Below are positions 1 to 64,000 of a DNA stretch of 64,000 bases, one piece after another (within the stretch, counting starts at the first letter, position 1; every line of letters starts with the position of its first letter). The notes beneath the pieces are model-generated. The model made no database searches and was not told the origin of the DNA. It saw only the letters and a program-made list of their open reading frames with translations. The stretch spans positions 155,436,001 to 155,500,000 of the forward strand of contig CM059431.1 in the NCBI GenBank assembly GCA_030390025.1, written 5' to 3'. Position numbers and translations under genes: made by a program. Origin of the DNA: Squalus acanthias. Its lineage: Eukaryota.

Positions 1-896
1 AGGAAGATCAGTTTTCATATCAGTCCTCCTTAATGGTCCATGTATGTTGTCCAGAATAACTTTGAGGAAAGCGTCAAACATTTATCCATTATTTTTGCCA
101 GAATTAGGATACATTCTGTGGAACGAATATCTGAATAGTCGCTTGGTCATGTCCCTCCCCTCCATTACCAACACTTGGAGTGCATCTGCCTAATCACATC
201 TAACCCCAACTCTTACCTTGAATTTCTCGCCTCGCCTCCAACCAGAAATCTCGCATTGCATGTGCTTCCCCGCCTCTATACCCTAACTGTTAATTGCGTC
301 TGAATGGTCACTCCAATTATCGGTCTTACTCCGTTTCGCCCGCCACTCATCGATTTGCTTCCCGGTTCCACATTTCTTGGCTCCGGAATTTCGGGTCACG
401 CATCTATTTACATCGAGCTTTACTCTGAATCATTGGAAGGGAAACGAACCTATGCTGCCAGCTTCCCTATGTCTACCGGATTTGCATTTCTAGATTAAGC
501 TTCAGATGCCATGTTCCTTTTAGTGCAAAGATTTCTGCTCACCTCTGCTAAGAGCTGTTTAGTCAGATGTTTGTGAATTTTACATTAAAAACTCTCACTA
601 TCTTAGGATACAAGCGATTGCTCGCTTCAAGACAAAATAAGCGTATTTGGATCATATCGACTCCAGTTTTAGTAAAATCATCTTATCAAATAACTTACTT
701 GCATTTGTTGTTTTCGCTTTTATTATGAGGATCCGCCTCACGATTTATTTCTACGGTATATGTTGTACCTCCGCCTTGGGGACACTCAAATTATCAGTGT
801 CCGTTGTTGCACTGGCTGGGGAAATCTGTGGCTCAGCCAGGTCAGACACCGAAAAGTCAGCCCTATTAAATCTAATCATATTCTTGTTATAATCAG

Positions 897-1044
897 AACC
901 AACAGGAAAATGCTGCTACAGAAACTGTGCTCAGCACGTATCCTAGCAGTGAAATCAATCCTACACACATAGTGAATGAAGATCTCCATCGACAGCAGCA
1001 AGAAAAAGAAAGAAGCGGATATGACAGAAGCGCACAGACATCCG
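897..1044 (+). CDS. Exon X1 (148 nt, phase 0->1): [49 protein letters not shown]
   Basis: ttcttgttataatcag| acceptor, tccg|gtcaga donor (weak); open frame; paralogous to X2/X3. Confidence 0.6.
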
Positions 1045-4000
1045 GTCAGATTACTCTTTGGGTTAAACAGATATATCCGCCAGTCTTTCAATTTAATCCA
1101 GTAACCTTCAAACAGTGTTTCAGTCTCTTGTCATTCTATTATGAATTCCTACTTATCTAAGCCACTTAAATCACATTTATGCAATTGACGTAACATAAAC
1201 ACTAAATCCTGAATACATTTTCAGAATTTACTTCTTGTCCTTCTGCCAAATCTTACACTCAACAATCTTTCAATCATGGCTTTCCGTTTCCTTTCTGCGC
1301 GTAAACTGTCGGTGACGCCTGAAATTCTGTTTAACTCGATCCATCCAGCCGGCTGTCGTGAAAGGGACCTCTGCAGACCGCCACCAAAAGACAGGTTTAA
1401 CAAAAACAATTACCTGAATGTGGAGCCAATATGTTCAAGCGTTCTCCTCCTGGCTTTAGATTAACACCACGGGATACTGCCGGACCTTACTCCCGATCGT
1501 TGCCTCCCTCCTTCTTCTCCTGTTCCCCCCCTTTCCTTTAATCTCCCTCTCTCGGTAGCCACTGCTTCCCGATCACTTTAATCTCTCCCCGTCGCTCCTT
1601 CCGAGAGCGTAGTCACTCAAATCATGGTCACTTGTCCAGCTTCCTGTGGAGGCGCAGCAAGTGTCTGCACCTCGCGGATCTGAGGTAAACGATGCCCCAG
1701 ACCCAATATCAGGATGGTCTCAGGCCTACGCCTTACAGCGCAGGGATCGTTCCCGGCGATAATTTTGGCTTTGTGTTATGATGTAAAATGGGCGCTAGCG
1801 AATCAAAAGCACGAGTGAATGTAGTCAATTGAATTCAAAATCGGTATAGATTAAAAGAGGCTGCCCTTTCACTTCAGCACGTTTTAAATTATCTCACAAT
1901 AGGAAAGTCAGAATCACAACCAACGTGCCCAGTTAGCGTCAGCCAGAACGAACCAATTTCTAGACCAGTGTCCATAAAATCACTGATTTTGCTGTAAGCC
2001 TTAATCCTGCAGTATGCTTTGCTTATGATGATGCTTCGGTTGCATACAGTAACCTGCCGTGAATTCCATTAAATCAGAGTACAGTTTATCCGATCCATCA
2101 ACAGAATAAGCAGAGTGACAGATGGAAATATCGATAATAGACACATTGATAGAGAGACAGACAAACAGCGAGACAGGAGGACAGACAGAGTGATATATTG
2201 ATAACTTTATTATTTTAATGACTTCCATCTTTGTTTTAGAAAATATTATAATGCAGTGGAAGTGAATTCTAAGTAATTGTTCCAAAGTATCGTCTATTAT
2301 TGTAACAACTTCGATGTTGTTGTTCCACTTGGAATTTATAGTGATTGATATTACTGAAGTTGGACCAACTGTATCGCCAGACGCTGACACTCAACAATCC
2401 AATAATACAGAATTATATCAGGTTAGAATATTTGTAGCGATTGAAGAACCTGCGAACGGTATCGGTGAAAATCTGCGCCATGAAATTGTATTCACTCGGA
2501 TAGAATCTGAGGTTTGTCTGACACAGATGGAACTAGACCTATCTTAACCTATGGTAATATTGACTCGACGTCTTTCGTTTAATACATGCAGTTTAATTTA
2601 CGCTTTCCCGTCCTTTCTTTTCTGAAGTAGGCGAGTTGAACTACGCAATTGTAACATAGGCCACCGCTGCCTCTGCACCATTTTACATGAGGGAAAAGGA
2701 TGATTGCTGAGATTTCCACTTCATTAACTAATTTGCGCTCGGCTGCATCTGAGACGCTAATTTGAACCGATTTTTGCCACGGAACTAATGCGGAGGCAAC
2801 TCCGTGAATCGGAATCGGCACTGTTGTTTGGTGGACTTTCGTGTACAACACCCACAACCACTGCGCTTCGATATTCAGGAATACCGTTTTACCTGGAAGC
2901 TCTAGAATATAATTGAAGATATTCAGGAAGATCTGTTTTCAGATCATTCCTCCACAATATTCAATGTTTGTTGTTCAGAACAACTTTGAGCAAAGCGTCA
3001 AACATCTATCCCTTATTTTGCCAGAATTAGGATACATTCTGTTGGACGAGTAACTTAATAATCCCTTGATCATGAGGCTGCACTCCACTCCCAACACATA
3101 GAATGCATCTGCTTCCTTAGCTCGAACCCTAACTCTTACCTTGAATACTGTAGCTTCTGATCCAATCAGAATTCTCTCATTGCACTTGCATCCCTGCCTC
3201 TATTACCTAACTCTTAATTGCGTTTCAATGGTCACTTAAATCATCAATCTTATTCCGTTTCGCCCGACACTCTCCGACTCGGTTCCCGGTTCCACCTTTC
3301 ATGACTCCGAAATTTGGAGCCATGCATGTATTTAAACCGAGCTTCAATATGAATAATTGAAATCGAGATATATCTATGAGTCCAGCTTTCCTATGTCTAC
3401 GGGATTTACATGTATTGATTATGCTTTAGTTGTTCTGTTCCTGTTTGTGCAGCGTTTCCTGCTCAATCTGCTCAGAGATGTCTCATCGGATGTTTGTGAA
3501 TTTTACGTTAACAAACTCTCACAGCACTAGGATACAAACGATTGGTATATTCAAGATAAAATAAGCTTTTTGGATCACATCGGCTCCAGTTTTAGTAAAA
3601 ACATCTTATCAAACAACTTTCTTGCATTTGTTGTTTTTAATTTTCTATTGGGATCTGCATCACCATTTATTTCTACGATATATGTTGTACCTCCGTCCTG
3701 GGGACACTAACATTATTAGTGTCCGTTGTAACAGTAGATGGGGAAATTTGTGGCTTTGTAAACTCAGAAGCAGAAAAGTCAGCCCTAATATATCTAATCA
3801 TAATCTTTTTATCATCAGAATCAGCAGGAAAATGTTACTACAGAAAATCTCCCCTGCACGGGCACTTACAGTGAGGTCAGCTTCACACTCACAGTGAATG
3901 AAGATCTACATCCACGGCTGCAAGAAAAAAGAGCAGGCGGATATGGCAGAAGCGCCCACATAACCGGTGAGATACTCATTGTGCTGAACAGATATATCTG

Positions 4001-7000
4001 CCAGTCTTTAAATTCAATCCCGTAAATCTCCATCAAAGTTTTCATTCTCTTGTCATTCTGTTAACTCATACCTATACTAGTGAGCTGAATTTTAGTCCAA
4101 ATGCTAAATAAATGTTATGAAATGACGTCTTGTCCTGCTGTCAAATCCCACACTCAATCTTGTTTCAACCATGGCTGTCCGTTTGCTTTCTCCTGTAAAA
4201 TGTATTTGACGCCTGAAAGTCTGGTTAACTCAATCCATCTAATCGGCGTTCGTTAAAGGGTCCTCTGCAGCACGCCAGCAAAATATAATTAAAACAAATA
4301 CTTAACTGAATGTGCAGCCATTAAGTTTACCGGTTCCATGCTTGGCACCACATTAAAACCACGGGAGCTTGCCGGCCACTACTCTCGTTTGCCTCTCTCA
4401 CTCTCCGATATTTGTCTCCCTCGCTCTACTACCGGTCCCACTCTCTTTCTGCCGACGACTTCTCTCTCGCACGCATCTAGTCGCCCCTCCTTCGCGAACG
4501 CATCGAAGTCTCCCAGCCGCCCCTTAATTATTAATAATTGAATTTCCCTCTTCGTTTGATTAATTATTTGATGCAGTGCAAAATATTTCTGTGTGCCTGG
4601 TCTTTATATTGTCGTTTATTGTAGCTGTCCGATATTGTTTGTTGCATTTGTACTTTATAGTGGATGATATTACTGGAGTTGTTCCAACTGTATCGACAGA
4701 CGCTGACACACAGGAATCCAAAGATATGGAATTGCATCGGGCTAGAATACTTGAAGCTGATGAAGAATCTGTGTCTGCTATCAGTGCAAATCTGCTTCAT
4801 AAAAATATCACTCCGATAGATTCTGAGGTATTTTTGACCGAAATGGAAATAGACCTCTGTTACCCTACTGTATTATAGACTTGACTTCTATGGTTTAATT
4901 ATAAGCAGTAGTTTTTACGCTTCCTCAGCCTTTCCTTCCTGAATTAGATGAGTTGTACTGCGCCATAGATACACGGACCACCGCTCTGAAATTTTACTTG
5001 AGGCAAAAGTAGGAATGCCGAGATTTCCATTTAATTGCCCAATTTCCTCTCGGGTGCGTATCAGACAATAATTTTGATAGATTTTTTTTAACACGAAACC
5101 AACACAGAGCTCAGTCGGTGAACTGGATCCAGCACTGCTCTGCAACAGCAAAGATATATTTTGCAAGAATTAGGCTACATCCTGTTGGCCGAGAAACTAA
5201 ATATTCCCTTGGACATGCCCCTTCCTCCATGCCCAACAGTTAGACTCCATCTGCTTCCCCACCTCTAAACCCAACTCTGACATTGCATTTATAGTTTCGC
5301 CTCCAAGCAGAACACTCGCATTTTATCTTCAACATAGGCTGTATACTCTAACTGATATATCGCATTTTAAACGACACTCCAATCTTTATCACATTCTGTT
5401 TTGCCGCCACTCTTGGACTTGCTTCCGGTTCCTTCATTGTTGGCTCCGTAATTTTGGGCCATGCGTCTATTTAGATCGAGATTTAATCTGATGGATTGGA
5501 TTCGAAATGTACCTGTAATCCCAGTTTTCCTATGTCTACTGCATTTAATTTTATTGATTTTTTTTCAACTCTCCTGCTGCTGTTTTTGCAGCGATTCCAG
5601 CTCAGCTCGGCTCAGAGCTGCCTCATCAGACATTTGTGAATTTTAGATTACAAGCTCTCTTATCCCGATTATAAAAGTAATTGCTTTCTTAAAGATAAAA
5701 TAAGACTTTTGGGATCATCTCGGCTCCATTTTTAATTAATTCACCTTATCAAACAACTTTATAGCATGTGTCGTTTTCGGTTTTTGCGGTTATGATGAGC
5801 GCCACGATATATTTCTACCGTAACTAGCGTATTCCGCACTGGGGACTCTAAAGGTACCATTGTCAGTTGCTGCACTGGCTGGGGAAAGATGTGGATCATA
5901 CAGTTCAGTAACCGGAAATTCAGAGCTATTGTATCTAATCTAATCATTTTCATACTATAATCAGAACCAACAGGAAAATGCTGCAACAGAAACTTTGGTT
6001 AGCACCGATTATTACAGTGACATCAGCCTCACACACACAGTAAATGAAGATATGGGAGCCGGCAGCTGTGGCATAAGCGCACACACATTGGGTAAGATTA
6101 CTCTTTCACTTGAACTGATATATCCGCCAGTGTTTGTATGCAATCCAGTCAACCTCAAGTTGTGTTTTAGGTCTCTTCTCATTCAGTTGTGGATTCCGAC
6201 TGATCTGAGACTGTTACCTCATCAGCAACAACAAAAACATCTTGTAGTTATATAGCGCCGTTAACGTTGTAAAACGGCCCAAGGCTTCACAGGAATGTTA
6301 ACTATACCAGTGAGGTAAATTATACACTCAATGTTATAGACATTTCAGAAATCACGCGCTGTCCGTCCGCCAAATTATGCACTCAACCTTAGTTCAAGCA
6401 TGGCTTTCCACTTGCTTTCTCCGATAAACTGTGACGCCTGAAGTTTTAGATAACTCGAGCCATCTAACACACGGCCGTTAAAGGGACCTCTTCAGTCCGC
6501 CACCAAATGAAAAGTTTTAAGAAAGAAAACGTACCTTTATGTAGAGCCAGTAACTTTGGTAGTAGTAGGGATAATGGGCAGGTACTCACATTGACAAGAT
6601 GTGACAAGTGGTGACCGGCAGGGATCTGTGTTGCAGCCTCAGCTATTCACAGTATTTATTAACGACATAGATGATTGCATAGCAAGTGCAACATACACAT
6701 TTATAGGTTACATAAAGGTAGAAGCAGTGTATCTGAAAGCAAAAATTACAAAGAGATATCGATAGATTAAGTGAATGTGCAAAACAGTGGCGAGTGGATT
6801 TAAATGTAGACAAATGTGAGCTCATCCAAATTGAACCTAGAAAGGATAGAACAGTAGTAGAGAAAATGCTAGAATCTATTATTAAGTACTTGGTAACTGA
6901 ACACTTAGAAAATAATAATAGGATTGGGCAGAGTTAAAGCGGATTTATGAAAGGGAAATCGTGTTTGACAAGATGAAGGCATCCATCAGCTGGATCCCGT

Positions 7001-10000
7001 GCTACACACATGTTAAATACTCAAGTAATTCACCAAAATCGTTACAAAGCATTATAAACAATAACTGTTTAACTGGCATGTGGCATAATATTAGCAAAAT
7101 GCCAAAATATATGCTGAATTCGATCAAGTATTGAGCACATGTCTCATTCAACTCTCTGCTGTGCTAATTGAAATGGTAAGAGACAGCATCAGCGTGTCTG
7201 TTCGGGTAATACTTGACAGTGCTGTGGTGCTCAATTAATTAGAACAGATTGAATGCTGGCAACATCACGTCTGAATCTTGAGCACCTTTCGCACCAATGG
7301 GGACTGTGGAGTCAGTGAGATATACCCGCCCTTAATCATCATATTTTAGATCCCTTTTGGAAAACAACACCATTTTACAGAAGCACAGAATCTTACAGCA
7401 CAGAATGTTGCCATTCGGCCCATCGCGCCTGTGATGACTCTTCAAAAGAGCTATTCAATTGGGCACGCAGCCCTGTTCTTTCCCCGTAGGCATGCAAGTT
7501 TCTCCCTTTCAACAATTTAGCCAATTCTCTTTTGAAATGGACTATTGAATCTGCTTCCACCAACTTTTCAGCCAGTGCATTCCAGATCACAATTCGCAGC
7601 GTAAAGGAAATTCTGCTCATCTCACTTCCTTTTTTTTGCCACTTAGCTTAGTTCTGTGCCCTCTTGTTACCGAACATTCTGCCACTGGCACATTGTCAGT
7701 AAGAAAATATTTGTATTCCTTTAAAAAAAAAACTGAAAACAAAAGAAATTCTTTTGTTTTTGCAGTTTGATGAAATTACATGTATGTTATAGCTCTACTG
7801 TTAGAAAGCTCTCAATTCCTTGATCAGAACGGATTTACCAAAATTAATAATTTTGTTGCCGAGCTGAGTGATGCCAAGTGAAAGAATGAGATGTTGGTTC
7901 GCCTCTGCGATTCCTCAAAATCTGAGTACTTCTTTTCAGCGGAACTGCTATGTTAATGCATCATCATAAGTCGGGAGGTATGGACAATGAGTGGGAATGT
8001 CTCTCCACCTGTTCTTATGCACATTTAAGCGATCTGTTACAATCCCCATAGTGAATTCTCCGATAGACTTGTCAGAAAATGCTGCGTGTTTTGGTCATGA
8101 ATTAAGTGTATTTGTGCACCTCAGTGCATCAAAAACCTAAATTTCCTGAAATAGAAATGAGATTGGCGCTACGGTCCCTAATTTTACCCTAAATTTATCC
8201 TTTTAATAACGCTCACGGCCTTGTTAGAAATATTTATGATGGATTCCTCTTTTCTGCAGAACACGTGTTTACATCATTGATCGGGCAGCCACTCAGCACC
8301 TACTTTTCATGAACAAAAGAAAGATGCTATGTTTGCTGAAAGTCTGAAATACAAAAAAATGATGGAAATACTCAGCAGATCAGGTAGCATCTGTGGAGAA
8401 AGAAACACAGTTAACATTTCAGGTCCTTGACATAACATCAGAACTGAAATAATTTAGAGATGTAACAGGTTTTCATCAGGTAGAGAGGCAGGGAAAGGGG
8501 AGGGGCAGGAAAGAATAAAAGTGAAGTTCTGTGATAGGGTGAAAGACAGGAGTTATTAAATGACAAAAGAGGTACACCTGCAGGCCCAGGACGCGTAGAG
8601 TCCGAAGCTCCGCAGACAAGTATGTTTGGATTTTTTTTTAATTTGTAGATGTATTGTTCTGGTACGCCTCCGACCGCAAAGTCAGGGACGTGGACTTTCT
8701 AATTTATAATGTTGTTGCATGGAGAAATCTTGTGGATTCGGAAAGTGCGGTCAGCAGCGAAGCAAATGTTTTTGTCACAGGCGCTGAAGAAAGCTGCCTA
8801 GATCTCGCGAGCTCTGTGGTGGGAGGTTTCCCTTTTGCAAGGCGTCTGTTATTTCAGTTAAGTGGGGATTCCCTAGAGTGATCTGCTCTAACGTCAAAAA
8901 TTTGTCTGAACAGCCAATCACTTTGTTGAATTCTCGAAGACAGAGAACTGAGAAATGACAACCTGCTTTTATCCAAACTTTTTAAAATGTTACAGTGAGC
9001 AAAACAAAACTTGGGGCTCTGAAATGGCGATGAGGTAATATCTGAAATATCAACAGCAAACGTTTTGAACCTTTCTTACAAAAATGAAATTTTTATCATA
9101 ATAGAGAGATTTGGCAATCCACAAAAGTAAATTTAGTTTATCAGGGCCATTATTTTGTTTATCAGGCTATACGCTGATGAAACCCCAGATAAACGTAATC
9201 CAACAGGCCCAAAAAGGGGAAAGGAAGTGCAACCAAAGCCAGAGCTCACTGGATGACGAAAGAGATAGAGAGTAAGATGTAGCAGAAAAATGGGGCGTAT
9301 GAGAAATGTCAGGTTGAGAATACAAGTGAAAACCAGGCTGAATATAGAAAGATCAGAGGGGAAGATACAATAAGAGGGGCAAAGAGAGAATATGCGAATA
9401 GATTGGCAGCTGACATAAAAGGGAATTCAAAAGTCTTCCTTATGTATATCAATAATAAACGGGTATTAAAAGGAGTGGTAGGGCAGATTAGGGACCACAA
9501 AGGAGACCTATGCATGGAGCCAGAGGTCATGGCTGAGGTATTACATGAGTATTTTCAGCTGTCTTTACCAAGAAAGAAGATGCCGCGAAAGTCATAGTAA
9601 AAGAGGAGGTATTTGAGATACTGGACGGGATATTAATTGATACAGAGGAGGTACGGGAAAGGGTGACTTTAATTAAAGTAGATCAGTCACCAGGACCGAA
9701 TGGGATGTATCCTAAAATGCTGAGGGAGGTAACGGTGGAAATTACGGAGGTACTGGCCATAATCTTCCAATCCTCCTTAGATACGGGGGTCTTGTCAAAG
9801 TACTGGAGAACTGCAAATGTTACACCCTTGTTCAAAAATGGATGTAAGGATAAATCCAACGACTACAGACCAGTCTGTTATACTTCAGTAGTGTGGAAGC
9901 TTTTAGAAACGATAATCCAGGAAAAAAGTATAGGTCAATTAGACAAGTGTGGATTAATTAAAGAAAGCCAGCTCGGATTTGTAAAAGGGAAATCGTGTTA

Positions 10001-13000
10001 ACTAACTTAATTGAATGTTTTGATGAGTAAACATGGAGGGTTGATGAGGGCAATGCGGTCGATCTGCTGTATATGGACTTTAAAAAAGACGATTGATAAA
10101 GTGTCACAGAATAGGCTTGCCAGCAAAGTTGTAGCCCATGGAGTAAGAGTGACAGGGGCAGCATGGTTACGAAATAGGCTAAGTGACAGGAAACAGAGTG
10201 TAGTGATGAACGGCTGTTTTTAGGACTGGAGGAAGGTACAAAGTGGAGTTCCCCAGAGGTCATTATTATTACGCTGCTTTTCCTGATTTATATTAATGAC
10301 TTGGACTTGTATGTACAAGTGCAAAATTTCAAAATTTGCAGATGACACAAAACTTGGAAGAATAACGAATAGTGAGGAGGATAGTGATATTCAAGAGGAC
10401 AGATACAGACTGAAGGAATGGGCAGATACGTGGCAGATGGAGTTTATCGCAGAAAAGTGTGAAGTGATACATTTTGTTAGTACGAACGAGGAGAGGCATT
10501 GTAAACTTAAGGGTACAGTCCTAAAGGTGGTGAACATAAGAACATAAGAAATAGGAGCAGGAGTAGGCCAATCGGCCCCTCGAGCCTGCTCCGCCATTCA
10601 ATAAGATCATGGCTGATCTGATCCTAACCTCAAATCTAAAGAACAGAAGAAGTAGGAGCAGGACCCGGCTCTAAGCCCCTGGGCCCGCTCCGCCATCCAC
10701 AGGGCCTTGACCGATCAAAACTCAGCCTCATGTCCAATTTCCTGCCCGCTCCCCGTAACCCCTAATTCCCTTTACTTCTAGGAAACTGTCAATTTCTGTT
10801 TAAAATTTATTTAATGATGTAGCTTCCACAGCTTCCTGGGGCAGCAAATTCCATAGACCTACTACCCTCTGAGTGAAACAGTTTCTCATCATCTCAGTTT
10901 TGAAAGAGCAGCCCCTTATTCTAAGATTATGCCCCCTAGTTCTAGTTTCACCCATCCTTGGGAACATCCTTACCGCATCCACCAGATGAAGCCCCTTCAC
11001 AATCACATATGTTTCAATAAGATCGCCTCTCATTCTTCTGAACTCCAATGGGTAGAGTCCCAATCTACTCAACCTCTCCTCATATGTCCATTCCTCATCC
11101 CCGGGATTAACCGAGTGAACCTTCTTTGTACTGCCTCGAGAGCAAGTATGTCTTTTCTTAAGTATGGACACCAAAACTGTATGCAGTATTCCAGGTGCGG
11201 TCTCACCAATACCTTATATAACTGCAGCAATACCTCCCTGTTTTTATAATCTATCCCCCTAGCAATAAAAGCCAACATTCCGTTGGTCTTCTTCATCACC
11301 TGCTGCACCTGCATACTATCTTTTTGATTTTCTTGCATTAGGACCCCCAGATCCCTTTGTACTGCAGTACTTTCCAGTTTCTCGCCATTAAGATAATAAC
11401 TTGCTCTCTGATTTTTCCTGCCAACGTGCGTAACCTCACATTTTCCAATATTGTATTGAATCTGCCAGGAACAGAGGGACCTGCTTCTTTTTCTGCCGGT
11501 TGATAAACCTGTAAAAACATACGAGATCATTGGCTTTATAAAAAGAGGCTTAGAGTACAAAAGCAAGGAAGTTAGGATGAATCTTTATAAAACAGTTTCG
11601 GCCACAGCTGGGGTATTGAAAAGGGTGCACCAAAGATTTACAAGAACGGTTCCATGAATGTGAGACTTCAGTTACGTGAATAGACTGGAGAAGTTGGCGT
11701 TGTTCTCCTTCGAGAAAAGACGGTTGAGAGTAGATTTGATAGAGGTGTTCAAAATCAGGAGGGGTCGAGGCAGTGTAGCTAGGGAGGAACTGTTCCCATT
11801 GGTGGAATGGTCAAGAACCAGCGGACACAGATTTAGTGTGATTGGCAGAAGAACCAAAGTCGACATGAGGGAAGAAATTTACGCAGAGACTGATTATGAT
11901 TTGGAATGCACTTCCTGAAATGGTGATTGGGGCAGATTCAATCGTGGCTTTCAAAAGGGAATTGCATAATTGCATGAAGGAAAAACGCAGGGCTACGGGG
12001 AAAAGGCAGGGTAAGGGGCGAGCTTAACTGGACTTGCAGAGGGCTGGCACGGGCTCGACGGGCCGAATGGTCTCGTTCTGTGCTGTAACCAATCTATGAT
12101 TCTATGATTCTATTTAGTATGGAGTTTAATCGTGGTATTAACGCGGAAATGCCCACGTTTCCGTCAGTTTCATTGATTTCAATGATTACACCGATCAGCC
12201 GCTACGGGTGCGGGGTGGTGGGGGCACTGTGCTGGGATTGGGGGGAGTTGTGGGGAGCAGAGCGCAGCCAGTGTCGGAGCAGTGAATGACTGACCACAGA
12301 TACAGGATTTTAGCATTTAGATATGCATGCGCTACATACAAAATTCGCGGTCAGTTTCAAAGTGGTAGTATCGACGAACGCAAATACCAGCCCAGGGTTC
12401 TTAATGGCACATTTTTTGCGGCCGCAACTTGTGTTTTGGAGGTGGCGTAGCGCCTGTATGGGCCGCGCGACTTCCGGGGTGCGTGTAGCGCATGCGCGAA
12501 TACATGGAATGTGCAATCTGTCAAGAAAATTCTTGAGTGATCCAAAGCATCCGAGGGAAATGGACATCCGCCGGCTGAGAGTTGGGCTGTTTGCCCAACT
12601 TAAGCTCAGCGAATGACCGTGAAATTATTAGGTCTGTTTAGAATGTTGTCTGCCAAACGTTGATGCTAGACAGTTCAGGACACAACGGATGTGTCGGAAT
12701 CGTCTGTAGAGAGTCAGAGTAACATTTGCAATATAAAGGGTCAAATAATCTGGAATCATGGGCCAGAGTATGCTCGGGTACCGGGAGTGTAGAGCGTCAG
12801 AATACCATGGCCGCTAAAAGGAAAGAACAAACTAAAAAATAACGAGACTCCATAGATAAATAAATCAAAAGGGAACAATTGAGTGTAAGGAAAGAGGCAC
12901 ACATTAAATACATAGGCAGCAGGGGAGTGCATGATAAGAGAGAATACGAAAAGATTATAAGAGAACTCAAAAAAATAATTAGGGATGCAAAGAGGAACTA

Positions 13001-16000
13001 TGACATTAAATTACTAATGATCATAAAACAACATAGTGACATATTTTATAGGCACATCAATAAAACAATGGAAGGTTGGGATGAGAACAGGTCCATTAAG
13101 GGATAGTCAGGATAATACCAGATGTAACGATAAGGTGCTGGCAGAAATATTAAATACTTATTGTGCTTCAGTATTTAACAGGGAAATAGAACAGGAGGAC
13201 ATGACATTGGATGATGAGATTATGAATGAGATAAGAGCATTTAAAGTAAAAAAGGTGATATATTAATAAATCTATCAAACTAAAAGGGGATAAAACCCTC
13301 GGATTGCATCCACGCATTTTTAAAAAATCTAGGGAAGAGATAGCAGAGGCATTACTACGCATATATAATAATTTGTTAGAAAAAGGTATAGTGCCAGAGG
13401 ACTGGCGGATAGCTAACGTATTATCGATATTTAAGAAGGGGTATAGAACATGTCCATGTAATTATAGATCAGTCAGCTTAACATCGATGGTAGGAAAAAT
13501 AATGGAATCCGTACTAAAGGAGAAAATAGAAGAACATCTAGAAACCTAAAATATAATAATGAGTAGTCAACAAGGATTTCAAATGAGAAATAAATAAATA
13601 AAATGCAACACATGCCCTTAAACCTTCCCTCTTCCCACTGTCCAGGGCCCCAAACACCCCTTGCAGGTGAAACAGCGATTTACTTGTACTTCCTGCATTT
13701 AGTATACTGTATTCGCTGCTCACGATGTGGTCTCCTCTACATTGGGGAGACCAAACGCAGATTGGTTGACCATTTTGCGGAACACCTCCGTTCAGTCCCT
13801 TAGGGGGACCCCGAACTCCCGGTAGCCTGTCACTTTAATTCTCCGCTCCACTCCCACTCTGACCTCACCGTCCTCGGACTATTACACTGTTCAACGGAAG
13901 CGCAGCGTAAGCACGAGGAACAGCATCTCATCTTTCGTTTAGGCACCCTACAGCCCTCTGGACTCAATATCGAGTTCAACAATTTTACATCATAACCTAG
14001 CACCTATCACATTTATATTTTATTTTTTCATCCACCCTTTTGTTTCCCCCCCCCCTTTTTTTTCCTCATAGAAGCTGGCAGCTGTCCTTCATTCTGCCAG
14101 TGCATTTCACACTTCATTTAGCCTCAACCTGTTACATCAACACCTCCTCTTGTATTTATTATCTCTTAACGTCTCTTGATGTCTCTTCATCTCTCCTTTT
14201 GTTCTTTCATCCCCTCCCCCATTTCCCTGCTTTAACTTGCTTAAATCTATTTCATTTCCTGCTTTTTTCCAGTTCTGACGAAAGATATTCGACCTGAAAC
14301 GTTAACTCTGTTTCTCTCTCCAAGGATGCAGCCTGGCCTGCTGAGTTTTTCCAACGTTTTCTGTTGTTATTTCAAAAGAGGAAGTCTTGCTTGAGCATCT
14401 TTATTGAATATTTTTAAGAGGTAACTTTGTTAGCAGACAGTGGTAATATAGCAGATGTAATTTATCTGAATATTCAAAAGGCATTTAATAATAGATTGAT
14501 GAACACGGGCAGAGAATGCAGAGTCTGGGGAGAAGTTTCTGAATGGATTGCTGGCTGACTTCAGTAAAGAGCAGCTATTATCAGTGGCAGAAGGTGTTCC
14601 ACAAGGATCTGTGCTGAGACCACTGCAGTGCACAATTTACATTAACGATTTAGACTTAGGAATCAAAAACACAATTTCTAAATTTGCAGATCACACTTAA
14701 TCTGGGGGGATAGTCAATACTAAGGAGGACTGCAACAAGTTACAATAGGACATTAATGAACTTGCAGAATGGGAATATAGTTGGCAAATGAAGTTCTACA
14801 CAGATAAATGTGAGGTATTACATTTTGGTAGGAAGAATAGTGAGTTCACTTATCAATTTAAGGGTTTGAGTCTAGGTGGCGTAGAGGAACAAAGGGATCT
14901 AGCAGTACAAATGCACAAATCACTGAGAGCTGCGGCGCAGGTTAGCAAGGCCATAAAAAAGCAAAACCAAGCATTATGGTTTAATTCTAGATAGATAGAA
15001 TTGAAAAGTAGGGAAGTTATGCTAAATATGTATGAAAACTTGGTTAGACCACACTTAGAGTACTGTGTACAGTTCTGCTCGCCATATTATAAAAATGATA
15101 TAGAGGCACTGGAGTAGGTGTAGAGAAGACTTCCAATAATGGTACCAGAAATGCGAGAGTATACATATAAGGAAAGTATGAACAGACTGGGTCTCTTTTC
15201 TTTTGAAAAAAGAAGACTGAGGGGTGACCTAACAGAGTTCTTTAAAATTATGAAAACGTTTGATAGAATGGATACAGTGAGAATGTTTCCACTTGTGGGG
15301 AAGAGCATAACTAGAGGCCATCAATATAAGGTTGTCAGCAAGAAATCCAATAGGGAATTCAGAAGAAACCACTTTAGCCAAAGAATGGTGTGAATGTGGA
15401 ACTCGTTACAACAGGGAGTGGTTGAAACGAATGGTATAGATGCATTTAAGAGGAGGCTAGCCAAGCATATGAGGGAAAAGGGAATAGAGGGTTATGCGGA
15501 TAGATTTAGATGAGGAAAGACGGGAGGACGCTCCTGTGGAGCATAATTGCCGGCATGGACTGGTTGGTCCGAAAGGCCTGTTTCTGTGCCATATATCCTC
15601 TGCAATTGTACGTAAAGGGTCAGATACCCTGGCACTTGAGGAGCTCCGCGCCCAATAGCCCAAGGTACTAGGACCTTCTGCGGGCCCAATATTCCAGGGT
15701 ACTCTAACACTCTAGAGGTCAATGAGCCCAGGATATCTGACTCTCTATATAGCCTATGGCGATCAGACACTCAAAAGTCCCAATAGCCCAGCGAACTTTG
15801 AGACAATACAAATAAATTTCTCCGGAGCACTGCAAACATTTGCAGACCCAGTAGCCCAAGGTACGCTGACACCCTGGAGGCCCAATATTGCAGGGTACTC
15901 TGCCGGTCTAGAGTTACAGTAGCCCAGCATAAGCTGACCATGTACAGGCCTAATATCCCAGCGTAGGTTGAACCCCTAAAGGTCCATTTGCTCAGGGAAC

Positions 16001-19000
16001 TGTGACAATCTGCAGGCCCAAAAGCACAATATACTCTAATCCTCTGCAAATCCCAGGGCAGCCTGACCCTCTGCTTATCCGATGATCCCCTGACACAATA
16101 GAGACGTAATTGCCCAGGGTACACAGACCCTCCGCAGGCTCAATATCTCAGGGTACTCTGGACACTTAGAGGCCAAATGGCCCAGTGTACTATGAACAGA
16201 TAGAGGCCGAATGTACCAGTTTACTATGACCACGACATTGACATCAGATTTGCGGACTCAGATCCAATAGCGTTCCAGTAGTCCAGGCTACACTGTCCCT
16301 CTAACGTCCCATTAGCCCGGAGTACTCTGACCCTCTGTACATGACAGGGTTGTCTGGCACTATATACGCACAAAATTACGGAGTACATGGACATTCTGCC
16401 GGCTCAATATCCCAAGGTAATCTGGCCCATGACAGCCAATGGCAATCACAACCTCTGCAAGCCCTATAGCCCAGATGCAATCTTCCCGTCTGCGTAGCAC
16501 ACGGTACATTCAGCCTCTACATGTCCAATAGTCTTAGGGTATTCTGACGCTCTGCACGCGCAATAGCTCAAGCTATACTAGCCCTCTGCATGCACAATAC
16601 CACAGTTACTCTGCCCTTTTGCACAGCCAAGTGTCCTCTGTCCATCTACTGGCCCAATTTTATCAGGGTCTCTGAAAACCTCTGGATCCAATAGCACAGA
16701 GACTTTGACCCTGTCTATTACCTAGGCTACTCTAAACCTCTACAGGCCCAATGCCCCACGGTATACGACCCCCTATATAGCCGTTTGTAATCTGTCCACC
16801 GACAGTCCCAATAGCCCACGGTACCCTGAAACTCAGCAGACCAAAACGCCGAGGGCAATCTGACATCAGGCCCAATATCCCAGGGTAATCTGAACCTCTA
16901 CATACCCCGGAAAAAATCTGGAGCTTTGAGACCCAATAACCCAGAGTACGCTGACCCTCGATAGGCCGAATAGTCCAGTGTACTCTGCCGCTCTATAGGC
17001 GCTATATCCGAGCGTATGCTGACCAAGTGCATGCCCAATAGCCCGGCGTGTACCAAAATTATGAAAGAAGTCCCACAAACTGGTCAAGTAACTATATTTA
17101 TACTCAAAAAATCAGACATTTAATCCAGAGTCCTAGAGACCTTCAGCACAGCTTCCGCATCGTTAGTTATTTTGTCCCCCAAGGATCTATCCCTGGCCAC
17201 CCTTCTATTTCTCATCTACATGCTGCTCCGTGAATACTTTATCCGAAAACACAGCATCAGTTTCCATATCTAACCTGGCGATAGCCAGCTCGAACGTATC
17301 AACTCTTCTCGCGACCTCTCCACTGTCTCTAAATTGTCAGACAGCCTGTCCGACATTCCGTTCTGAATGAGCAGTATTTTTATCGAATTAAATATTGAGA
17401 AGATAAAAGCCATTGATTTCGCTCCTCACCACAAACTCCGTTAACTAGCCATTGACTTCAACCCTCTCCCTAATATCTATCTGAAATAGAGGTCGCGGGT
17501 TTCGGATGTACTGGCGAAGAAGCCTTGACGAGTTGCCGCAGTGCATCTTGTGGATGGTCCACTCTGCAGCCACTGTGTTGCATTGGGGAAGGGACTGCAT
17601 GCTACTAATTTATAAAGGCTTGTGTGAGTTTTATACTCGATTCCGTGAAAAACCCTTTGGCACCGCCCGTTATAAATTTCAGATTGGACAGAGAGCCGCT
17701 CCTCCTGTGCAAATTGACCTTTTGTTCCACGGATCCGTGATGTCCTAATCAACGGACCTACTTTTATTCCTTAATCCACATTGATCATTTGTTAAATGCT
17801 ACTACTCATCCTCAAATCTCTCGCCTACCTTATCTCTAAAGTCGTCTTCACATCTTCTCTTTTGCACTCCAGTCCCTCATCTCCCCTCACTGTGCTCTCC
17901 AGTGTACCAGTTCATCAGTTCCGAACTCCAGACACAGAACTCATCCACACCGACTGGAACTCAGCTCCTACGAGCTTCCATCTCTGTACTTCTTACTTAT
18001 TTAAACAACGACCACATTTAGCCAGGCCTGTGCAGTTTCTCTTAACTCCAGCAGAACAGTCAGCGTTAATTCTGAATACCAACTCTGTAAGGCACCGCTG
18101 GCAGTGTTCCTTGCTTGAAAGACTCTCGAAAGAACATCTGTCGCGATAGCCGTTAGATCAGAGTATTCACTGTTTCATAGCATTTATGTTAATATGTTCT
18201 CATTTACACCTTCACAGAAAATGCAGATACTGAAATATTACCAACGTTGGCGAGCTACACGGATTTCCAGCTCCGCAGAGTTATCGTTTGCTACCGTCAG
18301 AGACTAGAACAGTCAATTGAAGAGGTAGTGGAGGCCGTTAGTCAGTCGCTTGTAGATGCAAACCTGCTCACTGAAACAAATCATAAGGTATGTTTCATCT
18401 ATGTTAGAATCGTATAGTGTTAAATGAGTCCAACGATTGACTATTTAGACAGAGAGTATTCTGTGCAACACAACGATATAAGCAGTACATAACGCTGTAC
18501 TGGTTTAACTTCAGTAGACAATCTGAAATTATTGTCCTGTGCAAGTGATTTGAAATACTCTTCTGAGATATTACTGTTAAATTAATTTTTCATGAAATGT
18601 CAATGCAATCATTCATAATAAGAAAACAGTACCCCATCGACGAAGCGTGAATTTTAATGTCAGCGTTCTGTGCCCAATTATCGTCAGCTGCTTCATCAAT
18701 GACCATCCTTCCTGACAATCAATGGCTTTACCATCGGCGTTCTACCACCATGAGTGTCTCGGTCATCACCACTAAAACCAGCTTTGAGAAATTACTGCTA
18801 AACCTCTTGCAGTTAACGTTATTCCAGTAGCCAAGCCACTCGAAATGAGTAATTGAATGAGACAAAACATGCAGCGCAAGCAACACACATCATCATTACA
18901 GTCCAATGGAAAACCAGGTGCTAAGTCAAAACTGTTACAATCACATAATTCAAATCTCATTTGAATAATTAACTGACACTTACGAACTTAACAGTGTGAC

Positions 19001-22000
19001 ATTTCCTACGATCACGGCCGAGATGCTCTGCCCATTCTGCATCAAAACGGCCGTGCGTTTCGAATTGGACTGAGCTATTGCCGGTAGCGCGGACTGAACT
19101 ATTTCTGCTGAGCATGTCCAATTGGTTTCTTTCATTCTACATCTTGCTATGTCCCACCCCTACCTAGGCCCAAAACTCAGGGACGTCAACACACCTAGCC
19201 TCTCCCGAGGCCACATCCTCTCACCTCAGGAACGCCATAATCTCGCATTTCATAAATTAACCCTGATCTAATCTATGATGTTTATCTGCTTCCTTTCTCC
19301 AATACCTTCTCAATTATGCAATACAAATGTAAACAGACATAGTACTGTGAATAAAGCTGGGAATTTCATGGTACAGTTTGTCTGAGGGTATGATATAATG
19401 AAGTGATCGACGTGGCTTATATAAGGGCAGGATTGGGAGATGAATTGTGCTCTGTTACCTGAAGATCATGGTAACTTATGTTGTATGCAAATAGGGAGCA
19501 TTAATTAATAACAGACTGAGTTGCAGAATAGGATGTTCAGAAATGATATAAGGAATGATTCAAAATAGAAATTTATAAGTTTGGTGTAACACCATAATAA
19601 TATAACTCTTTGTCTATAAGGCGTCCGTTGTCTTACAAAAAATAATGGAAATGCGATAGAAAAAAAGTTATATAGACAAATTGGAGATAATGCAGCAATA
19701 ACAGTAACAGTGATTGGTGACTATAAATATACGAAGTACAGAAGCAACCAAAGTGGCGAAGGGAGGCCGTGGTGTCTGAAGCTTTTCCAGGACATTATTC
19801 AGCTGGCTACAATTTTGGACGACAAGAAAGGATTGAGCATTTCATCTATTTCTTGAAATGGGCAGGGGCTAGTCGGTGAGGTAAGTGCAGTGAAATATCT
19901 ACCAATATTATAGTTAGTATTCACATGAATTATAAAATGTTTCGTTACAATCAAAATAATAAATATATGAAAGGTATAAATCTAATGTCAACGAGGCTCA
20001 GTTATATTGAGGCGGATATGATCAGATAATATCGTGGGTAGGCAATAGGAAAATAGCAAAAATAAGTTTCCCATACAAGATACACAAATCACACGGGAAT
20101 GAAAGCAGTGCAGGGCAGACACGAATTACTTGGGCTTCCAGAGAAAATGAAATAAACAATAGATTTAAAATTGAATGTCGGAGTGTAGGGCTAGTTATAT
20201 GAAACAAATATAGAAGCCTCGGTAATATAGTGAACATTTAATAGATGAATGAGTGGCCGGTGACAGAGTTCGAGACATTGATCATATTCCATATACACTT
20301 CAAGGAAAAGAGTTACATAAAGAAAAGAGCTGTGTAGAGATGAAATGGGAATGGTTCATATAGAGGACGAAGGATTCACTGAAAAGCTATTGGTACTGTT
20401 TTGATGAATTACTGTGATAATTGGAATGAATGAAAAACTCATTGAAGTCAATGGAAAATAAATTCAGACGCGAGTATAACTGGGCTTCCAAATCGCTTCA
20501 GCACGTTTGACCCAATTAGCCAACTCCGGCAAACACCTTTTGCCCATTCTTTAAGGTTGGCAACTTGTGCAATCTGAGATTCTAAAAAACTAATTGTGAT
20601 CTTTCAAAAATATTAAGTTCCTTAACTAACAATAATTTTTGGTTTTGATCGTATCCTATACCTGAAACCGTACCTTTGTGCCTTGATTTTGCACTTTACT
20701 CCTTTCCATCAATCAGTTGTTATTTATAATGAGAGAAAATCCAGAGCCGTGGGTGTCTCAAAGCTGCTCCTTTCTATCTCTGTAACTTCTTCGAATCCTA
20801 CAACCTGTCGAGATTCAGGCGCTGGCCCAATTCTTAGCTCTTGTGCATCCCCCATTGTCATCGCTCCACCATTGATGGCCTTGCCTTAAGCGGTTTAGAC
20901 CCTGAGCTTTAGAATTCCATCCCAAAACCACCATGAATCTCTAACTCTCTCTTCTATAAGACTCTCTTTAAATCTACTCTATGATCAAGCTTTGGTCACC
21001 TGTCCTAATATCTCCCTCTGATCCTTGGTGTAACTTTTTTTTGATAACAATCACTTTGCAACGCTTTGGGACGTTTTACTACGCTAGTTCTTGTTGTTTC
21101 TACTTAATTCTCATTGCAGGTACGACTCCTGTCTGACTAATGGCGTATCTTCCTTTTATTCGCTTATGGGATCTGGGCGTCTTTGGCAAGGACAGCATTT
21201 ATTGCTTATCCCTTAATTGTTTTCTGCATTAACTCCCGATTCTGAGCATTTCATCTCTCTCCGAAGGAAAGCTAGAAATAGAAAAGACGTTTCTTATCCG
21301 AGTTTGTACATTATTTCACTATATATGATTGCAATATACATTTTTGTTAGGAAATCCGTTCCCTAGCTGAATGTCACCGCAAAAGCGATGCATCCCAATT
21401 CATTTTCGATACCGTGCTGGAAAAGGGAGCTCGGGGAGAAAGAAAAATGTGGAACATATTGCTTCAACTGCAGAACACCAAACCCAAGCTGAAAATGACA
21501 TTGTCAGAGATACAGAATAGATGTACAGAGGGAAAAGGTGATCTTGAAGGTTAGTGGTATCCAAATCTAATTTTCCGTTGAATAACAAAGTTTTATTTAG
21601 GATGAGCACCATTTTTACTCGTTTATGTGATGTGGGCGTCGCTGCCAAGGCCAGCATTTAATACCCATCCCTAGTTGCCCTTGAGAAGGAGGTGGCTAGC
21701 CGCTTTCGTGAAACGCTGCAGTCCATGTAGTGAAGGTTCTCCCACAATGCTGTTGGGGAGGCAGTTCCATGAGTTTGACAAAGCGACAATGAAGGAAAGG
21801 CTGAATACTTCCAAGAGAGGATGGTGTGTGTCTTGGAGGGGAATTGGAAGTGATGGTGTTCCCAGGCGCCTGATACTCTTGACCTTCTAGTTGGTAGAGG
21901 TCGCGTGTTTCGGAGGTACTGGCGAAGACGCCGTGACGAGTTGCCGAAGTGCATCTTGTACATGGTCCACTCTGCAGCCAATGTGTGGCAGTGGGGAAGG

Positions 22001-25000
22001 GACTGGCTGCTACTAATTTATACAGGCTGGTGCAAGTTTTATACTCGATTCCTTGAACGAACTTTGACACTCCCCGTTATAAATTTCAGCTTGGACAGAG
22101 CTCCACTACTCCTATGCAAACTCACCTTTTGTTCCACGGATCCGTGATGCCCTCATTAACTGACCTACTTTGATTCCTGAAACCACATTGATCATTTGTG
22201 AAAGGCTCCTACTCATCCTTAATTCTCTCGCCTACTTTATCTCTAAAGCCGTCTTCACATGCCCTCTTTTGCACCCCAGTCCCTCCTCTCCCCTTGCTGT
22301 GGTCTCCAGTGTACCAGTTCATCAGCTCCAAACTCCAGACATAGAACTCATCCCCACAGAATGGAACTCAGCTCCTAAGATTTTCAATCTCTGTACTTCT
22401 TACTTATTTAAACAACGACCACACTTAGCCAGGCCTGGGTTGTTTCTCTTAACTCCAGCAGAACAGTCAGCGTTAATTCTGAATACCAGCTCTATAAGGA
22501 ACCACTGGTAGTGTTCACTGCTTGAAAGACTCTCTAAAGAACTTCTGTCGCGATAGCCGTTAGTTCAGAGTAATCACTGTTACATAGCATTTATGTTAAT
22601 CTGTTCGCATTCACACTTTCACAGAAAATGCAGATACTGAAATATTACCAACGTTGGCGAGCTACACGGATTTCCAGCTGCGCAGAGTAATCGTTTGCTA
22701 CCGTCAGAGACTAGAACAGTCAATTGAAGAGGTAGTGGAGGCCGTTAGTCAGTCGCTTGTAGATGCAAACGTACTTACTGAAACAAATCATAAGGTATGT
22801 TTCATCTATTTTTAGAATCGTATAGTGTTGAATGAGTCAAACGATTTACTATTTATAGATATAGAGTCATAGAGTTGTACAGCACAGAAAGAGGTCCTTC
22901 GGCCCACCGTGTCCGGCGCCGGCCATCAAGCCATGTCTATTCTAATCCCATTTTGTAGCTCTTGATCCGTAGCCTTGTATACTATGGCGTTTCAAGTGCT
23001 CATCTGAATGCTTCTTGAATGTTGTTAGGGTTCCTGCCTCTCCCACCCTTTCAGGCAGTGAGTTCCAGTTTCCAACCTCCCTCTTGGTGAAAAAGTTTTT
23101 CCTCTAATCCCCTCGAAACCTCCTGCCCCTTATCTTGAAACTATGCCCCCTTGTTATTGACCCCTCTACTAAGGGGAAAAGTTCATTTCTATCTACCTTA
23201 ACTATGCCCCTCATAATTTTGTACACCTCAATCAGGTCCCCCCTCAGCCTTCTCTGCTCTAAGGAAAAGAACCCCAGCCTGTCCAGTCCCTCTTCATAGC
23301 TGTAGCGCTGCTACCAAGGAAACATCCTGGTGAATCTCCTCTGCTCCATGTCTAATGCAATCAAATCCTTCCTATAGTGTGGCCACCAGAACTGCACACA
23401 GTATTCCAGCCGTGGCCTAACTGGCGTTTTGTACAGCTCCATCATAACCTCACTGCTCATATATTCTATGCCTGGGCTGGAGATAGCGGATGCACTAAGT
23501 ATGATTTTTCAGTATTCATTAGACTCGGGAAGAGTGCCCATGGATTGGAGGGTAGCTAACGTTACCCCACTATTCAAAGAGGGGGGTAGGGAAAAAGCAG
23601 GTAATTACAGACCTGTAAGCCTTACATCAGTTGTGGGCAAAATGCTGGAGTCCATCATTAAGGATGAAATAGCGGAGCACTTAGCAAATGCGGACAGGAT
23701 AGGACAGAGTCAACATGGATTTACAAAGGGTAAATCGTGCTTGACTAATCTATTGGAATTTGTTGAGGGAGTAACTGGTAAAATAGATGGGGGAGAGCCA
23801 GTAGATGTGGTGTACCTGGACTTCCAAAAGGCCTTCGACAAGGTCCCACATAAAAGATTAGCATGGAAAATTGAAGCTCATGGGATAAAGGGGAAAGTAT
23901 TGACGTGGATAGAGAACTGGCTGTCAGATAGAAAACAGAGAGTTGGAATGAACGGCTCATTTTCTGAATGGCAGGCAGTAACAAGTGGGGTACCGCAGGG
24001 ATCTGTCCTGGGTCCCCAGCTGTTCACAATTTACATTAATGACCTGGATCAGGGAGTCGGATGCAGCATTTCCAAATTTACAGACGACACTAAACTAGGA
24101 GGGGGGGTGGGCTCAGAGGAGGAGAACAGGAAGCTCCAGAGCGATTTGGACAGACTGGGTGATTGGGCGGATAAATGGCAGATGCAATATAATGTGGACA
24201 AGTGCGAAGTTATCCACCTTGGGTGCAGGAACGGGAGGGCAAATTATTATTTAAATGGCAATAAATTGGGAGAGTGGGAAGTACAGAGAGACCTGGGTGT
24301 TCTTGTACACCAGTCACTGAAGGCGAGCATGCAGGTGCAACAGGCGGTCAAGAAGGCAAACGGTATGCTGGCCTTCATAGCAAAAGGGTTGGAATACAGG
24401 AACAGGGATACCTTGCTGCAGCTGTACAGGGCACTGGTGAGACCACACCTCGAGTACTGTGTACAGTTTTGGTCGCCTCATCTGAGGAAAGATGTTCTTG
24501 CCATGGAGGGGGTGCAGGGGCGATTCACCAAGCTGATACCAGGAATGGCGGGATTGACCTATGAGGAGAGACTATGTAGTTTAGGGATGTACACACTGGA
24601 GTTTAGAAGATTGAGAGGGGCCCTCATAGAAGTGTATAACATTCTGACAGGTCTAGACAGACTAGATGCAGAAGGAATGTTTCCCTTGGCGGGTGAGAAC
24701 AGAACTAGAGGACATAATTTAAGGATAAGGGCTAAACCATTTAGGACAGAAATGAGGGGGAATTTCTTCACTCAGAGGGTGGTGAACCTGTGGAACTCAT
24801 TGCCACAGAGTGCAGTTTACGCCAGCTCATTAAATATATTTAAGAGGGAATTAGATATATTTCTACAGGCAAAAGGGGTTAAGGGTTACGGAGAGAAGGC
24901 GGGGACGGGATACTGAATTGGAGGATCAGCCATGATCTCATTAAATGGCGGAGCAGGCTCGAAGGGCCGGATGACCTACTCCTGCTCCTATCTTCTATGT

Positions 25001-28000
25001 ATCTATGTATCTATGTAATGAAGGCAAGTATCCCATATGCCTTCTTAACCAAATTATCTACCTATCCTGCTGCATTCAGGGATCTATGTACATGCACACG
25101 AAGTTCCCTCTGATCCTCTGTCCCTCCGAGGGACTTACCATTCATTGTGTATTACCTTGCCTTGTTAGTCCTCCCAAAATGCATCACATCAAACTTTTCA
25201 GGGTTAATCTTCATTTGCCACTGTTCTGCCCATCTGACCAAACCGTCTATATCGTCCTGCAGCCCGAGGCTTCCCTCCTCGCTATTTATCACCCCACCAA
25301 TTTTGGTGTCATCTGCGAACTTACTGATCATACCTCCTACATTCATATCCAAATCATTAATGTACACTACAAACAGCAATGGACCCAGCACCGATCCCTG
25401 TGGTACACCACTGGACAAAGGCTTCCAGTCACAAAAACAACCTTCGACCATCAACCTCTGCCTCCTGCCACTAAGCCAATTTTGGATCGAACGTGCCAAG
25501 TTGCCTTAGGTCCAATGGGGTCTTACCTTCTTGATCAGTCTCCCATGCGGGACTGTGTGATAAGCCATACTGAAGTCCATGTAGCCACATCAACTGCACT
25601 ACCCGCATCCACACACCGAATATTCCCCTCGAAAAATTCAATTAAATTTGTCAGACATGATCTCCCTCTGACAAAGCCATGCTGACTATACTTGATTAAT
25701 CCTTGCCTCTCCAAGTCGAGACTAATTCTGTTCCTCAGAATTTTTTCCAATAATTTCCCTATCACTGATTTTAGGCTCATTGGCCTATAATTCCCTGGTT
25801 TATCCCTGCTACCCTTCTTGAACAATGGTACTATGCTAGCTGTTCTCCAGTCCTCCGGCACCTCCCCTGTGGCCAGAGAGGTTGTGAAAATTTCTGACAG
25901 AGCCCCTGCAATCTCCTCCCATGCCTCACACAGCAGCCTGGGATACAGCTCGTCTGGGCCTGGGGATTTATCCACTTTTAAGCCCGCTAAAACCGCTAGA
26001 ACCTCCTCCCTCTTAATACTAATTTGTTCATGTATATCAGAATCCCCCTGTCTGCTTTCTATGCCTACATCGTCCTTCTCCATAGTGAACACAGAAGCAA
26101 AATATTCATTTAAATCCACACCTACATCTTCTGTCTCGACACACAGATTGCCACTTTGTTCCCTAATGGGCCCTACTCTTTTCCTGGTTATCCTCTTGCC
26201 CTTAATATACATATAAAACACCTTGGGATTTTCGTTTATTTTGCCGGTCAGAGTTATTTGTTGCCCCCTCTTCGCTCTCCTAATTTCATTTTTAAGTACC
26301 CCCTTGCACTTTCAATACTCCTCTAGGGCTTCCACTGTTTTTAGTTCTTTATATCTGCCAATAGCCTCCCTTTTTTTCCTACTCCACTCTCGTATATCCC
26401 TTGACATCCACGGTTCCCTTGGGTGGTTGTTCCCACCCTTGACCTGTTGGTCCCACACTTGACCTTTACGGGAACATGTTGCCGTTGTACTCTCTCTATT
26501 TCCTTTCTGAAAGACTCCCACTGCTCTGATGTGGATTGTCCAACAAGTCGCTGATCCCATTCCACTTTGGCCAGATCCTGCCTTATCATATTAAAATCGA
26601 ACTTGCCCCAATTTAGAACCTTTATTTCCGGTCCATCTTTGTCCTTTTCCATATCTACCTTAAATCTCACCGAATTATGATCACTGTCAACAAAATGCTC
26701 ACCTACTAACACTTCTACCACTTGCCCGGCTACATTCCCCAGATTAGGTCCAGTACCGCCCCCTCTCTTGTAGGACTTTCTACATGCTGGCAAAAAAAGC
26801 TCTCCTGGATGCACTTTAAGAATTTCTCACCCTTGAAGCCTTTCACACTCTGACTATCCCATTTAATATAGGGGAAGTTGAAATCCCCTACTGTTATTAC
26901 CCCATTATTTCTACACTTCTCTGAGATTTCCCTGCATATCTGTCCCTCTATCTCCCCCTGACTGTTTGGGGGCCTATGGTACACTCCCAGCAAAGTGCTT
27001 GCCCCTTTTTTGTTTTTAAGTGCTACCCATATGGCCTCATTAGAGGAACCTGCGAATATATCATCCGTCCTTACAGCAGTAATTGACACCTTGATTAATA
27101 TTGCCACACCCTCTCCTCTTTTACACCACCCTCTGTCTCGCCTGAAGATTCTATACCCCGGAATATTGAGCTGCCAGTCCTGCCCCTCCCTCCACCATGT
27201 CTCTGTGATAGCAACAACATCGTACTCCCATGTGTTCATCAACACCTTCAATTCATCTATCTTACTCGCAAGACACCTTGCATTAAAATAAATGCCTACC
27301 AGCCTTGCCATACTCCCTTGTGCCTATACAAATTTGCTCTGTTTGTCAGGCTGACTAGTTTTTCCCTCTATAGTTGGCTGTGCATCACCCCCTACTATCC
27401 TGCCACTACGTATCCCATCCCCCTGACAAGTTAGTTTAACCCCCCCCCCCCCCCCCCCCACCCCGCCCCCCCCCCCCCGCAAGAGTATTGGAAATCTCCC
27501 CGCAAGGATGTTGATCCCGTTCCGGTTCAGGTGCAACCCGTCCGACTTGTACAGGTCCCACATTCCCCAGAAGCTGACCCAGTGATCCAGGAAACTAAAG
27601 CCCTGCCTCCTGCACCAACTCTTTAGCCACGCATACATCTGCGCTATCCTCCTATTACTATAATCACTAGCACGTGGCACCGGGAGTAATCCCGAGATTA
27701 CTACCTTGAAGGTCCTGCTTTTCAATCTGCTACCTAGCTCCCTAAATTCTTTCTGCAGGAACTCATCGCTCTTTCTACCAATATCGTTGGTACCAATGTG
27801 AACCAGGACCTCTGACTGTTCGCCCTCCCGCTTCTGAATGCCCTGCAGCCGTTCAGTGACATCCTTGACCCTGGCACCAGGGAAGCAACATACCATCCTG
27901 GAGTCACGTCTGCGGCCACAGCAACGTCTATCTGTTCCCCTTACGATAGAATCCCCTATCACTATTGCTCTCCCACTCTTTTTCCTCCCCTCCTGTGCAG

Positions 28001-31000
28001 CTTAGCCACTTTTTTGGCTCTTGCTGCATTCACCTGAGAAACCATCTCCCCCATCAGTATCCAAAACGGAAAATCTGTCGGAGAGGGAGATGGACCCAGG
28101 GGACTTCTGCACTACCTTCCCAGTTATTTTACTGTGTCTGATGGTCACCCATTCCCTGTCTGCTTGTGCACTATTTACCTGCGGTGTGACCACCTTGTTA
28201 AACGTGCTATCCACGAAGATCTCAGCTTCGCGGATTCTCCACAGTGACTCCAGCCGCAGCTCCAGCTCCGAAACGCCGATTTCGAGAAGCTGCAGCTGGA
28301 GACACTTCTTGCACATGTGCTTGCCCTGGGCACCTAATGTGTCCCTGACTTCTAACTTAGCACAGGAGGAGCACTCCACGTTGTTTCGACAGAGAGTATT
28401 CTGTGCAAACCAACGATATAAGCAGTACATTATGCTGTACTGGTTTATCTTCAGTAGACAATCTGAAATTAATGTCCTTTGCCAGTGATTTGAAATACTC
28501 ATCAGAGATATCTCTGTTAAATTATTTTTTCATTAATTGTCAATGCATGCATTCATAATAAGAGCAAAGTACCTCATGGACGAAACGTGATTTTTTAATA
28601 GCAGCCTTCTTTGCCCAAGTATCGTCAGCTGCTTCATCAATGACCTTCCTTCAAATGGTCAGAGTTGAGGCTATTCGGTAATGATTGCACAACGTTTAGT
28701 TCCGTTCGCAATTCCTCTGAAAATGAAGCGGTCCATGCCCGCATGCAGCATGACCCGTACAACATCCAAGTTTGGGCCGATAAGTGACTGGTAACATTTA
28801 TGCGACGTAAGTTTCAGGTGCTGATACTTGCAACTAGAGAAAGTCTAACCCATTTCCATTGACATTCAATGGATTTACCATCGGCGTTCTACCACCATGA
28901 AGGTCCCGGTGATCAACACAAAAATCATCTTTGAGATGTTACTGCCAATCCTCTTGCAGTTAATGTTATTCCAGTAGCCAAGCCCCTCGAAACGAGTAAT
29001 TGAATAAGACAAAACATGCAGCGCAAGCAACACACATCATCATTACAATCCAATAGACAACCAGGTGCTAATTCAAAACTGTTATAATCACATAATTCAA
29101 ATCTCATCAGAATAAGTTAACTGACATATACGAACTTAAAAGTATGTCATTTCCTACGATCACGGCCGAGATGCTCGACCCATTCTCCATCAAAACGGCC
29201 GAGCGTTTCGAATTGGATTGAGCCATTGCCGGTGTTGCGTACTTAACAATTTCTGCTGAACATATCCAATTGGTTTCTTCCATTCTACCTCTTGCTAAGC
29301 CCCACCCCTACCTCGGACCAAAACTCAGGGACATCAGCACACCTAGCCTCTCCCGAGGCCACATCCTCTCACATCAGGAATGCCATAATGTCGCATTTCA
29401 TAAAGTAACCCTAGTCTAATCTATGATGTTTATCTGCTCCCTTTCTCCAATACCTCCTCACTTATGTAACAAAAATGTAAAGAGACATAGTACTGTGAAT
29501 AAAGCTGGAAAGTTCAAGGTACAGTTTGTCTGAGGGTATGATATAATGATGTAATCGACGTGGCTTATATAAGGGCATGATTGGGAGATGAATTGTGCAC
29601 TGTTAACTGAAGATCATGGTAACTTAAGTTGTATGCAAATAGGGAGCATTCATTAATAACAGTTTCATTTGACAGAATTGGATCGTAAGGAATGATATAA
29701 GGAATGATTCAAAATAGAAATCTATAAGTTTGGGGTATCAACATCATAACATAACTCTTTGTTATAAGGCATTCGTTGTCTTACACAAAATAATGGAAAA
29801 GTGATGGAAGAAGAGTTATATAGACAAATTGGATACAATGCAGCAATAAAAGTAACATTGATTGGTGACTGTAAATATTCAAAGTACAGAAGTAATCTAA
29901 GTGAGGAAGGGAGGCCGTGGTGTCTGAAGCTTTTCCAGGACATTATTCAGCTGGCTAAAATTTTGGACGACTAGAATGGATTGAATAATTTAATCTATTT
30001 CGAGCAATAGAGGATTGAGCATATCATCTATTTCTAGAAATGGGGAGGGGCTAGTCGGTGAGGTAAGGGGAGTGAAACATCTACCAATGAAACCGTTTAT
30101 ATGTTCATATGTTAGTATTCATATGAATTATAAAATGTTTCGTTACAATCAAAACAATAAATATGTGAAAGGAATAAATCTAATTTCAACGAGGCTGACA
30201 TATTAGCTCACTTATATTGAGGCGGATATGATCAGATAATATATTGGGTAGGCAATAGGAAGATAGACAAAATAAGTTTCCCATACAAGATACACAAATC
30301 ACACGGGAATGAAAGCAGTGCAGGGCAGACAAGAATTACATGGGCTTGCAGAGAAAATGAAATAAACAATAGATTTAAAATTGAATGCAGGAGTGTAGGG
30401 CTAGTTATATAAAGCAAATGAATGAAGCCTGGGTAATATAGTGAACATTTAATAGATGAATGTGTGGCCGGTGACACAGTTCGAGGCAATGATCATACTC
30501 CCAATACACATCTAGAAAAAAAGTTACACAAGAAAAGAGCTGTGTAGAGATGAAATGGGAATGGTTCATATAGAGGACGATGATTCACTGAAAAGCTTGT
30601 GGTACTGTTTCGATGAATTAACGTGATACTTGGAATGAATGAAAAACTCATTGAAGTCAATGGAAAATAAAGTCAGACGAGATTAAAACTGGGCTGCCAA
30701 TTCGCTTCTGCGCGTTTGACCCAATTGGCTAACACTGGCCAACACATTGTGACCCCTTCTTTATGGTTGTCAATTTGTGCAATTTGAGTATGTAAAAAAC
30801 TATCTGTGAGCTTTCAAAAATATTAAGGTCCTTAACTACCAATAATTATTGGTTTTGATCGTATCCTATACATGTAACCGTAGCTTTCTGCTTTGATTTT
30901 GCACTTTCCTCTTTTCCATCAATCCGTTGCTGGTTATAATGAGAGAAAGTCCAGTCGACATGGGTGTCTCAAAGCTGTTCCTTTCTATCTCTGTAAACTC

Positions 31001-34000
31001 TTCCAATCCTACAACCTGTCGAAATCCAGGATCTGGCCCAATTCTTACCTCTTGTGCATCCCCATTTTCATCGCTCCACCTTTGATGGCCTTGCCTTAAG
31101 CGGTTTAGACCGTAAGCTCTGGAATTCACTCCCGAAACAACTATGAATCTCTATATCACTGTTCCCTAAGACGCTCTTTAAATCTACTTTATGACCAAGC
31201 TTTGATCACCTGTCCTAATATCCTCCTCTGATGGTTGGTGTTACATTTTTCTTGATAACACTCCCTTTGCAACGCTTTGGGACGTTTTACTACGCTAGTT
31301 CTTGTTGTTTCTACTTAATTCTCATTGCAGGCACGCCTCCTGTCTGAGAGATGGCGTATCTTTCTTTTATTCGCTTATGGGATCTGGGCGTCGCTGGCAA
31401 GGACAGCATTTATTTTGAATCCCTTAATTGTTTTCTGCATTAACTCCCGATTCTGAGCGTTTCATCTCTCTCCTAAGGAAAGCTAGAAATAGAAAAGACG
31501 TTTCATATCCGAGTTTGCACATTATTTCTCTATATATGATTGCAATATACATTCTTGTTAGGAAATCAGATCACTAGCTGAATGTCAGCGCAGATGCGAT
31601 GCATCCCAAATCATTTTCGATACCGTGCTGGAAAAGGGAGCTCGGGGAGAACGAAAAGTGTGGAACATATTACTTCAACTGCAGAAATCCAAACCCAAGC
31701 TGAAAATGACATTGTCAGAGATACAGAATAGATGTACAGAGGGAGAAAGTGATCTAGAAGGTTAGTGGTATCCAAATATAATTTTCCGTTAGAATAGCAA
31801 AGTTTTATTTAAGATGAGCACTATTTTTTACTCGTTTATGTGATGTGGGCGTCGCGGCCAAGGCCCGCATTTATTACCCATCCCTAGTTGCCCTTGAGAA
31901 GCTGGTGGTTAGCAGCTTTACTGAAAAGCTGCAGTCCATGAGGTGAAGGTTCTCCCACAATGCTGTTGGGGAGGCAGTGCCATGAGTTTGAAAAAGCGAC
32001 ATATTATGAACGGCGATTACTTCCAAGAGAAGCTGTTGTGTGTGTCTTGGAGTGGTACTTGGAAGTGGTGGTGCTCCCAGGCGCCTGATACTCTTGACCT
32101 TCTAGTTGGTAGAGGTCGCGGGTTTCGGAGGTACTGGCGAAGAAGCCTTGACGAGTTGCCATAGTGCATCTTGTCGATGTTCCACTCAACAGCCACTGTG
32201 TGGCAGTGGGGAAGGGAGTGAATCTATAATTTATGCAGGCTTGTGTGAGTTTTATACTCGATTCCATGAACGAAATTATAAATTTTAGCTTGGACAGAGC
32301 TCCACTACTCCTCTGCAAATTCATCGTTTTGTTCCACGGATCGTTATGCACTCATTAACTGACCTACTTTGATTCCTTAAACCACATTGATCATTTATGA
32401 AATGCTGCTACTCATCCTCAAATCTCTCGCCTACCTTATCTCTAAAGTCGTCTTCACATCCCCTCTTTTGCACTCCAGTCCCTCCTCTCCCCTTGCTGTG
32501 GTCTCCAGTGCACCAGTTCATCAGCCCCGAACTCCAGACATAGAACTCATCCACACCGACAGGATCTCAGCTCCTACGAGCTTCCATATCTCTACTTCTA
32601 AATTATTAAAACAACGACCACATGTAGCAAGACCTTGGTCGTTTCTGTTAACCCCAGCAGAAAAGTCAGAGTTAATTCTGAATACCACCTCTGTAAGGCA
32701 CCACTAGCAGTGTTCACTGCTTGAAAGACTCTGTAAAGAACTTCAGACGCGATAGCCGTTAGGTCAGAGTATTCACTGTTTCATGTCATTTATGTTAATC
32801 TGTTCTCATTTACACCTTCACAGAAAATGCAAATACTGAAATATTATCAACGTTGGCGAGCTACACGGATTTCCAGCTGCGCAGATTAATCACTTGCTTC
32901 CGTCAGAGTCTAGAACAGTCTATTGAAGAGGTAGTGGAGGCCGTTAGTCAGTCGCTTGCAGATGCAAACGTGCTTACTGAAACAAATCATAAGGTATGTT
33001 TCATCTATGTTTGAATCGTATATTGTGAAATGAGTCAAACGATTGACTGTTTAGACAGAGTGTATTCTGTGCAACCCAACGATATACGCAGTACATAACG
33101 CTGTACTGGTTTAACTTCACGAGCTTTCGGAGCTGCTGCCCCTTCGTCAGGTAGAGGCACCTCACCTGACGATGGGGCAGCAGCTCCGAAAGTTCGTAAA
33201 TCTAAATGAAACTGTTGGACTATAACCTGGCGTTGTGTGAGTTCTCATTTTTGTCCACCACAGTCCAACACCGGCATCTCCGCATCATGGTTTAACTTCA
33301 GTAGACAGTCTGAAACTTTTGTCCTGTGCCAGTTATTTGAAATACTCTTCTGAGATATTACTGTTAAATTAATTTTTCATGATATGTCAATGCATGCATT
33401 CATAATAAGGGAACAGGACCTCATGGACTAACCGAGATTTTGTATTGGCATGCCTTCCGTGCACAATTTTCGTCAGCTGTTTCATCAATGACCTTCCTTC
33501 AAAAGGTCTGAGTTGGGGCTGTTCGATAATGATTGCACAATGTTTAGTTCCGTTCGCAATACCTCAGAAAATGAAGCAGTCCATGCTCGCACGCAGCATG
33601 ACCAGGACAACATCCAAGTTTGGGCCGATAAGTGACAGGTAATATTTATGCCACGTTAATTTCAAGTACTGGCTACATGCAACGAGAGAAAGTCTAATCC
33701 ATTACCATTGACATTCAATGGCTTTACCATCGGCGATCTACCAGCATGAGTGTCCCGGTGAGCACCAATAAAACCAGCTTGGAGAATTTACTGCCAAACC
33801 TCTTGCAGTTAACGTTATTCCAGTAGCCAAGCCCCTCGAAATGAGTTATTGAATAAGACAAAACATGCAGCGCAAGCAACACACATCATCATCACAGTCC
33901 AATGGACAACCAGGTGCTGCGTCAAAACTGTTATAATCACACAATTCAAATCTCATGTGAATAAGTTAACTGGCACATACGAACTTAACAGTATGACATT

Positions 34001-37000
34001 TCCTACGATTACGGCCGAGATGTTCCGCCCATTCTCCATCAAAACGGCCGTCCGTTTCGAATTGGATTGAGCCATTGCCGGTGGCGCGGAATGAATAATT
34101 TCTACTGAATATATCCAATTGGTTTCTTCCATTCTACTTCTTGCTAAGCCCCGCCGCTACCTCGGCCCAAAACTCAGGGACGTCAACACACCTAGCATCT
34201 CCCGAGGCCACATCCTCTCACCTCAGGAATGCCAAAATGTCGCATTTCATAAAATAACCCTAATCTGATCTATGGTGTTTATCTGCTCCCTTTCTACAAT
34301 ACCTCCTCACAAATGTATCACAAATTTAAAGAGACAGAGTACTGTGAGTAAAGCTGAGAATTTCAAGGTACAGTTTGTCTGAGGTTATGATATAATGATG
34401 AGTTCGACGTGGCCTATATAAGCGCAGGATTGGGAGATGAATGGTGCTCTGTTACCTGAAGATCATGGTAACTTAAGCTGTATGCAAATAGGGAGCAATC
34501 ATTAATAAGAGGTCCGGTTGCAGAATTAGATCTTCAGGAATGATATAAGGAATGGTTCAAAATAGAAATCTATAAGTTTGTGTAAAGACCATAATAATAT
34601 AACTCGTTGTCTATAAGGCGTTCATTGTTTTGCACAAAATATTGGAAAATGGACAGATGCAGAGTTATACAGAGAAATTGGAGATAATGCAACAATAACA
34701 GTAACAGTGATTGGTTACCATAAATATCCAAAATACCGAAGGAACCTAAGTGGGGAAGGGAGGCCGCGGTGTCTGAAACTTGTCCAGGACATTATGCAGC
34801 TGGCTACAATTTCGGACGAAAAGAAAGGATTGAGCATTTCATCTATTTCTAGACATTGCCAGGGGCTATTCGGTGTGGTAAGGTTAGTAAAACATTTACC
34901 AATGTTATCGTTAGTAATCATATGAATTATCCTATACCTGTAACCGTAGCTTTGTGCTTTGATTTTGCACTTTACCCTTTTCCATCAATCAGTTCCTGGT
35001 TATAATGAGAGAAAGATCAGTTGCCCTGGGTGTTTCAAAGATGCTCCTTTCTATCTCTGTAACCTCTTCCAATCCTACAACCTGTCGAGATCTAGGCGCT
35101 GATCCAATTCTTACCTCTTGTGCATTCCCCATTTCCATCGCCCCACCATTGATGGCCTTGCCTTAAGCGGTTTAATCACTAAGCTCTGGAATTCCCTCCC
35201 GAAACCACTATGAATCTCTAACTCTCTCTTATCTAAGACTCTCTTTAATTCTACTCTGTGACCAAGCTTTGGTCACCTGTCCTAATATCTTCCTATGATG
35301 CTTGGAGTTACATTTTGTTTGATAACACTCCCTTTGCAACGCTTCGGGACGTTTTACTACGCTAGTTCTTGTTGTTTCTACTTAATTCTAATTGCAGGCG
35401 CTCCTCCTATCTGGCTAATGGCGTATCTTCCTTTTATTCGTTTATGGGATCTGGGCGTCGCTGGCAAGGACAGCATTTATTACTCATCCCTTCATTTTTT
35501 TCTCCATTAACACGCGATATTAAGCGTTTAATCTCTCTCCTAAGGAAAGCTAGAAATAGAAAAGACGTTTTTTTATAGGAGTTTGTACATTACTTCTCTA
35601 TATATGATTGCAATATACATTATTGTTAGGAAATCAGATCCCTAGCTGAATGTCACCGCAGAAGCGATGCATCTCCACTTATTTTCGATCATGTGCTGGA
35701 AAAGGGAGCTCGGGGAGAAAGAACATTGTGGAACATATTACTTCAACTGCAGAACACCAAACCCAAGCTGAAAATGACATTGTCAGAGATACAGAATAGA
35801 TGTATAGAGGGAGAATGTGATCTCGAAGGTTAGTGGTATCCAAATCTAATTTTCCGTTAGAATAACAAAGTTTTATTTAAGGTGACAATTTTATTTTATT
35901 CTTTTCATGGATGTGGGCGTCACTGGCAAGGCCAGCATTTATTGCCCATCCCTAGTTGCACTGTTGGGTATCCGCTTTCCTGAAACGCTGCAGTCGATGT
36001 GTTGAAGGTACTCACACAATGCTCTTGGGGAAGGAGTGCCATGAGTTTGAAACAGCGACAATGAAGGAAATGCGATATATTTTAAAGTTAGGATGGCGTG
36101 TGAGTTGGAGGGGAAAATGGATGTAGTGGTGTTCCCAGGAGCCTGCTGTACTTGTCCTTCTAGGCGGTAGATCTCGTGGATTGGGGAGGTACTGTCGAAG
36201 AAGCCTTGACGATTTGCCGCAGTGCATCTTGTAGATGGAACACAATGCAGCCACGGTGTGGCAGTGGGGAAGGGACTGAAAATACTAATTTATACATGCT
36301 TGTCTGTGTTTTATACTCGATTCCTCAAACGAACTTTGGCACTGCGCATTATAAATTTCAGCTTCGACAGAGATCACTACTCCTATTCAAATTCAACCTT
36401 AGTTCCACGGATCCGTGATTCCCACATTAACTGACCTACTTTGATTCCTTATCCCATATTGATCAATTGTGAAATGCTCCTGCTCATCCTAAATGCCCTC
36501 CCCAACTTTATCTCTGAAGTCGTATTCACTTCGCCTCTTTTACACTCCTGTCCGTCCACTCCCCTTGCTGTGGTCTCCAGTCTACCAGTTAATCTGCTGC
36601 GGTCTCCAGTCATAGAACTCTTTCACACCGATTGGAACTCAGTTCCTATGAGCTTCCATCTCTGTAAGTCTTACTTATTTTAAGCGTCGACCACATGTTG
36701 CAAGGCCTGCTTCGTTCTCTTAACTCCAGCAAAACACTCTGCGTTAATTCTGAATTCCACCTCTGTTAGGCTCCACTGGCAGTTTCACCGCTAAACAATT
36801 GCTGTCGCGATAGCAGTTAGTTCAGAGTATTCACTGTTGCATAGCGGGCATTTATGTTAATCTGTTCTCATTTACACCTTCAAAGAAAATGCAGTTACTG
36901 AAATATCACTAACGTTGGCGAGCTACACGGATTTCCAGCTGCGCAGAGTTATCGTTTGCTACCGTCAGAGACTAGAACAGTCAATTGAAGAATTCGTTGA

Positions 37001-40000
37001 GGCCTTTAGTCAGTCGCTTGTAGATACAAACGTATTTACAGAAACAGATCATAAGGTATGTTTCATATATGTTCGAATCGTATGGTGTTAAATGAGTCAA
37101 ACGATTGACTGTTTAGACAGACTGTGTTTGGTGCAACCCAACTATATGAGCGGTATATTACGCTGCACTTTATTAACTGAAATTATTGTCCAGTGCCAGT
37201 GTAACCAACATTTGAAGTACTCTTCTGAGATATCTCTCTGTTAAATTAATTTTTCAGGAATTGTCATTGAATGTATTCATAATAAGAGAAGTTTCTCATG
37301 GACTAACAGTGATTTTTTAATGGCAGCCTTCTTGGCCCAATTATCGTCAACTTCAATAATCTTCCTTCAAAAGGTCAGAGTTGGGTCTGTTCGCTGATGA
37401 TTGCACGGTGTTTAGATCCATTTGCAAATCCTCAGAAAATTAAGCAGTCGATGCCCACACGCTGCATGACCTAGACAACATCCATATTTAGGCCGATAAG
37501 AGGCAGGTAACATTTATGATGCATAGTAGCAGGTGCTGTCTACCTACAGCTAGAGAAAGTCTAACAAATTGTCGTTGACATTCAATGGCTTTACCATCGG
37601 ATTTCTATCACCATGAGTGTACCGGTGATCACCAGTAAAACCAGCTCTGAGAATTCACTGCCAAACTTTTTGCAGTTAACGTAATTCCAGTAGCCTTGCC
37701 CCTCAAAATGATTAAATGATTAAGACACAATGTGCAGCCTAAGCATCACGCATCGTCATTACAGCCCCGATGGACAACCTGGAGATGGATCAAATCTGTA
37801 ATAACCACATACTTCAAATCGCATGTGAATAAGTTAACTGACACATACGAACTTAACAGTATGAATTTCCCTACGATCATGGACGAGATTTTCCGCCCAT
37901 TCGCCATCAAAACGGCTGAGAATTTCCAATTGGATTGAGCCATTGACGGTGGTGCGGATTTAAACAATTTCTTCTGATAATATCCAATTCCTTTCTTCTA
38001 TTCTACTTCTTGCTAAGTCCCGCCCCTACTTTGCTCCAATGCTCAGGGACATCAACAAACCCGTCCTCGACCGAGCCCACATCGTCTCACCTCATGAATG
38101 CCATAATATCCCATTTCTTAAAAAAAACCTAGACTAATCTATGATGTTTTTCTGCTCCCATTCTCCAATACCTCCTCACTTATGTAACACAAATGTAATG
38201 AAACATAATACTGTGAATAAAGCTTGTGATTTCAATGAACAGTTTGTCTGAGGGTATGACATAATGATTTGATCATCGTGACTTATATAAGGGCAGGATT
38301 GGGAAATGAAGTGCCCTGTTACCAGAAGATAACTTAAGTTGTATGCAAATAGGGAGCAGTCATTAACAACAGATTCATTTGCTGCATTGGAACTTCAGGA
38401 CTGAGATAAGGAATGATTCAAAATGGAAATCTATAAGTTTGGGGTAACACAATAATAATGGAACACTTTGTCTATAAGGCATTCGTTGTCTTACACCAAA
38501 TAGTGGAAAAGCGATAGAAGAAGAGTTATATAGACAAATTGGAGAAAATGCAGCAATAACAGTAACGGTGATTGGTGACTTTAAATATCCCAAGAACAGA
38601 AGTAACATAAGTGGGGAAGGGAGGCCAGGGGTCTGAAGCTTTACCTGGACATTATTCAGATAGGTACCATTTTATGACAACAAGAAAGGATTGAGCATTT
38701 GATCCATTTCTAAAAATTGACAGCGGCTACTCATTGAGGTAAGTCTAGTGAAACATTCATCAATTATATCGTTAGTATTCATATGAATTAGAAAATGTTT
38801 CGTTAAAATCAAAACAATAAATATGTTAAAGGAAAATATCTAATTTGAAAGAGGCTAACATATTAGTTCAGTTATATTGAGGCAGATATGATCAGATAAT
38901 ATCGTGGTGAGGCAATAGAAAGATAGACAATATAAATTTACCATACAAGGTACACAAATCACACGTGACTGAAAGGAGTGCAGCACAACCTAGTATTACT
39001 TGGGCGCGCATAGAAAATGAAATAAAGAACATGTTTTACAATTGAATGTAGGAGTGTAGGGCTAGTTATATAATACATATGAATGACGTCTTGGTAAAGT
39101 AGTGAATATATAATAGATGAATGAGTAGCCGGTGACAGAGTTCAGATAATGATCACAGTCCGTATAAACTTCAAAGAAATTAGTTACACAAACAACAGAG
39201 CTGCTTAGAGATGAAAAGGGAATCGTTCATATAGATGACGAGGGATTAACAGAAAAGCTATTGGTACTGTTTCGATGAATGAAGGTGATACTTGGAATGA
39301 GTGAAAAACTAATTGAAGTCAATTGAAAAGAAAGTCAGACGCGAGTAAAACGGGCCGACGATTCGCTTCAGAGCGTTTGACCCAGTTGGCCATCTCTGGC
39401 CAACACCTTGTGACCCATTATTTATGGTTGTCAACTTGTGCAAACTGATTTTCTAAAAAACAAGCGGTGAACTTTCAAAACGTTTATTGTCCTTAACAAC
39501 GAATAATTATTGATTTTGATCGTATCCTCTACCTGTAATCTTAAGATTGTGCTTTTATTGGCACTTTTCCATTTTCAGTCAATCAGTTGCTGGTTATAAT
39601 GAAAGAAATTCCAGTTGCCGTGGGTCTCATAGCTGCTCCTTTCTATCACTATAACCACTTCCAATCCTACAACCTGTCGAGATCCAGGCGCTGGTCCAGT
39701 TCTGTCCTCTTGTGCATCCCCTATTTTCATCGCGGCACCATTGATGGCCTTGCCTTCAGCAATTTAGACCCTAAGCTCTGGAATTCCCTCCCGAAACCAC
39801 TATGAATCTCTCGCTCTCTGTTCTCTAAGACTTTCTTTAAATCTACTCTATGACCAAGCTTTGGTCACCTGTCCTAATATTTTCCTCTGATGCTTGGTGT
39901 TACAATTTGTTTTATAACATCGCGTTGCAACGCTTTGGGACGTTTTACTACGCTACTTCTTGTTGTTTCTACTTAATTCTCATTGCAGGCACGCCTCCTG

Positions 40001-43000
40001 TCTGACGAATGGCGTATCTTCCTTTTATTCGCTTATGGGATCTGGGCGTCGCTGGCAAGGAGAGCATTTATTGCCCATTCCTTAATTGTTTTCTGCATTA
40101 ACTCCCGATTCTGAGCGTTTCATCTCTCCCCTAAGGAAAGCTAGAAATAGAAAAGACGTTTCTTATCCGATTTTTTACATTACTTCTCTGTATATGATTG
40201 CAATATACATTCTTGTTAGGAAATCGGATCCCTAGCTGAATGTCACCGCAGAAGCGATGCTTCCCAACTCATTTTCGATACCGTGCTGGAAAAGGGAGCT
40301 CGGGGAGAAAGAACAATGTGGAACATATTGCTTCAACTGCAAAATACCAAACCCAAGCTAAAAATAACATTGTCAGAGATACAGAGCAGATGTACAGAGG
40401 GAGAAAGTGATCTCGAAGGTTAGTGGTGTCCAAATCTAATTTTCCGTTGGAATAACAAAGTTTTATTTAAGATGAGCACTCTTTTTTACTCGTTTATGTG
40501 ATGTGGGCGTCGCACCAATGGCCAGCATTTATTACCCATTTCTAGTTGCTCTTGAGAAGGTGGTGGCTAGCCGCTTTTTTGAAATGCTGCAGTCCATGTG
40601 GTGAAGGTTCTCCCACAATGCTGTTGGGTTAGCAGTGCCATGAGTTTGACAAAGCGGAAATGAAGGATCGGCGATATACTTCCAAGAGAGGATGGTGTGT
40701 GTCTTGGAGCGGAACTTGGAAGTGGTGGTGTTCCCAGGCGCCTGATACTCTTGACCTTCAGTTGCTAGAGGTCGCGGGTTTCGGAGGTCCTGGCGAAATG
40801 GCCTTGACGAGTTGCCGCAGTGCATCTTGTAGATGGTCCACTCTGCAGCCACTGTGTGGCAGTGGGGAAAGGACTGGATGCTACTAATTTATGCAGGATT
40901 GTGTGAGTTTTATACTTGAACGAACTTATACATTTCAGCTTGCACAGAGCTCCACTACTCCTGTGCAAATTCACCTTTTGTTCCACGGATCCGTGATTCC
41001 CTCAATAACTGAACTACTTTGATTCCTTAAACCACATTGATCATTTGTGAAAGGCTCCTACTCATCCTCAAATCTCTCGCCACCCTTATCTCTAAAGTCG
41101 TCTTCACATCCCCTCTTTTGCACTGCAGTCCCTCCGCTCCCTTGCTGTGGTCTCCAGTGTGCAAGTTCATCAGCTCCGAACTCCAGTCATAGAACTCATC
41201 CCCACCGAATGAAGCTGAGCTCCTATGAGCTTCCATCTCTGTACTTCTTACTTATTTAAACAAAAACCACACATAGCCAGGCCTGGGTTGTTTCTATTAG
41301 CTCCAGCAGAACAGTCAGCGGTAATTCTGAATACCAGCTCTGTAAGGAACCACTAACAGTGTTCACTGCTTGAAAGACTCTCTAAAGAACTTCTGTCGCG
41401 ATAGCCGTTAGTTCAGAGTATTCACACTTTTATAGCATTTATGTTAATCTGTTCTCCATTACACCATCACGGAAAATGCAGATACTGAAATATTACCAAC
41501 GTTGCGGAGCTACACAGATTTCCAGCTGCAAAAAGTTATCGTTTGCTACCGTCAGAGACTAGAACAGTCAATTGAAGAGGTAGTGGAGGTCGTCAGTCAG
41601 TCGCTTGTTGATGCAAACGTGCTTACTGAAACAAATCATAAGGTATGTTTCATCTATGTTTGAATCGTATAGTGTTAAATGACTCAAACGATTGACTGTT
41701 TATAGTCATAAAGTAATAGAGCCACAGAGTTGTACAGCACAGAAAGAGTCCCTTCGGCCCATCGTGTTCGGCGCCTGCCATCAATCCCTGTCTATTCTAA
41801 TCCCACTTTCCAGCACTTGGTCCGTAGCCTTGTATGCTATGGCGTTTCAAGTGCTCATCTAAATGGTACTTGTATGTTGTGAGGGTTCCTTCCTCTACCA
41901 CCCTTTCAGGCAGTGACTTCCAGATTCCAACCACCCTCTGGGTGAAAAAGTTTTTCCTCAAGTCCCCTCTAAACCTCCTGCCCCTTACCTTGAAACTATG
42001 CCCTCTTCTTATCGAACCCTCGACTAATGGGAAAAATGTCATTTCTAAGTACCCTATCTATGCCCCTCATAATTTTCTAAACCTCAATGATATCCCACCT
42101 CAGCCTTCTCTGCTCTAAGGAAAACAACCCCAGCCTGTCCAGTCTCTCTTCATAGCTGCAGCGCTGCTACCCAGGTAACATCCTGGTGAATCTCCTCTGC
42201 ACCCTCTTCAATGCAATCACATCCTTCCTATAGTGTGGCGACCAGAACTGCACACAATATTCCAGCTGTGGCATAACTAGCGTTTTGTACAGCTCCATCA
42301 TAAACTCCCTGCTCTTATATTCTATGCCTCGGCTAATGAAGGCAAGTATCCCATATGCCTTCTTAAACAACTTATCTACCTGTCCTGCTGCATTCATGGA
42401 TCTATGTACATGCACAGGAAGTTCCCTCTGATACTCTGTTCTTTCTAAGGTACTACCATTCATTGTGTATTCCCTTGTCTTGTTAGTCCTCCCAAAATGC
42501 ATCACCTCAAACTTTTCAGGGTTAAAATTAATTTGCCACTTTTCTGCCCATCTGACCAACCCGTCTATATCGTCCTGTAGCCTGAGGCTTCCCTCCTCGC
42601 TATTAACCACCCCACCAATTTTCGTCTCATCTCCGAACTTACTGATCATGCCTCCTACATTCATATCTAAATCATTAATGTACTCTACGAAAAGCAAAGG
42701 ACCAAGCACCGATTCCTGCGGTACACCATCGGACACAGGCTTCCAGTCACAAAAACAACCTTGGACCATCACACTATGCCACCTGCCATTAAGCCAATTG
42801 TGGATCCAATGTGCCAAGTTGCCCTGGAGTCTATGGGCTCTTACCTTCTTGATCAGTCTCCCATGCGGGAATGTGTCAAAAGCCTTACTGAAGTCCATGT
42901 AGCCACATCAACTGCACTGCCCTCACCCACACACCTAGTCACCTCCACGAAAAATTTTATCAAATTGGTCAGACATGATCTCCCCCTGACAAAGCCAAGC

Positions 43001-46000
43001 TGACAATCCTTGATTAATCCTTGCCTCTCCAAATGGAGACTAAATCTGTTCCTCAGTATTTTTTCCAATAATTTCTCTACCACTAATGTTATGCTCACTG
43101 GCCTATAATTCCCTGGTTTATCCCGACAACCCTTCTTGAATAATGGTACTACGTTAGTTGTTCTCCATTCCTCTGGCACCTCCACTGTGGTCAGAGAGGT
43201 TCTGAAAATTTGTGTCATAGCCCCTGCAATCTCCTCCCTTGCCTCACACATGAGACTGGGATACATCTCGTCTGGCCCTGGGATTTATCCACTTTTAAGG
43301 CCTTAAAACCGCTAGTACTCCTCCCTCTTAATAATAATTTGTTCAAGTACATCGCAATCCCCCTGTCTGATTTCAATGCCTACATCGTCCTTCTCCATAG
43401 TGAACACAGATGCAAAATATTCACTTAAAACCCCACCTACATCTTCTGGCTCAGCACATGGATTGGCACTTTGGTCCCTGATGGGTCCTACTATTTTCCT
43501 GGTTATCCTCTTGCCCTTAATATACATATAAAACACCTTGGGATTTTCATTTATTTTGCTGCCAGTGTCATTTCATGCCCCCACTTCGCTCATCCTAATG
43601 TCTTTTTTAAGTACACCCCTGCACTTTCTATACTCCTCTAGGGCTTCCACTGTTTTTAGTCCTTTGTATCTGCCAAAAGCCTCCCTTTTTTCCTACTCCA
43701 TTCTCGTATATCCCTTGACATCCAGGATTCAATATGTTTGTTGGTCCCACCCTTGACCTTTAGGGGAACATTTTGCCGTTATACGCTCTCTATTTCCTTT
43801 CTGAAAGACTCCCAATGCTCTGATGTGGATTTTCCTATAAGTAGCAGATCCCATTCCACTTTGGCCAGATCCTGCCTTATCATATTAAAATCGACCTTCC
43901 CCGAATTTAGAATCTTTATTTCCGGTCCATCTTTGTCCTTTTCCATGACTACCTTAAATCTCACCGAATTATGATTACTGTCACCAAAATGCTCTCCTAC
44001 TAACACTTCTCCCACTTGTCTGCCTACATTACCTAGAATTAGGACCAGTACCGCCCCCTCTCTTGTAGGACTTTCTACATGCTGGCTCAAAAAACTCTCC
44101 TGGATGCACTTTAAGAATTTAGCACCCTCTAAGCCTTTCACACTGTGACTATCCCAGTTAATATTGGGGAAGTTGAAATCTCCTGCTTTTATTACCTATT
44201 ATTTCTACACTTCCTTGAGATTTGCCTACATATCTGTTCCTCTATGTTCCCCTGACTGTTTGGGGGCCTATGGTACACTCCCAGCAAAGTGCTCGCCCCC
44301 TTTTTGTTGTTATGTTCGTCCTATATGCCCTCATTAGAGGAACCTGCTAAGATATCATCTCTCCTTGAAGCAGTAATTGACTCGTTGATTAATATGGCGA
44401 CACCCCCTCAACTTTTACACCCCCCTCTGTCTCGCCTGAAGATTCTATACCCCGGAATATTGAGCTGCCAGTCCTGCCCCTCCCTCAACCATGTCTCTGT
44501 GACAGCAATAATATCGTACTCCCTTGTGTTCAACAACACCTTCAATTCATCTACCTTACTCGCAAGACTCCTTGCATTAAAATAAACGCCATCCAGCCTT
44601 GCCATACTGCCATGTGCCGTTACATATTTGCTCTGCATGTCAGGCTGACTTGCTTTTTCCTCTATAGTTGGCTGTGCATCACCCCCTACTGTCCTGCCAC
44701 TCCGTATCTCATCCCCCTGCCAAGTTAGTTTAAACCGCCCCGCCGCAAATGTATTGGAAATCTCGCTGCAAGGATGTTGATCCCTTTCCGTTTCAGGTGC
44801 AACCCGTCCGACTTGTACAGGTGCCACAATCCCCAGAAGCAGACCCAGTGATGCAGGAAACTAACGCCCTCCCTCCAGCACCAACTCTTTAGCCACGCAT
44901 TCAACTGCTGTATCCTCTTATTCTTATACTCACTAGCACGTGGCACCCGGAGTAATCCCGAGATTACTACCTTTGAGGTCATGCTTTTTAATCTGCTACC
45001 TTGCCCCCTAAATTCTTTTTGCAGGACCTCATCCCTCTTTCTACCAATGTCGTTGGTACCAACGTGAACCAGGACCTCTGACTGTTCGCCCTCCCCCTTC
45101 AGAATGCCCTGCAGCCGTTCAGTGACATCCTTGACCCTGGCACTAGGGAGGCAACATACCATCCTGGAGTCACGTCTGCGGCCACAGAAACGTCTATCTG
45201 TTCCCCTTACGATAGAATCCCCTATCACTATCGCTCTCCCACTCTTGTTCCTCCCCTCCTGTGCAGCTGAGCCACTCGTAGTGCCACGGATTTGGCTCTT
45301 GCTGCATTACCCTGAGAAAAAAATCTCCCCCAAATATATCCAAAACGGAAAATCTGTCGGAGAAGGAGATGGACCTAGGGAACTTCTGCAATTCCTTCCT
45401 AGTTATTTTCCTCTGTCTGATGTTCACCCATTCCCTGTCTGCATGTGCACTTTTTACCAGCGGTGTGACAACCTTGTTAAACGTGCTATCCACGAAGATC
45501 TCAGCTTCGCGGATTTTCCACAGTGACTCCAGCCGCAGCTCCAGCTCCGAAACGCGGATTTCGAGAAGCTGCAGCTGGAGACACTTCTTGCACATGTGAT
45601 CGCCCTGGACACCTAAAGTGTCCCTGACTTTCAACAGAGCACAGGAGGAGCACTCCACGCTGTTTAGACAGAGAGTATTATGTGCAAGCCAACGATATAA
45701 GCAGTACACTACGCTGTACTGGTTTAACTTCAGTAGACAATCTGAAATTAATGTCCTGTGTCAGTGATTTGAAATACTCTTCTGAGATATCACTGTTAAA
45801 TTAATTTTTCATGAATTGTCAATGCATGCATTCATAATAAGAGAACAGTACCTCATGGACGAACCGTGATTTTTAATGGCAGCCTTCTGTGCCCAATTAT
45901 CGTCAGCTGCTTCATCAATGACCTTCCTTCAAAAGGTCAGAGTTGGGGCTATTCGCTAATGATTGCACAATGTTTAGTTCCGTTCGCAATTCATCAGAAA

Positions 46001-49000
46001 ACGAAGCAGTCCATGCCCGCACGCAGCATGTCCCTGACAACATCCAAGTTTGGGCCGATAAGAGACAGGTAACATTTATGCCACCTAAGTTTCAGGTGCT
46101 GGCTACTTGCAACTCGAGAAAGTCTAACCCATTTCCATTGACATTCAATGGCTTCACCATCGGCGTTCTACCACCATCAGTGTCCCGGTGATCAGCAATA
46201 AAACCAGCTTTGAAAATTTACTGCCAAACCTCTTGCAGTTAATGTTATTCCAGTAGCCACGCCCCTCGAAATGAGTAATTGAATAAGACAAAACATGCAG
46301 CGCAAGCAACACATATCATCCTTGCAGTGCAATGGACAACCAGGTGCTAATTCAAAACTGTTATAATCACATAATTCAAATCTCATCAGAATAAGTTAAC
46401 TGACACATACGAACTTAACAGTATGACATTTCCTACTATCACGGCCGAGATGCTCTACTCATTCTCCATCAAACCGGCCGTGCGTTTCGAATTGGTTTGA
46501 GCCATTGCCGGTGGCACGGAATTAAACAATTTCTACTGTACATCTCCAATTGGTTTGTTCCATTCTACTTCTTGCTACGTCCCACCCCTACCTCGGCCCA
46601 AAACTCAGGGACGTCAACACACCTAGCCTCTCCCGAGGCCACATCCTCTCACCTCAGTAATGCCATAATGTCGCATTTCATAAAATAAACCTAGTCTAAT
46701 CTATGATGTTTATCTGCTCCCATTCTCCAATACGTCCTCACTTATGTAGCACAAATGTAAAGAGACATATTTCCGTGAATAAAGCTGGGAAGTTGAAGGT
46801 ACAGTTTGTCTGAGGGTATGATACATAGATTTGATCGACGTGGCTTATATAAGGGCATGATTGGGAGATGAATTGAGCACTGTTAACTGAAGATCATCTT
46901 AATTAAGTTGTATGCAAATAGGGAGCATTCATTAATAACAGTTTCATTTGCAGAAATGGATCTTCAGGAATGATATAAGGAATGATTCAAAATAGAAATC
47001 AATAAGTTTGGGGTAACACCATCATAACATAACTCTTTATTATAAGGCATTCGTTGTCTTACACAAAATAATTGAAAAGTGATGGAAGAAGAGTTATATA
47101 GACAAATTGGAGATAATGCTGCAATAACAGTAACAGTGATTGGTGACTGTAAATATTCAAAGTACAGAAGTAACCGAAGAGGGGAAGGGAGGCCGTCGTG
47201 TCTGAAGAATGTCCAGGACATTATTCAGCTGGCTACAATTTTGGACGACAAGAATGGATTGAGTAATTTAATCTATTTCGAGCAATGGGCAGGGGCTAGT
47301 CGGTGAGGTAAGGGTAGTAAAACATTTACCAATGTTATCGTGTATATGTTCATATGTTAGTATTCAAATGAATTATAAAACGTTTCCTTACAATCAAATT
47401 AATAAATATGTTAAATGAATAAATCTAATTTCAACGAGGCTGACATATTAGCTCAGTTATATTGAGGCGGATATGATCAGTTAATATCGTGGGTAGGCAA
47501 TAGGAAGTTAGACAATATAAGTTTCCCATACAAGATACACAGATCACACGGGAATGAGAGCATTGCAGGGCAGACAAGAATAACTTGGGTTTGCAGAGAA
47601 AATGAAATAAACAATAGATTTAACATTGAATGTAGGAGTGTAGGAAAAGTTAGTTAAAAACTAATGAAGGAAGCCTGGGTAATATAGTAAACATATAATA
47701 GATGAATAAGTGGCCGGTGACAGAGTTCGAGAAAATGATCATATTCCATATATACTTCAAGGAAAAAAGTTACACAAAGAAAAGAGCTGTGGAGAGATGA
47801 AATGGGAATAGTTTATATAGAGGACGAGGGATTAACTGAAAAGCTTTTGGTACTGTTTCGATGAACTAACGTGATACTTGGAATGAATGAAAACCTCATT
47901 GAAGTCAATGGAAATGAAAATCAGATGAGAGTAAAGCTGGGCTGCCAATTCGCTTCTGCGCGTTTGACCCAATTGGCCAACACTGGCCAACACAGTGTGA
48001 CCCCTTCTTTATAGTTGTCAACTTGTGCAATCTCAGTATCTAAAAAACTAACTATGTTCTTTCAGAAATACTAAGTTCCTTAACTACCAATATTTTTTTA
48101 TTTTTTATCGTATCCTATACATGTAACCGTAGCTTTGTGCTTTGATTTTGCAACTTACCCTTTTCCATCAATCAGTTGCTTGTTATAATGCAAGAAAGTC
48201 CAGTCGCCCTCGGTGTCACAAATCTGCTCCTTTATATCTCTGTAACATCTTCCAGTCTTACAACCTGCCGAAATCCAGGCTCTGGCCCAAATCTTACTTC
48301 TTGTGCATCCCCCATTTTAATCGCTCCAACATTGATGGCCTTGCTTTAAGCGGTTTAGAACCTAAGCTCTGGAATTCCCTCCCGAAACCACTATGAATCT
48401 CTGTCTCTCTCTTCTCTAAGACTCTCTTTAAGTCTACACTATGAACAAGCTTTGGTCACCTGTCCTAATATCTACCTCTGATGCTTGGTGTTACATTTTT
48501 TTGATAACACTCCCTTTGCAACTCTTTGGGACGGTTTACTGCGCTGGTTCTTGTTGTTTCTACTTAATTCTCGTTGCAGGCACGCCACCTCTCTGACTAT
48601 GGGCGTATCTTGTATTCGCTTATGGGATCTGGGCGTTGCTGGCAAGGACAGCATTTATTGCTCATTCCTTAATTGTTTTCTGCATTAATTCCCGATTCTG
48701 AGCGTTTCATCTCTCCCCTAAGGAAAGCTAGAAATAGTAAAGACGTTTCTTATCCGAGTTTGTACATTACTTCTCTATATATGATTGCAATATACATTCT
48801 TGTTAGGAAATCAGATCCCTAGCTGAATGTCACCGCAAGAGCGATGCATCCCAAATAATTTTCGATACCCTGCTGGAAAAGGGAGCTCGGGGACAAAGAA
48901 AAATGTGGAACATATTGCTACAACTGCAGAACACCAAACCCAAGCTGAAAATGACATTGTCAGAGATACAGAATAGATGTACAGAGGGAGAAAGTGATCT

Positions 49001-52000
49001 CGAAGGTTAGTGGTGTCCAAATCTAATTTTCCGTTATGAAAAACAAAGTTTTATTTAAGATGAGCACTATGTTGTACTCGTTTATGTGATGTGGGCGTCG
49101 CACCAATGGCCAGCATTTATTACCCATCCCTAGTTGCCCTTGAGAAGGTGGTGGTTCGCCGCTTTCCAGAAACGCTGCAGTCCATGTGGTGAAGGTTCTG
49201 CCACAATGCTCTTGGGGAGGCAGTGCCATGAGTTTGACAAAGCGAAAATGAAGGAACGGCGATATACTTCCAAGAGAGGATGGTGTGTGACTTGGAAGGG
49301 AACTTGGAAGTTGTGGTGTGCCCAGGCGCCTGATACTCTTGACCTTCCAGTTGCTAGAGGACGCGGGTTTCGGAGGTACTGGCGAAGAAGCCTTGAGGAG
49401 TTGCTGCAGTGCATCTTGTACATGGTCCAATCTGCAGCCACTGTGTGGCAGTGGGGAAGGGACTGGATGCTAATAATTTATAAAGGCTTGTGTGAGTTTT
49501 ATACTCTATTCCGTGAACGAACTTATAAATTTCAGTTGGACAGAGCTCCACTAATGCTATGCAAAATTATCTTTTTTCCACGGATCCGTGATGCCCTCAT
49601 TAACTGACCTATTTTGATTCTTGAACCACATTGACCATTTGTGAAAGGCTCCTACTCATCCTCAAATCTCTCGCCTACCTTATCTCTAAAGTCATCTTCA
49701 CATCCCCGCTTTTGCACTCCAGTCCCTCCTCTCCCTTGCTGTGCTCTCCAGTGTACCAGTTCATCAGCTCCGAACTCCAGACATAGAACTCATCCACACC
49801 GACTGGAACTAAGCTCCTATGAGCTTCCATCTCTGTACTTCTTACTTTTGAAACAACGACTACACTTAGTCAGGCCTGGGTTGTTTCTCTTAACTGCAGC
49901 AGAACAGTCAGCGTTAATTCTGAATAACAGCTCTGTAAGGCACCACTGGCAGTGTTCACTGCTTGAAAGTGTCTGTAAAGAACTTCTGTCGCGATATCCG
50001 TTATTTCAGTGTATTCACTGTTTCATTGCAATTATTTTAATCTGTTCTCATTTACACCTTCACAGAAAAGGCAGATACTGAAATATTATCACCGTTGGCG
50101 TGCTACACGGATTTCCAGCTGCGCAGAGTTATCGTTTGCTACCGTCAGAGACTAGAACAGTCAATTGAAGAGGTAGTGGAGGCCTTTAGTAAGTCGCTTG
50201 CAGATGCAAACGTGCTTACTGAAACAGATCATAAGGTATGTTTCATCTATGTTTGAATCGTAAAGTATTAAATGAGTCAAACGATTGACTGTTTAGACAG
50301 AGTGTATTCTGTGCAACCCAACGATATAAGCAGTACATCAAGCTGTACTGGTTTAACTTCAGTAGACAATCTGAAACTATTGGCCTGTTTCAGTGATTTC
50401 AAATACTCTTCTGAGATATTACTGTTAAATTAATTTTTCATGAATTGTCAATGCATGCATTCTTAATAAGAGAACAGTACCTCATGGACTAACCGTGATT
50501 TTTAAAGGCAGCCTTATGTGCCCAATTATAGTCAGCTGCTTCATTAATGACCTTCCTTGAAAAGGTCAGAGTTGGGGCTATTCGCTAATGATTGCACAAT
50601 GATTAGTTCCGATCGCAATTTCTCAGAAAATGAAGCAGTCCATGCCCGTAAGCAGCATGACCCGGACATCATCCAAGTTTGGGCCGATAAGTGACAGGTA
50701 ACATTTATGCCACATACGTTTCAGGTACAGGCTACTTGCAGCTAGAGAAAGTCTAACCCATTTCCATTGACATTCAATGGCTTTACCATCGGCGTTCTAC
50801 CACCATGAGTGTCCCGGTGATCACCACTAAAACCAGCTTAGAGAATTTACTGCCAAACCTCTTGCAGTTAACGTTATTCCAGTAGCCAAGCCCCTCGAAA
50901 TGAATAATTGAATAAGACAAAACATGCAGCACATGCAACACACATCATAATTATAGTCCAATGGACAACCAGGTGCTAATTCAAAACTGTTATAATCACA
51001 TAATTCAAATCTCATGAGAATAATTTAACTGACAAATACGAACTTAACAGTATGACATTTCCTACGATCACGGCCGAGACGTTCCGCCCATTCTCCATCT
51101 TAACGGCCGTGCGTTTCGAAATGGATTGAGCCATTGCCGGTGGCGCGGACTGAACAATTTCTACTGAACATATCCAATTGGTTTCTTCAATTCTACTTCT
51201 TGCTAAGTCCCACCCCTAACTCGGCCCAAAACTCAGGGACGTCAACACACCTCGCCTCTCCCGAGGCCACATCATCTCACCTCAGGAATGCCATAATGTC
51301 GCATTTCATAAAATAGCCTTAGTCTAATCTATGATGTTTAACTTCTCCCATTCTCCATTAACTCCTCTCTTATGTAACACAAATGTAAAGAGACATAGTA
51401 CTTTGAATAATCTAGGAATTTCAGGGTACAGTTTGTCTGAGGGGATGATATAATGATGTGATCGACGTGGCTTATCTAAGGGCAGGATTGGGAGATAAAT
51501 TGTGCTCTGTTACCTGAAGATCATGGTAATTTAGTTGTACGCAAACAGGAAGCATTCATTAATAACAGATTCAGTTGCAGAAGTGGATCTTCAGAAATGA
51601 TATAAGGAATGATTCAAAATAGTAATGTATAAGATTAGGGTAACACCACAAAATGGAACTCTTTTTGTATCAGGCTTTCGTTGTCTAACACAAAATAGTG
51701 GAAAAGGGATAGCAGAAGAGTTATATAGATAAATTGGAGATAATGCAGTCATAACAGTAGCAGTGATTGGTGACTTTGAATATACAAAGTACAGAAGTAA
51801 CCGAAGTGGGGAAGGGTGGCCGTGTTGTATTAGGTTTGTCCAGGACATTTTTCAGCTGGCTACAACTTTAGAACGACAAGGGAGGATTGAGCATTTCATC
51901 TATTTCTTGAAATGGGCAGGGGCTAGTCGGTCAGGAAAGGGTAGAAAAACAGCTACCAATTATTTCTTTAGTATTCATATGAATTATAAAATGTTTCGTT

Positions 52001-55000
52001 ACAATCAAAACAATAAATATTTTAAAGGAATACATCTAATTTCAACGAGGCTGACATATTAGCTCAGTTATATTGAGGCGGATATGATCAGTTAATATCG
52101 TGGGTAGGCAATAGGAATTTAGACAATATAAGTTCCCCATACAAGATATACAAATCATACGGGAATGAAAGCAATGCAGGGCAGACAAGAATTACTTGGG
52201 CTTGCACAGAAAATAACATAAACAATAGATTTAAAATTGAATGTCGGAGTGCAGGGCTAGTTATATAAAACAAATGAATTAAGTTTGCGTAATATAGTGA
52301 ACATTTAATAGATGAATGAGTGGCCGGTGACAGAGTTTGATACAATGATCATATTCCATATACACTTCAAGGAACAAATTTACACCAACAAAAGAGCTGT
52401 GTAGAGATGTAATGGGAATGGTTCATATAGAGGACGAATGATTCACTAAAAAGCTATTGGTACTGTTTCGATAAATTAAGTTGATACTTGGAATGAATGA
52501 AAATCTCTTTAAAGTCAATGGAAATGAAAGTCAGACGCGAGTAAAACTGGGCTGCCATTTCGTTTTGCGCGTTTGACCCAATTGGCCAACAATAGCCAAT
52601 ACATTTTGACCGCTTCTTTATGGTTGTCAACTTCTGTAATCTGAGTTTCTAAAAAACTAGCTCTGAGTTTACAAAAATATTTAGTTCCTTAACTACCAAC
52701 AATTATTGGTTTTGATCGTATCCTATACCTGTAACCGCAGCTTTGTGCTTTGATTTTGCACTTCCCCCTTTTCCATCAATCAGTTGCTGGTTATAATGAG
52801 AGAAAATCCAGTCGCCCTGGGTGGCTCAAAGCTGATTTTTTCAATCTCTGTAACCTCTTCCAATCATAACACCTGTCGAGATCCAGGCGCTGACCCAATT
52901 CTACTCTCTTCTGCATCCCCCATTTTCATCGCTCCACCATTGATGGCCTTGCCTTAAGCGGTTCAGACCCTAAGCTCTGGAATTCACTCCCGAAACCAGC
53001 ATGAATCTCTAGCTCTCTCTTCTTTAAGACTCTCTTTAAATCTACTCTATGACCAAGATTTGGTCACCTGTCCTAATGGCCCAAAAATTTGTGCCGCTAC
53101 GCGAGAGTACGCACTGCGTACTCTCGCGTATTCTGTCTCCAATTGCCGGTTTTCTGCATCCACTGCCCATGCGCTGATAACCGGCACTTGGTGAATGGAA
53201 AAGGGGGCGGGTCCTAGGTGAACCGCGTGCGCGCTACAGGCTGCGCGCACGCTGTGCACTTAGTGGTTTCAATGCGCAGGTAAGTACGGAAGATTCGACA
53301 CATAAAAAAAGGAGTAAGACCAACTTTTAACAAGGTAAGTAGTGAATTAAGCATTATTTTGAATTTTTTTTAACAGGTATATCTTTTTTAGAGACTTTAA
53401 AGACAGGTAAGTTTATTTTTATAACATTTTAAAAGATTTTAAATTTTTTCAAAAATTTAATTTTTTATTTAAAATGGTTAATTTATTTAACTATACTTAT
53501 TTTATTAATGTGATGTTTTTTTTAAATTTAATTGAGGTTTAGCGGTTCTTTTGGGGGACTATAGTATTCATAACTTTCACAGCTCTTATGTGAAAGTTAC
53601 GAATGGAAGATGGTGTGCTGCCATTGGCTCTAACTGAGTCACGTGATCCCACAGCACGCACGAATTAACTACGCCGGTGGGATACGAAAGCCCAGCACAG
53701 CAGCTGTCCAGAACATCAAGTTCATGCGAGCTGGAACTGAAAAAGCCAACGTGGAGTGAGAGATCGCGGGGAGGTCTTACCCTCGCACGAAGGCTTCCTC
53801 ACGAATTTTTGGGCCAATCTTCCTCTGATGCTTGGTGTTACATTTTTTTTAATAACACTCGCTTTGCAACGCTTTTGGACAATTTACTAAGCTAGGTCTT
53901 GCTGTTTCTACATAATTCTCATTGCAGGCACTCCTCCTGTCTGCCTAATGGCTTATCTTCCTTTTTTCGATTAGGTGATCTGGGCGTCGCTGGCAAGGAC
54001 AGCATTTATTCCTCATCCCTTAATTATTTTCTGCATTAACTCCCGATTCTGAGCGGTTCTCCTCTCTCCCCAGGAAAGCTAGAAATAGAGAAGACGTTTC
54101 TTATCGGAGTTTGTAAATTTCTTCTCTATATATGATTACAACATACATTCTTGTTAGGAAATCGGATCCCTAGCTGAATGTCACCGCAGAAGCGATGCTT
54201 CCCAAATCATTTTCGATACCGTGCTGGAAAAAGGAGCTCGGGGAGAAAGAAAAATGTGGAACATATTGCTTCAACTGCAGAACACCAAACCCAAGCTGAA
54301 AATGACATTGTCAGAGATACAGAACAGATGTACAGAGGGAGAAAGTGATCTAGAAGGTTAGTGGCATCGAAATCTAATTTTCCCTTAGATTAACAAAGTT
54401 TTATTTAAGGTGATAAATATTTTGTATTCGTTTATTGAATGTGGGTGTCGCTGGCAAGGCCAGCATTTATTGCCCATCACTAGTTGCCCTTGAGAACGTG
54501 GTGGTTAGCCGCTTTCCTGTAACGCTACAGTCCATGTGGTGAAGGTACTCCCACAATCCTGTTGGGGAGGGAGTGCCATGAGTTTGACAAAGCGACAAAG
54601 AAGGAACGGCGATATAATTCCAAGTAATGATGGTGTGTGACTTGGAGTGGAACTTGGAAGTGGTTGTGCTCCCTTGCGTCTACTGCTCTTGTCCTTCTCG
54701 ATGGTAAGGTCGCCGGTTTGGGGGTACTGCCGAAGAAGCCTTGACGAATTGCCGCAGTGCAGCTTGTAGATGGTCCACTCTGCAGCGACGATGTGGCAGT
54801 GGGGAAGGGACTCAATGCTACCAATTTTACAGGCTTGTATGAGTTTTATACTCGATTCCTCAAACGACCTTTGGCACTGTCCGTTATAAATTAGAGCTTG
54901 GACAGAGCTGCACTACTCCTATGCAATTTCACCTTTTGTTCCACGGATCCCTGATGCCCTCATTAACGGACCTACTTTGATTCCTTAAACCACATTGAAC

Positions 55001-58000
55001 ATTTGTGAAAGGCTCCTACTCATCCTCAAATCTCTCGCCTATCTTATCTCTAAAGTCATCTTCACATCCCATCTTTTGCACTCCAGTCCCTCCTCTCCCC
55101 TTGCTGTGCTCTCCAGTTCATCAGCTCCTGACTCCAGACATAGAACTGATCCACACCGACTGGAATTCAGTTCCTATGAGCTTCCATCACTGTACTTCTT
55201 ACTTATTTGAAACAGCGAGCACATGCAGCAAGGTCTTGCACGTTTCTCTTAACTCCAGCAAAACAGTCAGCTTTAAATCTGAATACCACCTCTGTAACAT
55301 AGAAACATAGAAGATTGGAGCAGGAGTAGGCCATTCGGCCCCTCGAGCCTGCTCCGCCATTTAATGAGATCATGGCTGATCATCCAAACTCAGTACCCTC
55401 TACCATCCTTCACCCCTTATCCCTTGATATCTTTAGCTTTAAGCAATATATCTAACTGATTCTTAAATATATTTAATGACTTGGCCTCAACTATCTTCTG
55501 TAGTAGAGAATTCCACAGGTTCACCACACTCTGGGTGAAGAAAATCTTCCTCATTTCTGTCCTAAATGACTTACCCCTTATCGTTAGATTATGACCCCTG
55601 GTTCTGGAACCTCCGACCATCGGGAACATTCTTCCTGCTTCTAGTTTGTCCAGACCTGTCAGGATTTTATATGTTACGATGAGATCCCCTCTCATTCTTG
55701 TATACTCCAGCGAGTATAAGCCCAATTGACCCAATCTCTCCTCAGATGTCATTCCTGCCATCCCAGGTATCAGCCTTGTGAAACTTCGCTGAACTCCTTC
55801 CTTGGCAAGAACATCCTTCCTCAGATAAGGCGACCAACACTGCACACAGTACTCAAGGTGTGGTCTCACCAAGCCCCTGTACAACTGCAGCAGGACATCC
55901 CTGTTCATATACTCAAACCCTGTCGCTATGAAAGCCAGCATGCCATTTTCCTTCTTCACCGCCTGCTGCACCTGCATGCTTACCTTCAGCGACTGGTGCA
56001 CAAGTCACACAGGTCTCGTTGCACTTCCCCTTCTCCCAATCTATTGCCCTACAGATAATAGTCTGCCTTTCTGTTTTTGACACCAAAGTGGATAACCGCG
56101 CATTTATCCACGATATGTTGCATCTGCCACGCTTCTGCCCACTCACCCAATCTGTCCAAATCATCCTGGAGTTTCTAGGTATCCTGCTCGCAGCACACAC
56201 GCCCACTCAGCTTTGTGTCATCTGCAAACTTGGAGATATTACATTTAGTTCCCTTATCTAGATCATTAATGTATATTGTGAATAGCTGGGGGCTAAGGAC
56301 CGATCCCTGCGGTACCCCACTAGTCACTCCCTGCCACTCGGAAAAATACCCATTAATTCCTACTTTCTGCTTTCTGTCCGCCAAACAGTTCTCTATCCAC
56401 GTCAATACCTTGCCCCCAATCCCATGTGCCTTAACTTTACATGCGTATCTCTTATGCGGTACCTTATCGAAAGCCTTTTGAAAGTCCAAATACACCACAT
56501 CTGCTGGTTCTCCCTTATCTATTTTCCCAGTTACATCCTCAAAAAAATTCCAGTAGATTAGTCAAGCAAAATTTACCTTTTGTAAATCCATGTTTACTTT
56601 GTCCGATCCTGTCACTGTTTTTCAAGTGCTCAGCTATTACATCCTTTATAATGGACTCCAGCATTTTTGCACTACCGATGTAATTCGTTGCTTTCTCTCT
56701 ACCACCCTTTTTGAATAGTGGGATAACATTAGCTACCCTCCAATCCATGGGTACAGTTCCAGATTCCATCGCGTGTTGGAAGATGATCAGCAATGCATCT
56801 AACATTTCTAGGGCCACTTCCTTAAGTATTTTTGGATGTAGATTATCAGGCCCTGGCGATTTATCAGCCTTCCATCCCGTCTATTTCCCGAACACCATTT
56901 CCCTGCAAATACTGATCTCTTTCAGTTCCTCCCTTTCATCAGACCCTATGTTCTCCAACATCTCTGGGAGGTTATTTATGTCCTCCTTTGTGAAGACAGA
57001 TGCAAAATATGCATTTAATTGGTCTGCCATTTCTTTGTTCCCCATTATAACCTCCCCCACTTCTGACTGCAAGGGACCTACACTTGATTTCACTAATCTT
57101 TTTCTCTTCACATATCTTTAAAAGCTCGTACAGTCAGTTTTTATGTTCCCTGTAAGCTTACTTTTATATTATATTTAACCCTTATTAAATAATCCCTTTT
57201 TCCTCCTTTGTTGCATCCTATACTGCTCCCAATCCTCAGGGTTACCGCTTTTTCTGGCCAATTTATATGCCATCTCCTTGGATCTTATGCTATCTCTAAT
57301 TTCCCTTTTTAGCCACGGTTGAGTCACCCTTTTTGTTTTATTCTTATGCCACACTGGGATGAAACAATTTTGTAGTTCATCCATGCAGTCTTTGAATGAT
57401 TGCCATTGCCTATCCACCCTCAACCCTTTGAGTGACATTCCCCAATCAATCCTACCCAATTCGCGCCTCATACCATCTTAGTTTCCTTTATTTAAATTGA
57501 GGACTCTAGTCTCTGATTCAACTACTTCACTCTCCATCCGAATGAAGAATTCTATCATATTATCATCACACTGACCCAAGGGGCCTCGTACAACATGATT
57601 GCTAATTAATCCCTTCTCGTTACATAATACCAAGTCTAAGATGGCCTGATCTCTGGTTGGTTCCTCGACATATTGTTCCAGAAAACCATCCTGTAAACAT
57701 TCTAGGAATTCCTCCTCCACAGTATTTTTACTAATTTGGTTAGACCAATCTATAAGTAAATTAAAGTCACCCATGATGACTGCTGTAAGCTTGCTGCATG
57801 CTTCTCTAATTTCCCTTTTAATGCCGTCCCCAAACTCTGTATTACTGTTTGGAGATATATATACCACTCCCACTAACGTTTTCTGCCCCTTGTTATTTAT
57901 CAGTTCCACCCATACAGATTCTGCATCATCAGAGATAATATCCTTCCTTTCAATTGTGTTAATCCCCACTTTAACGAGCAATTCTACCCCACCTCCCTTT

Positions 58001-60386
58001 CTTGTTTCCCTATCTTGCGAAATTATTGTATACCCCTGGATGTTGAGTTACCAGCCTTGTCCACCCTGGAGCCATGTTTCTGTAATCCTAATCAAGTCGT
58101 ATTCATTTACCTCTATTTCCGCAGCTAATTCATCCACCTTGTTCCGAATGCTCCTTGCATTAACATACAAATCCTTCAGGCTTGTTTTTTAACGGTCTCA
58201 GACCTATATGAATTATTATTTACTGTAAACATGTTTGATTTAAACCGGTGAGTTCTTTGCCTTCTACTTTTGTTTTTTCTCCATCCTGTCTTTTGCTTTT
58301 ATCCTTGTTTCCCTTTCCTCTGTCTCCCTGCTCAGTTTCCCAAACCCCTGCCACTTTAGTTTAAACCCTCCACAACAGCACTAGGAAACACTCCCCCTAG
58401 GACAGCGGTCCCGGCCCTGCCCAGGTGCAGACCGCCCGTTTGTACTGGTCCCACCTCCCCCAGAACTGGTTCCAATGTCCAAGGAATTTGAATCCCTCCC
58501 CCTTGCACCATTCCTCTAGCCACTTATTCATTTGAAATATCCTCCTATTTGTACTCTTACTGGAACGTGGCACTGGTAGCAATCCTGAGATCACTACCTT
58601 TGAGGTCTCATATTTTAATTTACCTCCTAAATCCCTATATTCTGCTTTTAGGACCTCATCCCGTTTTTTACCTATATCGTTGATGCCTTTGTGTACCACG
58701 ACAACTGGCTGTTCGCCCTCCCCCTCCAAAATGTTTTGTAGCCGCTCTGAGACGTACTTGATCCTTGCACCAGGGAGGCAACACACCACCCTGGAGTCTC
58801 GATTGCGGACGCAGAAACGCCTATCTAATCCCCTTACAATTGAGTCTCCTATCACTATAGCTCTTGCACACTTTTTCCTCCCAGCCTGTGCAGCAGAGCC
58901 ACCCATGGTGCCAGGAAGTTGGCTGCTCCTGCCTTCCCCTGATAAGTCATTCCCCCAACAGTATCCAAAGTGGTATATCTGTTTTAGAGGGGGATGGCCA
59001 CAGGGGACCCTTGCACTACATGCCTGCACCTCTTACTCTGCCTGCTGGTCAACCATTCACTTCCTGCCTTTTCACCCTTTACCTGCGGTGTTACCAACTC
59101 GCTAAACGTGCTTTCCGCGACGTTCTCAGCGTTGCGAATGCTCCAATATTCATCCATCCGCATCTCCAGCGCCGCAATGCGGTCTATCAGTAGCTGCAGC
59201 TGGATAAGATTCCCACACACATGGTCGTCAGGGACAAGGAAGCGTCCCTGATTTCCCACATATTGCAGGAGGAGCATATCACGGGGCGGAGCTCTCCTGC
59301 CATGACTTACCCTTTACTTAATTGATTCAAATTAAATTAAATTAATCCCACCAATTTAACTTCAATTATATGATATACTCAAGGGCCCTTTCCCGACACT
59401 GGCCTCTGTAAAAAGCCCACGAAAGTGAGTTTAAGTACTCACTGATCTGCTGCTCTCTCCGCTCCCGACACTGGCCTCTGTAAAAAAGCCCGCGAAAGTG
59501 AGTTTAAATACTCACTATGATGCGGCTCTCTCCGTTCCCGACACTGGCCTCTGGAAAAAAGCCCGCGAAAGTGAGTTTAAATACTCACTATGCTGCGGCT
59601 CTCTCCGCTCCCGACACTGGCCTCTGGAAAAAAGCCCGCGAAAGTGAGTTTAACTACTCACTGTGCTGATGCTCTCTCCGCTCCCGACACTGGCCTCCGG
59701 AAAAAAAACCACGAAAGTGAGTTTATATACTCACCGTGCTGCTGCTCTCTCCGCTCCCGACACTGGCATTTGGAAAAAAGGCCGCGAAAGTGAGTTTAAG
59801 TACTCACTGATCTGCTGCTCTCTCCGCTCCCGACACTGTCTTCTGAAAAAAAGCCCGCGAAAGTGAGTTTAAGTACTCACTGATCTGTTGCTCTCTCCTC
59901 TCCCGACACTGTCCTCTTAAAAAAAGCCCGCGAAAGTGAGTTTAAGTACTCACTGATCTGCTGCTCTCTCCGCTCCCGACACTGTCCTCTCAAAAAAAGC
60001 CCGCGAAAGTGAGTTTAAATACTCACTGTGCTGCTGCTCTCTCCGCTCCAGACACTGGCCTCTGTAAAAAAAAAAGCCCGCGAAAGGCACCACTAACAGT
60101 GTTTACTGCTTGAAAGACTCCCGAAAGAACTTCTGTCGCGATAGCAGTTAGTTCAGAGTATTCAATGTTTCATAGAGGGCATTTATGTAAATCTGTTCTT
60201 ATTAATACCTTCAAAGAAAATGCAGTTACTGAAATATTACCAACGTTGGCGAGTTACACGGATTTCCAGCTGCGCAGAGTTATCGTTTGCTATCGTCAGA
60301 GACTAGAACCGTCAATTGAAGAGGTAGTGGAGGCCGTTAGTCAATCGCTTGTAGATGCAAACGTGCTCACTGAAGCAAATCATAAG
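897..60386 (+). CDS. Partial multi-exon gene model (18 exons in window: X1,Y1,X2,Y2,X3, then A1,B1...B6,A7) encoding a tandem death-fold/CARD-like repeat protein, probably NLR-related; start and stop outside window
   Basis: Exons have AG/GT boundaries (except the A5 acceptor) and alternating compatible phases; the concatenated length of 3144 nt = 1048 codons has no stop by manual translation; length differences between paralogous exons are multiples of 3. Confidence 0.72.
2342..2511 (+). CDS. Exon Y1 (170 nt, phase 1->0): (V)[56 protein letters not shown]; diverged homologue of exon A
   Basis: tttatag| acceptor, gag|gtttgt donor; lies inside ORF 2314..2547; same length and phases as exon A, 14/57 ungapped identities to exon A2. 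Confidence 0.65.
3819..3966 (+). CDS. Exon X2 (148 nt, phase 0->1): [49 protein letters not shown]
   Basis: ctttttatcatcag| acceptor, accg|gtgaga donor; open frame, same length as X1. Confidence 0.65.
4661..4827 (+). CDS. Exon Y2 (167 nt, phase 1->0): (V)[55 protein letters not shown]
   Basis: tactttatag| acceptor, gag|gtattt donor; inside ORF 4576..4878; 3 nt shorter than Y1, in frame. Confidence 0.65.
5965..6091 (+). CDS. Exon X3 (127 nt, phase 0->1): [42 protein letters not shown]
   Basis: ataatcag| acceptor, ttgg|gtaaga donor; 21 nt shorter than X1/X2, in frame. Confidence 0.65.
6545..6975 (+). mobile_element. Degraded CR1 LINE RT fragments
   Basis: Remnants of the [19 protein letters not shown] and [10 protein letters not shown] motifs in the nucleotide sequence. 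Confidence 0.7.
7385..7690 (-). mobile_element. CR1 3' end fragment
   Basis: ORF 7393..7620 has a [18 protein letters not shown] tail and the CR1 3' UTR hairpin (ggccattcggccc). Confidence 0.75.
8320..8580 (-). mobile_element. Penelope-like terminal repeat fragment with decayed hammerhead motif
   Basis: Reverse complement resembles 14200-14368 (cagttctgatg...gacctgaaatgttaact...gatgctacctgatctgctgagtatttcca). Confidence 0.65.
9195..12113 (+). mobile_element. Degraded 5'-truncated CR1 LINE (ORF2 RT pieces) interrupted by a nested CR1
   Basis: ORFs 9403, 9663 ([19 protein letters not shown]), 10296 (KFADDTKL) and 11676; (tctatgat)n tail at ~12091-12113. Confidence 0.9.
10533..11465 (-). mobile_element. 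Nested 5'-truncated CR1 (same family as the 61.7-64 kb element)
   Basis: ORFs 11069..11566 and 10800..11174 ([23 protein letters not shown]); aacataag tail repeats; host CR1 resumes either side (ggtg|caggaacagagggacct). Confidence 0.9.
13584..14368 (+). mobile_element. Penelope-like element fragment: GIY-YIG endonuclease remnant plus 3' terminal repeat; 8-bp TSD atttcaaa
   Basis: ORF 13603..13803 contains [30 protein letters not shown]; atttcaaa at 13576-13583 and 14369-14376; host CR1 GF-K-KSCL motif is split at this point. Confidence 0.85.
14271..14307 (+). ncRNA. Degenerate minimal hammerhead ribozyme motif (Penelope-associated)
   Basis: agtt-CTGACGA-aagatattcgacct-GAAACGTT-aact: conserved core, palindromic ACGT stem III, agtt/aact stem I; stem II eroded. 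Confidence 0.55.
15610..17050. repeat. Highly decayed ~34-bp minisatellite (consensus ~ccaatagcccagggtactctgaccctctgcaggc)
   Basis: Recurrent ccaatagccca / gggtactctg / accctctgcaggc motifs; cccaat at 15651 and 15685 gives 34-bp spacing. Confidence 0.75.
17165..17486 (+). mobile_element. L2-type LINE RT remnant abutting the left edge of the 4.6 kb array
   Basis: Degenerate [14 protein letters not shown] and FH-Y--D-QL motifs. Confidence 0.6.
18218..18387 (+). CDS. Exon A1 (170 nt): (E)[56 protein letters not shown]; first half of the death-fold-like module
   Basis: ccttcacag| acceptor, aag|gtatgt donor; open frame. Confidence 0.85.
19340..20400 (+). mobile_element. Ancient CR1 endonuclease-region remnant carried in the A->B intron of the array units (coordinates for unit 1)
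   Basis: Decayed EELYRQIG....VIGDF-Y type sequence, seen best in paralogous ORFs 47079..47306 and 51763..52062. Confidence 0.55.
21351..21549 (+). CDS. Exon B1 (199 nt): [66 protein letters not shown]; second half of the module plus linker
   Basis: tttttgttag| acceptor, gaag|gttagt donor; open frame; terminal G + AA of the next exon A = GAA. Confidence 0.85.
22625..22794 (+). CDS. Exon A2
   Basis: ctttcacag| ... aag|gtatgt; 170 nt; open; 5 nt differences from A1 giving one amino-acid change (L->V). Confidence 0.85.
22856..28380 (-). mobile_element. Near full-length CR1 LINE (ORF1 Cys-rich/coiled-coil + SGNH esterase; ORF2 APE endonuclease + RT), frameshifted, with a nested CR1
   Basis: ORFs 28002..28502 ([17 protein letters not shown]), 27324..27962 (GDSIVR, HIGTND, DGLH), 26730..27311 (ITETW, GDFNFP, LDL), 25535..26221 and 25152..25499 (KFADDTK). 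Confidence 0.95.
23479..25016 (+). mobile_element. Young 5'-truncated CR1 nested in opposite orientation; uninterrupted RT C-terminal ORF
   Basis: ORF 23429..24916 (495 aa; [29 protein letters not shown]); (ctatgtat)n tail; absent from the sister copy at ~42330. Confidence 0.95.
31562..31760 (+). CDS. Exon B2
   Basis: ttcttgttag| ... gaag|gttagt; 199 nt; open ([26 protein letters not shown]...). Confidence 0.85.
32824..32993 (+). CDS. Exon A3
   Basis: ccttcacag| ... aag|gtatgt; 170 nt; open ([35 protein letters not shown]...). Confidence 0.85.
33120..33287. mobile_element. 168-bp Penelope-type terminal-repeat insertion with inverted double hammerhead motif; 13-bp TSD
   Basis: tggtttaacttca at 33107-33119 and 33288-33300; absent from other units; CTGACGA-ggggcagcagctcc-GAAAG on both strands. 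Confidence 0.8.
35630..35828 (+). CDS. Exon B3
   Basis: ttattgttag| ... gaag|gttagt; 199 nt; open. Confidence 0.85.
36886..37055 (+). CDS. Exon A4
   Basis: ccttcaaag| (AAG acceptor) ... aag|gtatgt; 170 nt; open ([13 protein letters not shown]...[23 protein letters not shown]). Confidence 0.8.
40220..40418 (+). CDS. Exon B4
   Basis: ttcttgttag| ... gaag|gttagt; 199 nt; open. Confidence 0.85.
41473..41642 (+). CDS. Exon A5 (acceptor AG->GG; in-frame cryptic CAG would start the exon at 41482)
   Basis: ccatcacgg|aaaatgcag|atact; open frame; aag|gtatgt donor. Confidence 0.65.
41703..45659 (-). mobile_element. CR1 LINE, duplicated sister of 22856-28380 (same insertion site and 5' truncation point); 7-bp TSD ctgttta
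   Basis: ORFs 45194..45709, 44725..45228, 44408..44827, 43779..44141, 42853..43266 and 42167..42898; ctgttta at 41696-41702 and 45660-45666. Confidence 0.95.
48807..49005 (+). CDS. Exon B5
   Basis: ttcttgttag| ... gaag|gttagt; 199 nt; open. Confidence 0.85.
50066..50235 (+). CDS. Exon A6
   Basis: ccttcacag| ... aag|gtatgt; 170 nt; open. Confidence 0.85.
53077..53816. mobile_element. Non-autonomous DNA transposon/MITE (~740 bp) with 17-bp TIRs
   Basis: tggcccaaaaatttgtg ... cacgaatttttgggcca (1 mismatch); unit-6-specific insertion into cctaatatct; superfamily not assignable because the TSD is ambiguous. Confidence 0.85.
54158..54356 (+). CDS. Exon B6
   Basis: ttcttgttag| ... gaag|gttagt; 199 nt; open. 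Confidence 0.85.
55298..60085 (-). mobile_element. Apparently full-length (disrupted) CR1 LINE: 5' UTR monomer array, ORF1 from ATG at 59303, SGNH esterase, APE endonuclease, RT, catagaaa-type tail
   Basis: ORF1 begins [19 protein letters not shown]; ORFs 58397..59029 (IGDSIVRG), 57478..57981 (GDFN, EPTR..ILDL), 56175..56498 (KFADDTKL) and 55417..56001; interrupts ctctgtaa|ggcaccac of the unit. Confidence 0.93.
59392..60085. repeat. 73-bp tandem repeat, ~9.5 copies, forming the CR1 5' UTR
   Basis: cccgacact (last copy ccagacact) at 59392, 59464, 59537, 59610, 59683, 59756, 59829, 59902, 59975 and 60048. Confidence 0.95.
60217..60386 (+). CDS. Exon A7
   Basis: ccttcaaag| ... aag|gtatgt; inside ORF 60165..60416 ([36 protein letters not shown]...). 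Confidence 0.8.
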
Positions 60387-61689
60387 GTATGTTTCATCTA
60401 TGTTAGAATCGTATAGTGTTAAATGAGTCAAACGATTGACTGTTCAGACATAGTGTACTCTGTGCAGCCCAACGATATAAGCAGTACATAACGCTGTACT
60501 GGTTTAACTTCAGTAGACAATCTTAAATTATTGTTCTGTGCCAGTGATTTGAAATACTCTTCTGAGATATCTCTGTGAAATTAATTTTTCATGAATTGTC
60601 AATGCATGCATTCTTACCGTCAGCTGCTCCATCAATGACCTTCCTTCAAAAGGTCAGAGTTGGGGCTATTCGCTAATGATTGCACAATGTTTAGTTCCGT
60701 TCGGAATTCCTCAGAAAATGAAGCAGTCCATGGCCGCACTCAGCATGACCCGGACAGCATCCAGATTTGGGCCGATAATGACAGTTAACATTTATGCAAC
60801 GTAAGTTTCAGGTACTGGCTACTTGCAACTAGAGAAAATCTAATCAATTGCAATTGACATTCAATGTCTTCTCCTTCGGTGATCTACCACCATGAGTGTC
60901 CCGATGATTAGCACTAAAACCAGATTTGAGAATTTACTGCCAAACCTCTTGCAGTTAATGTTATTCCAGTAGCCAAGCCCCTCGAAATGAGTAATTGAAT
61001 AAGACAAAACATGCAGCGCAAGCAACACACATCATCATTACAGTCCAATGGACAACCAGGTGCTATGTCAAAACTGTTATAATTCATAATTCAAATCTCA
61101 TGTGAATAATTTAACATGACACATACGAACTTAACAGCATGACATTTCCTACGATCACGGCCGAGATGTTCCGCCCATTCTCCTTCCAAACGGTCGTGCG
61201 TTTCGAATTTGATTGAGCCATGGTCGGTGGCGCGGACTGAACAATTTCTGCTGAACATATCCAACTGGTTTCTTCCATTCTACTTCTTGCTAATCCCCAC
61301 CCCTACCTCGGCCCAAAACTCACGGACGTCAAGACACCGAGCCTCTCCCGAGGCCACATCCTCTCACCTCATGAATGCCATAATGTCGCATTTCATAAAA
61401 CAACCCTAGTCTAATCTATGATTTTTATCTGCTCCCTTTCTCCAATACGTCCTCACTTACGTAACACAAATGTCATAAGAGATAGTACTGTGAATAACGC
61501 TGGGATGTTCAAGGTACAGTTTGTCTGAGTGTATGTTATAATGATGTGATCGATGTGGCTTTTAGAAGGGCTGGATTGGGAAATGAATTGTGCTCTGTTA
61601 ACTGAAGATAAAGGAAACTTATGTTGTATGCAAATAGCGATCATTCATTAATAACAGATTCAGTTGCAGAATTTGATCTTCAGGAATAA

Positions 61690-64000
61690 GGACAAAAGAA
61701 TATAAGAACATAAGAAATAGGAGCAGGATTAGGACAATTGGCACCTCGAGCCTGCTCCGCCATTCAATAAGATCATGGCTGATCTGATCCTAACCGCCAA
61801 TCTACTATCACAGAACCATCTCCTGAACCTAACATAATTGGACACACGAAATAGGAGGAGGATCAGGCTACACGGCCCCTGGGCCCAAAACGCTACCCAC
61901 AGGGCCATGACCGATCCGAACCTAGACTCATGTCCAAATTCCTGCCCGCTCCCCGTAACCCTTAATTCCCTTTACTTCCAGGAAACTGTCTATTTCTGTT
62001 TTAAATTTATGTAATGATGTAGCTTCTACAGCTTTTTGGGCCAGCATATTCCATGGACCTACCACCCTCTGAGTGAAGTAGTTCCTTCTCATCTCAGTAT
62101 TGAAAGAGCAGCCCCTAATTATAAGACTATGCCCCCTAGTTCTAGTTTCACCCATCATCGGAACGTCCTCCCCGCATCCACCCGATCCAACCCCTTCACA
62201 ATCTTATATGTTTCAATAAGATCGCCTCTCATTCTTCTGAACTCCAATGAGTATAGTCCCAATCTACCCAACCTCTCCTCAAATGTCCATCCCCTCATCC
62301 CCGGGATTAACCGAGTGAACCTTCTTTGTACTGAGTCGAGAGCAAGTATGTACTTTCTTAAGTATGGACACCAAAACTGTATGCGATATTCCAGGTGCGG
62401 TCTCACCAATACCCTGTACAACTGAAGCAATACCTCCCTATTTTTATATTCTATCCCCACAGCAATGAAAGCCAACATTCCATTGGACATATTAATCACA
62501 TGCTGCACCTGCATACTAACCTTTTGAGTTTCGTGTACCAGGACCCCCAGATCCCTTTGTATTGCATTACTTTCCAGTTTCTTGCCATTAAGATAATAAC
62601 TTGCTCTACTATTTTTCCTGCCAAAGTGCATAACCTCACACTTTACAGTGTTGTATTCCATCTGCCAAATCTCTGCCCACTTACTTAGCCTGTCTATGTC
62701 CACTTGCAGATTTTTTATGTCCTACTCACTCATTACTTTCCCTCCCATCTTAATATCATCTGCAAACTTTGATATGTTACAATCGGTCCCCTCCTCCATA
62801 TCGTTAATATAGATTGTCAAGAGTTGGGGAGCCAGCACTTACCCCTGCGGAACACCACTAGTTACTGATTGTAAGTCTGAGAATGAACTATTTATCCCAA
62901 CTCTCTGCCTTCTGTTAGATAGCCAATTCTTTATCCATGCCAGAATATTACCCCCAATCCCTTGATTTTTTTATCTTAAGCAATAATCTTTTGTGTGGCA
63001 CCTTGTCAAATGCCTTTTGGAAGTCTAAATACACCACATCCACTGGTTCCTCTTTATCCACCCTGTATGTTACTTCCTCAAAGATCTCCATAAAATTTGT
63101 CAAACATGACTTCCCCTTCATAAAACCATGCTGACTTTGTCCTATTAAATTATGATTATCCAAATGTCCCGTTACTGTTTCCTTAATAATGGACTCCAAA
63201 ATATTTCCTACCACAGATGTTAGGCTAACCGGTCTATAGTTTCCAGCCTTTGTCTACTGCCCTTTTTAAATAAGAGTGTTACATTAGCAGTTTTCCAGTC
63301 TGCCGGGATCTTTGCTGAGTCCATGGAGTTTTGGAAAATTATTACCAATGCATCCACAATCCCTACCGCCACTTCCCTCAAGACCCTAGGATGTAAGCCA
63401 TCAGGTCCAGGTCACTTATCCGCCTTGAGTCCAATTATTTTACCCAGTACCACTTCCTTAGTGATTTTGATTGTGTTTAGCTCCTCCCACCCTATAGCCC
63501 CCTGTTTGTCCAGTGTTGGGATATTCTTATTTTCCTCTAGTGTAAAGGCTGATACAAAATATTCATTCAGTGTATTTGCCATCTCCATATTTCCCACCAT
63601 TAATTTTCCGGTCTCATCCTCTAAGGGACCAACATTTACTTTAGCCACCCTTTTTCTTTTTATATAACTATAAATAATTTTTACTGTCTTTTTTTATAAT
63701 TTTTGCTAATTTACTTTCATAATTTATCTTCCCTTTCTTAAACAATCTTTTTGTTATTTTTTGCTGTCTTTTAAAGTTTTTCCAATCCTCTATTCTCCCA
63801 CTAGATTTGGCTACCTTATAAACCCTTGTTTTTAATCGAATACTATCCTTAATGTCTTTACTTAGCCACGGATGACTGTCTTTTCTTTTACAGCCTTTTC
63901 TTCTCAGTGGAATATATATTTTTTGGAAGTTGTAATATAACTCCTCAAATGTACACCACTGATCATGTATCGTCTTACCCTTTAATCTATTTTCCCAATC
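61690..64000 (-). mobile_element. CR1 LINE ORF2/3' end inserted in the A7->B7 intron, running off the window
   Basis: ORFs 62948..63214 ([24 protein letters not shown]), 62155..62703 and 61928..62158; aagaacat tail. Confidence 0.92.

Follow-up and report, generated by a model that had tools for sequence, protein, structure and literature searches.

The 64,000 nucleotides of Squalus acanthias contig CM059431.1 analysed here (the window) hold an array of paired CARD-like exons (A and B) preceded by five more diverged exons (X1, Y1, X2, Y2 and X3), raising the question of whether the upstream exons belong to the same gene and what they encode. We consider it probable that the X/Y exons are coding exons of a CARD-array NLR-family gene, in which they would form an acidic spacer arm derived from half of a CARD. 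All five X/Y exons described in the sequence-only reading were recovered, with AG/GT ends, alternating phases and no in-phase stop, and stops were present in all of their off-phase frames (10/10). Net length changes among the copies were multiples of three as claimed, with 3 nt lost in Y2 and 21 nt in X3; in the DNA alignment the X3 loss was placed as two gaps of non-triplet length (5+16 or 8+13), and the protein alignment gave a single 7-residue gap. X3 ended in G and A1 began with AA at a distance of 12,126 nt, also in agreement with that reading. In-frame stops were present in the 240 nt upstream of every X exon. Donors and acceptors of the X/Y exons scored low, as did the B acceptors, using a crude splice matrix.

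Coordinates of exons and selected introns in the window
Feature	Position	Strand	Description
Intron	1..896	+	homologous to Y-to-X introns (blastn, nhmmer)
Exon X1	897..1044	+	148 nt, phase 0>1, acidic peptide repeat
Exon Y1	2342..2511	+	170 nt, phase 1>0; putative decayed CARD N-terminal half, A homologue
Exon X2	3819..3966	+	148 nt, phase 0>1
Exon Y2	4661..4827	+	167 nt, phase 1>0; putative decayed half-CARD, shorter by one codon
Exon X3	5965..6091	+	127 nt, phase 0>1; 21 nt shorter
Putative intron X3-A1	6092..18217	+	12,126 nt; similarity to other post-X introns ends at about 6552
Exon A1	18218..18387	+	phase 1>0; CARD N-terminal half
Exon B1	21351..21549	+	phase 0>1; CARD C-terminal half and linker
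Exon A2	22625..22794	+	
Exon B2	31562..31760	+	
Exon A3	32824..32993	+	
Exon B3	35630..35828	+	
Exon A4	36886..37055	+	
Exon B4	40220..40418	+	
Exon A5	41473..41642	+	acceptor is GG at 41471-41472
Exon B5	48807..49005	+	
Exon A6	50066..50235	+	
Exon B6	54158..54356	+	
Exon A7	60217..60386	+	window end falls within next intron

Joining the 18 exons produced 3144 nt or 1048 codons with no stops and no net frameshifts. The chain proposed earlier was therefore open throughout, but an AG acceptor was present in only 17 of the 18 exons and the GG before A5 (41473) means that the chain as written is not canonically spliceable. An in-frame AG at 41480-41481, 9 nt downstream of the A5 start and in poor context, would give 1045 codons, and omission of A5+B5 or of B4+A5 would give 925. 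Window positions 1-1510 aligned to 2925-4399 at 76% (blastn) and the homology of the first intron suggests that another Y exon may lie just upstream. As the window ends inside the intron that follows A7, the CARD array probably continues.

What the X/Y exons derive from was missed in the sequence-only reading, and a view of them as unrelated to the CARD array was not supported by the comparison of Y with A. Y1 aligned to A without gaps, at the same length and in the same phase. When all 170-nt windows on both strands were ranked, A1 to A7 in register took the seven places after Y1 and Y2 themselves, with 74-81 of 170 positions identical against a background of 44 +/- 6. Profile comparison gave E 9e-6 for Y against A and E 9e-8 for Y against the family alignment, and in a set of 18 proteins a Y-only profile matched the first half of the CARD in shark and ray sequences, with a best E of 7e-5. 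Y corresponded to the first half only and its core was not intact, as it would be in a complete CARD: Y was polar at three core positions where 84-100% of 19 family repeats have a hydrophobic residue, and 7 and 6 of 11 hydrophobic core positions remained in the two exons. Judged by these alignments, Y is a copy of exon A, which encodes the N-terminal half of the CARD, and has since decayed.

The X exon was linked to the family through a sawfish protein, P0016 (Pristis pectinata XP_051865153), which was retrieved with an A/Y CARD-half profile containing no X sequence. X residues 1-29 matched P0016 repeats at residues 279-307 and 363-391 with scores of 31 and 40 (0/5000 shuffles), and the next best other protein among 21 scored 19. 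P0016 resembles the window gene in carrying X-like repeats, two in number, upstream of a CARD-like match, and it has a NACHT match downstream of them as well, but its repeat period is 84 residues compared to 106 in the window, it has no half-CARD between the repeats, its CARD is single and a predicted membrane helix stands between the repeats and that CARD. In a search with X, none of 71 candidates proved to be a homologue, and X joined straight to A was not attested among the annotated proteins found. X was also considered as a decayed B exon, to which no similarity was found, and as a decayed A exon, which was not accepted; the first 17 residues gave a weak hint (E 0.03) and the shuffle z against A reached 4.5 for X3, with no signal for X1. 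The homology of Y to A together with that of X to the sawfish repeats favours a single gene, in support of the earlier claim.

Copies of X and Y were 74-78% identical in nucleotide sequence as compared to 87-97% for the A/B exons, supporting the view that the upstream array is the older. Gaps in homologous introns were non-triplet in 50 of 54 cases (the compared pairs share copies), in contrast to the triplet net changes of the exons. In simulated neutral decay at intron rates, starting from present-day sequences on a star tree, all five X/Y exons stayed intact with P ~2e-5, while the frameshift term alone at the lowest intron indel rate gave P = 0.08. The dN/dS ratio was 1.01 for X/Y (CI 0.58-1.91) and 0.43 for A/B (0.29-0.68), indicating purifying selection on the A/B exons and near-neutral evolution of the X/Y residues with no detectable amino-acid constraint. 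Such evolution fits an unfolded acidic spacer, although a ratio near 1 is also expected of dead exons.

The closest full-length context came from three automatic RefSeq models of NLRP3-like NLRs of sharks and rays, P0001 (Scyliorhinus torazame XP_072354261), P0003 (Mustelus asterias XP_078087540) and P0005 (Cetorhinus maximus XP_078390056). Like the window gene they have a CARD-containing repeat of about 113 residues, with most repeats 38-55% identical to A+B, and P0001 and P0003 run on into NACHT. They carry 2-5 tandem copies compared to at least 6.5 young copies in the window, X-like or half-CARD repeats were not found in them by profiles, unlike in the window gene, and each has a predicted membrane helix whereas none was found in the window. 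A structure model of the second P0005 repeat (55% identical to A+B) matched the ARC CARD (Z 11.8, rmsd 2.0, 87 aligned) and similarly the CARDs of NLRC4, NOD1 and Apaf-1; with Foldseek alone, no match reached an E under 0.001. A six-helix CARD fold is accordingly assigned to the A+B unit from the relative's repeat rather than from the window's own spliced domain. PF00619 matched none of the 11 single-exon translations and did match P0001 (E 3e-10). A search with P0001 returned only itself, and atlas searches produced no usable match. The A/Y profile search gave 16 matches, including the repeat protein P0013 and the frog zinc-finger proteins P0004, P0008 and P0015; these and a further frog zinc-finger protein from another search (P0018) were taken as low-complexity matches and excluded from trees. 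The window, which ends inside the array, showed neither a NACHT domain nor a start codon or recognisable leader exon, and NACHT is present in the full-length relatives. By homology the window gene is probably a cartilaginous-fish poly-CARD NLR-family gene, with a NACHT-LRR region expected past the window. An expansion of NLRP-related NLRs described in whale shark (Tan et al. 2021, PMC8455134) is likely context for this family; the passages of that study on the expansion mention neither CARDs in tandem nor half-CARD exons, nor any membrane helix.

We infer that the X/Y exons are spliced and that X3 joins A1, and three other readings bear on this. It is quite unlikely that the X/Y exons belong to a different gene, either a paralogue lying upstream or a truncated one, that ends before A1. 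Phase compatibility would be expected of any family member, and under this reading the fit of X3 to A1 would reflect only shared ancestry, Y and A being one exon type; the 12-kb gap also holds nine AATAAA words and, at 12001-12500, a patch rich in C+G and CpG that could be a promoter. However, no third Y copy, CARD second half, NACHT, strong phase-compatible exon or otherwise convincing exon was found in the gap, and if open frames were selected as far as X3, coding sequence should follow, with A1 the next recognisable exon. A 170-nt phase 1>0 candidate at 8649-8818 was identical to Y/A at 48-49 of 170 positions, which is background, and was left unsupported. A reading of the whole gene, or of its X/Y part, as a recent pseudogene or as mostly skipped, with frames that record past selection, is decidedly improbable: the mutated A5 acceptor, the X/Y dN/dS and the weak X/Y splice scores fit such a history, but the uninterrupted 18-exon frame and the purifying selection on A/B do not, and there are in-frame routes around the A5 defect. 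Open frames arising by chance in duplicated non-coding DNA could account for the similar identities of X/Y copies and introns (72-80% for introns) and 8-16% of 147-nt intron windows were open in a given frame, but this explanation is largely refuted by the in-register homology of Y to A and of X to the sawfish repeats and, with the simulated probability of intactness, is extremely improbable.

A further alternative refines the coding-arm reading by shifting where the arm sits. The protein could be a single-pass membrane NLR with X/Y, and perhaps the whole CARD array, outside the cell and the helix encoded beyond the window, which we regard as possible though doubtful. A strongly hydrophobic 19-residue stretch was detected in 4 of 12 relatives scanned (P0001, P0003, P0005 and P0016), three of these four hold the repeats closest to A+B (46-55% compared to 34-38% without the helix), CARD repeats precede the stretch in P0001 and P0005 and X-like repeats precede it in P0016, and the stretches of P0001, P0005 and P0016 are homologous (leave-one-out rank 1 in 3/4). 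Against this, helices and signals were called by hydropathy scanning of automatic gene models, A+B grouped in the tree with those P0003 repeats that follow the helix (94/93, unstarred, long branch), N-glycosylation motifs in X/Y numbered 3 against 3.3 expected with none in A/B, and no helix exon was found in the 64 kb by a profile that recovered the held-out helix in 3 of 4 leave-one-out trials. The best profile hit (E 0.33), a candidate relic exon between X1 and Y1 (about 1460-1626), had P = 0.19 against local shuffles, fell outside the top 20 window hits when frameshifts were allowed and was rejected. A hydrophobic frame at 17137-17259 was also rejected as a helix exon, since by its motif it reads as a decayed LINE reverse transcriptase. 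With relatives carrying a predicted helix and none in the window, the arm could lie either in the cytosol or outside the cell. The full surface arrangement, with half-CARDs and at least seven CARDs outside, one helix leading to a cytosolic CARD-NACHT-LRR and a length tunable by splicing, is unlikely; if true, it would be an intracellular signalling fold reused extracellularly. Anthozoan NLRs with 3-5 N-terminal transmembrane domains are a precedent for membrane-bound NLRs, which would apply to this gene only with a helix encoded beyond the window, and they are multi-pass and cnidarian, whereas in the shark and ray relatives a single helix is predicted together with a variable N-terminal region; that report calls all other metazoan NLRs cytosolic (PMC5094078). 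No description of a membrane-anchored NLR in jawed vertebrates was found in the literature searched on these genes.

The X/Y peptide had a net charge of -29 over 253 residues and FoldIndex was negative for all five exons and near zero in three, so that by composition it is probably a disordered acidic region. The acidity and disorder predicted in the sequence-only reading were upheld, while the Ser/Thr richness amounted to a modest excess (20% Ser+Thr compared to 15% in A/B). With this Ser+Thr content, 3.6% Pro and N-glycosylation motifs no more frequent than expected, a mucin-like glycosylated stalk was not supported.

Under the favoured reading of the X/Y exons as a coding arm, an old duplication would have given rise to an upstream copy of the first CARD exon that lacked the accompanying second half, and the copied half-CARD (Y) would have lost its hydrophobic core. 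A frame-preserving Y+X unit would then have been amplified at least 3 times, followed later by amplification of the A+B unit at least 6.5 times. The two rounds of amplification proposed earlier are thus too few, since no fewer than three events are required: the ancient copying of the half-CARD and the two amplifications. Y and X would have been kept in frame while their residues drifted because everything downstream depends on that frame, producing an unfolded acidic N-terminal spacer before the folded CARDs, to which each unit adds about 106 residues. One locus would in this way record the passage of a folded signalling domain into a spacer, by copying of a half-CARD exon, loss of its core, amplification and retention for reading frame only. 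All 24 joins of an X to a later Y or A were open, so skipping would alter arm length and leave the protein unbroken. Zebrafish NLR-B30.2 groups 2-4 (Howe et al. 2016, PMC4852459) offer an analogy only: repeated exon-encoded peptides of about 30 residues also lengthen an NLR N-terminus there, with one peptide motif as the repeat as compared to a two-exon unit with a half-CARD, followed by a CARD array, in the window.

The X/Y exons are real, and they most likely supply a poly-CARD gene of the NLR family with its N-terminal arm. All five were found where the sequence-only reading had placed them, with the splice ends and alternating phases it had described, and stops were present in 10 of 10 off-phase frames. 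Window bases 1-896 were homologous to the Y-to-X introns, and on this homology a further Y exon probably lies immediately upstream of the window. At its other end, the window stops within the intron that follows A7.

Exons of the upstream X/Y array and the first exon of the CARD-like array (window positions)
Exon	Positions	Phase	Ends and frame
X1	897-1044	0>1	AG/GT ends, open in phase
Y1	2342-2511	1>0	AG/GT ends, open in phase
X2	3819-3966	0>1	AG/GT ends, open in phase
Y2	4661-4827	1>0	AG/GT ends, open in phase
X3	5965-6091	0>1	AG/GT ends, open in phase
A1	18218-18387		begins AA

The X/Y exons were joined to the seven A exons (N-terminal half of a CARD) and six B exons (C-terminal half plus linker), producing a chain of 3144 nt and 1048 codons with 0 stops. 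The claimed length and open frame held, but the A5 acceptor (41471-41472) was GG, as compared to AG in the other 17 exons. An in-frame AG in poor context lies 9 nt downstream and its use would give 1045 codons, while leaving out A5 with an adjacent B would give 925 codons and leaving out A5 alone would break the frame. Splicing at A5 may trim 3 residues from one CARD unit or omit the unit.

Exon gaps were compared with flanking intron indels, a check the sequence-only reading had proposed. Identity between homologous introns of the X/Y units was 72-80%, and 50 of the 54 gaps across their 3669 aligned bases were non-triplet. The exon copies were 74-78% identical, and their net lengths differed by 0, -3 and -21. 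Under decay at intron rates, retention of splice ends, frame and the stop-free state in all five exons had a P of about 2e-5 (0.06 for splice ends, 0.057 for stops and 0.005 for frameshifts, the last rising to 0.08 under the lowest intron rate) in a crude model that used a star tree, present-day sequences as the start and pairs that share copies. X/Y intactness exceeds chance, and homology supports the same conclusion.

Y1 matches A in length and in both phases, and their gap-free alignments have 74-81 identical positions in 170 bases; after Y1 and Y2 the seven best gapless Y1 matches in the window were A1-A7, in register. Profile comparison of Y gave E 9e-6 with A and E 9e-8 with an alignment of 19 family repeats, and a Y-only profile matched the first halves of CARDs in proteins from sharks and rays. 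Core hydrophobic positions were kept at 7 and 6 of 11 in the two Y exons, three consecutive core positions were polar, and X, which follows Y, had no detectable likeness to B. Y is half a CARD by homology and, with its core partly lost and no detectably B-like exon after it, is unable to complete the fold. The start of X (897-926) weakly resembled the start of A (18217-18235) in DNA and protein.

The A/Y profile searches retrieved 2 and 16 proteins, the true relatives being shark, ray and chimaera models, several of which carry NACHT. The second repeat of the Cetorhinus maximus model (P0005) was 55% identical to A+B. Fold comparison was made on this relative's repeat, which was modelled at high confidence and matched solved CARDs (Z 11.8, rmsd 2.0, 87 aligned). 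A+B is the repeat that carries the CARD in NLR models of cartilaginous fishes.

Scored with a gapless profile of X residues 1-29, two repeats in a sawfish NLR model (P0016; also isoform P0019) reached 40 and 31, as against ≤19 elsewhere among 21 proteins; in 5000 shuffles of the P0016 region, neither score was attained. P0016 had been retrieved via the CARD-half profile, which contains no X sequence, and within P0016 the X-like repeats come before the CARD-like and NACHT domains. A reverse search, a partly circular step, ranked X3, X1 and X2 top in the six-frame window. Searching the database with X itself recovered nothing among 71 candidates, which is weak evidence. The sawfish matches support placing X in the same kind of gene as the CARD array.

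Less probably, the X3-A1 gap holds a terminal exon that ends the X/Y array, or a promoter. The final G of X3 and the AA of A1 are 12,126 nt apart, homology to other post-X introns stops near 6552, and repeats occupy most of the gap beyond. No third Y, B, NACHT or convincing exon was found in the gap, A1 occupies the place expected of the next Y, and X joined to any later Y or A was open in 24 of 24 combinations. A CpG-rich patch at 12001-12500 (C+G 0.52, CpG observed/expected 1.07) could be a small transposon or promoter. The gap also holds a degenerate short-period tandem array at about 15600-17050.

Hydropathy scans on automatic gene models predicted one membrane helix, together with a hydrophobic stretch at the N-terminus, in 4 of 12 relatives (P0001 from Scyliorhinus torazame, P0003 from Mustelus asterias, P0005 and P0016), three of which hold the repeats closest to A+B. 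CARD repeats precede the helix in P0001 and P0005 and follow it in P0003, and X-like repeats precede it in P0016. In a tree, A+B grouped with the repeats that follow the helix in P0003 (94/93), while the highest identity to A+B was to a pre-helix repeat of P0005. No membrane-helix exon was found within the 64-kb window, and glycosylation motifs were not enriched in X/Y. Pyrimidine-rich stretches at 1460-1626 and 4345-4545, whose translation is like the start of the relatives' helix, were not significant when tested.

X/Y is acidic (net charge -29 over 253 residues), and relative to the charge-hydropathy line it falls on the side of disorder, by a small margin in three exons, in agreement with the sequence-only reading. 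The dN/dS was 1.01 (0.58-1.91) for X/Y and 0.43 (0.29-0.68) for A/B. As the frame is retained and residues are free to change, we infer a spacer or flexible arm. Judged solely from general NLR biology, such an arm, acidic and unfolded, might shield the CARDs or keep them spaced.

A literature search covering mainly openly accessible main texts found no account of cartilaginous-fish NLRs with tandem CARDs, half-CARDs or a membrane anchor. Published work describes expansion of a new NLRP-related family in the whale shark (PMC8455134, whose supplements give an NLR list that may bear on this gene family), multi-pass NLRs in sea anemones (PMC5094078), and zebrafish NLRs whose N-terminal peptide repeats are exon-encoded (PMC4852459), the last being the nearest analogy to the X/Y arm. 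The gene would be a variant within a family of which shark genomes already have predicted members. What the analysis adds is the tie between X and the sawfish repeats, the test of selection and the defect in the A5 acceptor.

Identity was about 46% between Y and A, 74-78% among X/Y copies and 87-97% among A/B exon copies. This ranking suggests an ancient half-CARD copy, followed by Y+X amplification and finally by amplification of A+B, in which a larger duplication is nested. Of the two rounds proposed earlier, the greater age of X/Y stands, but the half-CARD copy would precede both. The A/B expansion proceeded in more than one step. An 8.1-kb duplication (25016-33119 and 42334-50361, 89%) that includes an inserted repeat is nested in the A/B array. 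About ten copies of a 73-bp tandem repeat (59337-60219) form the end of a large insertion immediately before A7. An element of ~100 bp, probably a common interspersed repeat, occurs in the X1-Y1 intron (about 1800-1910) and five A-B introns (20437, 30643, 39309, 47887 and 52511; best E 9e-5).
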